A stretch of 63,971 bases of DNA, counting the filler, from Acidimicrobiia bacterium (GTDB taxonomy: Bacteria; Actinomycetota; Acidimicrobiia; Spongiisociales; CAZKJJ01): the NCBI GenBank assembly GCA_046759765.1. It is 4 parts of 4 records of this genome, joined end to end, with 100 filler letters (N's around TTAATTAATTAA, not from the genome) between each part and the next. Parts side by side here need not be neighbours in the genome. Positions count along the whole stretch, not along the records: positions 1 to 18,447 come from JBHICV010000036.1; 3 more parts are not named here. One strand, 5' to 3'. The translations under genes and the position numbers were made by a program. How positions within the stretch are numbered: the first letter of the stretch is position 1; the number at the start of each line of letters is the position of its first letter. The notes beneath the pieces are model-generated. The model was not told the DNA's origin and did not search any database. It saw only the letters and a list, made by a program, of their open reading frames with translations. Below, piece by piece: positions 1-63,971 of the stretch.

Positions 1-629
1 GCCAACAGATCACCCTTCTCCCATGAGCTCTCCCCCCGATTGAAGGACAACTCCACCGATTCTGTTCGACGCCGAACGAACCGCGCCGGCGTGCTCAGTC
101 GGCGCTGAGCAAGGCTGAACAACACCGCGGCAACAGCCGCGAGGATGGCGGCGAGGGATACCGTCAGGGATTGGGCCCAATAGCCGACTACCACCGGGAA
201 GGCTCCCCAAGCCACGGCAAAACCGAGGTCGGTGTGGAGGAGCGGTGACCACTCCAGGGAGTAGGCGGCGGCCATCAAGATCCCCGCTAGTGCCCAGGCC
301 AGCACCCACGGAGAGATGGCGACCGCCCCGATAACGGCAACGATCAAGGAGGAGGCCAGACCACCGACGCCGAAGACGAGCAGTGAGCGGTCGGACACCC
401 TCGTGCCCAACGGCCGGCCGTTGTATTCGTCGAGTGCATGAGCACCGATGCCAAGTCCGAAAAAGAAAGCCGTGACAGTGCCGATCAGCCGCCATCCATC
501 CAGTGTGGTCGCCAGTCCGGCACCGATCGCGACGTACGAAAGGTGCCACAGGGTGTAAGGCAGGTGAAGAATCGCCACGAGGTCGCCTGCCGTCGTGCCG
601 GTAGGAGCGTAATAGGCGGGCCGGGTCAT
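1..629 (-). CDS. Polytopic membrane protein, distantly UbiA-prenyltransferase-like; 3' end runs off the window
   Basis: Manual translation from ATG 629, which overlaps the stop of the methyltransferase (ATGA): MTRPAYYAPTGTTAGDLVAILHLPYTLWHLSYVAIG...GAHALDEYNGRPL. Several hydrophobic helices and no stop before the window edge; absent from the ORF track. Confidence 0.7.
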   Translation of the reverse strand, partial: MTRPAYYAPTGTTAGDLVAILHLPYTLWHLSYVAIGAGLATTLDGWRLIGTVTAFFFGLGIGAHALDEYNGRPLGTRVSDRSLLVFGVGGLASSLIVAVIGAVAISPWVLAWALAGILMAAAYSLEWSPLLHTDLGFAVAWGAFPVVVGYWAQSLTVSLAAILAAVAAVLFSLAQRRLSTPARFVRRRTESVELSFNRGESSWEKGDLL

Positions 630-1318
630 TGCTTCGTGCCCCACATCAGGAGACCGCCTCCCAACGACATCCGTCGGATTCCGATGTCCGTCAGGCCCGA
701 CGCCTGCCAGATGCTGGCCAGAACCTCGGGGGGGTACTCAGCGTGGAATTCATCGATGCTCCGTCCGAGGAACGACCCGACCCGGCCCCAACCGTTGCCG
801 ATCATGGTGCCGGCCATAGGAAGCCCTATCTGCGTGTAGAGCCTCCATGCAACACCAGGCCATCCGGCCGGCCTGCCGAACTCGAGCATGCCGATCCTGC
901 CGCCGGGCTTCACGACCCGAGCGAGCTCGGACATGCAGGAGGCAACGTCTGTGACGTAGCGCAGCAGGTATCCGAAAGCGACCCCGTCGAATGTGTCGCT
1001 ACGAAGCGGAAGCGCCATGCCTGTTGCCAGCACACCGGTGGCTCCCCGGCGAACGGCATGTTGCAACATGTTCTCGCTCTGGTCGACAGAAACCACCTGA
1101 GCGCCTCGCCTGCTGAGCAGACGCGTAATCGAGCCGGTGCCTGCCGCGACGTCGAGAAACCGGGATCCAGGCCTCACATCGAGGCCCCGCACGAGCTCCT
1201 GCCTCCAACGATTGTCTTGAGCCAGGCTGAGGACCTTTGCCCACCTCTCGTAATCCCGTGCGATGGGCGCAAAGAGGCCCAAGGCAACTGACTCCGGCGC
1301 ATCGGCGAGATCGCCCAC
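626..1318 (-). CDS. UbiE/COQ5-family SAM-dependent methyltransferase
   Basis: LDVAAGTG SAM motif, F..IARDYE N-terminus, ELARVVKPGG motif. Confidence 0.85.
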   Translation of the reverse strand: MGDLADAPESVALGLFAPIARDYERWAKVLSLAQDNRWRQELVRGLDVRPGSRFLDVAAGTGSITRLLSRRGAQVVSVDQSENMLQHAVRRGATGVLATGMALPLRSDTFDGVAFGYLLRYVTDVASCMSELARVVKPGGRIGMLEFGRPAGWPGVAWRLYTQIGLPMAGTMIGNGWGRVGSFLGRSIDEFHAEYPPEVLASIWQASGLTDIGIRRMSLGGGLLMWGTKQ

Positions 1319-1345
1319 GCCGTGACAGTACCGATGTTGGAACTC

Positions 1346-1373
1346 TTGACGTGATGGGATGAGCCTCTACAGT
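1346..1373 (+). promoter_or_regulatory. Sigma70-type promoter for the phhA leader
   Basis: TTGACG (1346-1351), 16 nt spacer, TACAGT (1368-1373); the leader ATG follows 9 nt later, so the leader is near-leaderless. Confidence 0.55.
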
Positions 1374-1382
1374 TCTCACTTC

Positions 1383-1454
1383 ATGCAGGTCAGCTACTAC
1401 GCCTATTTCATCTACCGTCTCCCCGGAGCACGGTACGGGGCGATGCTTATGTAG
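1383..1454 (+). CDS. Putative Tyr-rich attenuator leader peptide MQVSYYAYFIYRLPGARYGAMLM
   Basis: 23 codons with 5 Tyr and 1 Phe, lying between the promoter and a terminator upstream of phhA. Confidence 0.75.
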   Translation: MQVSYYAYFIYRLPGARYGAMLM

Positions 1455-1482
1455 CCACCTGCTCAAATCGCACTAACTGGAT

Positions 1483-1515
1483 GACCCGTACCGAACCGTC
1501 GGAACGGGTCTTTTT
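1483..1515 (+). terminator. Intrinsic terminator (attenuator) in the phhA leader
   Basis: GACCCGT-A-CCGA/ACCG loop/TCGG-A-ACGGGTC hairpin followed by TTTTT. Confidence 0.8.
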
Positions 1516-1550
1516 GATGGCCATGTCAACCAGGAAGGAGGTGACGAGAA

Positions 1551-2261
1551 ATGGACCAATTCAGCGACGAGCAGCACCGAACGTGGGCGGAGCTCTACCG
1601 ACGTCAGGTGCCGCGCATAAGAAAGCACGCCTGCGCCGACTACTTAGCAGGCTTCGACATGCTGGAGTTGCCGGCCAGCGAGATACCCTCGGTTGGCTTT
1701 CTCAACTCAAAGATCACCCCTGCCACTGGCTGGAAAGTGATCAGGACCACCGTCCGGTACTCGGATGCAGACCAGTGGTATGAGCACTTCGACCGGAGGG
1801 AGTTCCTCATCACCGACTACATGCGGTCATGGGACGAGCTCGACTGGACTCCGGAGCCCGACATGTTCCACGACATCTTCGGCCATCTGCCTTTCTTGAT
1901 GCTGCCCCACTACACCGCGCTGCAGGAGCTATTCGCGCCGGCCTACTGGAGGGCAACGACCGAAGAGGAGCGAGAGAACATCAAACGGCTGGCATGGTTC
2001 AGCACCGAGTTCGGCGTCATATCCGAGAACGGCTCTCGCAAGATCTTCGGTACCGGTCTCATGTCGGGGGGCGACGAGATGGACAACGTGATGGCGGGCA
2101 ATGTGCCGATCCATCCGTTCACGATCGAGAATGTCTTGGTCCGCAACAAGGCTGTGGACGAGCAGAACAAGGAGCTGTTCGAGTTCTTGTCGATCGAGGA
2201 GCTAGAGAAGGAGCTAAGCCGCTACTTCGACCTGGTGATGAGCGGAGGCGGCGTGTTCTAG
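1551..2261 (+). CDS. phhA: Phenylalanine 4-hydroxylase (pterin-dependent aromatic amino acid hydroxylase)
   Basis: PEPDMFHDIFGHLPFL and WFSTEFG (His-His-Glu iron triad); AAGGAGG RBS. Confidence 0.85.
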   Translation: MDQFSDEQHRTWAELYRRQVPRIRKHACADYLAGFDMLELPASEIPSVGFLNSKITPATGWKVIRTTVRYSDADQWYEHFDRREFLITDYMRSWDELDWTPEPDMFHDIFGHLPFLMLPHYTALQELFAPAYWRATTEEERENIKRLAWFSTEFGVISENGSRKIFGTGLMSGGDEMDNVMAGNVPIHPFTIENVLVRNKAVDEQNKELFEFLSIEELEKELSRYFDLVMSGGGVF

Positions 2262-3029
2262 TCGTCGAGGTCTCCGCGAGCGCGACCTTGTACGAAATCT
2301 ATCGCTTCGAGAGTGGCGTTGTAAACGAAGCGCTCCCGCTTGGGAGAGGCCAGGAACCGTCCCGCCGCAATCAGCGGTGATCGGTCAGCAAGCACCTTTG
2401 ACTCGACGATGGCCGCCCGCGACGTCTTTACCGAGTGGGCGACCATTATCGGCGAGGAGGAGTTGTCCTCGGAGGCTGCCTGCGCGAGAGCTCCGTGGAG
2501 GGCTTCCTCGGGCCCCTCGAAACCGGATATGGCTGCCACCGCTCCGACGGGGTCTCGTCTGCGGATGCTGTCGAGAACGACGCCTGCATCTGCCCGCGGC
2601 GCCGGTGCCGGGTCCGAGGCTCTGTCGGGAGTGTCGAATCGTTGCGTCCACTGAACGAACCAGACGGCGTGAAACAAGTCTCTTAGCACCTCTGGGGAAG
2701 GATCGACGGACCACGCCCAGCGCAGAGCGTCGAGATAGGTCATGGTGTGGGTGACATCGAGCCAGCCCCACTCGTTCGTGTCATCGGTGTCCAGGTCGAT
2801 ATCGAAGCGGCGGAATCTCGTCGCCGCCGCCCGGGAGGTGGCGTTCAGGATCTCCGAAACCGGGACTCCCATGGCTAGCGCGTCCCGCAGAGCCTCGAAA
2901 GCCGACTCAGGGCTTTCGTCCAGGATCGTCCTCTCGAAAAGGGCAGCGTCGAAGCTGCGTCCGTTCTGTCGGCTGAGCTACCTGCTCGGAGACGGCTCCG
3001 AAGACATCTCGTAAAGGATCAGACGCCAT
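2258..3029 (-). CDS. Hypothetical helical protein; 5' region frameshifted or interrupted near 2965-2985
   Basis: The 2258-2872 frame stays open upstream to a TAG near 2980; an ATG at 3029 lies in another frame. Confidence 0.5.
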
Positions 3030-3047
3030 CGGACCTAGGCTGGCCCG

Positions 3048-3554
3048 ATGCCCAACCAATACTCTGCCGCGCCTGAGCTCTCGATTGATACGAGCAAGTC
3101 CTTTTCGGCCACCTTGCACACCAGCGAGGGCGACATTTCGATCGACTTCTATCCGGCCGATGCACCGCAGACGGTGAACAACTTCGTGTTCTTGGCTCGA
3201 GACGGATACTTCGACGACGTGATCTTCCACCGGATCGTCCCCGGCTTCGTGATCCAAGGCGGAGATCCGACCGGGACCGGGTCGGGCGGCCCTGGTTACC
3301 GTTTTGAGGACGAGTTCCACTCCCGAACCAGCTACGACCGGGGAATCGTGGCGATGGCGAACGCGGGGCCGAACACGAACGGCTCCCAGTTCTTCATCTG
3401 CCTGGACGACGTCGGGCTACCGAACCAGTACACGATCTTCGGCGAGGTCACTGACGGGATGGAGGTGGTCGACACCATTGCACGGGCTGACCTCAAGGGT
3501 GAGAAGCCGGTCACGGACATAGTCATCCGCTCGGTAACGATCACGGAGAGCTGA
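3048..3554 (+). CDS. Cyclophilin-type peptidyl-prolyl isomerase
   Basis: FHRIVPGFVIQGGDPTGTGSGGPGY and AMANAGPNTNGSQFFI. Confidence 0.95.
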   Translation: MPNQYSAAPELSIDTSKSFSATLHTSEGDISIDFYPADAPQTVNNFVFLARDGYFDDVIFHRIVPGFVIQGGDPTGTGSGGPGYRFEDEFHSRTSYDRGIVAMANAGPNTNGSQFFICLDDVGLPNQYTIFGEVTDGMEVVDTIARADLKGEKPVTDIVIRSVTITES

Positions 3555-3585
3555 CGGACGACGATCGTCTGGGGGCGGCCGAACC

Positions 3586-4125
3586 TTATGGCTCGGCCGG
3601 TGGTGGAACGGTAACACCGAGCGAGGCGGCCACCTCCTCGAACAGGGGCCTTGCTTCAGGACAGAAGGCATCCAGTAGCGCGGCTCTGTTGGCAGCTACG
3701 GGGTCGAGGTCATCTTCAATAATGGACATACCTTCAAAGAAGCTCTCCCAGTCCTCACGTGGGTTCTGGCATTGGATGAGGGCGATTCCCACGATCTGGT
3801 TCTCGACGATCAACTCGCCCTCCTCATCAAAGACTTCATCATCGATCAGGAGTCTCTCCTCGACTCCGTACGCCGCCGCTAGCTCGAGGTAGCGGGCTTT
3901 CTTCTCTTCCTCAGTGGCGGTAGCCGGGTCGAAGCCGGCCGTCGCGGTCGTAGTCGTGACCGCAGCCGTGGTCGTTGGGGCTACAGGTTCGTCGGCGGGA
4001 GCTTCCGTGGTCGTCTCTGGCTCGGACGGCGTGGCCGGAGGTTGAGTCGGCGGGCTCTCCGATCCGCCGCCGCACGCAGCCGCGGCGACCAGTAGCGCGA
4101 TGGCCACCGCGATTCCCCGTCTCAT
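3586..4125 (-). CDS. Putative lipoprotein
   Basis: MRRGIAVAIALLVAAAA-C lipobox followed by a Pro/Thr-rich linker. Confidence 0.7.
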   Translation of the reverse strand: MRRGIAVAIALLVAAAACGGGSESPPTQPPATPSEPETTTEAPADEPVAPTTTAAVTTTTATAGFDPATATEEEKKARYLELAAAYGVEERLLIDDEVFDEEGELIVENQIVGIALIQCQNPREDWESFFEGMSIIEDDLDPVAANRAALLDAFCPEARPLFEEVAASLGVTVPPPAEP

Positions 4126-4222
4126 CAGTCCCTCCCGTACTGCCACAGTGGAGGGCACCCTAGGAGGTTCGGAATATCCGTGCGCGGGCGCGGGACTAAC
4201 CGGCGGCTCCGTCCCCTGTGCC

Positions 4223-4816
4223 CTAGGGGCAGGTTGCGTCGAGAGTCCCCGGGGTCTCTTCGATCTCGGTGGTCCTCAGGTCGTCGAAGGTGGCGCTGGC
4301 TGTGACGGAGAGGCCCTCGACGACGAGGAATTGCTGCCCAGAGGCCTGGCTGCTGGCCGACCACAGACCCAGGGTTCCATCAGCAAGGTTCTGGTGATCG
4401 ATCGTGTCATAAACCCCCTCGCCCTCGAGGCGTTGTGCTCCGGTGTCGTCGTGGATTTCTGCGATTAGCTGCCAGTCCCCCAGCTTGCCGATGAGGACGA
4501 ACGAGGAGTCCTTGGGCTCGACAGGCGGGAGGGCGCAGAAGTCGACCTTATCGAAGGTCCAGGTCTCGTCCCCGATCGTCAGCGTGGCACTGCCGACGCC
4601 GTCTCCCACAGGCTCCTCACCTGGTTCCTCTGCCGGTCCCTCAGTTGGCGCTTCCGGCTCCTCGGCCGGTTCACTGGGCGTTGCCGGCTCTGTGACCTCA
4701 GGCCTTTCTGTTGTCGCCTGTGGTTGTACTGCGCCCGGAGGCTCGTCTGCGGTGCCTCCGCAAGACGAAGCCAACACGAGCACCACCAACGCCACTGACA
4801 CGGCTCGAAGGTTCAC
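4223..4816 (-). CDS. Putative lipoprotein
   Basis: VNLRAVSVALVVLVLASS-C lipobox followed by a Pro/Glu-rich linker. Confidence 0.7.
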   Translation of the reverse strand: MNLRAVSVALVVLVLASSCGGTADEPPGAVQPQATTERPEVTEPATPSEPAEEPEAPTEGPAEEPGEEPVGDGVGSATLTIGDETWTFDKVDFCALPPVEPKDSSFVLIGKLGDWQLIAEIHDDTGAQRLEGEGVYDTIDHQNLADGTLGLWSASSQASGQQFLVVEGLSVTASATFDDLRTTEIEETPGTLDATCP

Positions 4817-5026
4817 GATCCCCCTCACCTGAATCGGGAGTGTAGGCCGGACGGGCAGGTCAGGTAGATGGCCTTCGTCCATTCTTCCCGTGGATGTGAG
4901 ATACCTCCTCAGCCCAGCGACTGAAGATCGGATAGTGCTTGCCGATCAAATCCCGAATTTCACCTCGCGAGCCGCAACAGCGGACTAAGCCGTGACCTGG
5001 CTCCCTTCGGTCTTACGGATTTGTTG

Positions 5027-5428
5027 CTAGGGACTGGGGTCGCAGATGTCCGACGAGAAATTCCGCCCTACCGCGGTGTGCGTGAGGGTTATGGGCCCTC
5101 CGCTCATAGACCGAATGACGGGAGTGATCAGCGACACACTGTATTGCACTGATACCTCGATGGAACCATCGGGCGGGCAGGTGACGCTGACGTCGGTCGG
5201 TTGGAGGTCCGGCTCCAGGTCCGTGTTGATGCTGTCGAGAACCCGATCCCGCACGATCGTGTGGTCGCCGGGGCTGTAGGAGGCGTAGATAGCCCCCTCT
5301 TGAACTGCATCCCGGACTCGGATGGCCGTGAAGAAGACGCGCCCAAAGTCGACTACCCCGAACACCAGCAGTAATACGAGTGGTGCCGCCAACGCCGTTT
5401 CGACGAGGGATGCTCCTTGCTCTTTCAT
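5027..5428 (-). CDS. TadE/TadG-family minor pilin
   Basis: EQG-ASLVE prepilin motif, hydrophobic helix, AVQEGAIYA. Confidence 0.85.
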   Translation of the reverse strand: MKEQGASLVETALAAPLVLLLVFGVVDFGRVFFTAIRVRDAVQEGAIYASYSPGDHTIVRDRVLDSINTDLEPDLQPTDVSVTCPPDGSIEVSVQYSVSLITPVIRSMSGGPITLTHTAVGRNFSSDICDPSP

Positions 5429-5907
5429 CGGAAGATTGTCCTTCGGTCAGTCGATTGGATCGTGATTGGTCCTCCGACTCCGGCCTGGATGAGGTTGCCG
5501 ACAATGGGTACCGTGACACTGAAGGTCCGCTGTGCTGACACCTCGATCCGATCACCTGCCTCGATGAGGGTGGGATCGAGACTCGGGCCTCCCACTGGGC
5601 AAGTCGCCTTCTGCGCCGTGCCAGGTCCGGCATCGAACGTGACGGTGATGTCGCCTGGCGTGAGGGAGGCATCGAAGCGAAGCGCCGCGGCGCGTATCTG
5701 GTCGCAGTCCGTGAACCGGGGAACCAGGTTCACGCTGTCACCGACCGACGAGCCGTATCGGGCCGCCTCCCTGGTGGCCGTGTTCAGAGCGTTCGACGCT
5801 GCCACGAACCGGGCCAGCTCGGCGATACCGAGGACCAGTACGAGAAACAGAGGGAGCGTTATGGCCAGCTCTACTGCCGTGGCTCCACGGTCGGATCTGC
5901 CGCTCAT
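5425..5907 (-). CDS. TadE-family minor pilin
   Basis: DRG-ATAVELA prepilin motif and ATREAARYG. Confidence 0.85.
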   Translation of the reverse strand: MSGRSDRGATAVELAITLPLFLVLVLGIAELARFVAASNALNTATREAARYGSSVGDSVNLVPRFTDCDQIRAAALRFDASLTPGDITVTFDAGPGTAQKATCPVGGPSLDPTLIEAGDRIEVSAQRTFSVTVPIVGNLIQAGVGGPITIQSTDRRTIFR

Positions 5908-7100
5908 TCGAGCAGGTCCACCTTGAACTCCCCGGGGATGAAACTCGGGTCGCTGACGAGATGGAAGTCCGATCCGTTGAGCCGGAGCCCCAGCCAATGA
6001 TCGACCCAGTCAGCGTTGTGTTGCTTGATCCGCTGAATTCCACGAGCCCGGCCGGGCCCACAACGAGCCCGGTCCAGTCAGAGGTGCTTCCATTCATCCT
6101 GACGGTGAACTTGTCACACCGCTCGATAGGGGGCGGAGCCGGGTCGGCACCTGAGTAGGCCAGCACGTTTGCTAGTCCAGGAGGGGCAACGGGGTAGGGA
6201 TCGAGAGTGTTGACGGAGCTGCCGACGGTGATCGTGCCTTCCGCCACCAGGGTTACACTGGCCACCAAATCCTCGTTGAGATCGATGTTTCCGGTGGCGT
6301 AGTAGAGCCCGTCGCCGTTGGCCGTGATGTACGAACCCGGGATGTCACCCACCACGTAATGCGTTGCCGGCGAGACGGACAGGGCCAAGGTCTTGAATGC
6401 AGCCAGGGTGGTCGGGATGTCGGCGGGCCCGAAGCCGGCCGGCCACTCCTTCAGTGCGACCATGGCTGGAAAACCCGGGTCGTACATGTTGCCGGATCCC
6501 GTCTCGTCGTGGGACACGACGTAGGTGTAGGGATCTTCGGGTATGTTGCCTACGCCTAAATCACTGTTCGAGCCGTTTACTCGCGAGCTGCTGTTGCTGT
6601 GGATGCCGCCGTAGACGGTTTGATTGGAGCCACTCGACTCGAATTGGAGCTTGGCGAACAGATGGCAGTCGTCGCCGCCGGCGAAGATCGCGTTTGAGAA
6701 TCCGGTTCCCCCGGAGCACACGGCGAGCGCGCGAGCATCGACATCGACCTGCTCGAAACCGATTACTCGTGCGAAATGGGTGGTCTGCGAAGTGCCGACT
6801 ATGGCTTCGAACTGATGCCCTCCGAGATCCGTGAGCGTGAGATCCGGGACGGCGAAGCCGTTGCTCTGCACGGAACCCTCTGCCGCCGCAGCAGGGTCAT
6901 CGCCGTGGCAGGACGCCCACGCGGCCGCCAAGGCGGCATGATCGGCCGCGTTCTGAGCTTTGCGCCGCAGGTGGTAGAGCATTCCCCCGTCGAGGGCCAG
7001 GGCTGAGACCCAGTAGCAAGGTGAGTGCGAGAGCGCTCAGGGCGAGCATTGACCCGTTGTCTGAGTGCCACACATGAGCGGCACGTCGCCCGAGCGTCAC
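5904..7100 (-). pseudogene. TadG-like pilus assembly protein with two apparent frameshifts (about 7010 and 5990)
   Basis: DNGSMLAL...ALALDGGMLY...AQNAADHAALAAA is split across frames. Adding one G at 5988-5991 gives a C-terminus that ends in an ATGA overlap with tadE. Confidence 0.7.
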
Positions 7101-7295
7101 CGAGCAGCTCCGTTTCCATCCCTCCCGGGAGCCGCCCGTGCAGGAGTCTGCCTTAAAGTGGCCATAAAACCACTGAGAGTAGCCAGTGAGAACGGGCGCC
7201 TAACAGGCCCGGGAAATGGCTCAAGAGCCCCGTTCATTTACTGGTTCATCGTTTCGCCATCGGCCCGACGCGATGTGAGCTAGATGCATTGGAGA

Positions 7296-8045
7296 TCAGG
7301 GCCGCGGTGCGGGCGTTCCTCGACATCCTTCGCAGTCCTCCCAGGTGAGGGTCTGGCGTATCTGCTCGAGCTGCCGTTCCGCTTCGTTTCGGTCGAGCAG
7401 ACCGAGCAGATTGCCGGTAGGAGCGGTGATGAGGATGGTCGCGACGTTGCGTTCTCTCATTCGTCGCACCAGTGGCTCGAGTGGTTCGTCAGGTCGTTTC
7501 GTGGTCGGTCCGAGCTGCATCGCTTCGATGGCGAGTCCATCTGAGTCGCGGACTGCGTCTCGGAAGCGGATCAGGCCGAGTACGCACCGGTGATCGTCGG
7601 TGACCACGCATTGATCCCAGCCCGCAGCTTCAGCTCTGGCTCTGACCTCAGACAGCCGTTCGGTTGGGAGACATGTGGGCACCTCTGCCTGGGTCAGGTC
7701 GCCGGCGCGTAGGGTCTGCGCCTTTGTGCCTTCGACCGGTAGTGCGTGGGCCAGCCAGTCGGCTTTGCCGCCCCGGTAGTCGTAGATATGTTCGAATCCG
7801 AACTGTTCGAGCAGGCACGCTGCTCGTGGAGAAAGATCTCACAGGCCGTCGTGTCAGTAGACGACCACTGGTCGGTCCCGACGCAACCCTGACGCAGCTT
7901 CTCTGGTCAGCTTCTTGAGCGGGATATTGATTGCCCCGGGAAGGTGCAACTCTTCGAACTCCGGGGCTGGCAGCACATCCACCAACTGGGCCTCGTTCTT
8001 ATCCATCAAGGCTTTGAGTTCGTTCCGTTCGATCACTTCGAACAT
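7296..8045 (-). CDS. Rhodanese + CBS-pair protein with two in-frame TGA codons (candidate selenoprotein, 249 aa)
   Basis: ORFs 7854-8045 and 7296-7682 share a frame. The bridge reads VVVY*HDGL*DLSPRAACLLEQFGFEHIYDYRGGKADW, completing a rhodanese domain. AGGAGG RBS. Confidence 0.8.
7808..7826 (-). promoter_or_regulatory. Candidate bacterial SECIS hairpin
   Basis: Perfect 7-bp stem CGAGCAG/CTGCTCG with a CGUGC loop, starting 12 nt after the second UGA. Confidence 0.6.
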
Positions 8046-8061
8046 CTTCTTCTACCTCCTC

Positions 8062-8934
8062 TCATAAGACGAGCCGACTCGCCATGTCCGCGAACGCTCC
8101 TAGAACAATGAACCAGACTCCGACTCCGATCAGGACTCGACCGCCCCAGCGTCTCACTGCTGGACCGCTCGTACGGAAGGCTTGGACGGTCGACTGCTTG
8201 GCGAGTACCGCGAACATCGCGGCTATGAAGAACAGACCGACGATCACCAGCGCCGCCGTCCCGAATGTGAGCAGCCCAGCGGGAACGCTGCCAATGACCA
8301 CGCCTTGAGCCGCCAGACCTGCCAGCAGGGGGCCGGTACAGCCAAACCCGGCAAGCAGATATCCGAAGCCGTAAGCGACATGACGGGAAAACGAGTCGCG
8401 ATCTCGGAAGGCGGCGTGCCGCCGTTCAATCGGGGCAGCTAATCCAGCGATTCTTCCGAAGGGCACGCGAAGGAACCCAAGCTGAGCTAGACCCAAAACG
8501 ACGAGTAGCACGCCCACAACGACCCGCACAGCCCGTCCTGGACCAGCGGTGAAAGTCAGCTGGCTGGCTATCTGCGCTCCGGCAGCCGTCAGCAAGACTC
8601 CGAGCCCCAGGACGAATAGAGAGGCTCCTATGGCCGCGCCAGTAGCAAAACGAACCGCCGAACGAAGCCGTCCCCCGGTTTGAATTCGCTGCTCGACCTG
8701 ACGACCGAGAAGGGTCAGCAGAAGCGGAAACGAACAAGGCGAAAAGAAGGCTGCGAAACCTGCTGCGGCGGCGAGAACAAGAAGACCAAGGCCGGTCCCT
8801 GCCCCGACGTCGAAGGTCGGGTAAAGCCGGAACCCCATGTATCCGGCCAGACCGATACCAACGGTGCCGACCGTGAGCAACAACATTCGTGCTCGCAATC
8901 GCCGGTTCGCTAGGCGCGAACGCTCCAAGGTCAT
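8062..8934 (-). CDS. CcdA/DsbD-transmembrane-like disulfide relay membrane protein
   Basis: FFSPCSFPLL and GFGCTGP paired Cys motifs in hydrophobic helices; ATGA overlap with the merB-like stop. Confidence 0.8.
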   Translation of the reverse strand: MTLERSRLANRRLRARMLLLTVGTVGIGLAGYMGFRLYPTFDVGAGTGLGLLVLAAAAGFAAFFSPCSFPLLLTLLGRQVEQRIQTGGRLRSAVRFATGAAIGASLFVLGLGVLLTAAGAQIASQLTFTAGPGRAVRVVVGVLLVVLGLAQLGFLRVPFGRIAGLAAPIERRHAAFRDRDSFSRHVAYGFGYLLAGFGCTGPLLAGLAAQGVVIGSVPAGLLTFGTAALVIVGLFFIAAMFAVLAKQSTVQAFRTSGPAVRRWGGRVLIGVGVWFIVLGAFADMASRLVL

Positions 8935-9562
8935 TCGGGACGGCGCCGTGGCGACGACATTTCCAGTAGTGATGCCCACCAGCCGGAACAGGCTTCAGCC
9001 ACTGTTGCGATGTCAGCGATCTCACCGGTGGCTCCGGTGTGCGCAGCCCACGCCTCTGCGCTTCGGCGGTCGGTAAAGAAGTTGACGGTCGGGCACCACC
9101 GTTCGACAACGAAACAGTCGTCACCGGCATCACCCGCCACGAAGACAACAGCTTCCGTCTCATCCGCGGTCCCTTCAGTGAAGGTGAGACCTAGCGGCCT
9201 ACCGGAATGGATGTCTCGCGAGCGGACATCGCCGCTTGCTTCGAGTTCATTCATGATCCCAACTGCGTCAACCGCGCACCATGTCCATCGATCCCACCAT
9301 CCGTGACGATCTCGTGCGACGTCGGAGCGACGCTCAATCCTGCACTTCCGGTAATCCTTCGCGAGTCGTCTTTCGTCAGTCTTCCCTGGTACTGGATTGT
9401 CCCCAGCTCGTCCCTAACCTCGGTTAGGGAGAGACCTGAGGCAGCGGCGATTTCCTCCTCTGAAACAGGCCGTCCGGTTTCCAGAAGCAGCCGGAACGAC
9501 CGCGCCCTCACCAGAGAATCCGAAGGTGCCACTGGAATTAGATCCCGAGTGGGCTCCGTCAT
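8931..9562 (-). CDS. merB: Organomercurial lyase MerB-like protein, one apparent frameshift at 9293-9295
   Basis: GLSVAPTSHEI, then (after adding one G) RWTWCAVDAVGI and WCPTVNFF; the catalytic Cys/Asp/Cys pattern is retained. Confidence 0.7.
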
Positions 9563-9852
9563 GGGACACCTAGTGCTTCGCGAAGCTGATCGATCGACGG
9601 CGTACCCTCGGAACCGGACTCGGTGCGGTAGACGCGGCACGCGAAGCCGATCGGTGCCGACTCGTCCGCGAACGGGTCCCGCCCGTCGACCAGCACAGTC
9701 GGTGAGCCGCGGAAACCAAGACGCTCCGCATCCTCAAAGGATTCCACCAGCTGGTAATGGATCTCCCAGTCGTCACCCAGGATCTGGCGAAGGCGACTCT
9801 GGGCAATTTTCCAATTGGCGCAGCCGTTGAAATACTGCAACGTCACATCCAT
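9559..9852 (-). CDS. Small thioredoxin-fold protein of the type found next to merB (DF/DUF2703-like)
   Basis: YFNGCANW, FRGSPTVLVDGRDPF and ACRVY. Confidence 0.75.
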   Translation of the reverse strand: MDVTLQYFNGCANWKIAQSRLRQILGDDWEIHYQLVESFEDAERLGFRGSPTVLVDGRDPFADESAPIGFACRVYRTESGSEGTPSIDQLREALGVP

Positions 9853-9882
9853 CGGGCACTCGCAACTCCGAGAACCCTGCTA

Positions 9883-9913
9883 CCGTATACCTTCCAGCAT
9901 ACTGGAAGGTCAA
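9883..9913 (-). promoter_or_regulatory. MerR-family operator/promoter
   Basis: Perfect dyad ACCTTCCAG-N4-CTGGAAGGT (9889-9910), lying between minus-strand TTGACC and TACGGT with a 20-nt spacer. Confidence 0.85.
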
Positions 9914-9925
9914 GGAGAAACTTTC

Positions 9926-10327
9926 GTGCAAATCGGACAACTAGCCGCCATAACCGGAGTGCCTACCAAAACCATCCGCTACTACGAGGACATCGGAGTG
10001 CTACCTACTCCCGATCGCACGCCTTCGGGATACCGCGACTACGACGAAGCCGCGTCCGACCGTCTGCTCTTTGTGCGTGGCGCACAAAGAGCAGGACTCA
10101 CCCTGAACGAGGTCCGCAGCATCTTCGAGGTGAGAGACGAAGGCCAAGCCCCTTGCGGGCACGTCGCTGATCTCATCAATAAGAAGCTCGAAGAGATCGA
10201 CCAACGGATAACAGCGCTACACCGGACGAGAAAGGAACTCGAAGTCCTCGCCGACCGAGCCAACACCCTCGACTACGGGGCCTGCGGACCGGAATCGATC
10301 TGCCAGATAATCATCCCAAGCCAATGA
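9926..10327 (+). CDS. MerR-family heavy-metal-responsive regulator
   Basis: IGQLA...TIRYYEDIG...R..SGYRDY; Cys in APCGHV and a C-terminal CGPESIC. Confidence 0.92.
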   Translation: MQIGQLAAITGVPTKTIRYYEDIGVLPTPDRTPSGYRDYDEAASDRLLFVRGAQRAGLTLNEVRSIFEVRDEGQAPCGHVADLINKKLEEIDQRITALHRTRKELEVLADRANTLDYGACGPESICQIIIPSQ

Positions 10328-10387
10328 GTCGTTCATCACCACAAATCTGGCCAACTATGTAGCAGCACTCCAGCCAAGAAATCAGAA

Positions 10388-11104
10388 ATGGCAACAGCAA
10401 GACCAACAGCAGCGGATACTGCGGAGGCGTGGCGGGAACGCGTCGTGAGAGAGCATGAGACTATCCAGGAAGACCCCACCGCCCCGCTGGCGCAGGTTTA
10501 CCTGCTGGAGGAACTCGCGAAAGGCCAGCCTGTCTCACCAGAACGGGCAGCTGAGCTACTTGGAGTTTCCCGCGAGGAGATTGACGAGCTGTTCTCGGCG
10601 ATCGAGGCGGCTGGCGGACAGATCAACGGCCAAGGCGACTTCATCGGCATGGCTCTCACCCTCAAACCGACCCGGCACAGCATTCGGGTCAACGACAACG
10701 ACATGTACGCATGGTGCTCCCTAGACACCATCCTTTTACCCGGGGTTCTCGAGGCCGAGGCTGAGATCGAATCAACCGATCCGATCACCGGCGAGACCAT
10801 CCAGTTGACGGTCAACGCTGATCAGATAGTCAAGGTGGATCCGCCAGGTGCAGTGACGTCTATCTTCGTGCCGGGAAGGACCCCCACCGAGACCGGTGAT
10901 GACGAGCTGGTGGCCGGTGCCGAATCGGAGGTATGCACCTCGATGCTGTTCTATGCGTCGCGAAAGAATGCAGAGAAAGCACTAGCGAACTACTCCAATA
11001 TTGCGATCTTCACGGTCGAAGAGGCATTCAACCTCGCCCGCGCAACGTGGACCGAACCCACGCGAGCTCTCCGAAAGCAAGCGGTCGCCAGCGACCAACG
11101 GTGA
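10388..11104 (+). CDS. merB: Organomercurial lyase MerB-like protein (second copy)
   Basis: LTLKPTRH, YAWCSLDT, STDPITGETI and VCTSMLFY. Confidence 0.8.
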   Translation: MATARPTAADTAEAWRERVVREHETIQEDPTAPLAQVYLLEELAKGQPVSPERAAELLGVSREEIDELFSAIEAAGGQINGQGDFIGMALTLKPTRHSIRVNDNDMYAWCSLDTILLPGVLEAEAEIESTDPITGETIQLTVNADQIVKVDPPGAVTSIFVPGRTPTETGDDELVAGAESEVCTSMLFYASRKNAEKALANYSNIAIFTVEEAFNLARATWTEPTRALRKQAVASDQR

Positions 11105-11187
11105 CCGCCATCGATCATGAGGCTACGGTTGGCAACCCTTGACTCTAGGCCTGAGGGCGTCATGTACTGCTGTGCCAGCTCGGAGAG

Positions 11188-12421
11188 CTAACCGGGTGGA
11201 AGATCTCCTTTGACGGGGGAAGTTATCGAGGCCGGCCATGGGGGTAGGCCGCTGGTGGTGTATCGGTGTCCGAGTCGGCTGGTCGAGAGGTAGTCGCCGT
11301 TGGGGAGGCGGCGGTAGGTCCAGCCGCATCGGTGTCTGATGATGTGGTGGTGTCGGCATCCCGGCGCCAGATCCTCGACCGCGGTTTTCCCGCTTTCCGC
11401 CCAGGGGATCCGATGGTCCAGGTCACATTCGGTGGCCGGCATCCGACATCCGGGGAACACACAGGTCCGGTCCCGGGCTTCAACCGCCCGACGCTGCGCG
11501 CCGGTGGGCCGCCGGCGAGTAGTGCCATTGAATAGCGCCCGGCCGCTCTCGGGATCGGTGACCGTCCACCGCCACTCCGCCCCCTATTGCTGTTGGACGA
11601 TGACTTGGCGGGCTATGTCAGAAATGACCGGCCCGTAGCCGGCCAGCTCCCCCGGCCGCTCCGCCAAACCGGCCAGCGTCTCCAGATCGGTCTGGATGTC
11701 GACTGTTCCCCGAGACGACATGCCGCGATGAGTCTTGCCTTGCAGTAAGTCCAGGAAGATGGTGGATCCGCTTCGATGTCTGCGCCACCCCATCCGGCGG
11801 CAGATCCAACCCCAACAGGTTGGCCGTACTCGAGGGGGTGGGCTCCGCCACCACCCGCCGGCCCTTCACCGCCTCCTCGTAACGGGCTTCCGCCTCCTCG
11901 GGATCAGCTTCCACACACAGACGCCGGATCCGACCCCACAACTCCCCAGTAGTCAACAGGGGAGCGTCCTCAATGATCTGTTCCACCACCTCCCGGGCGG
12001 TATCTTCCGGCAGATGTTCAGTGCCCCGGACAATCACCCACACCCGAGATATATCAATATCACCATCAGACAGCGCCTCCCAAACCCGCGGTAGACGCTC
12101 ACACAGCTCCAACGCCAAACCCAACGCGTTATCAGCGGCCCGGCGAGTCAGGCGAAGAGCAGTCCGAAGCTCCGCTGACGACGCCAACGGAGCGAACTCC
12201 GGATCGTCATCCAGCGCATTCATGAAATCCCACAACGCGGCCATCACCTGGAACACCAGCGCCTCGTAATGAGAAGCCATCCGCCGGGCCGCCTTCAACA
12301 CCACAATCAGGTCGGAACCAGATAGATCATCGACGTCGATCTCCGACAGGACCGCACCCAAAGCGGCGCCCGGATCCATCTCATCCAAACCCTCGTGAAC
12401 CGACTCAAATTCATAGAACAT
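11188..12421 (-). pseudogene. DUF222-HNH endonuclease (REP13E12-like), disrupted
   Basis: DUF222-like N-terminus and RDRTCVFPGC...DLDH...GCRHHH HNH; frame break near 11760 and an in-frame TAG at 11584-11586. Confidence 0.8.
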
Positions 12422-12450
12422 ACGTTCGATCATATCGGAGGGATGGGACA
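12414..12450 (-). promoter_or_regulatory. LexA SOS box plus RecA-ND/PafBC-like promoter
   Basis: TCGAAC-GTAT-GTTCTA (12414-12429) and TGTCCC-N10-TATGAT (12450-12429), 7 nt before ATG 12421. Confidence 0.65.
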
Positions 12451-12973
12451 CCAACACCCCGAACAGACCCCTCTCGCAACGGCGGACGGTGACGCCAACC
12501 AGGAACCATCGAGACCGACACGACTCTCCGGTCTCTGTCCAAAACAGCTGACAGCCGCCTAGGCAGTCAGGTTTTCCTCGGGTGTCCGAAATAGGTCGGC
12601 CGTCCCATTCACCCATAGCCGGAGGAGCATGAGACTGGTGACTGTCAGCGGCCTCCCATCCGCTGAGGGGAGGTTGATAGGGGGTCGCTCCCCTCAGCGA
12701 CCTTTTTACAAGTGGACACCCGACCTAGCGGAGGAGCCGCCAGTCTCACGAGAGAGGGCGGCTCCTTTGCAAAACATTCACGTCAAGTGCTCACTCAGCA
12801 TCTTGACAGCTAGGCGTCTTGTCAGTTGGGCCCACGCGCCCGCTGCCGTGACCACAAGAGAGTGCAGGACCAGTCAACCCTGTTGCTTGCAATTTTCGAT
12901 GCCCGCCAGCTTCGTCGGTGAGCAACCGACGCCGACTCCCCTAATGCTGATTAGTTTCAGCCCGGAGACGATC

Positions 12974-15613
12974 GTGCCCAACCCGTCAACCCAAACGGTC
13001 ACGTTTCTGTTCACAGACATCGAGGGATCCACCCGGCTCGTGTTGAGATTGGGAGAGCGGTATCCAGAGGTGCTGGAGGATCACCACCGCCTCATACGTG
13101 ACGCGCTCACCGAAGTCGGCGGTATGGAAATGGGTACTGCCGGCGACGCTGTGTTTGCGTCATTCGAGGCCCCAGACTGGGCGCTGCAGGCGGCAGTTCA
13201 GGCGCAACGCTCGCTCGCCTCCCACCGCTGGCCGGAAGGTGGGGCCATCCGGGTACGGATGGGACTGCACACGGGCGAGGCGATCCTTGGCCCTACGGGA
13301 TACACGGGCCTCGCCGTCCATGCGACGGCTCGGATAGCAGACGCCGGACACGGCGGCCAGATTCTGATGTCCGAGGCGACCCATTCTGTGATCGGCTACC
13401 CGCTTCCTGCTGGAGTCTCGGTCAGGGATTTGGGCGAGTACCACCTCAAGGACCTGCCGGAACCCGAGCACCTCTACCAGATTGAAGTCCCCGACCTTCC
13501 CGGCGAGTTCGCGCCACTCCGGGCTCTCGATGCTCGCCCCAACAACCTTCCCAGCGAGCTCTCCGAGTTCATCGGGCGCGAGGAAGAGCTCGAGGCCGTA
13601 TCGGGACTCTTGGCTTCCAACCGATTGGTAACGCTCACGGGCCCCGGTGGCAGTGGAAAGACACGCCTGGCCCTTCGAGCCGCCCGCGATTCTCTGCCCC
13701 AGTTTTCCAACGGAGTGTTCTTCGTGCCGCTGGAAGCGATCACGGACCCGGACACACTTGCTCCGGCAGTAGTTCAGGCGTTGGAAATCAAAGACACGTC
13801 CGACCGCCCGAGGATCGAGGTACTTGAGGAGAAGCTGCGCGATCGCGAGCTTCTGGTCGTGCTTGACAATTTCGAGCACGTACTTCCCGCTGCGGTAACT
13901 GTGAGCCGTTTGCTGGAGGTGGCGCCACACCTTAAAGCGTTGGTCACGAGCCGGGTGACGCTTGGCCTCCGGGCCGAGCAATCGTACGAAGTGCCACCGC
14001 TTTCGCTTCCCGATTCGAAGGTCAGCAGCGACCACGAGGCAATGGCCCAAGTGGACAGCGTGGCTCTCTTTGTCCGTCGATCTCAGGCTGTCCAGCCGGA
14101 CTTCGGTCTGACTCCCGACAACGCCGAGTCAGTTGCTCGGATCGTCTCTCGGCTAGACGGCCTTCCTCTCGCTCTCGAGCTCGCCGCCGCGAGAACCCGT
14201 GAGTTCGCCCCTCCGGAGCTGGCCAGTCGTTTGGAGCGCAGCCTGGACACGCTCGTCGGGGGCCACGCTGACCTACCCCAACGGCAGCGAACTCTCCGGG
14301 ATGCCATCGCGTGGAGCTACGACCTTCTTGCAGACGAAGAGCAAGCAGTCTTCGGGGAACTCGGCATCTTTGCGGGAGGGTTCACGCTCGGCGCGGCTGA
14401 ACAGGTAGTAGCTGGGGCCTCGGCGATGATCGTCGAGAGCGTGGCTTCTTTGCTGGACAAGAGCATGCTCAGCCGGAGGGTTCACCTGGGCGAGACACGA
14501 TTCGCCATGCTCGAAACGCTTCGGGAGTTCGCCCTCGAGGAACTGGCGGAGAGTGGAAAACAGGAGGTCGCCGAGCGGTACAACGCCTACTTTCTTTCTC
14601 TGGCCGAGGAGGCGGAGCCGGAGCTAGCCGGTGAAGCCCAAGGGATCTGGATGGCGCGCCTGTTGGCCGAAAGAGACAACCTGCGTGCTGTGCTTCGCTA
14701 CTCGAAGGAAATGGACGATCCGGATACCGGACTTCAACTCGGCGCCGCGGTTTGGCGCTACTGGCATGGATCTGGGCAACTGGTCGAAGGTAAGGAGTGG
14801 CTGGAGGGATTTCTCAACCACCCGAGGGCTTCTGCGATGGCCCGCGCCAAGGGCTTGACTGCACTGGCGGGGTTGGCCTACTGGCAGGCGGACTTTGCGC
14901 AGGCTACTCAGACGTACCGGCAGGCCCTCGATCTCTATCGAGCCAGCGGCGATCGCTTCAGGGAGGCTGACACACTGTACGGCATGAGCCTGACCGCATC
15001 GTTCGAAGGCGACCCTGACGCCGGGGAGCGTCTTGCTCACGAGGCCAAGGAGATATTCGAAGAGCTGGAATCCAGAGAACAAGTGGGCCAGGTTCTCATG
15101 GCAGAAGCCACCGCTCATTGGACAAGAGGCGATCTGTCGAGGGCGCAGGCGTTATTCGAGCGTGCTCTAGATATCTCGCTGGAGTTGGGAAACAGCTCAC
15201 TTGCCGCTTCGCAGATGGTCGGCCTGGCAGGTCTGTTGTTCCAGGGCGGCGATGTGCGCAGCGCTCAGGAAACCGCAGCCGCGGCTTTGGGCATGGCCAT
15301 CGAAGTCAAGAACGCGCACATTCAGGTATTTGCGCTCGACGGAGTCGCCTCCTTCGCCGCACCCGCCACGCCCGCTGGAGCAGTGCGACTAGCCGGAGCT
15401 GCCGACTCCCTCCGTGAGGCTCAGGGTGGCGGATGGTCACTCGACTCGTTCGGAATCGAGAATGCTCGAGTTTCGGTGGCTGAGCTCCTCCCGGACGATG
15501 ACATCGAACGCGCGTGGGAGGAGGGAAGGGGGATGAGCCTCGAGGAGGCAATCGACTACGCGCGCCGGCTTGTCCCCACTAAGGATGTCAGCCATGCCCG
15601 CGAGCCGACTTGA
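12974..15613 (+). CDS. Class III cyclase domain + P-loop ATPase (STAND/NB-ARC-like) + TPR protein
   Basis: TFLFTDIEGST, RVRMGLHTG, GPGGSGKT, LDNFEH, RLDGLPLALELAAAR. The start is placed at GTG 12974 because the upstream extension looks non-coding. Confidence 0.88.
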   Translation: MPNPSTQTVTFLFTDIEGSTRLVLRLGERYPEVLEDHHRLIRDALTEVGGMEMGTAGDAVFASFEAPDWALQAAVQAQRSLASHRWPEGGAIRVRMGLHTGEAILGPTGYTGLAVHATARIADAGHGGQILMSEATHSVIGYPLPAGVSVRDLGEYHLKDLPEPEHLYQIEVPDLPGEFAPLRALDARPNNLPSELSEFIGREEELEAVSGLLASNRLVTLTGPGGSGKTRLALRAARDSLPQFSNGVFFVPLEAITDPDTLAPAVVQALEIKDTSDRPRIEVLEEKLRDRELLVVLDNFEHVLPAAVTVSRLLEVAPHLKALVTSRVTLGLRAEQSYEVPPLSLPDSKVSSDHEAMAQVDSVALFVRRSQAVQPDFGLTPDNAESVARIVSRLDGLPLALELAAARTREFAPPELASRLERSLDTLVGGHADLPQRQRTLRDAIAWSYDLLADEEQAVFGELGIFAGGFTLGAAEQVVAGASAMIVESVASLLDKSMLSRRVHLGETRFAMLETLREFALEELAESGKQEVAERYNAYFLSLAEEAEPELAGEAQGIWMARLLAERDNLRAVLRYSKEMDDPDTGLQLGAAVWRYWHGSGQLVEGKEWLEGFLNHPRASAMARAKGLTALAGLAYWQADFAQATQTYRQALDLYRASGDRFREADTLYGMSLTASFEGDPDAGERLAHEAKEIFEELESREQVGQVLMAEATAHWTRGDLSRAQALFERALDISLELGNSSLAASQMVGLAGLLFQGGDVRSAQETAAAALGMAIEVKNAHIQVFALDGVASFAAPATPAGAVRLAGAADSLREAQGGGWSLDSFGIENARVSVAELLPDDDIERAWEEGRGMSLEEAIDYARRLVPTKDVSHAREPT

Positions 15614-15690
15614 CCTACGGATCGAGCCCTGGTCGGCTCAGGAGATCTGCGTCGGCGTCAAGGCGCTCTGAACTCTCGAACCGGTATCAA

Positions 15691-16086
15691 CTACTGCGTG
15701 AATGACCAGTGCGCATGCACGGTCTTCCAGCCCTCCTCCGTATGACGGTAGATCTCGGTGGCGTTCCACCGGTCCACGACCTCGCTAGCTCCCTCCTCGG
15801 TCTCATAGGTGACGAGGTTGAAGGTCAAGATCGCCGTGTCGCCATGGACATCAACGCTCGGGTTGATCATCTCGTAGCGCTGGACCGGGATCTGCCCGGT
15901 GAAAGAAGCCAGGTTCTTTTGAACGTCCGGGCCGTCGATCCTCTGCGGAAGCCCAGGCGCGAAGTAGGTGGCGTCCGTCGTGAACTTCTCGCTATAAGGC
16001 ACTGAATCACTCTCGTACCAGCGGTCCAGGACCGCGCGCTCGAGCGCCATCACCTTTTCGGTCACAGAAGCGTTGTCTCCGGTCAT
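15691..16086 (-). CDS. NTF2/SnoaL-like (DUF4440) protein
   Basis: Size of 131 aa and C-terminal W.ATEIY....GWKTVHAHWS. Confidence 0.75.
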   Translation of the reverse strand: MTGDNASVTEKVMALERAVLDRWYESDSVPYSEKFTTDATYFAPGLPQRIDGPDVQKNLASFTGQIPVQRYEMINPSVDVHGDTAILTFNLVTYETEEGASEVVDRWNATEIYRHTEEGWKTVHAHWSFTQ

Positions 16087-16508
16087 GTGGGCCTCCTCAG
16101 CAAGCGACTATCGCAACCATCGACCCTAGCGAGCAGGTCCCTGCCGCTCACCGTCGGTGTCGTCGCTAGGGACGCGACTGGCCGTGACTTGAGGTCTTGC
16201 GTGTCGGGAAGGCCGACGCGAACCTGAGCCCACGGAGCGCCCCGGCTGGCCAGTTCCTGCGAGCCGGGTGATTTTGCGATGTCAATCTGCGTGACGTCCC
16301 GCCCACTTCACGGTTCCGGTCGGACGGCGTTCCGAGGTGCCGCCTCGGCCGACGTTGGGAGCGTTTCCAACATGTGGAAGGCATTTCCCTCTTTTCGAAG
16401 TGACTAGTCAACTGGGGCACGTCCGGAATCCTGCTCAGGCAGCCGATGGATTGGTCGATATCACAGGAAATTGGCGAAAAGCGCCATCCGCATCAAAAGG
16501 AACGACCA

Positions 16509-17132
16509 ATGCAAGCCGCACATACCCAGCTCTCCTCACAAGCAGAGCGTGAGAAGGCCCAGCGCCGGAGGGTGATCCCACCGCTCCTACGGTTCGGAGC
16601 CATAGCCGGGGCGCTTGTGCTGATGAGCGCACTGGTGGTGACCGGCTCCCGAGGCGCGTTTTCAGATACAACTGACAACGCGGGCAACAACTGGGCCGCC
16701 GGTACGGTGACGATCACGGACGACGACACCGGTTCGGCCATGTTCAACGCGTCGAACATGAAGCCGGGCGACTCGGTGACCAACTGCATCGTGGCCACCT
16801 ATAGCGGCACCTTGGTCCCGGCCGATGTCAGGCTGTACGGGGTTTCGGGTGGGACCGGCCTCGATGCCTATCTCGATGTCACCATCGACGAAGGTAGCGG
16901 TGGTGTCTTCGGCAACTGCACCGGCTTCGTCCTGAGTACGACGCCGTTCAGCGGGACGCTGGCGACCTTCGCGGCCACCCATACCAACTTCACCAACGGT
17001 ATCGCCGCCTGGTCTCCGGCTGCCAACCCGGAGTCGAAGACGTACCGGTTCACCGTGACCCTGCAGGACAACAACCTTGCCCAGGGTCTCAACGGGACCG
17101 CGACCTTCACTTGGGAGGCGCAGAACCAGTAA
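16509..17132 (+). CDS. TasA/camelysin-like protein with a SipW-type signal peptide
   Basis: Hydrophobic helix then SRG-AFSDTTDNAGNNWAAGT; NMKPGD; DNNLAQG...TFTWEAQ. Confidence 0.8.
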   Translation: MQAAHTQLSSQAEREKAQRRRVIPPLLRFGAIAGALVLMSALVVTGSRGAFSDTTDNAGNNWAAGTVTITDDDTGSAMFNASNMKPGDSVTNCIVATYSGTLVPADVRLYGVSGGTGLDAYLDVTIDEGSGGVFGNCTGFVLSTTPFSGTLATFAATHTNFTNGIAAWSPAANPESKTYRFTVTLQDNNLAQGLNGTATFTWEAQNQ

Positions 17133-17158
17133 CAACCCAGCCACCAACAACACATGAG

Positions 17159-17200
17159 AGAACCGGGGCGAGCGTGGGAGCGGCTCGCTCCGGTTCTTTT
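17159..17200 (+). terminator. Intrinsic terminator after the tasA-like gene
   Basis: AGAACCGGGGCGAGC/GCTCGCTCCGGTTCT stem followed by a T-run. Confidence 0.7.
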
Positions 17201-17215
17201 GAGAAGAGCTAAGGA

Positions 17216-18199
17216 ATGGCGACAGCGTTCGAGGTCCAGACACCAGATTTCGGTCCCATCCCGAAGGGCCCGGGGGACTCAGCGCGGGATCTTCCGCCTT
17301 GGCCAAGGACCCCACCAGGTAACCGTTCTGTCCGACCGAAGACCAGGCCGGTCGGACCACCGCCTCGATCCACAAACGCCCGACCAGTTGCTGCGAGCGC
17401 CGGCGCCTTGTTGGCACCGCCAGCCTCGCAGCCGACCTCGAATGTCGCGGCCATCGCAGGCGACCGAAGTTTCGTCGAACCCGTCCCAGGAGACCCCTAC
17501 GAGGACCCTCGCGGGTCGCTCGAGCCCGCTCAGCGTGAAGCGCCGGCAGCGGCTAAAGCACCACCGAAGCTCTCTTCGCTAACCCTCGACCTCAGACCAG
17601 AGCCCGCAACCACCATCCGGGCCGGGCTCACAGTCGAGCCCGACCAGAGCTCCGCGTCGACAGTTCGACGGGCTGCGCTGTTCCTGGTAGGTCTCGCCGG
17701 TCTGTTCGTGGTTTCGGCTGGCGTGACGGGCGCCCTCTGGGCAACCGTGCCCTCGCTGTTTCCCGGCTGGATGTCCGTTGTGATCACCTCTGACTCGATG
17801 GCCCCCTCGATCCTGTCTGGCGACATTGTTGTGGCAGCACCGTTGCGTGACGTCGGGTTGGATGTCGGCACGGTGGTGGTCTTCGAAGACTCGGCGCGTC
17901 CGGGTCTCGTCACCCACAGGATTGTCGGTGCTAACGCCGATGGGTCCTACCTCACCAAGGGCGACGCCAATTCCCAGGCGGACTCGGCCCCGCTTCACCC
18001 GGACCAGGTGATGGGTGAGGGCCGGCTCCTCGTTCCCCTGATTGGCCTGCCGCTGATGTGGCTGTCGGCCCGAGCGTGGGTGAACCTGATCCTCTGGATA
18101 GCGGTCATGGGCCTAGCGGTCGTTCTTGCCTGGTACGCGCTGGCCCAGGAGTACGACCCGTGGGCGCTGCGCGGAGAGAGCACCAATGGCCTCGGTTAG
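17216..18199 (+). CDS. sipW: SipW-type (S26B) signal peptidase I with a long Pro-rich N-terminus
   Basis: ITSDSMAPSI..GD, LVTHRIV (Ser-His dyad) and TKGDAN...D. Confidence 0.85.
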   Translation: MATAFEVQTPDFGPIPKGPGDSARDLPPWPRTPPGNRSVRPKTRPVGPPPRSTNARPVAASAGALLAPPASQPTSNVAAIAGDRSFVEPVPGDPYEDPRGSLEPAQREAPAAAKAPPKLSSLTLDLRPEPATTIRAGLTVEPDQSSASTVRRAALFLVGLAGLFVVSAGVTGALWATVPSLFPGWMSVVITSDSMAPSILSGDIVVAAPLRDVGLDVGTVVVFEDSARPGLVTHRIVGANADGSYLTKGDANSQADSAPLHPDQVMGEGRLLVPLIGLPLMWLSARAWVNLILWIAVMGLAVVLAWYALAQEYDPWALRGESTNGLG

Positions 18200-18447
18200 G
18201 CGACGGCACTGGGCAGGCCTCTTACTTCTGCTTGCTCTGGTGGTTTCGACGTTGGCTCTGACCCTCGGAACCTCTCGTGGTGCGTTCTTCGACACCACCG
18301 ATAACGCTGCGAACTATTTCGAGGCCAGGGCCTGCTTCCCGTCTACCACCTATGACTTCTGGGGGGTTACTTCGCCTTCTTCTACCCACACCGCGGAGGA
18401 TGGGGAGATCGACCAGTCCGATGCGGTGATCGAGGCAGGGACGTTCA
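18186..18447 (+). CDS. Second SipW-signal-peptide protein (partial, contig end)
   Basis: MASVRRR + hydrophobic helix + SRG-AFFDTTDNAANYF. Confidence 0.7.
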
Positions 18448-18547
18448 NNNNNNNNNNNNNNNNNNNNNNNNNNNNNNNNNNNNNNNNNNNNTTAATTAAT
18501 TAANNNNNNNNNNNNNNNNNNNNNNNNNNNNNNNNNNNNNNNNNNNN
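18448..18547. other. Artificial contig linker
   Basis: N44-TTAATTAATTAA-N44, giving stops in all six frames. Confidence 0.98.
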
Positions 18548-19168
18548 AAGTCCACGCTTGCTCACGTGCTGATGGGTCACATCGCCTATGAGATCACGGC
18601 CGGCAAAATCACCTTCGACGGCAACGACATAACCAAGCTCCCCCCATACGAGCGAGGCCGCCGCGGCATGTTCCTCGCTTTCCAGTACCCGGAGGAGATC
18701 CCCGGCGTCTCCGTCGTCAACTTCCTCCGGACCGCCCTCTCTAACCGGACCGGGATCGATTACACGGTGCTCGAGCTCCGCCTGAAGGTCATGGACGCCA
18801 TGAAGGAGCTCGGCATGGAACCATCGTTCGCCGACCGCTACCTCAACGAAGGGTTCTCGGGCGGTGAGCGGAAGCGAAACGAGATCCTGCAAATGGCTGT
18901 CCTCGAGCCCGAGCTTGCCATCCTGGACGAAACCGACTCCGGGCTCGACATCGACGCGCTGCAACTCGTTGCCGACGGGGTCAACCGTATGGTGTCTCCC
19001 GACAGAGGGTTTCTGATCATCACTCACTATCAGCGACTGCTCGACTACATCACGCCGAACGTCGTACACGTGTTTCTCGACGGCCGCATCATCACCTCGG
19101 GCGGTCCGGAGCTGGCCGCTCGCCTGGAGGAGGAGGGCTACGATGCCTTCCGTTTGGAGGTTTCGTGA
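18548..19168 (+). CDS. sufC: Fe-S assembly ATPase SufC (5' partial)
   Basis: AFQYPEEIPGV, NEGFSGGERKRNEILQ and LDETDSGLDIDA. Confidence 0.93.
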   Translation, partial: KSTLAHVLMGHIAYEITAGKITFDGNDITKLPPYERGRRGMFLAFQYPEEIPGVSVVNFLRTALSNRTGIDYTVLELRLKVMDAMKELGMEPSFADRYLNEGFSGGERKRNEILQMAVLEPELAILDETDSGLDIDALQLVADGVNRMVSPDRGFLIITHYQRLLDYITPNVVHVFLDGRIITSGGPELAARLEEEGYDAFRLEVS

Positions 19169-20394
19169 TCGATCTATCCCATGTGAAAGCCGACTTCCCG
19201 ATCTTGCAACGAGACATCCGTGGCCGGCGTCTCGTGTACCTGGACTCGGCCTCGAGCTCCCATAAGCCGGAGCAAGTCATCGAGGCCATGGACGCGTTTC
19301 AGCGCAGCCACTATGCCAACGTTCACCGGGGCGCCTACCTCCTCGCCGAAGAGGCAACAGAGGCTTATGAGGAAGCACGCGGCCTCGTAGCAGCCTTCAT
19401 CGGCGCCGGATCGGCGGCCGAGCTGGTATTCACCCGGGGAACAACTACGGCCATGAACACCGTCGTGTTCGGGTGGGGCCTACACCACCTGAAGCCCGGC
19501 GATCAGGTGATGCTCACCACCATGGAGCATCACGCCAATATCGTTCCCTGGCATCTTCTGATGCGCCTCCGGCACATCGAGCTGGTGTACGTGCCGTTCA
19601 CGGAGGACTACCGACTCGATATCGAGGCCCTGGAGGACCTACTGACCGAGCAGGTCAAGGTCGTCTCCTTCACCGGCATGTCGAACGTTCTGGGAACCCA
19701 ACCACCAACGGAGGAGATCGCCCGGTTGGCCAAACAGGTGGGCGCCCTTGTCGTCGTCGACGCCGCCCAGCTGGTGCCGCACGCGCCGGTGGACGTGCAG
19801 GATCTAGGAATCGACCTGCTGGCCTTCTCCTCCCACAAGATGTTCGGTCCGACCGGCGTAGGGGCGCTATGGGGACGAAAAGAGATCCTGGAAGAGATGG
19901 AGCCCTTCGAGGGCGGCGGCGAGATGATCTCCGACGTCAAACTCTTCGAATCGAAGTGGGCACCCGTCCCTCAGAAATTCGAAGCCGGCACGCCGCCCAT
20001 AACCGAGGCCGTCGGATTCGGTGCCGCGGTTGAATACCTCGACAAGGTCGGCATGGATGTTGTGGCAGAACACGACCAAGAGCTGACCGCCTACGCATTG
20101 GAGCGGCTGGCCGAGGTCCCGGGGCTGACCATCTACGGACCGAGAAAAGCAGAGGCACGGGGGGGTGCCATCTCGATGGCCATGGAGGAGGTCCACGCGC
20201 ATGACCTCGCCACGATCCTGGACGAGGAGGGAGTCGCGGTCCGCGCGGGCCATCATTGCGCCAAGCCCTTGATGGCCGAGCTGGGAGTCCTGGCTACGGC
20301 CAGAGCCTCCTTCCACATCTACAACACCCCCGAAGATGTTGACGTGCTCATCTCGGCCCTGCACCGAGCACGCGCCATATTCGGACTCTCCTAG
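19165..20394 (+). CDS. sufS: Cysteine desulfurase SufS
   Basis: YLDSASS, SSHKMFGPTG and RAGHHCAKPL. Confidence 0.95.
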   Translation: MIDLSHVKADFPILQRDIRGRRLVYLDSASSSHKPEQVIEAMDAFQRSHYANVHRGAYLLAEEATEAYEEARGLVAAFIGAGSAAELVFTRGTTTAMNTVVFGWGLHHLKPGDQVMLTTMEHHANIVPWHLLMRLRHIELVYVPFTEDYRLDIEALEDLLTEQVKVVSFTGMSNVLGTQPPTEEIARLAKQVGALVVVDAAQLVPHAPVDVQDLGIDLLAFSSHKMFGPTGVGALWGRKEILEEMEPFEGGGEMISDVKLFESKWAPVPQKFEAGTPPITEAVGFGAAVEYLDKVGMDVVAEHDQELTAYALERLAEVPGLTIYGPRKAEARGGAISMAMEEVHAHDLATILDEEGVAVRAGHHCAKPLMAELGVLATARASFHIYNTPEDVDVLISALHRARAIFGLS

Positions 20395-20409
20395 GAGCGA
20401 GGAGAACCC

Positions 20410-20865
20410 ATGGGTAACGAGTGCATCTTCTGTCAGATCGCGAGAGGCCAGGCGCCCGCCAGCCGTGTTTACGAAGACGACCAGGTAGTTGCGTTCTTGG
20501 ACATCCACCCCGTTACACCCGGCCATACCCTTGTAATTCCCCTCGAGCACTCGGCCGGTCTCGCGGAGCTCGACCCAACACTTGGGCGGCATATGTTCAC
20601 GGTCGCCTCCCGTGTCGCGGCCGCAATTCGAGCCTCGGACCTTCCCTCGGAGGGGATCAATCTGTTCCTAGCCGACGGAGCCGCCGCCGGACAAGAGGTA
20701 TTTCACACGCACCTGCACGTCTTCGCCCGCTTTCGGGGCGATGGCTTCGGAATCCGGGCGCAGCGGGAATTGCCCGAGCGAGAGGTCCTCGACGGCCACG
20801 CCCTCTCGATCCAGGCCGCCTTCGAGCAGCTCGACAGACTTGGGGCGGACTCGAGGGTCGAGTGA
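20410..20865 (+). CDS. HIT-family hydrolase
   Basis: CIFC...GQEVFHTHLH. Confidence 0.9.
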   Translation: MGNECIFCQIARGQAPASRVYEDDQVVAFLDIHPVTPGHTLVIPLEHSAGLAELDPTLGRHMFTVASRVAAAIRASDLPSEGINLFLADGAAAGQEVFHTHLHVFARFRGDGFGIRAQRELPEREVLDGHALSIQAAFEQLDRLGADSRVE

Positions 20866-21317
20866 TGTCGGTAGAGGAGCTTTACCGCGAGGTCATCCTG
20901 GATCACTACCGCAATCCGAGGAACCGGGACCGTATCGACGACCCCGACGCACACGCCGAAGGAACCAACCCGTTATGTGGGGACGAGGTCGCTATCGACC
21001 TCGTCTATGACGGGGACGTCGTATCGGAAGTGTCGGTTCGGGGTCAGGGCTGTTCGATCAGTCAGTCCTCTGCGTCGATGATGAGCGAAGCCATCAAGGG
21101 CAAGTCCAAGGCCGAGGTGCAGGAGCTTTCGGACCGGTTCAAGACCATGATGTCGATCACCGAAGGGAAGGACCCTGGTCTCGATCCCGAGCGACCCGGT
21201 GCCGTCTTAGGCGACCTCGAAGCTCTGCAAGGCGTGCGCAAGTTCCCCGTTCGTATCAAGTGCGCCGACTTGGCCTGGACCACGCTGGAGCAGGCCCTCG
21301 ACGGGCCACCGACCTAG
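20865..21317 (+). CDS. sufU: SufU scaffold
   Basis: LYREVILDH, NPLCGD, GCSIS and RIKCA. Confidence 0.93.
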   Translation: MSVEELYREVILDHYRNPRNRDRIDDPDAHAEGTNPLCGDEVAIDLVYDGDVVSEVSVRGQGCSISQSSASMMSEAIKGKSKAEVQELSDRFKTMMSITEGKDPGLDPERPGAVLGDLEALQGVRKFPVRIKCADLAWTTLEQALDGPPT

Positions 21318-22708
21318 TCGAGGATCCCACCCTCCGTCATCCGCTTGAGGTCGAGTACCTGCTCGAGCTGCTCCTCGGAAAGGACTTGCTTCTCCAACGC
21401 CACCTCCCGGACTCCCCTGCCGCTCGCGAATGCCTCCTTGGCGATCTCCGCGGCCTTGTCGTAACCGATATGCGGATTGAGCGCGGTGATGATCGAGATG
21501 TTTCGCTCGACCAGCGCCTCTGCCTGCTCGACGTTGGCTTCGATGCCCACCACGCACTTCTCGCGCAGGTTCTCGGCCGCCGCCGCCAGCAGTGAGATCG
21601 ACTCGATGAGATTGTGAGCGATCATCGGCATCATGACGTTGAGCTCGAAGCTGCCGCTGGCCCCGCCCCAGGTGATAGCGGCATCGTTGCCGATCACGTG
21701 GGCGGCGACCTGCATCGTCATCTCGGGCATGACCGGGTTGACCTTGCCCGGCATGATCGAAGAGTCCGGCTGCAGGGAAGGCAGCATGATCTCGGAAATC
21801 GCCGATCGGGGCCCTGACCCCAGCCAGCGGAGGTCGTTGGCAATCTTGAACAGCGACGTCGCGACCGTCTTCAGCGCTCCCGAGGTCATGACAACGGCGT
21901 CCTTGGCGGCCATCGCCTCGAAGTGATTATCGGTTTTTCGAAACGGATAGCCGGTCTCGGCGGCTACCAGCTCGATGATCCTCTCCGCAAACCCCGGCGG
22001 CGCGTTGAGTCCGGTTCCGACGGCTGTGCCGCCGAGCGCGACCTCATCCAGCTCGGTAAGGACCTTCTCCAACCTGCCATCGCTCTTCCGGACCTGAGCT
22101 GCATATCCGGAGAACTCCTGCCCCAGGGTCACAGGCGTTGCATCCATTAGGTGAGTCCGCCCCGATTTGACGATCTCGGCGAACTCGCTGCTCTTGACTT
22201 CCAGCGCGGCGGCAAGACCGGCCAGAGCCGGAAGTAGATCCTCACGAATCGAGGCGGCCGCAGCGATGTGAATGGCCGTCGGTATCACGTCGTTGGACGA
22301 CTGGCCGAAGTTCACGTCGTCGTTCGGGTGAACGAGCTTCGATCCCAGATCCCCGCCCAGGATCTCGCCGGCCCGGTTGGCGATAACCTCGTTGGCGTTC
22401 GTGTTAGTTGAGGTCCCGGACCCCGTCTGGAAGATGTCGAGCACGAAGTGCTCGTCGAGCAGGCCTTCCACAACCTCGCCGGCGGCCTCAGCGATCGCTT
22501 TCGCCTTGTCACCCTCCAGGTAGCCGGCCTCGCCGGCTACTTCGGCCGCCGCCTTCTTTATGAGGCCGAGGGCCCAGATGAACCGACGGTCGAACCGCAG
22601 CGAAGAAATAGGAAAGTTGTCCACCGCGCGCTGCGTAGATGCTCCGTAGTAGGCGCCGGCCGGAACGCGGACCTCACCCATTGAGTCCTTCTCGATTCGT
22701 TCCTCCAC
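21314..22708 (-). CDS. fumC: Class II fumarate hydratase
   Basis: RIEKDSMG, QTGSGTSTN, GRTHLMDA and SSIMPGKVNP. Confidence 0.93.
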   Translation of the reverse strand: MEERIEKDSMGEVRVPAGAYYGASTQRAVDNFPISSLRFDRRFIWALGLIKKAAAEVAGEAGYLEGDKAKAIAEAAGEVVEGLLDEHFVLDIFQTGSGTSTNTNANEVIANRAGEILGGDLGSKLVHPNDDVNFGQSSNDVIPTAIHIAAAASIREDLLPALAGLAAALEVKSSEFAEIVKSGRTHLMDATPVTLGQEFSGYAAQVRKSDGRLEKVLTELDEVALGGTAVGTGLNAPPGFAERIIELVAAETGYPFRKTDNHFEAMAAKDAVVMTSGALKTVATSLFKIANDLRWLGSGPRSAISEIMLPSLQPDSSIMPGKVNPVMPEMTMQVAAHVIGNDAAITWGGASGSFELNVMMPMIAHNLIESISLLAAAAENLREKCVVGIEANVEQAEALVERNISIITALNPHIGYDKAAEIAKEAFASGRGVREVALEKQVLSEEQLEQVLDLKRMTEGGILD

Positions 22709-22768
22709 GTCCGGTCCTCCCTTCGTAACACCTGACTCTCAGATTAGGAGACCTGGGTTGGTGCCAGG

Positions 22769-23572
22769 TCAGGCGTCGAAGGGGGTGTCGGTGAGCTGTT
22801 GCGACGGATCCGGAATATCCGAGCTGGGTGTCTCCGGTGGAGTGATTCCGAGCCGCTCCCGCAACCGGCGGTAGCCGCCTCGCTCCAGATCGTCGGCCAG
22901 GTCGGGACCTCCGCTGACCACGATCGTGCCGTCCATGATCACGTGGATTCGATCTGGCTGGAGGTAGCGGAAGATCCGGTTGTAGTGGGTAATGAGAAGA
23001 ACGGCCCGTTCCGGATCCCGCATCGCCTCCACCGCTCCCGCCACCTGGCGAACGGCATCGATGTCGAGTCCCGAGTCGATCTCGTCCAGCATTGCCACGC
23101 GCGGAGCCAGAACTCCCAGCTGGAACAGCTCTGAGCGCTTCTTCTCGCCCCCGGACAGGTCGTCGTTGACCGACCGATCGAGAAACGCACCCATGTCCAG
23201 CGACTCGGCCATTCCATCGATCCGAGCCGCTATTTCTTCGTCATCGATGTCGACCTCGGCGGCGGCTTCCAACATGAGTTCGCGGAGGGTTACGCCCCGT
23301 ATCTCGACCGGATATTGGAAGGCCTGCACCAGACCTAGCCGGGCGCGTTCGTCGATACTCTTGTCGAGAAGCTCCTCTCTGCCGATCTTGGCCGACCCCG
23401 AGACCTCGTAGTCCTCCTTGCCGCTCACCACGTGGCACAGCGTCGATTTGCCCGAGCCGTTTGGACCCATTAGCCCGTGGATCTCGCCGAAAGGCACCTC
23501 TAGGTCAACACCCCTCAGGATCTGCTGGCCGTCGATTGAGGCATGCAAATCCTCGATGCGAAAGCGAGTCAC
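22769..23572 (-). CDS. sufC: Second SufC ATPase
   Basis: MGPNGSGKST, AFQYP, LSGGEKKRSE and DEIDSGLDIDA. Confidence 0.88.
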   Translation of the reverse strand: MTRFRIEDLHASIDGQQILRGVDLEVPFGEIHGLMGPNGSGKSTLCHVVSGKEDYEVSGSAKIGREELLDKSIDERARLGLVQAFQYPVEIRGVTLRELMLEAAAEVDIDDEEIAARIDGMAESLDMGAFLDRSVNDDLSGGEKKRSELFQLGVLAPRVAMLDEIDSGLDIDAVRQVAGAVEAMRDPERAVLLITHYNRIFRYLQPDRIHVIMDGTIVVSGGPDLADDLERGGYRRLRERLGITPPETPSSDIPDPSQQLTDTPFDA

Positions 23573-23886
23573 GACTCCTCCCCGACCATGAGGTAGACAT
23601 CGCCTTCTTCGACCTTGGAGGGGAAGACGGCCACAGGCCGTGTGGCAGGAAGCGAATTCGGCTCGCCCGTACGCAAGTCGAACTCGGACCCGTGACGAGG
23701 ACATTCGACCGCTTCATCGAAGACCTCGCCCTCTGAGAGGGACGCCTCGGCGTGGCTACAGGTGTCCGCGATGGCGAAGACCTCGTTCCCGATGCGAAAC
23801 AGCGCGATTCGCTCCCCGTTCATCTCGACGAGCATGCCCTGAGACTCTTCCAAGTCGTTCAGGGGAATCACCTTGACCCAGCTCAC
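23569..23886 (-). CDS. Rieske-type ferredoxin
   Basis: CSH...CPRHGSEFD. Confidence 0.9.
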   Translation of the reverse strand: MSWVKVIPLNDLEESQGMLVEMNGERIALFRIGNEVFAIADTCSHAEASLSEGEVFDEAVECPRHGSEFDLRTGEPNSLPATRPVAVFPSKVEEGDVYLMVGEES

Positions 23887-25151
23887 ACCCGTCCTTCCTC
23901 TTGTGCCTCGATGAACTTGCGGCTCACCTCTGCACCGATGGGAGCCGCCAGCTCCGATTGGGGGAAGCGACGCAGCACCTCGTCGAAGAAACCACGGATC
24001 AACAGCCTCTCGGCCCGAGTCTGGCTCAGGCCCCGGCTTCGCAGGTAGTAGAGGTGCTCGAGCTCTAGCGGCCCGGAAGTAGAGGCATGGCCGCACATCA
24101 CCTCGTCGCAGAGGATCTCCAGGTTGGGTACAGACTGCGCCTGGGCTCCGTCCGATAGCACGAGGTTCCGGTTGGTCTGAAAGGCATGAGCGCGTATCGC
24201 CTCGTTCTCTATCTTGATGAGACCCGTGAACACCGACCGAGCTTGGTCCTCGACAGCGCCTTTCAGCACCATATCTGAGGTGGTGGAAGGCCCTATGTGA
24301 TTGATGAACGCTCGATAGTCGAGCACCTGGTCACGGTCTCCGAAGTAGAGACCGATCACTTGTGCGGTCCCGCCTGCGCCTTCGAGGTCGATGGTTAGGT
24401 GAAGTCGGCTGAGGCTGGCTCCCAGTCCTGCCTCCGCAATGATCAGCGTGGCGTCCCTACCCACGCGTGCCCGAAGATGGGCAATCGAACGAGTCGCCGG
24501 GCCAAGACCCTGTGAGATGGTGAGGCCGCAGCGAGCACCGTCAGCTACGTCGACATCGATGCCAGGGACAACCAATTGCTCGGAGGCCTCCTGCGACCTG
24601 AGGCTGAGAACGACCGAGGTCTCGGAGTTCTCACCCGCCGCCAGCGCGACATGCGGAAAAGACACCCGGTTGGGCTGCGAGGCCTGAATGTCTACGTACC
24701 TGGGGCCCACATCGACCTGCCCCGCCGGAACATCGATGAAGACCAGATCCGGAAGGAAGGCGTGGTGCGCAGCAGAGAAGATATCGAGGTCGACTGGCGC
24801 TCCCCGACTGACCAGCTTCTCCAGTGCGTCGCTACGTCGATCCGCATCACTGAGTGAGATCGCCTGCTCGGAGGTCTCGACGACGTAGCCGTCGACCACC
24901 GTCGCACCGCCAATACGCGTCCCATTCAGCGCGTCTCCGATCAGGTCGGGGCCCTCGAGCAACTCGCCGGGCCCCTCCACACCGGCAAACTCGTCGATTT
25001 CGAAGTCGAGGTCGAGGTAACGCCAGACTTCCTCGGACTCGGTTGGCATTTCCAGCTTGGCGAACGCGCTCAGCGCCTGCTCACGCACGTCCGTCAACCA
25101 CTCGGGCGATGAGGCGCTTAACAAAGACAGAAAGGCGCGATCGAGCTTCAC
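23883..25151 (-). CDS. sufD: SufD
   Basis: EEVWRY, QTNRNLVLS, PNLEI...CGHA and YYLRSRG. Confidence 0.9.
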   Translation of the reverse strand: MKLDRAFLSLLSASSPEWLTDVREQALSAFAKLEMPTESEEVWRYLDLDFEIDEFAGVEGPGELLEGPDLIGDALNGTRIGGATVVDGYVVETSEQAISLSDADRRSDALEKLVSRGAPVDLDIFSAAHHAFLPDLVFIDVPAGQVDVGPRYVDIQASQPNRVSFPHVALAAGENSETSVVLSLRSQEASEQLVVPGIDVDVADGARCGLTISQGLGPATRSIAHLRARVGRDATLIIAEAGLGASLSRLHLTIDLEGAGGTAQVIGLYFGDRDQVLDYRAFINHIGPSTTSDMVLKGAVEDQARSVFTGLIKIENEAIRAHAFQTNRNLVLSDGAQAQSVPNLEILCDEVMCGHASTSGPLELEHLYYLRSRGLSQTRAERLLIRGFFDEVLRRFPQSELAAPIGAEVSRKFIEAQEEGRV

Positions 25152-25212
25152 GACGCTTCTCGGGGAGCGATCATCGTATTCTTCCTACCCACATAGGGCG
25201 AATTCCGGCTGT

Positions 25213-25863
25213 TCAGCCCATCTCGGCGACTGCGCGGCCGACAACCGCGTCGAGCATCTCGGTGGTGAGCCGACCAGTGAACGTGTTCTGCTGGGAAGGG
25301 TGATAGCTCGCCAGCAGCAGCGGGCCGTCCGGCCGCAGATCGACCTCGACGCCGTGACCGAATTTGGGACGTGGGCGGGGAACGGCGATTCCCCATGCGT
25401 CCATGATGCGCAGCATTTGCCCGAAAGCAACGGCACCGAGACACAACACGACCGCCACGTCTCCTAGCAAGTCCAGTTCGGCGTCGAGCCAGGATCGGCA
25501 GTTCTCTCGTTCCTGTGCGGTCGGCTTGTTCTGTGGAGGTGCGCAGCGAACCACTGCAGTGATGTAGGAATCGGTGAGCCGAAGCCCGTCTTGGCGACTG
25601 TCGGATCGGCCGGCGCTGGCGAGGCCGGCCCGATGCAGAGCGCCGTATAGCCATGCTCCGGACCGGTCTCCTGTGAACATCCGTCCGGTTCGGTTCGCTC
25701 CGTGGGCGGCCGGGGCCAGCCCGACGACGACCAGTCGAGCCGCGCGATCGCCGAAACCGGGCACGGGACGCCCCCAATAGCTCTCATCCCGAAACGCGGC
25801 CCGCTTTTCTGCCGCGACCTGCTCGCGCCAGCGAACCAGACGAGGGCATCGGCGGCATTGCAC
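25213..25863 (-). CDS. Uracil-DNA glycosylase, family 5 (UdgB); start uncertain
   Basis: [26 protein letters not shown] and YHPSQQN. Confidence 0.9.
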
Positions 25864-25891
25864 GAGCTCGGCGTTCAGCCGATCGAAGTCC

Positions 25892-26326
25892 TCAGATCGT
25901 CGAGCCGTTGTACTCCATCCATTTCTCGGGTGCTCTCAGCGGGGAGAAACCGAACTTCTCATACAGCTCGTGGGCGTCGTCGGTCGCCAGTAGGAGGCGC
26001 TTGGTGTCGATGAGGCACGGGTGAGACCGCACCGCCTGTACGAGCGCCTTACCGAGTCCTTGACCACGGTGGGACTCCAGTACGTAGAAGTCGCACAGCC
26101 ACCCGAATGTGGCACAGTCCGTGACCACCCTCGCGGCTCCGACCATCTCGCCCCCAGGCGCGTACGCCCCGAATACGAGGCTGTTGTCGAGTGCAGCCTC
26201 GGTTGTGTCGCGCCTCCGACCTTTCGCCCAGTAGGAATCCGCCGTCAGATACTCGTGAAACGCATCCACATCGAACCGATCAGGGTCCGTCGAGATCTGA
26301 TACGAGCTTTGATCCCACGTGAGCAT
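25892..26326 (-). CDS. GNAT N-acetyltransferase
   Basis: [21 protein letters not shown] and LYEKFGF. Confidence 0.88.
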
Positions 26327-26340
26327 TTCCTCGGACCGTA

Positions 26341-27924
26341 TCAGGCTTCGGGTTCCTCTGAGCCGAGGGTGCTCTCGGCGTCGATCGCTGCCTCGGTGAA
26401 GGAGCTGGCGGCATTCCACAGCATCCAGCCGAGCCCTCTTGACTCGGCTGAGGCAATCTGGGCTTTGACGGCGCTGGCACCGTAGGAGAAGTCCTGCAAC
26501 CACGGTCTGAGAATCGCGGGTCCGTTGATCTTCTGAAGACCGTCGTCCAGCGCCAATCCGACCACGCGGCCGGGATGATCGGAAGGATCCTCGAAGCCGA
26601 ACCAGTCCTCGGAGTACGCGCTCGGGTAGACAGTAGGCGCCAGTACGTCCACAACCTGTGACAACCCCTTGAAGTCCTGCCCGACCGATCCCGGGACTTG
26701 GACAGTCATGGTCGAACCGAGAACATTCACCGAGCTGGCACAGCCCTCGCGGCCGAGCCGGGTGGAGGCCTCAGCCGCGAAGGAACGAAGAGCCGAAGCG
26801 CGCTCGGCCTCTGAGCCAGCAGCGTCGAACACCAACGCGGCATTCTGAGTCAGCGGAAACGCGACGTGGTCGAACTGAATCTCGGAGAAGCCGGCAGCAC
26901 ATGCCTCGAGCGCAAGCGAGATGGCATAGGAGCGAGCCTCCTCGTCGCTGGGATCGAGATACCACAGCGAGTTGCTGACAAAGGGGGCGTCCCGGCGCTG
27001 GTCCCACACCGCTACCCCCGGGAGAGTTCGGGCAACGAGGGGGTCGATGAACGCGACAATCCGTCCTATCGCGTATAGACCACGCTCTTTGGTGTCGGCC
27101 AACACGTCGCTGAGGCGGAACCAGTCCATGACCGCGCCGGCTTGACGGGCGACTTCGACCTGACTGTCGTAGAACACCCGGCCCGTGTCGTCCTTGAGGT
27201 CTATGACCAGGCCATTTACAACGGTGCTATCACCGAGAGCCAGCAGATGTTCCCAGGAGGAAGGATTGGAGGCGGCAGCTGCACTGACATGCAGAGCCCG
27301 CACGATCCTGGGCTGCATGACCATGTCGAGCGAGCCGTCGGTCCCGTTCCACTCCCTCCGCGAAGTGACGCGGGCGGGATGACTGGCAACGACCTCGCCC
27401 GGGACCGCCCGGGCAAGTTCGAAACCCCCGTCGGGGCCTGAAACTGTCTCCACGGTACCCGAGGTAACGGAAACGTTGCTCAGTTGATATCCGGCCGGAT
27501 CGGTGACGACGCCGCGCAGCACAACCGGGTGAAGCGCGAGCGAGAACGGCTCTTCGGGCCGTTCCACCACGACCGCTTCGCCGGGCAAGAGACCGACCAG
27601 CTCAGCCGAGATGCTGACCGGTCCCACGGTCCAGTTGAAGGCGGCCATGCCCTCGTTGTCGGACAGAACGATGTGGCCCCCAGAAGGGTCGGTGAATGTG
27701 ACGGTGGCACCGGGAAGGGGCGTGCCACTGGGATCGACCACTGCTACCACCAGCTGGCGTCCGGACGCGGGAACTTGCTGCTCGGGCACCGGTGTCTCGC
27801 CGACTCCCACCACGGAGCCGCTCACGCAGGAGCCCAGCAGGAGAGTCGTGGCCACCAGGCCGGCGAGCGGCCTGATGATGGCATCTCCCGGCCTGAGTCT
27901 CTCAGGCCTCCGCGCGCCGCCCAT
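26341..27924 (-). CDS. Lipoprotein with carboxypeptidase-regulatory-like domains and a putative glycoside hydrolase (DUF4015-like) domain
   Basis: LLLGS-C lipobox; VIDLKDDTG, GFSEIQFD, RPWLQDF and GWMLWN. Confidence 0.7.
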   Translation of the reverse strand: MGGARRPERLRPGDAIIRPLAGLVATTLLLGSCVSGSVVGVGETPVPEQQVPASGRQLVVAVVDPSGTPLPGATVTFTDPSGGHIVLSDNEGMAAFNWTVGPVSISAELVGLLPGEAVVVERPEEPFSLALHPVVLRGVVTDPAGYQLSNVSVTSGTVETVSGPDGGFELARAVPGEVVASHPARVTSRREWNGTDGSLDMVMQPRIVRALHVSAAAASNPSSWEHLLALGDSTVVNGLVIDLKDDTGRVFYDSQVEVARQAGAVMDWFRLSDVLADTKERGLYAIGRIVAFIDPLVARTLPGVAVWDQRRDAPFVSNSLWYLDPSDEEARSYAISLALEACAAGFSEIQFDHVAFPLTQNAALVFDAAGSEAERASALRSFAAEASTRLGREGCASSVNVLGSTMTVQVPGSVGQDFKGLSQVVDVLAPTVYPSAYSEDWFGFEDPSDHPGRVVGLALDDGLQKINGPAILRPWLQDFSYGASAVKAQIASAESRGLGWMLWNAASSFTEAAIDAESTLGSEEPEA

Positions 27925-28042
27925 CGGACTGCAAAGAATAGCTCCGACGTGGGGTTTTGGGCCCTGGCATTTTCCATTGTCAGGAAGAAAGCCCTCTGTT
28001 ACGGTCACGTGGTCTGCCAACCAATACGGGGGCTCTCAAAGG

Positions 28043-28975
28043 GTGGTGACGCACGGTAGACAGCTGACGCCGGTGTCCGACACCGTCGGGATCTATCTCG
28101 AGGAAGTCTCAGAACACTCCCTGCTGACAGCAGAGGATGAGGTCCAGCTAGCTCGAGCGATGGAACGCGGCCGCAAGGCACAGCACCTCCTCGACGCAGA
28201 CCGCGAGATTCCGCCTACCGAGCGGGTCAAGCTCCACCGACTCGTCCACGAGGGCGAGGAAGCCAAGATGACCTTCATCCGGTCCAACTTGAGGCTGGTC
28301 ATCTCTATCAGCAAGCGCTATGCCGGTCGCGGCCTCGACCTCCTCGATCTCATCCAGGAGGGCAACCTGGGCCTGATACGCGCCGTTGAGAAGTTCGACT
28401 GGCGCAAGGGATTCAAGTTCTCGACCTACGCCACCTGGTGGATAAGGCAGGCCATCACACGCGGGCTAGGCAACCAGGCCCGCACGATCAGGCTGCCTGT
28501 CCACATGGTGGACGTGGTGAGGACTGTTCTCGACGCGGAACAGGCGCTGACCGAGGAGCACCGCCGAGCCCCAACGAACGAAGAGATCGCTGAAGTCTCC
28601 GGTCTCGATGTAGAGCGGGTTCTGGCTGCCCTGGGAGCGCCGATGGACACGGTGTCGCTCGACCGGCCGGTCGGCGACGACGGAGATGCAGAGCTGAAGG
28701 ACTTCATAGAGGACGAACGCACGCCAGACCCGTTCGTGCAAGCCGCCGACATGATGAGAAGGCGTCACCTGATGAGGGCGCTCGGTATTCTCGAAGACGA
28801 GGAACGCGACGTAATCGTGCTCCGATTCGGTCTAGACGGCAGCGAGCCCCGAACTCTTTCGGACGTTGGGAAGATCTTCAACCTCACGCGGGAGCGAATT
28901 CGGCAGATCGAGGGGCGGGCTCTGTCGAAACTGCGTCATCCTTCTTGCGCCTTCGATTTGGAGGCTCTGATCTAG
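28043..28975 (+). CDS. Sigma-70 family factor, group 2-like (no region 1.1)
   Basis: NLRLVISI, DLIQEGNLGLIRAVEKFD, KFSTYATWWIRQ and TRERIRQIE. Confidence 0.9.
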   Translation: MVTHGRQLTPVSDTVGIYLEEVSEHSLLTAEDEVQLARAMERGRKAQHLLDADREIPPTERVKLHRLVHEGEEAKMTFIRSNLRLVISISKRYAGRGLDLLDLIQEGNLGLIRAVEKFDWRKGFKFSTYATWWIRQAITRGLGNQARTIRLPVHMVDVVRTVLDAEQALTEEHRRAPTNEEIAEVSGLDVERVLAALGAPMDTVSLDRPVGDDGDAELKDFIEDERTPDPFVQAADMMRRRHLMRALGILEDEERDVIVLRFGLDGSEPRTLSDVGKIFNLTRERIRQIEGRALSKLRHPSCAFDLEALI

Positions 28976-28985
28976 CATCTCGGGC

Positions 28986-29246
28986 ATGCCCGATTTGACG
29001 ATCACGACCGGCGTCCTAGCCACGATCGTGACGGCGGGGTTGGGGGGACTCGTTGGAGGCCTCGTTTCGGGTTGGCAGGCCCGCATGCCAGGTTCGGTTC
29101 TGATCGGGATGATCGGTGGTACCGCCCTGGCGGTTGTGCTGCGGGCCCTCGACGTTGGGCCGATTATCGGTGTCGAGAGCTACTCCCTGGTATTCGCTTT
29201 CCTGGCCGGCGGCATCACCGCCTGGATCGTGGGGACCTTCGCCTAG
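28986..29246 (+). CDS. Small membrane protein
   Basis: Three Gly-rich hydrophobic segments. Confidence 0.6.
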
Positions 29247-30652
29247 CCGACCGCTCCGGCTTCAGCCATATTCAGCTCCACCAGCCGGTTCAGCTCAACT
29301 GCGTACTCCATGGGCAGCTCGCGCACAATCGGCTCGATGAACCCGGCCACGATCATGGACGTCGCTTCGTCCTCGGAAAGACCCCGGCTCATCAAGTAGA
29401 AGAGCTGATCCTCCCCGACCTTGGAGACGGTGGCCTCGTGGCCGATCTGGGCATCCGACTCTTCGATTTCCATGTACGGGTAGGTGTCTGATCGGGACTT
29501 GTCGTCGAGTATGAGGGCATCGCATCGGACGAACGCCCGCGTGTCGGAGGCGCCCTCCTCGACGCGCACGAGACCCCGATAGCCAGCCCGACCCCCGGCC
29601 CGCGAAATCGACTTCGAAACGATCGTCGAGGTCGTATGAGGCGCGGCGTGAACCATCTTGGCTCCGGCATCCTGATGCTGACCCTCGCCCGCATAGGCGA
29701 TCGACAAAACCTCGCCATGCGCGCCCGGCTCCATCAGCCATACCGCCGGGTACTTCATGGTGAGACGCGACCCAATGTTGCCGTCGATCCACTCCATCGT
29801 TGCGTCCCGGTATGCGGCCGCACGCTTGGTGACCAAGTTGAAGACGTTGTTCGACCAGTTCTGGATGGTCGTGTAGCGGCAGCGTGCCCCGGGCTTGACC
29901 ACGATCTCCACCACCGCAGAGTGGAGTGAGTCGGTGGTGTAAACGGGAGCGCTGCAGCCTTCCACATAATGCACGTACGCCCCCTCATCGACGATGATCA
30001 ATGTTCGCTCGAACTGGCCCATGTTCTCGGAGTTGATGCGGAAGTAGGCCTGGAGCGGCTGCGACACATGGACACCGGGCGGCACATAGATGAAGGAGCC
30101 GCCACTCCATACGGCCGAGTTGAGCGCCGCGAACTTGTTGTCGTTAGGCGGGATGATCGTCCCGAAGTACTCCTTGACCATCTCCGGGTGCTCCCGAACG
30201 GCCGTGTCGGTGTCCATGAACAGGACACCCAGCTCCTCGAGGTCCTCACGGTTGCGGTGGTAAACCACCTCTGACTCGTACTGAGCCGTCACCCCGGCGA
30301 GGAACTTCCGCTCCGCTTCTGGGATCCCGAGCTTCTCATAGGTGTCCTTGATCGACTCCGGCACCATGTCCCACGACTCAGCTTGCTCATCCATGGGCTT
30401 GATGTAGTAGTAGATATCGTCGAAGTCGATCTCGGTGAGCTTGCCTCCACCTCCCCAGGTAGGAATGGGTTTGCGCAGGAATCGCTGGTACGCCTTCAGC
30501 CGGAACTGGAGCATCCAGTCGGGCTCGCCTTTCATGAGCGACATCTCACGGATGATCTCCTCGGACAGCCCTTTCTTGGGCTTGAAGACGTAATCGACGT
30601 CGTCGTGCCAACCGAGCTCGTACGCCCCGAGATCTATGTCAACTGTCGCCAT
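29243..30652 (-). CDS. sufB: SufB
   Basis: [26 protein letters not shown] and HEATVSK. Confidence 0.97.
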
Positions 30653-30744
30653 ATCTAATTTCCACTATAGAGATGTTGTAATTGTACAGCCGTCTTCAGC
30701 GCCTCCGGCTTGCAACGCTTGCCGGCGGGCTCGAAACTCGGTTC

Positions 30745-31206
30745 ATGCCGGTTCTCGTCGTGGGCGCTGACACCCCAGTTGGGCAAGAGATTGTCACCGA
30801 GCTGCTCGACCGGGAGGGAGACGTGCGCACATTCGTCAGCGACCCCGCGGCCGGGGAGTCATTCAAGCAGCGGGGCGCCAAAGTAGCCGTCGGTGACCCA
30901 TCCGACGACTCACACATCGAAGGAGCCGCCACCCAGGCTTTTTCCGCGGTGATGATCACGGGCTGCCTGAGGGACGGACGGGAGCTGTCATTTGCCGAGT
31001 CCCCGGACGCGGTCATGGACCGCTGGGCTCAGGCTCTTCGCTCTGCCAAGGTCCGGCGGGTTATCTGGGTCCTGGATCCGGAGACGACTCTCGACTCATC
31101 CTGGGCCGCGGCCACGCCGGAGCACTCCGTCCTTCACGAAGGTGAGCGGTCCGCCGCCGCTCTCGCCAAAGAAGTGGCTCTCCTCGACGAAGCCACGAGC
31201 CTCTGA
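30745..31206 (+). CDS. NAD(P)-binding NmrA-like protein
   Basis: N-terminal VLVVGADTPVG Rossmann-like start. Confidence 0.6.
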   Translation: MPVLVVGADTPVGQEIVTELLDREGDVRTFVSDPAAGESFKQRGAKVAVGDPSDDSHIEGAATQAFSAVMITGCLRDGRELSFAESPDAVMDRWAQALRSAKVRRVIWVLDPETTLDSSWAAATPEHSVLHEGERSAAALAKEVALLDEATSL

Positions 31207-31250
31207 GCGAGAGTCGGCGCGTCCTAGTTGAATGCTGCGCTGAGGCTGAG

Positions 31251-31601
31251 ATGAACACACACGCCGAGGTCGACAACTGGTTCGCGGAGTATGAGCATCC
31301 GCAGAGGGACGCAATGCTGTTGGTGCGAGAGATCATCCTCTCCGACGACCGCATGACCGAGGCGATCAAGTGGAGCAGCCCCACCTTCATTTACGAAGGG
31401 AACATGGCCAGCTTCAACCCTCGCACCAAAGCCCACGTCAGCTTGATGTTCCACACCGGCGCCTCGATCCCAGGTGATCATCCCCGCCTCGAAGGCGGCG
31501 GAGAGGTTGCCCGATACATGAAGTTCTCCGATCTGGAGGACGTCGAAGGCGCCCGGGCGGACCTAGAGAGGATCACCGCCGCCTGGTGTGACAGCCGCTG
31601 A
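31251..31601 (+). CDS. DUF1801 domain protein
   Basis: EAIKWSSPTF...LMFHTGA. Confidence 0.75.
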   Translation: MNTHAEVDNWFAEYEHPQRDAMLLVREIILSDDRMTEAIKWSSPTFIYEGNMASFNPRTKAHVSLMFHTGASIPGDHPRLEGGGEVARYMKFSDLEDVEGARADLERITAAWCDSR

Positions 31602-31605
31602 CCCG

Positions 31606-31714
31606 GTTTTGGTGACGACAATCCACCGTATAGGTGAGTGAGCGTCACAAAAACGAAGAGGCACCGTTTTGGTGACGGCAATCCACCGTATAGGTGAGTG
31701 AGCGTCACAAGAAC
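31606..31714. repeat. Two tandem copies of a 49-bp palindromic element (60-bp period)
   Basis: GTTTTGGTGACGRCAATCCACCGTATAGGTGAGTGAGCGTCACAARAAC at 31606 and 31666. Confidence 0.9.
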
Positions 31715-31765
31715 CTATAACCGCTTCGCCGACTTGCCCTCCGGGTAGTCTCGCCACGGTCGGAA

Positions 31766-32623
31766 ATGGGCACCGAAACCGCGTCCTTTGGCACCGGTAA
31801 GCGCGAAAGCCACGACGCTTCGCGCTTCTACGGACGCGGGTTGGTGACCATCACGGAGACCGACGACACGACTGTCGCCGAGAGTCCGGTCCGCGATGAG
31901 ATCTTCTGCCAGTCGGCCACCTCGATGGACCAGCTGGTCGACAACAGCGTGGCGCTGATGATCACGTCACCCCCCTACCACGTGGGCAAGGAGTACGACT
32001 CCGACGCCTCCTTTGGTGAGTATCTCGACTTGCTCACCGAGGTCTTCGCCGAGACGCATCGCGTCCTGGAGCCGGGAGGACGGGCCGTCATCAACGTGGC
32101 CAACCTCGGCCGAAGGCCTTACGTGCCGCTGTCGCATCTCGTCACGCAGAGGCTGCTCGGACTGGGCTTCTTCATGCGGGGCGAAATCATCTGGCGCAAG
32201 GGGCGCGGGGCCAACGGCAACTGTGCCTGGGGAAGCTGGCGGTCACCCGCCAATCCAGTGGTCCGGGACGTACACGAATACTGCCTCGTGTTCTCCAAGG
32301 GCCGGTTCGGTCGCGCCCACAAGGGGACCGCCACGATCTCCGCGGAGGACTTCATGGCCTCGACGCTCTCGGTCTGGGAGATTCCCTCGGAGTCTGCGAG
32401 CCGCGTGAAGCATCCCGCTCCTTTCCCGGTCGAGCTGCCAAGGCGATTCATCGAGCTCTACACCTTCGAGGAAGAGCTGGTGCTCGATCCGTTCATGGGA
32501 AGCGGAACGACCGCGGTGGCGGCGCTCCAGACGGACCGGCATTACGTCGGCTACGAGATCGACCCTGACTACATCCAGACAGCTGCTGACCGGATCAGGA
32601 AGGCCATACCTCAGCGCGCCTGA
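31766..32623 (+). CDS. Beta-class amino (N4C/N6A) DNA methyltransferase, orphan
   Basis: TSPPY (motif IV) precedes HPAPFP and DPFMGSGTT (motif I). Confidence 0.9.
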   Translation: MGTETASFGTGKRESHDASRFYGRGLVTITETDDTTVAESPVRDEIFCQSATSMDQLVDNSVALMITSPPYHVGKEYDSDASFGEYLDLLTEVFAETHRVLEPGGRAVINVANLGRRPYVPLSHLVTQRLLGLGFFMRGEIIWRKGRGANGNCAWGSWRSPANPVVRDVHEYCLVFSKGRFGRAHKGTATISAEDFMASTLSVWEIPSESASRVKHPAPFPVELPRRFIELYTFEEELVLDPFMGSGTTAVAALQTDRHYVGYEIDPDYIQTAADRIRKAIPQRA

Positions 32624-32645
32624 ACCAGCGAACGTATCGTTACGC

Positions 32646-33680
32646 ATGATGGAGGCTCGGGCTCTTCGCTTTCACGGCGTCGGGGATCTTCGCGACGAAT
32701 ACGTAGAGCTCAACCCGCTCGATGCCGGTGAGGTTCTGATCGGCGTCGAAGCTTGCGGGGTGTGCGGCTCGGACTATCACTTCCTCGACGGGTCCGCCAG
32801 GACCGGCCAACTTCCGGTCACGTTGGGACATGAGATAGCCGGAGTGGTGATCTCCTCACGCGATCGTTTTTGGGAGCCTGGCGACGAGGTCGTCGTTGCA
32901 GCCGGCGTCACCTGCGGAGAGTGTCGAATGTGCAGTGACGACCGGGAGGACCTCTGCGAGCGGCTCTTGATGACTGGCATCGACTTCGACGGAGGTCTCG
33001 CCTCCCACGTCATCGTGCCGAGTACCGCGCTGATGGCCCGCCCGTCCAATCTGATACCCGAAGTCGCCGCGACGGCGGTTGATGCCGGCGCTACGGCCTA
33101 TCACGCCGCGGTGTGCAAAGCGGGAGTTCGCGATGGCGATTCGGTCTTGGTGATAGGCGCCGGCGGGCTCGGCTCCTTCGCGATACAGATCGCTAAGAGT
33201 AAGGGGGCCGCGCCCGTCATCGCAGCCGATCGAGATGAGGCCGCGCTGGACCGGGCGGAAAGGCTCGGAGCTGACGAAGTCATTCTGGTGGAAGCCGGCA
33301 CCTCGGTCGGCAGAACCGCAAAGCTGATGACCAACGGCGGGGTCGACGTTGCACTCGAGTTCGTCGGCCGGGCCGCCACCGTGGATGCGGCCGTCAAGTC
33401 ACTGCGGCCCGGAAGCGCGGCCATCGTGGCCGGGATAGGCCGCGAACCGCTGGTGACCTTGCCTCCGGTCCTTTGGGCCACGAATGAATACGCGCTAGTG
33501 GGGTCCTTCGGTAGTCATCGGCGCGACGCCGAGAAGGTACTCGCGCTGCTGGCGGACGGATCCCTCGAGACCCCGTCGATCGAGACCGTGCCAGCCGACT
33601 CTGCGCTCGACCGGATTCTTGCGGCTGCCTCAGGTCAGAGCCTGCCGCAGGGACGCCTCATCGTTCACTTCGGGAGCTAA
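32646..33680 (+). CDS. Zinc-dependent alcohol dehydrogenase
   Basis: CGSD, GHE, C..C..C.......C and GAGGLG. Confidence 0.9.
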   Translation: MMEARALRFHGVGDLRDEYVELNPLDAGEVLIGVEACGVCGSDYHFLDGSARTGQLPVTLGHEIAGVVISSRDRFWEPGDEVVVAAGVTCGECRMCSDDREDLCERLLMTGIDFDGGLASHVIVPSTALMARPSNLIPEVAATAVDAGATAYHAAVCKAGVRDGDSVLVIGAGGLGSFAIQIAKSKGAAPVIAADRDEAALDRAERLGADEVILVEAGTSVGRTAKLMTNGGVDVALEFVGRAATVDAAVKSLRPGSAAIVAGIGREPLVTLPPVLWATNEYALVGSFGSHRRDAEKVLALLADGSLETPSIETVPADSALDRILAAASGQSLPQGRLIVHFGS

Positions 33681-35453
33681 TCGACCGGTTCGCTCCCAAG
33701 AATCGCGAAGCCGGGCGTAAGGCCCGCCGGCACCACCGAGCTCTTCCGGCGTACCTTGTTCAACGATGCGCCCGCCTTCGACGACTAGGACGCGGTCGGC
33801 TCGCTCGGCGGTTCTGATCCGGTGAGCGATGACGATCGCGGTTCTGCCCGCGAGTAGAGCTCGGAGAGCGGCATCAATCCTGGCTTCTGTACCGGGATCG
33901 AGGTTGGATGTGGCCTCGTCCAAGACGATCACTGCGGGGGCTGCCGCCAGAGCTCTCGCCAGCGAAACAAGCTGCCGTTCCCCGGCCGACAGCCTGCTCC
34001 CACGCTCTCGCACATCGGTGTCCAGTCGCTCCGGCAGGGACCTGACCCAGTCGGAAATACCTATGCGCTCGCAGACGTCCCATAACTCGTCGTCGCTCAT
34101 GTCCGGGCGGGCATAGCGGAGGTTGTCGCGCAACGAGCCGCTGAACAGAAATCCCTCCTGCGGGACGAGCGCCACGGTTCGACGCAGGCTTTCGAGGCTC
34201 GCTTCTCTCAAATCCACACCATCCACCGTTACCTCGCCGGAGTCCGGGTCGTAGAACCGGACTGCGAGCTTCGCCAGGGTGCTTTTGCCGGCCCCGGTCT
34301 CACCTACCAGGGCGACACGCTCGCCCGCCGCTACCGAGAGGTCGATGTCCTGCAGGACCGGTACTCCCTCGTCGTAAGAGAAATCAACGCTCTCCATTCC
34401 GATCACACCCTCCGAGCTGCTGACATCGGTGCCGGGCAGTAGCTCACGCACTGCGGGACGCTGGTCCAGGATCTCGAAGAGTTTGGACAGCGCTGCCAGC
34501 GCCGCCTGCTGCAAGTTGTAAACGTTTGACAGTTGCACGATCGGCTCGAAGAACCAGGCCAGATAGAGAAGAAACGCCACCATGGTTCCGAACGACATCG
34601 ATCCGTCGAGGACCATCGTTCCGCCCACCAGGAGAACGAGCGCCGTTCCGATGGTGGCGAGGAAGTCGACGGCCGGGAAATAAAAGGAGATTGCTTTCGC
34701 GGCCTGCACGTTGGCGTCGTAATAGGCCTGGTTGACTCGACCGAACGTACCGGCTTGTGCCTCTTCCTGGGTGTAGGCCTGGACAACACGTACGCCGGTG
34801 ATTCCTTCCTGCAACGTTCCCAGTACCCGCCCGATCTGCTCCCGGATTGCCTGATAAGCACGGTCTGCGTAGACACGGAAGACCGCCGAAACGGCTACCA
34901 GTAGCGGAAGGAGAGAGAGGACCACGAGAGCGAGCTTGACGTCGACGAAGAGCATGGCGATCGCAACCCCGACGACCGTGAGGGTGTTCGTTATGACTGT
35001 GACGGCGCCCTCGTTGGCGTACTCGGTGAGTGCTTCGATGTCTGATGTCATCCTCGATACCAGGACACCGGTCTTCGACCGCGAGAAGAAGTCGATGTCG
35101 AGGCTCATGAGATGACGAAACACTCGCACCCTCAGGTCGGCCAGGTAGCGCTCGCCCACCCATCCCACGAGGAACAGAGATAGTCGCTGTGTGACGTATT
35201 GACCGACGAACAACCCCAGATACACGACGGCCGCCGTTGTGACGAGACCCGCGTTGCCTTCGGCGATGCCGTCGTCGATACCGGCTCGAACGACCAATGG
35301 CCCGGCCAGCCGGGCCAGAGTGGCGAGTATCGTTGCGGCAAGGCCTCCAACCGCAGGCCACAGAAGGTGGCGGCCCAGGCCGGCCGCTCGCCGCAGCAGC
35401 CGAAAGGGTCGCTCGACCCGGTTCTCGGCTCCACCGAACCGGGAGTACATCAT
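33630..35453 (-). CDS. ABC exporter, fused TMD-NBD
   Basis: GETGAGKS, LSAGERQ and LDEATS. Confidence 0.92.
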   Translation of the reverse strand: MMYSRFGGAENRVERPFRLLRRAAGLGRHLLWPAVGGLAATILATLARLAGPLVVRAGIDDGIAEGNAGLVTTAAVVYLGLFVGQYVTQRLSLFLVGWVGERYLADLRVRVFRHLMSLDIDFFSRSKTGVLVSRMTSDIEALTEYANEGAVTVITNTLTVVGVAIAMLFVDVKLALVVLSLLPLLVAVSAVFRVYADRAYQAIREQIGRVLGTLQEGITGVRVVQAYTQEEAQAGTFGRVNQAYYDANVQAAKAISFYFPAVDFLATIGTALVLLVGGTMVLDGSMSFGTMVAFLLYLAWFFEPIVQLSNVYNLQQAALAALSKLFEILDQRPAVRELLPGTDVSSSEGVIGMESVDFSYDEGVPVLQDIDLSVAAGERVALVGETGAGKSTLAKLAVRFYDPDSGEVTVDGVDLREASLESLRRTVALVPQEGFLFSGSLRDNLRYARPDMSDDELWDVCERIGISDWVRSLPERLDTDVRERGSRLSAGERQLVSLARALAAAPAVIVLDEATSNLDPGTEARIDAALRALLAGRTAIVIAHRIRTAERADRVLVVEGGRIVEQGTPEELGGAGGPYARLRDSWERTGRLAPEVNDEASLRQALT

Positions 35454-36626
35454 GGCTGCGCCATCTCCGAGATTCCCTCCTCGGCCAGCACCTCCGCGTA
35501 TCGGCGGCTGGTCGCAAGGAGCCGTTCGTGGGTAGCAAAGCCCGCCACCCGACCCTGATCGATGAAGACCACCCGGTCGGCGAGCTGCAACGTCGCTGGT
35601 CGGTGAGCGACGATCACGGTCGTGCGGCCTTCCATGACCTTCTCGAGCGAGGCCCGGATCTCCTGTTCGGTTACCGCATCGACCGACGAGGTGGCATCGT
35701 CGAGTATCAGGACGCGGGGATCTCTGAGAACCGCCCGCGCCAGCGCGATCCGCTGACGTTGCCCGCCCGAGAGGCTGTAGCCCCGCTCGCCGACCACGGT
35801 GTCGTACTCGTCGGGGAGCTCACTGATGAACTCGTGCGCCTGGGTGAGCCGGGCCGCCAGCCGGATCTGCTCTTCGGACGCGTCGGGAGCGCCGAAGGCG
35901 ATGTTCTCCGCGACCGACGCCGAGAACAGAAAGGTGTCCTGGAATACGATCGCCACCTCCTGCCGGAGGTCCTCAACGCGAACGGCTCTGATGTCTTGAC
36001 CGTCCATCAGAACCGTTCCTTGGGTGACGTCGTAGAAGCGCGGGATCAGGTAGGTGAGCGTTGACTTGCCCGACCCCGTGGCGCCCACTACTGCCACCGA
36101 CGTACCACCCGGAATCACCAGGTTCACGCCATTCAGGACGGGCGGGCCACCCGGGTAAGAGAACGAGACACCCGAAAGTCGAACCTCGCCCGGACCCTGG
36201 ACCAGTTGTTGGGGACGTTCTGGATCCTCGATCTCCGGATCGGTCGCCAGTAGATCCATGACCCTCACGGCGGCGGCAGAGGCCCTCGGCAGCTGAGCAA
36301 AGAACCAGCCGGTGATTCGCAGCGGAAACACGAGAACCTGCATGTACATGGTGAACGCAACGAAGTCGCCGATCGTCATGGCGCCCGAGATCACCCGGAT
36401 TCCGCCTGCCCAGAGCACGACGATCGTCGCCAGCGTCGGGATCAGGCCGAAAAGGGGCACATAGTTAGAGCTGTGCCTCAAAAGGCGGACCGCCGTCCGC
36501 CAGATCCGCTCGGCCACCCCGGCCACCTTCTCGACCTCGCCATCCTCCTGTCCGTACGCCTTGACCACCCGCACGCCGGCTACCGCCTCCTCGACGACCG
36601 TGGAGACGTCGGCGAGTCGCTGCTGC
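35450..36626 (-). CDS. ABC exporter, fused TMD-NBD (5' partial; likely heterodimer partner)
   Basis: GATGSGKS, LSGGQRQR and LDDATS. Confidence 0.9.
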
Positions 36627-36726
36627 NNNNNNNNNNNNNNNNNNNNNNNNNNNNNNNNNNNNNNNNNNNNTTAATTAATTAANNNNNNNNNNNNNNNNNN
36701 NNNNNNNNNNNNNNNNNNNNNNNNNN
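36627..36726. other. Artificial contig linker
   Basis: N44-TTAATTAATTAA-N44. Confidence 0.98.
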
Positions 36727-36956
36727 TCCGAGTTGGCTGGGCCTGCAGCCTTACGCGGCTCGCTCTAAACGACCGTATGCCAGATGAATGTCCGGTCCTC
36801 GAACGCTACGTCGAACCCACTGTCCGCCGCCACACGAGGGGAGAACTCTCGGTCGTAGGCACAGCAGTCAGTCACCTTCCCAAGTAAGAACCGCCGTTTT
36901 CCGTGCCACGGCAAATCTGATACCCTCCGCCGACGCCCGCACAACAAGGGGGATAA

Positions 36957-37250
36957 ATGAGAGGGATTCTGCGGTGGACATTTCGTCTGCTGTTCGTGGC
37001 TGCCGCTGCGATTGCGGTCTCCGCGCTCATCAACATGAAGCGTGAGTGGGAGCTCCTTACCGAGTCCGAGATCCGCGATCGCCTGGGGCAAAAGCTCGAT
37101 GGAAGAATCGCCGACGACCAGGTCGGCGTGATCCAGGACAGAGTCGTTACCTATCTCAAGGGTCCGTCGTTCGTGGACCAGGCGGTCACCACAACCGAAG
37201 AGGCCGTTTCCGATGTGGCGGAGTCGGCCGCCGAAGCGCTAGGCGACTAG
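36957..37250 (+). CDS. Small membrane-anchored hypothetical protein
   Basis: AAGGGGG RBS and an N-terminal hydrophobic helix. Confidence 0.6.
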   Translation: MRGILRWTFRLLFVAAAAIAVSALINMKREWELLTESEIRDRLGQKLDGRIADDQVGVIQDRVVTYLKGPSFVDQAVTTTEEAVSDVAESAAEALGD

Positions 37251-37333
37251 CGAGCTCGATTTTCAGCGACTCTGATGGGCGCTGCCGCGCGCCCAGAATG
37301 GCGGGAGGGTTTCTTTGTGGGAGCTGTCGCGGT

Positions 37334-39268
37334 CTAGAAGGCGACCCGCATCACAGTCACCTGCTCGTCTATCCCTTTGACGGACACCTGCTGGGGAGCC
37401 GACAGCTCTACCGCGTCGCCGAGCTCCGCTCCGAGCTCGGCGCTGACGACAATCTCGCCGCCGGTGGCGAGCGCTCCAATGCGGGCGGCCTTATGGACTT
37501 CCAAACCCGTCACCGTCTCTCCGGTTTCCGTGATCTCGGCGACATGGACTCCAATACGCACACTCGGCGCGAACCCGGCTTCGGTCCGATGGTCTTGCAG
37601 GGTTCGCTGGATCTCGACTGCGGCCTCGGCTGCCTGGGGACCAGAGGGAAATAGCACGAAGAAGCCGTCGCCGGAATGCTCCATTTCCCTCCCCTCGTGG
37701 GCGCCGAAGATCGAGCGCAGGGTCCGGTCGTGCCATGCGAGCAGGTGAGTCCAGGCGTCGTCGCCAATCGTGTCGATCAGGTCAGTAGAGCCGACGATGT
37801 CCGTAAACATCATCGCCTTCACGGCCCGCCTGGGCTCGAGTTTGGTTTCCGCTCCGAGCTCCTGGACACGGCGCAAGTCGAGGGTCGCTCCCAGCCGCTC
37901 GAATGCCGAACGCGCCGCGTCGATCTCCATTCCGGCCAGCGTGTCCGAGCCGTTTGCTCCGTAGGCCGTGCCAAGCTGCAGCCGAGCCCTGGCCGCCTCG
38001 TAGGGAAGGTCAGCTTCGCCCCATAGCCTCCAGGCTTCCTCGCTCTTTGCAATGGCGTCATCAAGCCCTCCTTGATGGAGGGCGAGCGCGCCTTCCGAGT
38101 GCGAAGCGGCTGCGTGAAGGGCGATCGAACCGAAATCGTCGGCGATAGTCCGTAGCTCGCTGGCGGCGGATTCCGCCGCCTCGAAGTCGTCAGCGGCTAG
38201 AGCGACCTCGACCTTGGCCGGCAGGAGCTTGGCGCGCTCCAGGGTGATCAGTGACTCGTCGGCGAGCGCGCGGTCGATGAGCTGCCTGGCCCCGTCTAAA
38301 TCCCCTGACGTGAGCCGGAGGAGCGCCAGACCTGGCTGCGGTGACTGCCCCAACTCGTTTGCCTGGCGAAATGCGTCTTCCGCCCCGGCGAGGTCGCCGG
38401 TCCTCAACCGGACCTCGCCGATTTCGCGGAAGCCCACGCCGGCGAAGTCGAGGAAGTCGCTGAGCTCCGAGCATGCCTTCTCGGCTTCGTTCTCGGCCTC
38501 GCTCCATCGACCGCGGAGGCGCATGATCTCGGCCCTCTTGACCCGGCAGATTCCAGGAAAACCGGAGTCATGGCCGACGCGCTCGCACCACCGTCTGGCG
38601 GCCTCGTCCCATTCGCCGGCCCGTCGGTAGTCAGCGAGCTTCTCGCAAATGTCGATCATGTTGCAGTAGATGCGTCCAGTCGCTTCGGCTCCGAGATCAC
38701 CTGCGACCGCGGCGACCATGGCCTCCTCCATCAGGCCCATCCCCTCCTGCGTTTCACCGGCCGCCACGAGCACCCTGCCCTGGTCGTGGAGGCTCAGCGC
38801 CTGCAAATCCCGGTCACCGCTACTGGTCGCGAGCTCGGCTGCGGTCTTGGCCCACTCCATCGCTTCGGTCAGCTCCCCTTTCGCCTCGAATGCGATGACG
38901 GCTCTGACGCGAGTAAGCCACGCATACTCCGGGGTTTCCGGCTGGTCCTCCAGCAGACGCTCGGCACGTGAGAGCCAACCGCTTCCCACGGATTCGGAGA
39001 GGCGATGGAAGTAGTCCTCGGCGAGACGGATGCTGACTCGTCCGGCTTTGGCCGTCTTGCCGTTCTCCATATACCCGGCGTAAGCGCGCTCGCGCGCGTC
39101 GATCGATGCGTCTATCTGGCCAAGCCACCAAGCGGCCTCACCCAGGCGGTCGAGGTCCTCTGGTCCGAGTGGCTCTTCCTTGTCAATCGCGGTGAGTCGC
39201 TCGAAGGCTTCCGCCCATGCGTGCCGGCCCAGCGCCTCCCGTGCCTCAACGAGGGCAGCGTTGCTCAT
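37334..39268 (-). CDS. TPR-like helical repeats + C-terminal class III nucleotide cyclase domain
   Basis: MFTDIVGST, GDGF, VRIGVH and VHKAARI. Confidence 0.85.
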   Translation of the reverse strand: MSNAALVEAREALGRHAWAEAFERLTAIDKEEPLGPEDLDRLGEAAWWLGQIDASIDARERAYAGYMENGKTAKAGRVSIRLAEDYFHRLSESVGSGWLSRAERLLEDQPETPEYAWLTRVRAVIAFEAKGELTEAMEWAKTAAELATSSGDRDLQALSLHDQGRVLVAAGETQEGMGLMEEAMVAAVAGDLGAEATGRIYCNMIDICEKLADYRRAGEWDEAARRWCERVGHDSGFPGICRVKRAEIMRLRGRWSEAENEAEKACSELSDFLDFAGVGFREIGEVRLRTGDLAGAEDAFRQANELGQSPQPGLALLRLTSGDLDGARQLIDRALADESLITLERAKLLPAKVEVALAADDFEAAESAASELRTIADDFGSIALHAAASHSEGALALHQGGLDDAIAKSEEAWRLWGEADLPYEAARARLQLGTAYGANGSDTLAGMEIDAARSAFERLGATLDLRRVQELGAETKLEPRRAVKAMMFTDIVGSTDLIDTIGDDAWTHLLAWHDRTLRSIFGAHEGREMEHSGDGFFVLFPSGPQAAEAAVEIQRTLQDHRTEAGFAPSVRIGVHVAEITETGETVTGLEVHKAARIGALATGGEIVVSAELGAELGDAVELSAPQQVSVKGIDEQVTVMRVAF

Positions 39269-39326
39269 TGCGAAGCGATTCTGTCACCGCACACTCTGAT
39301 GCACAAGGTGCGAGTACCGTTGGACG

Positions 39327-39722
39327 GTGGCTGAAAAGAGATTGACCGTCGACAACCTCCTGGCCGAGGCGCGTGAGCAGATCGACAGGCTGACGCCGGA
39401 GGAGGCCGCGGCGGAAATTGACGCCGGGGCTCTCTTGGTCGACACGCGATGCGACGAGGATCGCATCAACGAAGGCGTGATTGCAGAGTCGATCCATATA
39501 CCGCGGACGGTGCTGGAGTGGAGGGCCGATCCTGCTTCCGAATACCGCGACGAGCGCGTCGCTGATCTCGAAGCCCGGCTCATACTGATGTGCAACGACG
39601 GCTACTCGTCGAGCCTGGCGGCGGCGAACCTGGTCCGATTGGGTTTCGAGAGCGTTGCCGACCTCGACGGGGGCTACCGGGGCTGGGTCGAGGCGGGGGA
39701 GCCAATCGAGCGGCTGGGTTAG
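39327..39722 (+). CDS. Single-domain rhodanese
   Basis: LVDTR, LMCNDGYSSSLAA and DLDGGYRGW. Confidence 0.85.
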   Translation: MAEKRLTVDNLLAEAREQIDRLTPEEAAAEIDAGALLVDTRCDEDRINEGVIAESIHIPRTVLEWRADPASEYRDERVADLEARLILMCNDGYSSSLAAANLVRLGFESVADLDGGYRGWVEAGEPIERLG

Positions 39723-40351
39723 TGAGCGGACTCGCGTTCGATCACGTGATGCTGGCGGCACGCGATATCGATGTTGCGGCAGGCCGGCTGTGGACGGAGC
39801 ACGGACTGGCTTCCGTCATCGGCGGGCGCCATCCAGGACATGGAACCGGAAACCGAATCGTGCCGCTCGGGGATAGCTACCTGGAGATCATCGGAATCGT
39901 CGACCGCGAAGAGGCGGCGGTTAGCGCGCTGGGTGGCTGGATCCAGCACCACACACGGGAGGGAGATCGATTGCTGGGTCTGTGCCTGCGGGCCTACGAC
40001 CTTGCGGTGGTGGCCGCCCGGTTAGATCTCAGTCCGGTGAGCATGAACCGAAGAAGAGGTGACGGCGCGGTCCTGTCCTGGTCACTCGTGGGCCTCGACG
40101 AGACTCTGGCCGACCCGGGCCGGCCGTTCTTCATCCAGTGGGACAGCCGGGAGCTTCATCCCGGGCGCGAAGCGGCTTCTCACCGGGTCGAGCCCGCGGG
40201 TATGGCGTGGGTCGAGACCGGTGCGGACGAAGCCGAGCTGCGGCGATGGGTGGGCGACGACTCGCTCGATCTAAGAGCCGTCGAGGGTCCACGAGGCGTA
40301 GCGGCAGTGGGCATCGGGACCGCGCACGGCGTGCTCGAGCTCCGGAACTGA
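39722..40351 (+). CDS. VOC/glyoxalase-like protein
   Basis: FDHV, GGRHPGHGTGNRIVPLG.YLEII and PFFIQW. Confidence 0.8.
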   Translation: MSGLAFDHVMLAARDIDVAAGRLWTEHGLASVIGGRHPGHGTGNRIVPLGDSYLEIIGIVDREEAAVSALGGWIQHHTREGDRLLGLCLRAYDLAVVAARLDLSPVSMNRRRGDGAVLSWSLVGLDETLADPGRPFFIQWDSRELHPGREAASHRVEPAGMAWVETGADEAELRRWVGDDSLDLRAVEGPRGVAAVGIGTAHGVLELRN

Positions 40352-40363
40352 CCCGACAAACAG

Positions 40364-40450
40364 TGCCCGGGGTGGGATTCGAACCCACATGCCCCTAAAG
40401 GGGCGGCGGATTTTAAGTCCGCTCCGGATTCCCAATTTCGGCACCCGGGC
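40364..40450 (-). tRNA. tRNA-Leu(TAA)
   Basis: Acceptor GCCCGGG/CCCGGGC, anticodon arm GCGGA-CTTAAAA-TCCGC, long variable arm GCCCC-TTTA-GGGGC, T arm GTGGG-TTCGAAT-CCCAC. Confidence 0.92.
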
Positions 40451-41105
40451 TGCTCCGCCCAATGTTACGGCCCCTGTACGTAGGGGTGAGAGCGTGGCAA
40501 TTGGGGCACAGCAGCCGCAGGTTCTGTAGACGATTGTCCGTTCGGTCGCCACTGATGTGGTCGAGCTCTAACGGAATCGGCTGACCCAGCCAGGTGGTCA
40601 AATGGCACTCTTCGCAATCACGCTTCTTTACTCCCCATTGAATGAGCCTCTCGCGCAGCTTCGGAGTGTCGGTGAGCTTTCCCTTGACGAAGTAATGGTC
40701 CAAGGGTTTGCGAAGCTGAGGAGCCGGGCGGCCTTTGCTCCAAGCTGATCCGCTCATATGTGACGTATCGAGATCCAGCCTGAGTATCGCTCTGTTAAGG
40801 AACCTATAGCCCGATGTACTGGGCTTGCGTCCTAGTCTTCGCATCGCCTGAGCGAGACTTGTAGATGTGACCACAGCATCTTCGATCGCCTCGTCATCGA
40901 AGCCCCAGTTCGGCGTTCGGCGTGCCCGTATCCCAGCCTCGAGGTGTTGGGCCTCGATGTCCCACTGGGCGAACCTGCGACGGATCGACTCGTAGTTTCC
41001 TCCGCGCGGGACTAAGCCGACCTTGGTCAACACCTCGGCAATCGTGACCGATGTGCGGACCGCTTCCGCCAATTCGTCGCGCGTGTAGCGAGGCTGAATG
41101 CCCAC
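40413..41105 (-). CDS. Free-standing HNH endonuclease with two N-terminal helical repeats
   Basis: CEEC...LELDHISGDRTDNRLQNLRLLCPNCH. Confidence 0.88.
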   Translation of the reverse strand: MGIQPRYTRDELAEAVRTSVTIAEVLTKVGLVPRGGNYESIRRRFAQWDIEAQHLEAGIRARRTPNWGFDDEAIEDAVVTSTSLAQAMRRLGRKPSTSGYRFLNRAILRLDLDTSHMSGSAWSKGRPAPQLRKPLDHYFVKGKLTDTPKLRERLIQWGVKKRDCEECHLTTWLGQPIPLELDHISGDRTDNRLQNLRLLCPNCHALTPTYRGRNIGRSSPGAEIGNPERT

Positions 41106-41132
41106 GGTTTCCCCCTATATGCCCCCAGAGAC

Positions 41133-41154
41133 AAGGTATATGGAGGGTGTGACA
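41133..41154 (-). promoter_or_regulatory. RecA-ND/PafBC-like promoter upstream of the HNH gene
   Basis: TGTCAC-N10-TACCTT. Confidence 0.5.
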
Positions 41155-41166
41155 CCAACGGCCTGG

Positions 41167-42066
41167 TCAGCGGCCGAGCAACTCCCCCACGATGCCGTGC
41201 AGCAGGTCCTGCTCCGAGATATGGACCTCATCGAGGTCGAGCGCCAACAACGACGACACCGCCACGACCGCACCCCCGAGGATCACCGGCGCCCGCGCCG
41301 GATCCAGAGAAGGGATTGCCTCCGACTCGGCGACCGTCATTCCCGCCAGGAAGTCGACCAGGCTGAGCAAATCGGGGTAGCTCAGCGCGGACCCGTGGAT
41401 CGCGGCGCGGTCGTATACCTCCAAATCGAGGTTGATCCCAGCCAGGCTCGTGAACGTGCCCGCCACTCCGATGGCCGCGGCGGGAGGCTCGGGAAGGACC
41501 AGCTCCGACAGCAGCTCATCTACATGGGCGCGAGCTTCGGCTACCTGCTCCGGCTTGGCCGGCCGGTCCGGGATGATCCTCTCAGTGAGCCGGACCGAGC
41601 CGATGTCGATGCTTTTCGTGTAGGTGGGCGTGTCGTGCCCGAGCACGAACTCCGTGCTGCCGCCTCCGACATCGATCACCAGCGCAGGCTTCTCATCCGT
41701 TACCCGGGTCGCCCCCGCAAAGGCGAGGCGCGCCTCCTCCTCACCCGAGATCAGCTCAGGCGAAACACCTAGAACCTCGTCGACCGCATCGAAGAACTCG
41801 TCCCGATTGGCTGCGTCACGAGCGGCTGAGGTGGCCACCGCCCGGACCGCGTCCACCTCCTCGCTATATAGCTCGCTGCCGTACTCCGCCAGAACACTGA
41901 GCGAGCGGGCCATGGCCTCCGGATCGAGCTCACCGGTCGAGTCCACCCCCTGTCCAAGCCTCGTCACGACTGTTTGCCGCCCGATCTCGTGGAGACCATC
42001 CTCGCTCGACTCGGCGATCAGCAGCCTCATCGAGTTGGTACCGATGTCGATGGCGGCCGCTTTCAC
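41167..42066 (-). CDS. ppx: Ppx/GppA phosphatase
   Basis: IDIGTNS, ISGEEEA and DVGGGSTE. Confidence 0.92.
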   Translation of the reverse strand: MKAAAIDIGTNSMRLLIAESSEDGLHEIGRQTVVTRLGQGVDSTGELDPEAMARSLSVLAEYGSELYSEEVDAVRAVATSAARDAANRDEFFDAVDEVLGVSPELISGEEEARLAFAGATRVTDEKPALVIDVGGGSTEFVLGHDTPTYTKSIDIGSVRLTERIIPDRPAKPEQVAEARAHVDELLSELVLPEPPAAAIGVAGTFTSLAGINLDLEVYDRAAIHGSALSYPDLLSLVDFLAGMTVAESEAIPSLDPARAPVILGGAVVAVSSLLALDLDEVHISEQDLLHGIVGELLGR

Positions 42067-42586
42067 GCTGGTTCCTGCCACTCAGGATTGTTCACGACGC
42101 TCCCTTCGTCGTCGATCACACAAGGCATGGCGCAGTCGAGCGGCCCCACCCATGGTGCTACCAGCTCCCCGACCGGATTGTCGTTCCCTGCGAGCGTATC
42201 TGCCAGATGAGCGTGAAGGCACTTGATACCCGGTCCTTCCGTGCCTCCGACCCCGCCTGTCGGCCGATACTCTGCCTCGGGCGGGACTAGCTCATCCCGC
42301 TCCTGTGCGTAACGCCGATGCCTTTCCTCCACCCAGCTTTCGAACATCGGATCGCCGGCGACGCGACGATCCATCGCCTTGATACCGCCTGCACCTTCGA
42401 GTCGCCCCACCCTCCTTCGCGCGAGAGGGCACGTCAGCCAGTAGAGGGTCGGAAAGGGCGTTCCATCATCGAGAATCGGGGGAACGGAAACCACGACCGG
42501 CAGGCCCAGGTGACACCGGGCCTCGACGCGGCTTGTAGCTCGGAGCGGACGGCCGAGCTGAACCTCGACCACCGATCCGTCATCCA

Positions 42587-42587
<1 letters not shown>
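42063..42587 (-). CDS. DUF501 protein
   Basis: GTPFPTLYWLTCP and KCLHAH; usual position after divIC. Confidence 0.9.
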
Positions 42588-45718
<3,131 letters not shown>

Positions 45719-45722
<4 letters not shown>

Positions 45723-46693
45723 CCTGTTGGTGGCGCAACCCCCGGGACGGGTACCAGCGTCCAGGTCCCGAACTCGGGTGCCACAGACACCTCGGCCGAC
45801 CCGACGAGCCTCTGGAGCCACCCGCTAAAGAGCAGAGATGCCTCTGTAAACCGCCCGGCCTCGATCAGAGGAGTTGCTTCCTCGAGGGTGGGGACGAAAC
45901 TCGAGGACACTACGAATACGTGGAATCCGCCCTGAGCCTCGATCGGCCCGGTGGGTTCGCCGACGGGAGCACTCAGCAGCGCCTCTGCCAATTCCTCTGG
46001 AAAGGCCACCGGGGAGACGCACCCGAGGTCACCGCCGGCCTCGGCTTCCTCCGACTGGACCGAAACCTCCGCCGCGACGGCAGCGAAGTCCTCCCCGGCC
46101 GAGATCCGGTCGAGCGCCGCAATCGCATCCGCTCGGGTTTCGAGGATGATCCGCGAGAGGCAGATCTGAGTGAGGGAGGGGAGCTGGATATCGTATTGCC
46201 TCTGCAGCTCTTCCTCGGTCAGCGGTTCCAATTCGTCGTCGGCCAATGCGTTCCTCACCCGCTCCCAGACGAGGCTCTGGAAGGCGACCTCACGCACAGC
46301 ATCGTCGGTGCGGTTCTGTGTAACGAGGTAGGCCTCGTAGCCCCCTTGCTCTTCCTCGATGACTTGCCTGATCTCCTGGTAGGCCGCCTCCACGTCTGCC
46401 TCCTCTACGACGATGCCGAACTCGGCCGAGGCGGCCTGAACGACGATCTCTTGGATGATCACATCCCGTAGGAGACCGGTGAGCACCTCGGAAGGCACGG
46501 AATCGGGACGGAAGGGGTGCAACCGCTGCACACGGCTCATCGGGATCTCGACCCCGTTGACCGTGGCGGCCACGGTTTCCTCTTCGACCACCACCTCGGT
46601 AGTGGGCTCATCGATGACCGGGGTTGATGCCGGCGTATCCGTACAGGCGGCCAACAAGAGCAAAAAGACAGGAAGCAGAGCGAGCCTATGCAC
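45719..46693 (-). CDS. PrsA/SurA-like foldase lipoprotein
   Basis: LLAA-C lipobox, ATVNG, GEDFAAVA and GGDLG. Confidence 0.8.
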
Positions 46694-46734
46694 GGGATTC
46701 CTCTGGAAAGACGAAAATATCGTAGGCGGAGAGA

Positions 46735-49700
46735 CTATCTATGAGATGTCGGCCACATCTCCGAGATGAACTCGAGAAGATCTGACACCGGTCGGTCCGG
46801 AGAGGGCGCAGGTATGAACAGCGTTGCCTCACGGGGCCGGAGGATGGCTTTCGGAGAGATTCGCTCGAGCCGGACCTCCTGTGAGGCAGTCAGCTCGACA
46901 GGACGCAGCCGTACCTCGTCTCGGAGTGCCAGGATCTCGTTCAACCCGAGACGGATCGCTTCGACCCTCAGACGAGCTACGTCAAGCAAAAGCTCGGCTT
47001 CCGGGGGCAGTGGTCCGTACCGGTCCACCCACTCGTTGCCCACGTCCTCGACCTCACTGGGGAAGACCGCGGTAGCCAGCCTCCTGTAAGCCTCCAGGCG
47101 GGAGGTTTGCTCGGAGATGTACGACTCGGGAAGGTGGGCATCGACAGGAAGATCGATCCGCACTTCCGGTGTGTCGGCAATCGGCTCGCCCCTACCTTCT
47201 AACTGCTCAACTGCTTCCGCGACGAGGTCCACATAGAGATCGAAGCCGACTGCGGCAATGTGCCCGGATTGAACCTCACCGAGAATGCTCCCTGCTCCGC
47301 GAATCTCGAGGTCTTTGGTCGCCAGTTGGAAACCGGATCCGAGCTCGGTCGCCTCACCCACTGCTTCGAGCCGCTGAAACGCTTCCTCCGTGATCTTCTG
47401 AGACTCCGGATGAAAGAGATAGGCGTAGGCGCGCTCCGGCGATCGGCCGACTCTTCCCCGAAGTTGATAGAGCTGCGCCAGCCCGAGCAGGTCGGCCCGC
47501 TCGACTATGAGCGTGTTGACCTGAGGAAGATCGAGGCCGGACTCGATGATCGTGGTCGCCACGAGGACGTCGTATTCCCGGGCCCAGAAGTCGAGCATCA
47601 CCTGCTCGAGCTGTCCTTCGTTCATCTGCCCATGCGCGACCCCGTACCTCGCGTGTGGAACCAGCTCCTGAAGACGGGCAAGGGCAAGGTCGATGGATTG
47701 AACTCGATTGTGGACGTAGAAGACCTGCCCTTCGCGTAGTAGCTCTCTTCGTATCCCGGCCGAGACAGCCTGCTCGTTGTAGGCGCCGACATAGGTGAGG
47801 ATCGGATGCCGATCCTCGGGCGGAGTCCGGATATGGCTGACATCGCGAATGCCGACCAGGGCCATCTCCAGAGTTCTGGGTATCGGCGTGGCCGTAAGGG
47901 TTAGAACGTCGACACCGACCTTTAGCTGTTTCAGCCTGTCTTTAGCCCCGACGCCGAATCTCTGCTCCTCATCGACGATCAGGAGTCCCAACTCATTGAA
48001 CAGGACGTCTTCTGAGAGGAGGCGATGGGTCGCAATCACAACGTCGACAGTGCCCTTGGCGATGCCGCCGATCACCTCTCGCTGCTGAGCGCGTGTGAGG
48101 AACCGGCTCAGCATCTCCACTCTCACGGGCAGACCACTCAATCGATCGCCGAAGGTTTGGTGGTGCTGCTGCGCCAGCAGTGTCGTCGGCACCAGCACAG
48201 CGACCTGCTTTCCGTCCGCCACGGCTTTGAATGCCGCCCGGATGGCGACCTCGGTTTTCCCGAAGCCGACATCGCCGAAGATGAGCCGGTCCATCGGCTG
48301 TTCCGACTCCATGTCGGCCTTCACATCCGCCACGGCGTCGATCTGGTCGGCTGTTTCCTCATAGGGGAAGGAGGACTCGAGCTCCTGCTGCCACGGAGTG
48401 TCGGGGCCGTAGCCGTGGCCGGTCGCCCCAGCCCGGGCCCGGTGCAAGGCGACGACGTGCTCTGCTACCGAGGCAACGGCCTTCCTGACCCTTCCTCTCG
48501 TGGCGGACCAGTCGGCCCCTCCCATGCGCGACAGCCGCGGCGTCTCGCCACCTGTGTAGCGGCGAACAGCTGCCAGCTGGTCGGTGGGGACATACAGGCG
48601 ATCGCCTGCTGCGTAGGCGACGACTAGATAGTCACGTTCGACCTCCGCCACCGTCTGCGTCACTAGGCCTTCGAACCGACCGATGCCGTGGCGGTGATGA
48701 ACGACATAGTCTCCCACCGTCAAGTCCCTATAGGTCTCGGTGCGCTCGGCCCTGCGGCCGGAGACCCGATGCGACCGCCGCCGGCCCGCGATCTCCTGCT
48801 CTCCGAGTACTGCGACACTGAGGCTCGGCAGAACGAAGCCGCGGTGGATACCAACGGGCAGCACAGCAGTTTGGGTCAACTCGACACTTGACCGCCGGGG
48901 TAGATCCAGGCCCTCCTCCTTGAGTGCAACGGCCACACGGTCGGCAGCCGGCTCCCCGTCCATGGCTACCACGACGGTCACGTCTCGGTTGAGCCAGGCC
49001 GTGATCCCTCGTGCAACCGACGATGGATTGCCCGGCACGGCGTCGAGGCCCCGGACCTCGATCGCTGCCTCGTCGGGACCCGCCGCAACGGCTGAACACT
49101 CGAGCGCACCCTCCAGATCCGCCTCGAGGTAAAGGGCGGGGTGATCCCCCGGAGCACCCTCGCCCCATGTTGTGGCCAACGCGTTCGCCAGCGCCTGTTC
49201 CTCGTCCCTTAGCTCTTCGGTTCGCTGAGCGATGCGGCTCACATCAAATGCCACTGTCCACGCCCCGCCCGGACGCTCGGACCCCAATGTCCTCGGTGGC
49301 GCCAGCCACGGCAGCCAGGACTCCATCCCACCAAACAGCATCCCCTCCGCGAAGCGCTCCCAAGTGCTGGCAGCCCAGCTCTCGGCGGCCAACAGCTGCT
49401 CCGCCCTCGCCCTGACTTCATCGTCGGGTCGGAACTCACGCGCCGGGTACGCGACGAGTTTGTCCACCGGTTCTACCGAGCGTTGAGTGGCGGTTGAGAA
49501 TCGGCGAATCTCGGTGATCTCGTCACCCCAGAACTCGAGCCTTACCGCCAAGTCCTGATCAGCCGGCGCCAGATCGACTATCCCGCCTCGTACAGCAAAC
49601 TCGCCTCGGCCTTCGACGCGATGCGTGCGGTGATACCCGGCGCTTGCCAGAGCCTCGATCACCGAATCAAACGGGTGCTCCTCGCCGACGCGGGCGACGA

Positions 49701-50085
49701 TCGGGTCCACCGGAGAAGGGCTGAGACGCTGGGAGAGAGCTCGCGTGGAGGCCACGACGACCGTCCCGGCCCGGTCTTGCTGGAGAAGGTTCCTCGCCCT
49801 GGCCCTTCGGGCCATGGTGACGACGTTGGGCGACACGTGCTCGAACGGCAGCGTCTCCCAAGCGGGAAGCAACGCCGCGCGATCGCTGAATAGACATGCG
49901 TCTTCATACAGCTCCTCGGCGTCACGCTCGCTAGGTAGGACAACTAGGAGCGCTCCCGGAGCTCGCTCGGCCAGTCCGACCACAAAGAAGGCGCGCGCGG
50001 GCGCCGGGACGACCAGTCGCCCCGGGGGGTGTGGCAGCTCGACCGACTTCCATCGCGCTACCAGCGAGACCAGTGCCGGTGAAAT
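46735..50085 (-). CDS. mfd: Transcription-repair coupling factor; start uncertain
   Basis: VVHHRHGIG (RID), GDVGFGKTE, DEEQRFG and QLRGRVGR. The frame stays open upstream of GTG 49983 to about 50097. Confidence 0.95.
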   Translation of the reverse strand: MSPALVSLVARWKSVELPHPPGRLVVPAPARAFFVVGLAERAPGALLVVLPSERDAEELYEDACLFSDRAALLPAWETLPFEHVSPNVVTMARRARARNLLQQDRAGTVVVASTRALSQRLSPSPVDPIVARVGEEHPFDSVIEALASAGYHRTHRVEGRGEFAVRGGIVDLAPADQDLAVRLEFWGDEITEIRRFSTATQRSVEPVDKLVAYPAREFRPDDEVRARAEQLLAAESWAASTWERFAEGMLFGGMESWLPWLAPPRTLGSERPGGAWTVAFDVSRIAQRTEELRDEEQALANALATTWGEGAPGDHPALYLEADLEGALECSAVAAGPDEAAIEVRGLDAVPGNPSSVARGITAWLNRDVTVVVAMDGEPAADRVAVALKEEGLDLPRRSSVELTQTAVLPVGIHRGFVLPSLSVAVLGEQEIAGRRRSHRVSGRRAERTETYRDLTVGDYVVHHRHGIGRFEGLVTQTVAEVERDYLVVAYAAGDRLYVPTDQLAAVRRYTGGETPRLSRMGGADWSATRGRVRKAVASVAEHVVALHRARAGATGHGYGPDTPWQQELESSFPYEETADQIDAVADVKADMESEQPMDRLIFGDVGFGKTEVAIRAAFKAVADGKQVAVLVPTTLLAQQHHQTFGDRLSGLPVRVEMLSRFLTRAQQREVIGGIAKGTVDVVIATHRLLSEDVLFNELGLLIVDEEQRFGVGAKDRLKQLKVGVDVLTLTATPIPRTLEMALVGIRDVSHIRTPPEDRHPILTYVGAYNEQAVSAGIRRELLREGQVFYVHNRVQSIDLALARLQELVPHARYGVAHGQMNEGQLEQVMLDFWAREYDVLVATTIIESGLDLPQVNTLIVERADLLGLAQLYQLRGRVGRSPERAYAYLFHPESQKITEEAFQRLEAVGEATELGSGFQLATKDLEIRGAGSILGEVQSGHIAAVGFDLYVDLVAEAVEQLEGRGEPIADTPEVRIDLPVDAHLPESYISEQTSRLEAYRRLATAVFPSEVEDVGNEWVDRYGPLPPEAELLLDVARLRVEAIRLGLNEILALRDEVRLRPVELTASQEVRLERISPKAILRPREATLFIPAPSPDRPVSDLLEFISEMWPTSHR

Positions 50086-50147
50086 AGCTATCAGCTGTCA
50101 GCTATCAGCCGTCAGTTAAGCACTGTGGCCAGCGCTAGCTTGGTGCC

Positions 50148-50639
50148 GTGTTGTCCCTCATCCTCTTTCGACATGGGAAGTCCGACCGCGGAGCCGAATA
50201 CGGGTCCGATCACGAACGTCCTCTCGCCAAACGGGGCATCAAGGCATCGAAGGCAATGGGGAAATGGCTCGCCGATCGTGAGTTGGTGCCTGACCGAGCG
50301 GTGACTTCCTCGGCCTTGCGGGCCCGTCAATCGCTCGAGCTTGCGGCAGAAGCTGGTGGATGGGACTGTGAGATCGAAGCGACCGATGCCCTGTACGGGG
50401 TCTCGGCCCCGGACGTAATCAGGCTCGCGCGAAACGAGCCTTCGTCCACCTCACGTCTGCTCTTCACGGGCCACGAGCCGGCCTTTTCGTACGTAGCCTC
50501 CCTGCTGATCGGAGGAGGATCGATTCGCCTTCCGACGGCGGCCATGGCGGGCATCGAGTTTGATGATGCTTCTTGGTCCGACGTGGCTCCCGGGGGGGGC
50601 CGGCTCCTTTGGTTGCAGGTGCCTCGGATGCTCCCGTGA
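50148..50639 (+). CDS. SixA-like histidine phosphatase
   Basis: LFRHGKS, RPL and GHEP. Confidence 0.88.
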   Translation: MLSLILFRHGKSDRGAEYGSDHERPLAKRGIKASKAMGKWLADRELVPDRAVTSSALRARQSLELAAEAGGWDCEIEATDALYGVSAPDVIRLARNEPSSTSRLLFTGHEPAFSYVASLLIGGGSIRLPTAAMAGIEFDDASWSDVAPGGGRLLWLQVPRMLP

Positions 50640-50642
50640 GTC

Positions 50643-51200
50643 TCAGGCCTGCTGCGTATCAACAGAGCGGATGACGTCCCAGAAGCTCTTGGCGTATTGG
50701 TAGCCGGAGGCAATAGTCGCCGCCGCCGCGATCCACATGGCGTACTGATCGAGGTAGTAGGGACCCACCGTTTCCGAGAGTCGAAGTATGGCCAGAAAGA
50801 CAGCTAAGAACTGAAGCGCCGTCTTCCACTTGCCCCATGCAGAAGGTGGTACTACCTCGCCCCGAAGCGCCACGACCCCTCGGACCGCAGTGACCAGGAT
50901 CTCGCGGCTGATGATGATGAACGCCACCCAAACGGAGGCACGACCCACGGCGAGTAAGGCGAGCAGCGAGCCCGACACAAGAAGCTTGTCGGCGGTCGAA
51001 TCGATGAAGCCCCCGAGAATGGTGGTTATGTTCCACCTTCGCGCCAGTAGGCCGTCGAGAATGTCAGTCACAGCCGCTAGTGCGAAGAGCACCGCCGCCA
51101 GTCCCCAAGAGGCCTCGAAGCTGCCGTCGGCGAGGATCAACGCCATGATGAGCGGGATCACGGCGATCCTGGCGACACCGAGAGCGTCCGGTAGAGAGAT
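50643..51200 (-). CDS. pgsA: CDP-alcohol phosphatidyltransferase (PgsA-like); start uncertain
   Basis: TDILDGLLARR...G..IDSTADK and GKWKT. Confidence 0.82.
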   Translation of the reverse strand: MSLPDALGVARIAVIPLIMALILADGSFEASWGLAAVLFALAAVTDILDGLLARRWNITTILGGFIDSTADKLLVSGSLLALLAVGRASVWVAFIIISREILVTAVRGVVALRGEVVPPSAWGKWKTALQFLAVFLAILRLSETVGPYYLDQYAMWIAAAATIASGYQYAKSFWDVIRSVDTQQA

Positions 51201-51269
51201 CCTTCTGTCCTAGTGACGGAGACTCACAGAGTACTCGAGGGGACCTCCGACCAGCCTGACGTGGCTGGG

Positions 51270-51842
51270 TCAGCCGCGGCGCTCGCTGGCCATGCGTACC
51301 GCGGCTTCCCTGTCATCAACAAAACGCTCGATCACATCGACGCCATCCTGGACAAGAAAATCAGCCTCTTGTCGTTCGGATCTCATGAAAGGACGAAGTA
51401 CATGGTCGGCCGGATCCATATTTCCGGGAGGCCTCCCAACACCGATCCGCAGGCGGTGGAAGTCCTGGCTTCCTAGCGCTTCCACAACCGACTGAACTCC
51501 GTTGTGTCCTCCGCTGCCTCGACCGAACTGGAGACGAAGACGCGCGAACGCAAGGTCAATGTCGTCATGGCACACGAGAAGATCCTCGGGGGCAGCCTTG
51601 AAGTACCTGAGTAGGGGTGCCACAGCACGGCCCGAGAGGTTCATCGAGGACTTGGGAAGTCCAAGCACGATCTTGTGATGGCCGATCGAGAGGCTGGCGA
51701 TCTCATTGCGAACACGCCGCGGCCCCCGTTTGAACTTGATGGCGTGGCGTGACGCGAGTGCGCGAACAACCTCCGCTCCGATGTTGTGGCGGGTACCGAT
51801 GTACTGGCTCTCGGGGTTGCGAAGGCCAACGACCACCAGCAT
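51270..51842 (-). CDS. pth: Peptidyl-tRNA hydrolase
   Basis: TRHNIG, MNLSG, HDD, GGHNG and RLRIGVG. Confidence 0.95.
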   Translation of the reverse strand: MLVVVGLRNPESQYIGTRHNIGAEVVRALASRHAIKFKRGPRRVRNEIASLSIGHHKIVLGLPKSSMNLSGRAVAPLLRYFKAAPEDLLVCHDDIDLAFARLRLQFGRGSGGHNGVQSVVEALGSQDFHRLRIGVGRPPGNMDPADHVLRPFMRSERQEADFLVQDGVDVIERFVDDREAAVRMASERRG

Positions 51843-51854
51843 GAGGCCGTTTGC

Positions 51855-52538
51855 CTATTCGCTTTCTGCCTCGGCCTCGGGTTCCCCTTCGCCTTCGGGA
51901 GCAGCCTCTTCGCCCTCCTCGGCCTCTTCGAGCTCCTCGCCCTCGAGGAGCTCTTCTTCCTCCTCCTCGGCCGCGACCTCAGCCGCGGGGAGGGTTACGG
52001 TCACGATCAGCAAGTCTGCCTCGTCGAGGTATTCGACTCCCTCGATCGGCGGAAGATCCTCGACCCGTGCAACGTCGCCCAGTCCGAGCGCCGCGATGTC
52101 GAGCGGGATCGAGGTAGGAATGTCCGCGGGTAGAGCTTCGACCTGAACGGTGTTGTTGATGGTCTCCACGATGCCCCCATCGACAATCACGCCCTCAGGC
52201 GTGCCCGTGAGATCGATCAGAACCTCAGCCACCACCTTCTCAGTCAGCGATACCTTGATGAAATCCACGTGGTCGATCGTTCCCCGCCACGGGTGTCGTT
52301 TGATCTCGCGGGCAAGGGTCGTGTGGGTCTCACCTCCCTCGACCTCGAGGTTGATGATGGCGTTCACGCCCGCCTCGGTGTGCAGCGCTCCATAGAGATC
52401 GTGGGCGTCAACCGCGACCAGGACGGGATCGACGCCTTGCCCGTAGACGACTGCAGGCACTTTGCCGGCACGACGAAGCCGCCGCGAGGGGCGGCTACCG
52501 GTCTCCCGGCCCGTTTCGGCGCGCAGCGTGACTTCCAT
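51855..52538 (-). CDS. rplY: 50S ribosomal protein L25/CTC
   Basis: RRLRRAGKVPAVVYG, HVDF and an acidic tail. Confidence 0.95.
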   Translation of the reverse strand: MEVTLRAETGRETGSRPSRRLRRAGKVPAVVYGQGVDPVLVAVDAHDLYGALHTEAGVNAIINLEVEGGETHTTLAREIKRHPWRGTIDHVDFIKVSLTEKVVAEVLIDLTGTPEGVIVDGGIVETINNTVQVEALPADIPTSIPLDIAALGLGDVARVEDLPPIEGVEYLDEADLLIVTVTLPAAEVAAEEEEEELLEGEELEEAEEGEEAAPEGEGEPEAEAESE

Positions 52539-52585
52539 GGCCTCTCCAGGGGGTGCGAGGCCCCATTATGACCCGTAATCAAAGC

Positions 52586-52632
52586 TTCCTGTCAATCGGA
52601 GCCGCAGAAAGCGCGGCTGAGATTGACAGGAA
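52586..52632. repeat. 47-bp palindromic element
   Basis: TTCCTGTCAATC..AGCCGC-AGAAAGC-GCGGCT..GATTGACAGGAA. Confidence 0.8.
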
Positions 52633-52635
52633 CGC

Positions 52636-54663
52636 TCAGAAGCCGCTGTCCGCCGGCGCCGGTGGACAGTCGGTGGGCTGGAGATACTGGAGGCATTCCT
52701 CCTCCGTCCACCACCGCGTAAGGCGCTCCTGTGCAATCGCGGCAAGTTCGCTGACGTCGACGACATAGACGCGGAGGGTGTCATCGAAACTGCCCGTAGC
52801 GAGGCGCCTTCCGTCCGGGCTGAAATCGACACCGAAGACGGTGATTGGATGGGAGCCAAGTGTGAGTCGTTTGACACCTTCCTCGACGTCCCAGAGCGTT
52901 ACGTCACCATCGCCACCGCCAGTGGCCAGAAGCCTGCCATCCGGGCTGAAATCGACCGCCCACAGCTCGCCGCCGGCGCCAGTGCCCAGAGTGCGGATCA
53001 CATCGCCGGTTTCGGGGTCCCAGATCTGTGCCGTGCCGTCCCAGCTGACGGACGCCAACATGCTTCCATCGGAACTGAAGTCGATTTGCAGAGACACAGG
53101 GTTGAAACCGGTGTGGCCCTCACGTTCCCAAACCAGTGTCCCGTCTTCCGCATCCCACAGCTTGATCCAGCCGTTGAATCCAGAGGTAGCGAACCACTTT
53201 CCGTCGGGGCTGAACTCAACATCGGCCAGACCGGGGCCTTCGAAAAACTCCTGCCGCTCGTACGCTTCGACGGCGAGAAGCTCCTGGCCGGTATTGGCAT
53301 CGAAGATGCGGACATGCGTCTCGCCCCCGGTAGCTAGCCGGGTTCCATCCGGGCTGAAGTCGACACTCCCGCTGAAGCCGGGGATGAGCAGCTGTTCCTC
53401 TCCCGTGGAAACATTCCAGATCCGAGCCGACCCATCGAAGCTGGCTGTAGCCACCTGGCTCCCATCCTCGGAGAACTGGATGCGACGGACGAAGTCCTCG
53501 TGGCCTTCGAAGCTCAAAACCTCTTGTCCCGTTGCTGCGTCGTGGATGGCAGCCCAGAAAGACGAGGCCGCGATGGAGCCTCCATCTGGGCTGTAATCGA
53601 CATCACCCGCCGGAGCAGGAACACTCAGCCACTCGGCTCCCGCGGCCGGGCCGATGTCCCACACCCTCGTGGTGTCGTCGGTGCCTCCTGTCGCAATCCG
53701 GAGTCCGTCCGGGCTGAAGGCAACGTTGATCACGGAAGCGTCGTGTCCGACCAGCGTGAGCAGCGGCCTACCCGTCGCGGCATCGAAGATTCGCGCCGTA
53801 CCATCGTTGGCGCCGGACGCGACCAATGTGCTGGTGGGATCGACGTCGATTCCCTGGGGAGCGTCGACGTGCCCGAACAGACGATTTTGAAGCTCCCAGG
53901 TCTCCGTGTCGAAGATCTGCCCTTCGGATGCGGCCGCCACCGCCAGAAAGCTGCCGTCCGGGGCGAACGCGACGTCAGTTGCCCCATCTGGCATCAGGAG
54001 CTCGACGACCAACTCGCGCGTGGCGACGTCCCAGACCCGGACAGAGGGAGGCGACCCATCGTCCGCCACTGCCAGAAGGCCGTTAGGACCGAAGTTGATG
54101 CCCAAGGGCCTGAAGTGGTCCAGCGTCGCTGTCAGCTCCTGGCTAGCGATCTCCCACACTCGGACTACATCCTGGGAGCTTGTTGCTAGTAGCTGCGAGT
54201 CAGGGCTGATCGCAATACTCAACGGGTCGCTTCCTTCGATCTCGATTCGCCACAGCTCCTCTCCGGTGGTGGCATTCCAGAGGCGGGTGGTGCCATCGAA
54301 GGAGTTGGTGCCGATGAAGGCTCCATCCGGGCTGTAGACCGCGTTGAAGACCTGGTCGGTGTGTCCCACGAGGGTCAGTACCTCTTCGCCCGTGGCTGCA
54401 TCCCACACCGGCACGTCGCCCGGCCCGCCGCCGATGAAGTGCTCACCGTCCGGACTGAAGAACGCCGCGGCCGCGGAGGGTACTTGCACCTGCAGACGAT
54501 GGGCTTGTACCCCCCGGTGCAAGGCCTCTTCCGCCTCTGGCAGCACCTCAGCTCCGCTTTGACTCACGGCCGCCAAAGCCAGAAGGACGCTCAGCTCAGG
54601 ATCGACGTCCAGGTTGGCAACGGATGCCGAGGACAGCGCTCGGACAGTCGCAATGCGGGCCTG
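52636..54663 (-). CDS. WD40-repeat protein (5' partial)
   Basis: Many GH...FSPDG..LAT...DG..RxWD repeats. Confidence 0.92.
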   Translation of the reverse strand, partial: QARIATVRALSSASVANLDVDPELSVLLALAAVSQSGAEVLPEAEEALHRGVQAHRLQVQVPSAAAAFFSPDGEHFIGGGPGDVPVWDAATGEEVLTLVGHTDQVFNAVYSPDGAFIGTNSFDGTTRLWNATTGEELWRIEIEGSDPLSIAISPDSQLLATSSQDVVRVWEIASQELTATLDHFRPLGINFGPNGLLAVADDGSPPSVRVWDVATRELVVELLMPDGATDVAFAPDGSFLAVAAASEGQIFDTETWELQNRLFGHVDAPQGIDVDPTSTLVASGANDGTARIFDAATGRPLLTLVGHDASVINVAFSPDGLRIATGGTDDTTRVWDIGPAAGAEWLSVPAPAGDVDYSPDGGSIAASSFWAAIHDAATGQEVLSFEGHEDFVRRIQFSEDGSQVATASFDGSARIWNVSTGEEQLLIPGFSGSVDFSPDGTRLATGGETHVRIFDANTGQELLAVEAYERQEFFEGPGLADVEFSPDGKWFATSGFNGWIKLWDAEDGTLVWEREGHTGFNPVSLQIDFSSDGSMLASVSWDGTAQIWDPETGDVIRTLGTGAGGELWAVDFSPDGRLLATGGGDGDVTLWDVEEGVKRLTLGSHPITVFGVDFSPDGRRLATGSFDDTLRVYVVDVSELAAIAQERLTRWWTEEECLQYLQPTDCPPAPADSGF

Positions 54664-54763
54664 NNNNNNNNNNNNNNNNNNNNNNNNNNNNNNNNNNNNN
54701 NNNNNNNTTAATTAATTAANNNNNNNNNNNNNNNNNNNNNNNNNNNNNNNNNNNNNNNNNNNN
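54664..54763. other. Artificial contig linker
   Basis: N44-TTAATTAATTAA-N44. Confidence 0.98.
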
Positions 54764-54764
54764 C

Positions 54765-54818
54765 CGGGAAGGAGGCCGCACCGTCGGCGCCGGACGAGTA
54801 ACCAAAATCCTCAAATGA
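54765..54818 (+). CDS. tuf: C-terminal fragment of elongation factor Tu
   Basis: REGGRTVGAGRVTKILK*. Confidence 0.92.
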   Translation, partial: REGGRTVGAGRVTKILK

Positions 54819-54829
54819 ACACGGCACAG

Positions 54830-54876
54830 TTCATGTCAATCGCCGCGTCGGAAAATGACGCGTGCATTGACACGAA
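54830..54876. repeat. 47-bp palindromic element related to 52586-52632
   Basis: TTCATGTCAAT...CGCGTC-GGAAAAT-GACGCG...ATTGACACGAA. Confidence 0.75.
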
Positions 54877-54906
54877 ACCGCTAACCACAAACGAGCAAAG
54901 CGAGTA

Positions 54907-55068
54907 ATGGCCTCTGATAAGCGCCCGCCGATCACCCTGGCCTGCCAGGTTTGTAAGCGGCGCAACTACGTAACGACCAAGAACAAAACCAACAGCCGCG
55001 AGCGCCTCGAGCTATCCAAGTACTGCCCATGGTGCCGTCGACACACGGACCATCGGGAGACCCGCTGA
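54907..55068 (+). CDS. rpmG: 50S ribosomal protein L33 (zinc-binding form)
   Basis: [21 protein letters not shown]...[16 protein letters not shown]. Confidence 0.95.
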
Positions 55069-55197
55069 GGAGGCGCTCGATCGTCCTCCGCCTTTCGGTG
55101 GCCGGTGGTACCGTGAGCGGGGATCCAGCGGGCGGAGGCTTGCGGGGTCTGAAAGCGGGAGCGGGCTTCCGGGCCCGCTCCGGCGCGTAGAGCCGAA

Positions 55198-56052
55198 GTG
55201 CTCGACGATCTTCTCGATAAACCCTTTGGTCCTTACCGCTTCCGGACTGGACGAGAGCGGGTCACGGAGTTCATAGCCACCACCACCGACGATCCCGACC
55301 GCTGGACCGGAGCCGCTCCGCCGGCCTTCGTTGCCGCCGGTCTCTTCGCTGCGGCTGCGCCGTTTCTCAATCATCCCGACGTCACGGCCGAGGCGCAGTC
55401 GATACTGCACGGCGAGCAGGCCTTTCGGTGGTTTGGACCTCTGCCGCTGGGCGCCGACCTGGCCGTCACGGCCCGATTGAGAAAGCTCCGAAGGCGGGGC
55501 AAGACGGCGTTTGTTTGGCTCACTACCGCCCTCGGACCCGAGGAAGCACTCGCCGCAGAGGCAGACTCCATGTTTCTCCTTTCTGCCGAGGATCCGGAGC
55601 CGGGACTTGAGTCCGCCGAACCAGAGCCGTCCGAGCGGGGGCAATCAGATCGGCCCGCGGCGATCGAGCTTCCCGCCGAGGGCGGAGAGTTACCCACCAT
55701 GGCGAAATCCGCCAGCCGTATGGAGCTGGTTCGCTACGCGGCGGCAACTGGTGACTGGAATCCGATCCACTGGGATCACCAGTCGGCGGTGCGTGCTGGC
55801 CTGCCAGGAGTCATATGCCATGGCCTCTTGATGGCGGCATGGGTCATTCAGGGGGCCACACGAACGGTAACCGGCAGTGTGCCTCTCGCGGCATGCCGGA
55901 TACGGTTCCGAGCACCGCTGCTACCCGCCACCCAGGCGGCGGTCGAGGGTCGTGTCAAGGAGGTCAGAGCTGGCGGAGCCACCCTGGCGATGAGATTGAC
56001 ATCCACGAGAATCGAGCACGTGGCAGCTACCGTGAACGTCAGGTCTGGGTAA
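55198..56052 (+). CDS. Double-hotdog MaoC dehydratase (HadA-like + HadB-like fused)
   Basis: ILHGEQAF in the N-domain; YAAATGDWNPIHWD and GLPGVICHG in the C-domain. Confidence 0.82.
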   Translation: MLDDLLDKPFGPYRFRTGRERVTEFIATTTDDPDRWTGAAPPAFVAAGLFAAAAPFLNHPDVTAEAQSILHGEQAFRWFGPLPLGADLAVTARLRKLRRRGKTAFVWLTTALGPEEALAAEADSMFLLSAEDPEPGLESAEPEPSERGQSDRPAAIELPAEGGELPTMAKSASRMELVRYAAATGDWNPIHWDHQSAVRAGLPGVICHGLLMAAWVIQGATRTVTGSVPLAACRIRFRAPLLPATQAAVEGRVKEVRAGGATLAMRLTSTRIEHVAATVNVRSG

Positions 56053-56056
56053 CGAT

Positions 56057-56629
56057 GTGGCCGAGCCACGGGTCGAATCACACGAGGTAGCGCGGCTCGT
56101 TGACCTTGCAAGACAAGGAGATCGAGACGCATTCGGAATGCTGGTGCACTTGCACCAGAACGAGGTGTATACGTTGGCTCTGCGTTTGACGGCCAATCCA
56201 GATATGGCGGCAGACGTCGCCCAGGAGGCTTTCGTCCGCGCCTGGCGGGCCATTCCGCGCTTCCGGGGTGATGCCGCCTTCTCGACCTGGCTTCACCGAA
56301 TAACCGTCAATGTGGCTTGGACGCTCCGCAAGCGTAAGAAGCGTCATGAATCCCAACCGCTAACAGAGGCGATGGACCTGGCCGACACCCACGAACATCT
56401 GGCGCCGGAACGGGCAGGGGAGCTTCTGGAACTCCGCCAGTCCATCAAGGTTGCCCTCGCCCGGCTCCCCGCCGGCCAGCGGGCCGTCGTCGTCCTCAAG
56501 GACGTCTACGGCTGGTCGCACGCTGAGGTCGGAGAGGCGCTCGGAATATCGGTGGCGGCGGCCAAGGTGCGTCTGCATCGGGGTCACAAGTTGCTCCGTA
56601 AGTACCTGGAGGTCGAGCGTGAGAGCTGA
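56057..56629 (+). CDS. ECF sigma factor
   Basis: DVAQEAF.RAW, FSTWLHRI, WSHAEVG and KVRLHRG. Confidence 0.92.
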   Translation: MAEPRVESHEVARLVDLARQGDRDAFGMLVHLHQNEVYTLALRLTANPDMAADVAQEAFVRAWRAIPRFRGDAAFSTWLHRITVNVAWTLRKRKKRHESQPLTEAMDLADTHEHLAPERAGELLELRQSIKVALARLPAGQRAVVVLKDVYGWSHAEVGEALGISVAAAKVRLHRGHKLLRKYLEVERES

Positions 56630-57008
56630 GGCCGTCGCTTCGGTGACCACCACCGCCACCAGGACCCGCGAAGCCGTCAGATGTCGGAGCGTGCGCGCAC
56701 GCCTGCCCGGCGAGTTGCTGAATACCTGGCCGCTCTCGCCGGTTGCCCGTCGACACCTCGAGGCTTGTCTTACGTGCCAGGCGCAGGCAGCTCGCTACCG
56801 AGCCATTCTCCGTGCCCTGCGTTCACTGAGAGACGACATCGAGGAGGCCCCGGCGCGGTTGTTGGAGCAGGTCCTCATCTCTCATGACGTGGTCGAGCGC
56901 GAGCGCAGTAACCCTCGGGTTGCCATCGCGGCTTCGGCCCTCGCGGCCTCCGTGGTAGCGGCCGCCGCGGTCGCGGTGGTGCGGTGGGTCCGCTCAGGCG
57001 CAATCTGA
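56619..57008 (+). CDS. Putative zinc-finger (HxxxCxxC) anti-sigma factor
   Basis: HLEACLTC plus a C-terminal TM helix; overlaps the ECF gene. Confidence 0.72.
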   Translation: MRAEAVASVTTTATRTREAVRCRSVRARLPGELLNTWPLSPVARRHLEACLTCQAQAARYRAILRALRSLRDDIEEAPARLLEQVLISHDVVERERSNPRVAIAASALAASVVAAAAVAVVRWVRSGAI

Positions 57009-57084
57009 GGGTCTGGGCTGAAACCGTCACCGTTTAGACTGACTTAACAGCGTCCGTATACTGCAGTCCGGATTCGAAGCCCCT

Positions 57085-57163
57085 AGGGGTGTAGCTCGAA
57101 GTTGGTTAGAGCGCCGGTCTCCAAAACCGGAGGTTGGGGGTTCGAGTCCCTCCACCCCTGCCA
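57085..57163 (+). tRNA. tRNA-Trp(CCA)
   Basis: AGGGGTG/CACCCCT acceptor, CCGGT-CTCCAAA-ACCGG, TTCGAGT and an encoded CCA; precedes secE. Confidence 0.95.
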
Positions 57164-57172
57164 GGATTTGAC

Positions 57173-57490
57173 ATGACCGACCGTATGAACAGAGAGATGC
57201 GCAGGCTCGCCGAGCGTGAGGAACGGCGCGCCAAACAAAAGGGCCAGAAGCGTCCGGCCGGCAAACCCCGACCGCAAGCCGAGGAAGAGAAGAAGAGTCT
57301 CTTTGCTCGGATCGTTCAGTTCCTGCGCGAGGTGAGGGCCGAGCTTCGCCGCGTGGTTTGGCCGACGCGCCAGCAGATGGTCGCCTTTACGACCGTCACC
57401 CTCATTACGACAAGCGCGCTCACGCTGTATGTCCTGGCACTCGACCTGTTCTTCAAACGTGGAGTGCTCGACCTCCTCAACTTGTCATGA
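57173..57490 (+). CDS. secE: Preprotein translocase SecE
   Basis: FLREVRAELRRVVWPTR plus a TM helix. Confidence 0.93.
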   Translation: MTDRMNREMRRLAEREERRAKQKGQKRPAGKPRPQAEEEKKSLFARIVQFLREVRAELRRVVWPTRQQMVAFTTVTLITTSALTLYVLALDLFFKRGVLDLLNLS

Positions 57491-58200
57491 CAGAGACCAC
57501 GGAGATCGAGTCAGAGGCCACCGACCTCGAGACCGATGACGCGCCGGCCGCCGACGTAGCGCCGCCGGTCGACGGCGAGGCCGACGAGGCTCCCGCCGAA
57601 CAGGCCGAGGAAGCCGAAGACACCCAGGTCGAGCTGCAGCCAGAGGAGACCAGCCCCTACGACCGTCCCGGATCTTGGTACGTGATCCACTCGTACTCCG
57701 GATATGAGAACAAGGTCAAGGCCAATCTCGAGACCCGGGTCAGGTCGATGCACCTCGAGGACCGGATCTTCGAGGTCGTTATCCCGATGGAGCCTGTGGT
57801 CGAGATCAAGGGCGGCCGCAAAGTCACGGTCGACAAGAAGATGTTCCCCGGCTACATCCTCACCCGGCTCTACCTGGACGACGACACGTGGTACGCGGTG
57901 CGGAACACACCGGGAGTGACCGGGTTCGTCGGTTCGGGTACGAAGCCGACTCCTTTGGCTCGCCGCGAGGTGGAGCGGTTCCTGGGCGTAAGAGGCAAGG
58001 AAGAGGCCAAGAAGGCCCCCGAGTACAAACCCGAGTGGGAAATCGGCGAGGCCATCCAGGTTGTCGCCGGCCCGTTCGCGGAATTCAATGGCGTCATCGA
58101 GGACATCAACGTCGATCAGTCCAAGGTGACTGTCCTAGTGAACATCTTCGGGCGCGATACACCTGTCGTTCTCGACTTCGGCGACATCCAAAAGAACTAG
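57487..58200 (+). CDS. nusG: NusG
   Basis: WYVIHSYSGYE, FPGY, VRNTPGVTGFVG and IFGRDTPV. Confidence 0.96.
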   Translation: MTETTEIESEATDLETDDAPAADVAPPVDGEADEAPAEQAEEAEDTQVELQPEETSPYDRPGSWYVIHSYSGYENKVKANLETRVRSMHLEDRIFEVVIPMEPVVEIKGGRKVTVDKKMFPGYILTRLYLDDDTWYAVRNTPGVTGFVGSGTKPTPLARREVERFLGVRGKEEAKKAPEYKPEWEIGEAIQVVAGPFAEFNGVIEDINVDQSKVTVLVNIFGRDTPVVLDFGDIQKN

Positions 58201-58328
58201 CCGTCAGCTGTTAGCCGTCAGCCATCAGTGAAACCAAGACCCGTGGACTGAGAACAGAACCTGTGGAGGACAACCATGAATACCATCATCCAAGAACTGA
58301 AAACTGATAGCTGAAAGGCTGATAGCTG
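58199..58328. repeat. Inverted arrays of degenerate heptamers
   Basis: AGCCGTC AGCTGTT AGCCGTC AGCCATC ... ACTGAAA ACTGATA GCTGAAAG GCTGATA GCTG. Confidence 0.75.
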
Positions 58329-58333
58329 TTCTC

Positions 58334-58762
58334 ATGGGACGCAAGAAACTAGCCACGCTGTTGAAGCTCCAGATCCCGGCCGGTCAGGCGAGCCCCGCTC
58401 CGCCGGTCGGTCCTGCGCTGGGCCAGCACGGCGTGAACATCATGGACTTCGTCCAAGCCTATAACCAGGCCACATCGGACCAGATCGGCACCATCGTCCC
58501 AGTCGAGATTTCGATCTACGAAGACCGGTCGTTCACGTTTGTGACCAAGACTCCTCCGGCAGCTGTGCTCCTGCGTCAGGCGGCGCGTGTCGAGAAGGGC
58601 GCGGCGGAGCCCAGCAAAGAGGTGGTGGGAACGGTCACCAGCGCTCAAGTCCGTGAGATCGCCGAGACCAAGATGCCGGACCTGAACGCCAACGACATCG
58701 AGGCGGCGATGAAGATCGTCGAAGGCGCCGCTCGCTCGATGGGAATCGAAGTGGTCGGCTAG
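58334..58762 (+). CDS. rplK: 50S ribosomal protein L11
   Basis: [17 protein letters not shown] and KMPDLNA. Confidence 0.98.
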
Positions 58763-58820
58763 CGACGAAACCACTGGGAGAGCAGCCACCGAGCTGCTCG
58801 TTAGTACCAAGGAGGACCGG

Positions 58821-59537
58821 ATGGCCAAACGAGGCAAGAAGTATCAAGAGGCGCAACAGCGCTTCGATCGCAACGCCGCTTACGACGCGCGGGAGGCAGT
58901 CGACCTGGTCAAAGCGCTGAGCTATGCCAAATTCGACGAGACGGTCGAGGCCAGCTTCAGGCTCGGCATCGACCCCCGCCAGGCGGAGCAAGCCGTGCGG
59001 GGTACCGTTGGCCTTCCTCACGGGACCGGAAAGGCCGTCCGTATCGCGGTCTTCGCGGAAGGCGAGCAGGCCCGGCAGGCTTCCGACGCGGGAGCCGACA
59101 TCGTTGGAGGCAAAGAGCTCATCGAGGAGATTGCGGAAGGCGGTGACCTCGACTTCGAAGTGGCCATCGCGGCGCCGAACCTCATGTCGGAGGTGGGGAA
59201 ACTCGGGCGAATCCTCGGTCCTCGGGGCCTGATGCCGAATCCTAAGAGCGGAACTGTTACTCAGGACGTGGCCAGGGCAACCGCGGACTTCAAAGCCGGG
59301 AGGATCGAATACCGCAACGACCGCTACGGCAACGTGGCTGTGCCGATCGGGAAGGTGTCATTCGGCCAGGATCAACTTCTCGAGAACCTGGCAACCATCA
59401 CCCTCGAGATAACCAAGGCCCGACCTGCCTCCGCCAAGGGTCGATATATCCACAACCTGGCGCTTTCGTCGACGATGGGTCCAGGAGTCACGGTGGACGT
59501 CGGTTCTGTCGACGATCTAGTCAAAATGGCGAGCTAG
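58821..59537 (+). CDS. rplA: 50S ribosomal protein L1
   Basis: KFDETVE, LPHGTGK, LGPRGLMPNPK and STMGPG. Confidence 0.98.
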   Translation: MAKRGKKYQEAQQRFDRNAAYDAREAVDLVKALSYAKFDETVEASFRLGIDPRQAEQAVRGTVGLPHGTGKAVRIAVFAEGEQARQASDAGADIVGGKELIEEIAEGGDLDFEVAIAAPNLMSEVGKLGRILGPRGLMPNPKSGTVTQDVARATADFKAGRIEYRNDRYGNVAVPIGKVSFGQDQLLENLATITLEITKARPASAKGRYIHNLALSSTMGPGVTVDVGSVDDLVKMAS

Positions 59538-59543
59538 GAAAAC

Positions 59544-59687
59544 CAGCCGTCAGGAATCAGCCGTCAGCTGCTCTCCCGCTAACCACCTCCCGCAAAGCTG
59601 GAGGGGGGAGCGGGGCGGAGCCCCCCAAATGGGGGGGACGTGGCCCGAAGGGCCGTAGCGGGTCCCTGAAAACCGACGACTGAGAAC
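59544..59687. repeat. Heptamer brackets around a GC-rich REP-like hairpin cluster
   Basis: CAGCCGT CAGGAAT CAGCCGT CAGCTG ... CCCCCC-AAAT-GGGGGG, GGCCC-GAA-GGGCC ... CTGAAAA CCGACGA CTGAGAA. Confidence 0.6.
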
Positions 59688-60386
59688 TCACAGGTCGTAC
59701 CCCTGTCGGATCAGCGCTTTCGCTCCTTCCCGATAGGTGAGACCGGACAGCTCCGTTTGATTGTCAACCAAGAAGGCAGCCACTTCCTCGGGAGCTGTGT
59801 ACGAGTACGACCGAAGCGCCCAACCGATCGCTTTACGGATGAAGAATTCCCTCTCGTCGGCACGCGCGAGACAGAACGAGAACAGCCGATCCTGGTCCGT
59901 CCCCTCCTTGTGGTCGATCTGACAAATGATGGCGGTCCTTCTCATCCAGAGATCCGAGTCGTCGATCCATGGCTCGACGACCTGCCACGCCGGCTCGCCG
60001 CGCAGCACCCCTCCCACCAGCTTGATGGCTACTTCATCGACGAGATCCCACCACGCACCCTGTCGAACAAGGCTCTCGTACAGGGGCAACTCGCTAGCAC
60101 GGATGAAATCGGGGAAGGCTCGTGCATAGGCGAGGGCTGCGTACTTCTCTTCACGATGCTCCAGGTTCCAGAGGGCCGACACCCCGGCTCTGTAGGCAGC
60201 TCGATCGGTTGGAGGGAAGAGACGGAGCATCTCCGCAACGACCGGAGTTCGACCGGGCTTTTTGATCCCGTAGAAGGGCATGTCGGTCTTCAGGTAGGCA
60301 GCCATCCCGAGCGCTGCCGTCGGATCCGCCCGAGCCGAGAGCTCGGTTGCCACGTATCTAGTCAGGCCCGCGGTGTCGAGGCTCAC
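59688..60386 (-). CDS. AlkD-like DNA alkylation repair protein
   Basis: AYLK...FYGI, REEKY, WWDLVD and EFFIRKAIGWALR. Confidence 0.88.
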   Translation of the reverse strand: MSLDTAGLTRYVATELSARADPTAALGMAAYLKTDMPFYGIKKPGRTPVVAEMLRLFPPTDRAAYRAGVSALWNLEHREEKYAALAYARAFPDFIRASELPLYESLVRQGAWWDLVDEVAIKLVGGVLRGEPAWQVVEPWIDDSDLWMRRTAIICQIDHKEGTDQDRLFSFCLARADEREFFIRKAIGWALRSYSYTAPEEVAAFLVDNQTELSGLTYREGAKALIRQGYDL

Positions 60387-60689
60387 GGACAGCTACCACG
60401 TACAAGGGGGGCCTTCAGTGGAACGCCGTGGCCCTCCTGCCGGGCCTGGGCTGGGCTTCCATCCGGTCGCCCGATGTCCCCGAAGCCTCTCAACGGCGTC
60501 GGCAGGGTAGGGGCTGCGCTAACGCCGGAGTGACCCCGGTGCCCGAGCCAGCGCCCGCTCGGGGGAGGATGCTGTCTCCTACCCGCCGAAGGCCCCCCTA
60601 TCTCAGACCGGGTCTAAGTGTGGGACAACGACGGCTTGTTGTCCAGTGGATTCTCACGTTGGAATGCGCGGCTGTTACCCTGCCGGCCG

Positions 60690-60792
60690 GCCAGAGACCG
60701 CCGGTGCCCAGTTGGGGCTCAATGGGTAAAACAGCCCGCCTGCGCAGGTCCGTCCTCACGATGGTTCCTCGCTGCGGCGGGGAGCCAGTTTG
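60690..60792 (+). promoter_or_regulatory. Probable L10 leader (rplJ autoregulatory RNA)
   Basis: CCAGAGACCGCCGG...CCTGCGCAGG upstream of rplJ, followed by the hairpin TGGTTCCTCGC/GCGGGGAGCCA. Confidence 0.5.
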
Positions 60793-60807
60793 TTGAGGAG
60801 GAATGCC

Positions 60808-61587
60808 ATGCCGAGACCTGACAAGGTCCAGGCAGTCGAGGACATCAAGGCCCGAATCGAAGCCGCCGAGGCGACTTTCCTGGCCGAGTATCGCGGTCTC
60901 ACAGTCGGTGAGCAGCAGGAGCTTCGTCGAAGGCTCCGCGAAGCCCAGTCCGAGTTTTCCGTTGTCAAGATGTCGCTCGCTCGGCTCGCCGTCATCAAGC
61001 TCGGTCACGATGAGCTTCAGGAATGGCTCATGGGTCCGACGGCGATCGCATTCGCTACTGACGACCCGGTTCTCACCGCCAAGGCCTTGCGCGACTTCTC
61101 GGAGGACCATGAGCAGCTGGTCCTCAAGGCAGGCCTGCTGGGCGGACAGATCATCGAGCCCGAACAAGTCCAGTCGCTGGCCCGGATCGAGTCGCGCGAT
61201 GTCCTGCTCGCCAAAGTCGTTGGCACAGGAAGGGCATCGTTGGTTCAGCTAGCCGGCCTGCTGTCGGCCCTCATCCGCGACGCAGCCTCGATGTTCCGGC
61301 AACTTGCAGATCAGCTCGAGGCGGCAGAGGAAGATGCGGAGCCTGCGCCGACCACAGACGAGCCCGAAGAGCCCGAGACATCGGAGAAGGCGACAGAGGG
61401 TGCCGACGAGGAAGAGGCAACCGACGAAGAGGCTGAGGCCAAAGGGGACGGGGAGAGCCCCGACACGGAGGCAGAGGGCGATGTCTCTGAAGCTGCGGAG
61501 GACGACCCGCCGGAGGCCGGGGCGGCCGTCGCCTCAGGAGAACAAGAAGAACAAGAAAAACAGGCAGAAACAGAGGAAGAGGAGTAG
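60808..61587 (+). CDS. rplJ: 50S ribosomal protein L10 with a long acidic C-terminal extension
   Basis: EYRGLTV, LRRRLR and GPTAIAF; lies immediately before rplL. Confidence 0.93.
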   Translation: MPRPDKVQAVEDIKARIEAAEATFLAEYRGLTVGEQQELRRRLREAQSEFSVVKMSLARLAVIKLGHDELQEWLMGPTAIAFATDDPVLTAKALRDFSEDHEQLVLKAGLLGGQIIEPEQVQSLARIESRDVLLAKVVGTGRASLVQLAGLLSALIRDAASMFRQLADQLEAAEEDAEPAPTTDEPEEPETSEKATEGADEEEATDEEAEAKGDGESPDTEAEGDVSEAAEDDPPEAGAAVASGEQEEQEKQAETEEEE

Positions 61588-61590
61588 CAG

Positions 61591-61977
61591 ATGGCCAAGC
61601 TGTCAAGCGACGAGCTTTTGGACGTGTTCAAGGAGATGACGGTGCTCGAGCTGAAGGAGTTCCTCGACGCCTTTGAAGAGGAGTTCGGCGTAACGGCCGC
61701 CGCTCCGGTGGCTGTCGCCGCTGGTCCGGTAGCGACGGGCGCCCCTGAAACTGCCGAAGAGGAAAAGGATGAGTTTGACATCGTCCTCCTGGCCGCGGGC
61801 GAGAAGAAGATCCAGGTCATCAAGGAAGTCCGGGCGTTGACGAGCCTGGGCCTGAAGGAAGCCAAAACGCTGGTCGATGAGGCGCCCAACCCGGTTCTGG
61901 AAGGCGTGAGCAAGGAGGACGCCGAGAAGGCGAAGGCACAACTCGAAGAGGCCGGCGCCGAAGTGGAGATGAAGTAG
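61591..61977 (+). CDS. rplL: 50S ribosomal protein L7/L12
   Basis: [12 protein letters not shown] and [20 protein letters not shown]. Confidence 0.98.
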
Positions 61978-61988
61978 CGCCTTCGGCG

Positions 61989-62065
61989 CAGTAATCAGTT
62001 ACCAGTAATCAGTGATCAGTAGGAAGCGCTCCGAACTGAAAACTGATGACTGAAGACTGAAAACT
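61989..62065. repeat. Inverted arrays of degenerate heptamers
   Basis: CAGTAAT CAGTTAC CAGTAAT CAGTGAT CAGT ... ACTGAAA ACTGATG ACTGAAG ACTGAAA ACT. Confidence 0.8.
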
Positions 62066-62075
62066 CTTCTTACCC

Positions 62076-62105
62076 TTGACCCCGCAGGCGAAACCGGAGT
62101 ATGAT
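62076..62105 (+). promoter_or_regulatory. Sigma70-type promoter for rpoB
   Basis: TTGACC-N18-TATGAT. Confidence 0.6.
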
Positions 62106-62240
62106 CCGATCAAACGACGGCTGGGCCGTCTAGGTTTGCTCAAACTTTCTTTTTGAAAGCCGGGTTGGCGCGTGCTATCCTGGCTTGTTGCCGTCCCCTA
62201 GTCCAGTAGCCCTGCAACTTTCCCGGTAAAAGGAGCACCG

Positions 62241-63971
<1,731 letters not shown>

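Follow-up and report, generated by a model that had tools for sequence, protein, structure and literature searches.

A tyrosine-rich leader peptide as a candidate attenuator of phenylalanine hydroxylase (phhA) in Acidimicrobiia and other bacteria

Introduction

Classical ribosome-mediated attenuators, among them trpL, pheL-pheA (PMC3082878), hisL and thrL, begin with a short ORF that carries a run of control codons, and the trp, trpS and leuS attenuators of Actinobacteria (PMC1262725) belong to the same kin. For tyrosine the available part of the latter study gives no such attenuator: it reports no conserved upstream RNA elements for actinobacterial tyrosine operons and places tyrosine under T-boxes. 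It also holds a cautionary case, ilvB of S. coelicolor, where altering the upstream control codons was without effect. The accessible text of PMC3082878 contains nothing on tyrosine sensing by a leader peptide; attenuators upstream of tyrA operons are predicted in PMC1173090, although the word 'leader' is absent from the portion available.

Phenylalanine hydroxylase itself is controlled in at least two described ways. In the Bacillus cereus group phenylalanine-4-hydroxylase is under T-box control (PMC2494555, from the sections available), and in Pseudomonas the phhABC operon is driven from a sigma-54 promoter by the activator PhhR and serves catabolism (PMC1173090). Closer in taxonomy are the leaderless poly-Cys short ORFs of mycobacteria, attenuators that act on translation (bioRxiv 10.1101/834739, from the text available).

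No description of a tyrosine leader peptide was found in the literature searched, most of it outside subscription papers and supplements. Comparative surveys of attenuation by the Gelfand and Lyubetsky groups (2004, 2010) could mention one.

Here we describe a candidate attenuator upstream of phhA in a 63,971-nucleotide stretch (filler included; hereafter the window) of an Acidimicrobiia genome (GCA_046759765.1). With the classical attenuators it shares the 1:2, 2:3 and 3:4 helices, a GC-rich terminator followed by a U tract, and a separate ribosome-binding site for the first gene; unlike them it would sense Tyr, it acts on a hydroxylase gene generally classed as catabolic, it is nearly leaderless, and its stop-to-terminator linker measures ∼28 nt. 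The B. cereus T-box sits on the same gene and exerts RNA-level control by tRNA charging with the logic predicted here, but it binds uncharged tRNA directly, whereas the predicted sensor in the window is the translating ribosome. The mycobacterial poly-Cys ORFs also belong to Actinomycetota, lie at the transcript start and work by stalling on an amino-acid run; in contrast, they sense Cys and free a downstream ribosome-binding site, while the output of the phhA element would be an intrinsic terminator, with the Shine-Dalgarno site outside the stem. PhhR of Pseudomonas governs the same enzyme family, but as a protein activator and with the opposite logic.

Results

The phhA locus and its leader

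The features of the locus are collected in Table 1. The best solved relatives of the encoded protein are bacterial Phe-4-hydroxylases (E 5e-36) and its closest homologues come from Acidimicrobiia. In a gap-free alignment with a solved enzyme, H107, H112, E153 and W149 each fall on the same residue (His, His, Glu and Trp); we take the first three to be the iron ligands and W149 to be the specificity residue, and the protein has a Biopterin_H domain with the His-His-Glu iron-ligand set. Homology, the aligned Trp and the presence of PhhB in the genome suggest that PhhA converts Phe to Tyr.

Table 1. Features of the phhA leader region in window coordinates, and T-box-like leaders of homologous loci (locus coordinates)
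Feature	Position	Strand	Comment
Membrane protein	3-644	−	no Pfam match
UbiE-type methyltransferase	626-1318	−	divergent upstream gene
Predicted sigma-70-type promoter	1346-1373	+	TTGACG-16-TACAGT; sole promoter-like site in 1000-2000
Leader-peptide ORF, 23 codons	1383-1454	+	peptide MQVSYYAYFIYRLPGARYGAMLM*
Control codons Tyr5, Tyr6, Tyr8, Tyr11	1395-1415	+	TAC TAC GCC TAT TTC ATC TAC
Helix 1:2	1413-1421 with 1426-1435	+	core of longer hairpin 1385-1462, predicted for untranslated RNA
Segment 2, antiterminator 5′ arm	1431-1439	+	perfect 9 bp with 1485-1493; includes Tyr18
Intrinsic terminator hairpin 3:4	1483-1510	+	5′ arm 1485-1493 = segment 3
U tract T5	1511-1515	+	seen in sequence
Shine-Dalgarno GGAGG of phhA	1537-1541	+	outside terminator stem
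phhA, 236 aa aromatic amino acid hydroxylase, likely phenylalanine 4-hydroxylase	1551-2261	+	PF00351 E 1e-26
T-box-like leaders before phhA	L034:1508-1960, L047:1570-1970, L192:1050-1420		Anaerolineae and metagenome contig

The original prediction described a promoter, a near-leaderless upstream ORF (uORF) with four Tyr at codons 5-11 and three alternative pairings followed by a run of T, and the coordinates of all these parts check on the sequence. One promoter-like site was found in 1000-2000, where 0.2 would be expected; the leader ATG follows its −10 hexamer by 9 nt and has no Shine-Dalgarno site, and transcription probably starts at ∼1380, ∼3 nt ahead of the ATG. Beyond the four control codons, the ORF holds a fifth Tyr at codon 18. 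The proposed 1:2 pairing is exact (1413-1418 is the reverse complement of 1430-1435) but proves to be the core of a longer hairpin, the 2:3 pairing joins 9 bp as claimed, and the terminator, with its T5, consists of a 7-bp stem, an A.A mismatch and an inner stem of 3-4 bp, folding at −18.6 kcal/mol (fold of 1478-1520). A simple terminator scan of the 1000-2000 region did not call this hairpin, likely because of the A.A mismatch, and therefore lends it no support. An Rfam search of window positions 1200-1700 returned no family for the element and one chance match (E 1.8); as a T-box (RF00230) the element was rejected, there being no match in the same interval at E up to 5.

Because the methyltransferase gene points away, the terminator serves no upstream gene. 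That gene begins 28 nt from the −35 box, such that the two promoters must overlap or abut; behind it lies the gene for a membrane protein.

Recurrence of the tyrosine leader

A uORF was scored as a Tyr leader if at least four Tyr fell within eight codons upstream of a gene. In the window genome a single ORF among the 2292 of at least 200 aa has such a uORF upstream, and it is phhA. For comparison among genomes we assembled 80 homologous loci from GTDB genomes and 13 from relatives; after removal of nine duplicates and of eight loci lacking a start codon or 350 nt of upstream sequence, 76 remained. Nineteen of these carry the Tyr uORF, against 0.07 expected from shuffled sequence, with none on the reverse strand (0/76) and none downstream (0/70), and Tyr is the sole residue enriched over the controls. 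A second set, drawn from metagenomes (80 loci, 24 of them dropped as short or duplicate), gave 17/56, again with none on the reverse strand. It counts against an attenuator that 57 of the 76 genome homologues have no strong Tyr leader.

Terminators, defined as hairpins of at most −12 kcal/mol followed by a U run, track the Tyr run. In the first set they stand behind 18 of 20 strong leaders (window included), 4/6 leaders with three Tyr, 4/15 with two and 3/41 with one or none; the corresponding figures in the second set are 15/17, 6/7, 1/4 and 2/28. From these we formed a set of 46 leaders, to which the first set contributed 25, the window among them, and the second 21. The 25 were picked by eye for a Tyr run and a terminator; two of them have only two Tyr and three terminators were placed by hand, while L028, L056 and L057 were excluded for want of a terminator. 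The stop codon precedes the terminator by 21-38 nt in 45 of the 46 leaders, the 28 nt of the window being the commonest spacing. Both Tyr codons are in use (TAC 99, TAT 87). Otherwise the peptides have little in common: their length ranges from 17 to 40 codons (25-locus set) and the Tyr positions shift. The 368 codons of the control windows in the 46 leaders include 3 Phe and 0 Trp, which rules out joint sensing of Phe or Trp.

Promoter sites similar to that of the window precede most homologous leaders. Of the 40 loci scored, 22 have their first in-frame start 6-11 nt past the −10 hexamer, and a Shine-Dalgarno site is mostly lacking. Covariation is seen at 7 of the 9 base pairs of the terminator stem, a figure that is partly circular, the hairpins having been chosen by folding. 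Conservation at homologous phhA loci had been named as a check on the prediction, and uORF, spacing, terminator and antiterminator are indeed kept, with compensatory changes; the prediction is supported.

In loci outside the leader set, a search for leaders farther upstream of operons gave no case with at least four Tyr, except L028 and the duplicate L051. No additional Tyr copy turned up when 301 genomes of the order were searched with the leader DNA; this search is insensitive, because even the family relative was missed. In a Patescibacteria record (L057:1840-1975) phhA comes after a uORF that has three Tyr in a row and is followed by a short GC hairpin and T7; this hairpin and T run escaped the terminator rule.

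T-box-like leaders on the same gene

T-boxes switch genes on when their cognate tRNA is uncharged. Two homologous loci, L034 and L047, have no uORF; they have instead Rfam T-box matches upstream of phhA (E 2e-8 and 4e-9) whose scores of 48 and 51 bits lie under the Rfam gathering score of 93. UAC (Tyr) stands at the specifier position in both, and the two are a sister pair in the tree. By eye, the same motifs occur in L192. The UGGNACC motif of the antiterminator bulge is present in 4 of 207 loci and absent from the window's own locus (L082). The T-box-like leaders with a UAC specifier thus give an independent hint, from another mechanism, that phhA is induced when Tyr runs short. Two similar terminator hairpins stand in tandem in both L034 and L047.

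Competition between antiterminator and terminator

Untranslated leader RNA is predicted to fold into the long hairpin, with a probability of 0.98 for the pair 1415-1433 and of 0 for 2:3. For transcripts truncated at 1495-1506, placing a masking ribosome on Tyr5, Tyr8 or Tyr11 raised the predicted probability of 2:3 to 0.74-1.0; from codon 14 on the ribosome covers segment 2. It had been proposed that the ribosome stalls on segment 1: only Tyr11 lies there, and by these predictions an A site anywhere from Tyr5 to Tyr11 suffices. On the full leader at equilibrium, the antiterminator is not favoured: wherever the ribosome is placed, the terminator prevails (P at least 0.96), and with a stalled ribosome the gap is still +2.0 to +4.6 kcal/mol. 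Readthrough would therefore have to be kinetic, that is, settled during transcription.

Several comparisons indicate that the 2:3 pairing exceeds chance. In the window the duplex reaches −19.0 kcal/mol compared with −11.1 kcal/mol for 200 shuffles (z −3.6). Across the 25 loci the 3′ half of the uORF forms a stronger duplex with the terminator arm of its own locus than with foreign arms (−16.0 versus −13.6 ± 0.5; 0/10000 permutations), a preference to which shared base composition may contribute. A ribosome at the stop codon leaves the terminator a mean energy advantage of 11.9 kcal/mol, and one on the last Tyr a mean of −0.1; part of this drop is trivial, because more sequence is then free, so that the shuffle control matters. 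Measured against its own shuffles, the uORF 3′ half weakens the terminator (z < −1.64) in 20/25 and 12/21 loci of the two sets, leaving 5/25 and 9/21 leaders short of the threshold; the window gives z −2.2, a value that 2 of 100 shuffles reached.

The nearest homologue, L001 (77% protein identity), adds a natural variant. Relative to the window, CGGTACGGG has become CGGTGCCGGG, GACCCGTACCG has become GACCCGCACCG and ACGGGTC has become GCGGGTC: in effect one linked change that keeps both the 2:3 and the 3:4 helix and turns the fifth Tyr codon into TGC (Cys). The position of this codon inside segment 2 had been entered as a caveat. Its location is correct, but the difficulty falls away: with Cys in L001 and the partner base changed to match, the role of the codon is structural.

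Taken together, the Tyr-rich leader ORF, the antiterminator arm and the terminator probably make up a ribosome-mediated attenuator that allows phhA to be read only if charged tRNA-Tyr is scarce. The transcript would begin ∼3 nt ahead of the leader ATG, with the ribosome trailing the polymerase. If Tyr were plentiful, the ribosome would clear codons 5-11 and cover segment 2, the terminator would form and the RNA would end near 1515. If Tyr were scarce, the ribosome would wait on codons 5-11 and open the long 1:2 hairpin; 1431-1439, once free, would pair with 1485-1493 before the 3′ arm of the terminator emerged, and phhA would be transcribed. In the event of no translation, the 1:2 hairpin would hold segment 2 and the switch would be off. 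We infer that readthrough at the phhA leader depends on Tyr. The locus shows the features that mark classical attenuators: clustered codons for the product amino acid, an intrinsic terminator before the first gene and, as computed, an antiterminator that lies 3′ of the stalled ribosome and excludes the terminator. Judged from sequence, the element is real and conserved, and has every computable feature of its class.

Gene content and phylogenetic distribution

The attenuator was originally taken to place PhhA in biosynthesis under control by its product, and a lack of tyrA had been suggested as a check. In the window genome no tyrA was found: PDH_N had no match above cut-off (one hit reads as ProC) and PDH_C none. 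Matches above cut-off were likewise lacking for PDT (pheA), chorismate synthase (aroC) and HPPD (hppD), and no aroA was found, the single EPSP-family hit reading as MurA. The genome is 92% complete, so these absences are not proven. On this gene content PhhA would supply the organism with Tyr by hydroxylating imported Phe, and would be controlled by its product.

We compared 79 homologue genomes, incomplete and related, of which 24 have the leader and 55 do not. PDH_C, the C-terminal domain of TyrA, occurs in 4/24 genomes with the leader as against 27/55 without (p 0.011, kin not being independent), and PDH_N above cut-off in 7/24 as against 31/55. HPPD matches are found in 19/24 with and 39/55 without (p 0.58). 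Thus the leader leans towards TyrA-less genomes, yet coexists with Tyr catabolism. Given HPPD in 19 and a TyrA domain in 4 to 7 of the 24 leader-bearing genomes, the element is not confined to auxotrophs. The biosynthetic reading fits the window genome; the HPPD of the leader-bearing relatives speaks against a purely biosynthetic one.

The frequency of HPPD would also suit a switch that works as described but meters the breakdown of Phe and Tyr: as HPPD uses up Tyr, the leader would register the shortage and PhhA would replenish the pathway, much as PhhA is catabolic in Pseudomonas (available text of PMC1173090). We consider this unlikely. HPPD is about equally common where the leader is absent, none was found above cut-off in the window genome or in that of L001, the TyrA domain is the rarer where the leader is present (with the same reservation about kin), and a catabolic gene would be expected to answer to its substrate, of whose codons the control windows hold only three.

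In actinobacterial loci without the leader (L009, L012, L017, L019; L027, L032) phhA stands directly behind other genes, whose ends presumably belong to an FMN alpha-hydroxy-acid oxidase or to HPPD, by resemblance. This placement suggests catabolic operons where the leader is absent.

In a tree of 86 rows, rooted for drawing only, the window protein pairs with L001 (100/98) within a clade of 34 mostly actinobacterial proteins, the other 32 of which have no leader; most other leaders belong to Anaerolineae and other Chloroflexota. That most neighbours in the tree are leaderless, and that the terminator dominates at equilibrium, would be expected if the hairpin were a constitutive or vestigial leaky terminator setting a low level of phhA, and the Tyr-rich ORF a small peptide or a non-sensing relic. 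This is very unlikely, since the peptide is not conserved but only its Tyr run, written in both codons, along with the spacing, antiterminator pairing is kept in L001 by compensatory change, and the terminator is useless to the divergent upstream gene. It is scarcely credible that, as in TnaC, a nascent peptide binds free Tyr or Phe and stalls the ribosome, with induction by excess rather than shortage: basic residues do follow the Tyr run in several leaders (YRR, SRRE), but no peptide motif or length is conserved and Tyr positions vary, an intrinsic terminator and antiterminator stand at classical spacing, and T-boxes with a UAC specifier, which respond to uncharged tRNA, take the place of the leader in homologues. 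A TnaC-type sensor in the strict sense (arrest peptide at fixed spacing, Rho-dependent output) was rejected, the peptides being unconserved beyond Tyr and the terminator intrinsic.

More distant PhhA families were scored with the same uORF test. None of 28 new loci of distant Chloroflexota had at least four Tyr in eight codons (2 of 30 repeated earlier loci). Among the best-matching loci, 2/28 from Acidobacteriota and 3/30 from Gemmatimonadota pass, and 7/30 of the latter combine three or more Tyr with a terminator; 0/7 best-matching archaeal homologues have the uORF. The counts for these last three groups omit the locus of the query itself, a short locus and a genome that is unpublished.

One archaeal record (L028:1867-1917) has, 80 nt ahead of phhA, a 16-codon uORF whose end carries five Tyr within six codons, together with a hairpin but no clear U-tract terminator. 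We do not claim archaeal attenuation: no strong terminator was found behind this uORF, and the distant archaeal homologues gave none.

Discussion

The attenuator reading sets phhA beside the classical leader-peptide operons. The mechanism would be the classical ribosome-mediated one, and what is likely new is the sensed amino acid, Tyr, and the target, phhA, a combination of which we found no description. The surprise is limited, because the mechanism is textbook and T-box control of phhA is already published.

A broader proposal, which we put forward tentatively as a serious possibility, is that aromatic auxotrophs in several phyla ration their synthesis of Tyr from Phe by Tyr leader-peptide attenuation of phhA, a widespread and undescribed device that is interchangeable with a Tyr T-box on the same gene subfamily; it includes an Acidimicrobiia scaffold re-tuned by a swap of control codons, with Tyr before phhA and Cys before a cysteine-synthase-like gene. 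Should the attenuator reading of phhA hold, tyrosine would be added to the list of amino acids that leader peptides of the classical kind can sense, and PhhA would stand out as a tyrosine supplier in uncultured bacteria, Acidimicrobiia and Anaerolineae among them, which could not be told from gene content by itself. The alternation of leader peptide and T-box before homologues of one gene offers a natural comparison of two sensors of tRNA charging. At 170 nt the element is small enough for direct testing and could serve as a Tyr biosensor.

The Cys version of the scaffold comes from a genome of the same order (G617; L210:1353-1550), where TTGACC-17-TACAGT precedes a near-leaderless ORF, MKQFTSSAAACCCCCRAIQPGGATLSC, in what looks like a Cys-codon attenuator. 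Its terminator is 88% identical to that of the window over 33 nt (E 7.5e-5 for one genome, with 301 searched), and the gene behind it reads like a putative cysteine synthase. Possibly the same scaffold has here been re-tuned from one amino acid to another.

Under the same uORF test, seven long ORFs of the window genome have a His-rich and two a Trp-rich short ORF upstream, most of which may be chance frames.

Follow-up and report, generated by a model that had tools for sequence, protein, structure and literature searches.

The window analysed here (63,971 nucleotides in four pieces of one MAG-like assembly of an Acidimicrobiia bacterium) contains a minus-strand gene whose product is very probably a sulfur-transferase-like protein in which two selenocysteines lie five residues from each other. 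The gene (8045-7296) is proposed to be a live selenoprotein gene for a cytoplasmic single-domain rhodanese fused to a pair of CBS domains. UGA69 would be recoded to selenocysteine through a hairpin (7826-7808) that starts 12 nt downstream with the geometry of a bacterial SECIS element, and UGA64, at the canonical position of the catalytic cysteine, would also be read as selenocysteine, most likely through the same hairpin at a distance of 27 nt, so that the loop U-H-D-G-L-U would replace the C-x4-U or C-x4-C usual in the family. This account is judged probable as a whole, and its two parts differ in strength: the preliminary description of this DNA had taken both UGA codons as selenocysteine, which comparison with homologues strongly supports at codon 69 and makes likely, but less certain, at codon 64, where the case rests on four genes. 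The double-UGA gene is very probably a rare variant of a large selenocysteine-containing family whose members are cut in two by gene callers. Coordinates of the features discussed are collected in Table 1.

Table 1. Features of the rhodanese-CBS locus, in window coordinates
Feature	Position	Strand	Basis
Terminator-like hairpin with T-run, ~107 nt past the stop codon	7170..7189	-	Consensus scan, pattern match only
Rhodanese + CBS-pair CDS, two in-frame UGA codons (64, 69), C-terminal CxxC	7296..8045	-	Translation, Pfam, AlphaFold model, homologues
bSECIS-like hairpin CGAGCAG-CGUGC-CUGCUCG, loop G at position 2, then U	7808..7826	-	Folds and family alignment
UGA codon 69, five residues past the catalytic position, proposed Sec	7839..7841	-	Homologue columns, loci
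UGA codon 64, catalytic-Cys position right after strand VVVY, proposed Sec	7854..7856	-	Homologue columns, loci
Ribosome-binding site GAGGAGG, 9 nt before ATG 8045	8055..8061	-	Read from sequence
CcdA/DsbD-type membrane protein, co-oriented, upstream; start uncertain	8062..8979	-	ORF, translation, ESM Atlas
MerB-like organomercurial lyase gene, broken into two frames	8931..9640	-	Pfam, MerB models
DF family (seleno)protein, Cys form (GCANW, GSPTVLVDG), first gene of the minus-strand cluster	9559..9852	-	NCBIfam NF049942
Divergent MerR-family metal-responsive regulator	9815..10327	+	Pfam MerR, MerR_1, MerR-DNA-bind
Second MerB-like gene, intact (AWCSLDT)	10388..11104	+	Pfam MerB 3.3e-23

Reading frame and predicted protein

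Translated with TGA as U, the gene gives a single unbroken frame of 249 residues from ATG 8045 to a terminal TGA (7298-7296), in which U occurs only as residues 64 and 69 (RPVVVY-U-HDGL-U-DLSPRAACLLEQFGF...YRGGKADW). The translation thus bears out the frame given in the preliminary description, with TGA only at these two codons, and the Pfam matches and the motif WEDCEGCRG agree with its claim that the remainder of the rhodanese domain, the CBS pair and the C-terminal CxxC are intact. The Pfam Rhodanese model (PF00581) matches residues 8-99 with 67 bits against a gathering cut-off of 22.2, the Pfam CBS model (PF00571) matches with 27.8 bits against a cut-off of 24, and the CxxC consists of C237 and C240. 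The ribosome-binding site abuts the TGA stop of the upstream gene (8064-8062).

The AlphaFold model of the 249-residue protein (mean pLDDT 93.3, pTM 0.82) has rhodaneses as its top PDB matches and places a strand at residues 60-63, followed by a loop and then a helix at residues 71-81; residue 64 is thus predicted to open the loop after the central strand, as expected of the catalytic position of a rhodanese domain. The second half of the model resembles the CBS pairs of MgtE, AcuB and ST2348 (E ~1e-8). The tail that carries the CxxC is modelled with low confidence (pLDDT values of 76 and 53 for the final 20 residues) and is probably flexible.

The two UGA codons among homologues and related loci

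Protein homologues with E <= 1e-3 number 85, and in an alignment of 81 full-length homologues cysteine occupies site 64 in 80 and site 69 in 76, within the shared motif VVYC[WYH]DxLCDLSPRAA. The first TGA therefore stands where the preliminary description had put it, on the rhodanese catalytic cysteine after VVVY, and its supposition that both codons are cysteine sites is upheld. At the DNA level, tblastn confirmed 551 relatives in genomes of GTDB species representatives, and the census covered the 80 best of their loci. At codon 69, 73 of the 80 have TGA and the other 7 have TGC, and the TGA69 loci span four or more phyla. Cysteine forms are carried by the Streptomyces or Micromonospora species of loci L018, L025 and L061. 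Codon 64 is TGA in only three of them, L004 (Acidimicrobiia) and L022 and L024 (both Chloroflexota), each of which also has TGA at codon 69, so that there are four double-TGA genes including that of the window. All four have full-length open frames with intact rhodanese and CBS regions, and the double-UGA forms are ~50% identical to each other at the protein level. In a quick tree the UU label needs three changes, and well-supported branches force only one. Selenocysteine at codon 64 is held to be less certain because TGA64 is found in so few of the loci (3/80), though all the frames are intact.

One alternative is that the gene is a dead pseudogene, in which two unrelated nonsense mutations have struck a cysteine-type rhodanese-CBS gene. 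By the standard code the frame does contain two premature stops, and no selenocysteine machinery is seen in the window; but both stops are TGA and both fall on conserved cysteine columns, TGA69 is shared by 73 of 80 relatives along with a conserved hairpin, the 249 codons contain no frameshift or further stop, and a strong ribosome-binding site is in place. A pseudogene is strongly disfavoured, and its probability is put at very little.

Genetic code and selenocysteine machinery

TGA is the commonest ordinary stop codon in the window, where it ends 36 of 65 long ORFs; the genome is therefore without global reassignment of TGA, an explanation that was rejected on this count. A scan of the window for ORFs that are bridged by a TGA and have high GC3 to either side of it returned 32 candidates, which resembled antisense frames or the junctions of ordinary genes.

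Reading of the two UGA codons as tryptophan, cysteine or glycine, by local read-through or an altered code, is likewise highly improbable. It could appeal to the tryptophan at site 69 of four database homologues, all of which are JGI gene calls, but one of these proteins (P0003) is 86% identical to the product of a gene with TGA at codon 69 (L008), and because of this the tryptophan in P0003 is probably the gene caller's translation. TGA also terminates the 36 long ORFs mentioned above, the rhodanese-CBS gene itself included, and read-through by a near-cognate tRNA does not account for the conservation of a hairpin in TGA forms only. Both UGA codons would instead be decoded by SelB and Sec-tRNA. 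No selA, selB or selD domains and no tRNA-Sec were found in the 64-kb window, itself made up of four parts of a single assembly. The flanks of the 80 related loci (~1.02 Mb) yielded no tRNA-Sec, and an Rfam scan of the entire window returned two tRNAs and nothing else.

The downstream hairpin

The perfect 7-bp hairpin with a CGUGC loop that had been noticed earlier is present in both the MFE and the centroid folds, with 19 nt separating its first loop base from UGA69 and 34 nt separating it from UGA64, as had been stated. By folding energy alone it is unremarkable (z-scores of -1.15 over 83 nt and -2.06 over 46 nt), so its significance comes from comparative data. A published model of the bacterial SECIS element, given in a 2026 review (PMC13188914, Fig. 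2 legend), specifies a loop of 3-9 nt, a stem of 4-16 bp, a G in the first two loop positions, a distance of 16-37 nt from the UGA and an MFE of -7.5 or lower. The hairpin of the window, with a fixed-structure dG of -10.1 kcal/mol, agrees with this model for both UGA codons (19 and 34 nt). The upper stem-loop of E. coli lies 11 nt from its UGA (PMC8659212); such spacing fits UGA69 only, UGA64 being 15 nt further away and near the top of the 16-37 nt range. No Rfam family was found over 7700-7950, even at E <= 10.

That the hairpin is SECIS-like, as first proposed, is supported by its conservation as an element of the family. An alignment (A2) of 71 TGA forms, comprising 70 loci and the window, has 96.5% of cells paired over 8 pairs, compared with 26-58% when the 3' partners are slid. 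All 71 aligned TGA forms keep the hairpin, at a fixed-structure dG of -10.1 or lower (median -13.1, range -14.0 to -10.1), whereas the median for the 7 TGC forms is -5.4, although two of these (L053 and L063) still fold at -10.7 and -11.1; the hairpin is thus lost in most of the seven cysteine-form DNAs that serve as the contrast set. Synonymous codons are frozen inside the hairpin (A75 GCC 70/71, A76 GCG 70/71, R78 CGG 69/69, L79 CTC 69/70), whereas codons outside it vary (top codon of S72 42/71, L82 40/60, G83 32/70). The sole double-sided change in the alignment is the window's own C-G to A-U at columns 39/47 (1 in 568 cells). Covariation proper is thin, since the stem hardly varies and coincides with the conserved residues PRAAxRLE.

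No second hairpin that could be assigned to UGA64 is common to all four double-TGA forms. A 4-bp mini-hairpin that contains UGA69 (GAGA-N4-UCUC) was considered as a second SECIS element and rejected: it occurs in three of the four double forms and also in three single forms (L010, L032 and L078), and its loop in the window is without the consensus G. In the double form L024, UGA69 is enclosed by another stem, of 6 bp. Because only one conserved hairpin exists, both UGA codons would have to share it, and the single hairpin is accordingly proposed to serve both.

It is at this point that a different interpretation, that only UGA69 encodes selenocysteine and TGA64 is a true stop, whether it arose by recent nonsense mutation, varies within the population or comes from faulty assembly, has to be weighed; the gene would then give a fragment of 63 residues or be in the course of being lost. 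The conserved hairpin is canonically placed for UGA69 only (12 versus 27 nt), but the spacing of UGA64 is still one that the bSECIS model allows (16-37 nt; PMC13188914). TGA at codon 64 is rare, being found in 3 of 80 loci, yet four separate assemblies, of two phyla between them, have it, in each case together with TGA69, on the invariant catalytic-cysteine column and in a frame that is otherwise intact. Among the 120 short database proteins listed, that of the window is alone in ending at codon 63, and the window is MAG-like with an adjacent frame-broken MerB gene, so errors or decay do occur here; against this, the hairpin of the window keeps its pairing through a compensatory change, and rhodaneses with two selenocysteines (UxU, UxxxxU) are already on record. 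A true stop at codon 64 is therefore considered unlikely, though far less so than either the pseudogene or the standard-amino-acid reading, and the proposal retained is that of two selenocysteines.

Neighbourhood and a possible role in mercury handling

The paired selenols of the proposed U-x4-U loop may form a redox-active or metal-binding site, and the genes around the rhodanese-CBS gene suggest what such a site might be for. The CcdA/DsbD-like gene ends 16 nt upstream of the rhodanese-CBS ATG. Its product has no Pfam or NCBIfam match; it contains the motifs FFSPCSFPLL and GFGCTGPLL, its best matches in the ESM Atlas score 0.94-0.95, with DsbD_2/DsbD_TM clusters making up 27 of 30, and by BLASTP it is related (E = 1e-4) to an ORF with a weak DsbD_2 match at locus L055. 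The mer-type neighbours within 3.3 kb are one gene of the MerR family and two that are MerB-like, one of these with a broken frame. The N-terminal part of the broken MerB matches MerB models and the MerB HTH, and its C-terminal part matches Pfam MerB at 1.9e-11, with the catalytic WTWCAVD in the frame of the C-terminal part, upstream of that frame's first ATG. The intact MerB-like gene scores 148 and 140.6 bits with the NCBIfam MerB models, under their cut-offs of 193 and 200; the MerR-family gene, whose true start is probably downstream of 9815, matches the NCBIfam CadR-PbrR, MerR and other models, all under cut-offs; and the DF-family gene scores 63.2 bits with NF049942, under the cut-off of 70. 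No MerA was found on the contig piece that carries the rhodanese-CBS gene.

A survey of neighbours in 77 of the 80 best related loci (three were left out) found MerB at 7, MerR-family genes at 9, DF-family genes at 11 and MerA-like genes at 14, and 5 of 8 candidate neighbour ORFs tested were MerA above the NCBIfam cut-off; most of the 77 loci searched have none of the mer genes. Because of the MerR, MerB and CcdA-like neighbours here and the MerA or MerB genes beside relatives, the function tentatively preferred is the handling of Hg(II) or of organomercurial-derived mercury by ligand exchange, in which the protein would relay mercury between a reductase and either a membrane carrier or MerB. 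The link to mercury is drawn entirely from gene neighbourhood, and it is nearly as probable that the protein is simply a selenol/thiol oxidoreductase that works with the DF-family and DsbD-like proteins. Among the literature matches listed, nothing relevant ties rhodanese to merA, merB or the mer operon.

A broader hypothesis joins all of these elements: one SECIS element recodes two UGA codons situated 12 and 27 nt upstream of it, the resulting diselenol U-x4-U loop helps to detoxify mercury or organomercury compounds under the control of a MerR-type regulator, and the C-x4-U parent is a widespread sixth form of selenocysteine-containing rhodanese that gene callers and model libraries have missed. 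As a whole it is considered less likely than not.

Annotation of the family and its significance

Gene callers split these genes at codon 69. Of the short database proteins listed, 110 of 120 end exactly before this codon, and three C-terminal database fragments begin at LSPRAA; public protein sets accordingly hold a "rhodanese-related sulfurtransferase" of 67-68 residues and a separate CBS fragment. None of the NCBIfam models reaches its cut-off on the protein of the window. The hosts of the family are mainly MAGs of Actinomycetota, Chloroflexota, Dormibacterota and Rokubacteria, and with corrected annotation the Actinomycetota, Chloroflexota and Dormibacterota of soil and the subsurface would gain a selenoprotein family of considerable size. 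If the suggestion of a sixth selenocysteine-containing rhodanese form is true, its scale would be 73 of 80 species-representative loci and at least 110 clusters of truncated proteins. The double-UGA forms would offer a natural test of the reach of a bacterial SECIS element and of its reuse within five codons. A Sec or Sec-Sec loop beside merA, merB and merR genes suggests that selenium chemistry has been recruited for mercury handling; the 2026 review (PMC13188914) lists other putative mercury or metal proteins with selenocysteine.

Comparison with known systems

Selenocysteine-containing rhodaneses are known, as the preliminary description had stated, and they include the two-selenocysteine forms UxU and UxxxxU (PMC1976440, PMC13188914). 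The U-x4-U type is already catalogued as TsoB (NF045694), a rhodanese/DsbD fusion-like selenoprotein entered as "rhodanese-like form 5", UxxxxU, with 2 Sec, in Table 1 of the review (PMC13188914). The gene described here resembles TsoB in having a rhodanese with two proposed selenocysteines as U-x4-U (U64-HDGL-U69) and in its association with a DsbD-type membrane domain, which here is a separate CcdA/DsbD-like gene upstream. It differs in that the window protein (P0001) scores 34.7 bits with NF045694, whose cut-off is 805, and no better than with generic rhodaneses such as GlpE or MoeB, and in that its 249 residues include a CBS pair and no DsbD fusion. No DsbD-fused form was found among the longer homologues, which instead comprise tandem-rhodanese proteins and one LLM-oxidoreductase run-on. 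By profile score and architecture, then, the window protein is set apart as not a member of TsoB. The source cited for TsoB in the review table is a 2025 article by Haft and Tolstoy in mSystems.

Forms 1-4 of rhodanese-like selenoproteins are given in the same table (PMC13188914) as UxxS, UxxG, CxU/LYCAU (NF041203) and UxxG, and a UxU rhodanese is recorded from Olavius symbionts (PMC1976440). All of these resemble the present family in having selenocysteine in or near the rhodanese active-site loop, and the evolution of a second selenocysteine in a rhodanese has a precedent. The present family differs from them in its architecture of rhodanese plus CBS pair, and its usual selenocysteine lies at +5 from the catalytic cysteine (C-x4-U), a motif absent from the five forms that the table lists; with the LYCAU model NF041203 the window protein scores 33.5 bits against a cut-off of 115. 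Literature searches found no work joining selenocysteine, rhodanese and the CBS domain, none on a selenoprotein and a CBS domain with TGA, and nothing useful on two UGA codons sharing one SECIS element; the deep-Sep paper makes no mention of rhodanese or CBS.

The best structural match is BH2092 of Bacillus halodurans (PDB 3nhv, 3o3w; rmsd 1.1 A over 107 columns, 28% identity), whose loop YCWGPAC has the same C-x4-C spacing and aligns with the YCwDalC of the family. It is a structural-genomics rhodanese with no CBS pair in the solved constructs, no selenocysteine and no known function, so that it gives a fold and no mechanism. In the mer system, Hg(II) is handed off between cysteine pairs, for example by the C-terminal cysteine pair of MerA and in transfer from MerB to MerA. 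The window protein has no homology to MerP/NmerA or to MerA, and the resemblance to this hand-off, one of manner of working only, would lie in a paired soft-ligand site on a mobile loop together with a CxxC on the low-confidence tail.

Structure of the rhodanese-CBS gene and its product

The rhodanese-CBS gene forms, as the preliminary description proposed, one frame from its ATG to its TGA stop that is interrupted solely by TGA at codons 64 and 69, and its translation around them, RPVVVY-U-HDGL-U-DLSPRAACLLEQFGF, is likewise as described. The ATG is preceded at a distance of 9 nt by a ribosome-binding site (GAGGAGG) that abuts the stop codon of the upstream gene. The product, P0001, scores 67 bits for the Pfam rhodanese domain, over residues 8-99, and 27.8 bits for CBS (cut-off 24). 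In the AlphaFold model (built on the protein alignment of homologues; mean pLDDT 93.3, pTM 0.82), loop 64-70 connects strand 60-63 to helix 71-81, and CBS pairs are the matches of the second half; the top PDB match is BH2092 (3nhv; rmsd 1.1 A, 107 columns), whose loop, YCWGPAC, shares the C-x4-C spacing of the rhodanese-CBS family. The last 20 residues, which bear a CxxC, are of low confidence (block means 76 and 53). The C-terminal W-x-D-C-x-x-C-[PR]-G motif occurs in the Acidimicrobiia clade only (the window, loci L001, L002, L004, L006 and L010, and the homologue P0002); 75 of the 81 aligned homologues have a gap at its column, and the model puts it on the low-confidence tail.

Features of the window discussed in the text
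Feature	Position	Strand	Remarks
Piece 1	1-18447		holds the rhodanese-CBS gene
DF family (seleno)protein, Cys form	9852-9559	-	NF049942, 63.2 bits, below cut-off 70
MerB-like gene, split over two frames	9640-8931	-	N-part and C-part
CcdA/DsbD-like membrane protein	8979-8062	-	upstream of rhodanese-CBS gene
Rhodanese-CBS gene	8045-7296	-	ATG 8045, stop TGA 7298-7296
In-frame TGA, codon 64	7856-7854	-
In-frame TGA, codon 69	7841-7839	-
Hairpin	7826-7808	-	CGAGCAG-CGUGC-CUGCUCG
C-terminal W-x-D-C-x-x-C-[PR]-G motif	7305-7340	-
Spacers	18448-18547, 36627-36726, 54664-54763		N44-TTAATTAATTAA-N44
suf cluster	18566-30652		piece 2
WD40-repeat protein	52636-54576	-	646 residues
tRNA-Trp (CCA)	57085-57163	+

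Genome-wide reassignment of TGA is excluded because TGA is the commonest ordinary stop in the window, closing 36 of 65 long ORFs; the GC content is 62.4%. The tRNA-Trp has a standard anticodon that does not read UGA, and is located upstream of nusG and the genes for ribosomal proteins L1/L10/L7-L12, a normal bacterial arrangement. The window is four contig pieces joined artificially, which gives it the look of a MAG, and therefore gene order across the three spacers is meaningless. The suf iron-sulfur assembly cluster is ordinary (two SufBD-type genes, ABC ATPases, a class-V aminotransferase and a NifU-like gene); its last ORF, the NifU-like one, encodes 298 aa with a NifU_N domain only at residues 155-281. 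The WD40-repeat protein matches 40 Pfam beta-propeller families.

Homologues and related loci

At E <= 1e-3, 85 proteins match P0001, with a top identity of 50%. Cys occupies both TGA sites in homologues, as the preliminary description had anticipated: among 81 aligned sequences, 80 have C at site 64 and one has S; at site 69, 76 have C, four have W and one has a gap. One of the four W proteins, P0003, is 86% identical to the gene at locus L008, whose codon there is TGA.

A scan of species-representative genomes, a set from which the window's own genome is absent, gave 551 tblastn-confirmed relatives. Among the best 80 of these 551, codon 69 is TGA in 73 and TGC in seven (L018, L025, L047, L053, L061, L063 and L067), and codon 64 is TGA in three (L004 of Acidimicrobiia; L022 and L024 of Chloroflexota) and TGC or TGT in the remainder. 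The frames of all four double-TGA genes (the window, L004, L022 and L024) are full-length without a further stop. The hosts belong to Actinomycetota (Acidimicrobiia, Rubrobacter, Thermoleophilia, Gaiellales), Chloroflexota, Dormibacterota and Rokubacteria, with cultured Streptomyces and Micromonospora among those of Cys forms. In a quick tree, L004 and the single-Sec L010 are sisters (support 97); on this tree the double-Sec label needs three changes, of which well-supported branches force only one.

P0082-P0084 are C-terminal fragments that all start LSPRAA at residue 71, and P0085 ends ...VVVYCHDSL, just short of codon 69, which is the pattern expected of a gene caller stopping at the codon-69 TGA. 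P0085 has 153 aa and comes from a contig of 1182 bases; in it the rhodanese N-terminus follows without a break on part of a pyridine-nucleotide-disulfide-oxidoreductase, and fusion, frameshift and chimerism are all possible origins of this junction. A search for shorter proteins gave 251 matches; of the 120 that were listed, 110 stop at ...YCxDxx, immediately ahead of codon 69, a single one, the fragment from the window itself, stops at ...VVVY, and the remaining nine are different pieces. NCBI has a record of one 67-residue fragment ending before codon 69 under the name rhodanese-like domain-containing protein. The rhodanese-CBS family is large and systematically mis-annotated.

A SECIS-like hairpin downstream of codon 69

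The hairpin noted earlier appears in both MFE and centroid folds, with its loop starting 19 nt past UGA69 and 34 nt past UGA64, as first reported; its folding energy is unexceptional (z-scores -1.15 and -2.06). Conservation was assessed over codons 63-85 in 71 TGA forms (70 loci and the window), in which the CGRGCCGC-GUG-GCGGCUCG segment is nearly invariant. The eight proposed pairs form in 96.5% of 568 cells, and sliding the 3' partners by 1-3 columns lowers pairing to 26-58%. Covariation is scarce, the single double-sided change being the window's own C-G to A-U. The stem codons are frozen (A75 GCC 70/71, A76 GCG 70/71, R78 CGG 69/69, L79 CTC 69/70) and the codons beyond the stem vary (S72 six codons, the top one 42/71; L82 40/60; G83 32/70; V87 34/68); this synonymous-site freezing is a stronger signal for the hairpin than covariation. 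When its energy is computed with the structure fixed, the stem reaches a median of -13.1 kcal/mol over the 71 TGA forms (range -14.0 to -10.1) and of -5.4 over the seven TGC forms, among which L053 (-10.7) and L063 (-11.1) still fold; it is also present in three TGA loci outside the alignment. No Rfam family matches the hairpin region.

The window hairpin lies within the bacterial SECIS constraints published in the Fig. 2 legend of PMC13188914. With the U of UGA69 counted as 1, its loop G and U are at positions 24 and 25; the E. coli SECIS, as described in a review (PMC8659212), has G23 and U24, with an upper stem-loop 11 nt from the UGA. The hairpin is a SECIS-like element of the rhodanese-CBS family.

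Assignment of selenocysteine

By these comparative criteria, Sec is predicted at codon 69 with near certainty. Codon 64 probably also encodes Sec. Across the double forms no second conserved structure for UGA64 was found; a 4-bp mini-hairpin including UGA69 occurs in the window, L004 and L022, and also in the single forms L010, L032 and L078. The conserved stem starts 27 nt past UGA64, with its loop 34-35 nt away, near the top of the 16-37 nt range. Since UGA64 is without a conserved structure of its own and is within this range, the simplest reading is that one hairpin serves both UGAs. The preliminary interpretation of the gene as encoding Sec is supported overall, and the finding is real.

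The 64-kb window yielded neither a tRNA-Sec nor any SelA, SelB or SelD domain, and the flanks of the 80 related loci (best 80 of 551) likewise yielded no tRNA-Sec. Sec users in Actinobacteria and Chloroflexi are described in PMC1794560, including Rubrobacter xylanophilus with five selenoproteins.

Gene neighbourhood and mercury resistance

The minus-strand order is DF family, split MerB-like, CcdA/DsbD-like and rhodanese-CBS gene, with a MerR-family regulator and an intact MerB-like gene divergent on the plus strand. In the split MerB-like gene, the HTH/N-terminal part is in one frame, ending at TGA 9253-9251, and the catalytic part (WTWCAVD, CPTVNFF) is in a second frame, which has its first ATG at 9254 and is open before it as well; the two frames are separated by a shift of one base near 9290-9310, which marks either a pseudogene or a mistake in assembly.

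Neighbours were counted in 77 of the 80 loci (best 80 of 551), most of them without these genes and many on short contigs. MerA-like genes are neighbours in 14 loci, within 2 kb in seven (scores reach the NCBIfam MerA cut-off in L022, L026, L029, L034 and L044, and are below it in L019 and L045; L075 has another enzyme), MerB in seven, MerR-family genes in nine and DsbD-like genes in four. A mer-type gene is near each of the four double-Sec genes (MerR and MerB in the window, MerB in L004, MerA in L022, MerR in L024). The rhodanese-CBS family is linked by neighbourhood to mercury resistance.

The most regular neighbour is the small thioredoxin-like DF family (NF049942), present in the window and a neighbour of the gene in 11 of the 77 loci, directly upstream in eight (L001, L002, L003, L006, L009, L010, L012 and L076); every copy inspected is of the Cys type (GCPNW ... 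GSPTV ... ACR). DUF3179, a family listed with selenoprotein members in a 2026 review (PMC13188914), is encoded nearby in eight of the 77 loci (L004, L010, L019, L027, L029, L038, L044 and L055); the copies scanned (L004 and L029) are complete ORFs that need no TGA.

Comparison with known Sec-rhodaneses

The same review (PMC13188914) gives 119 prokaryotic selenoprotein families, five of them rhodanese forms (UxxS, UxxG, CxU, UxxG and TsoB), and a 2007 paper describes a rhodanese of the UxU type (PMC1976440). A literature search found no paper in which a CBS domain is connected with selenocysteine or a selenoprotein. P0001 scores below every curated NCBIfam cut-off (TsoB 34.7 of 805, LYCAU 33.5 of 115, GlpE 36.1 of 102) and is not a member of TsoB or the other listed forms. 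With TsoB, a rhodanese/DsbD fusion that has a UxxxxU motif with two Sec (PMC13188914), P0001 shares the U-x4-U motif and an association with a DsbD-type protein.
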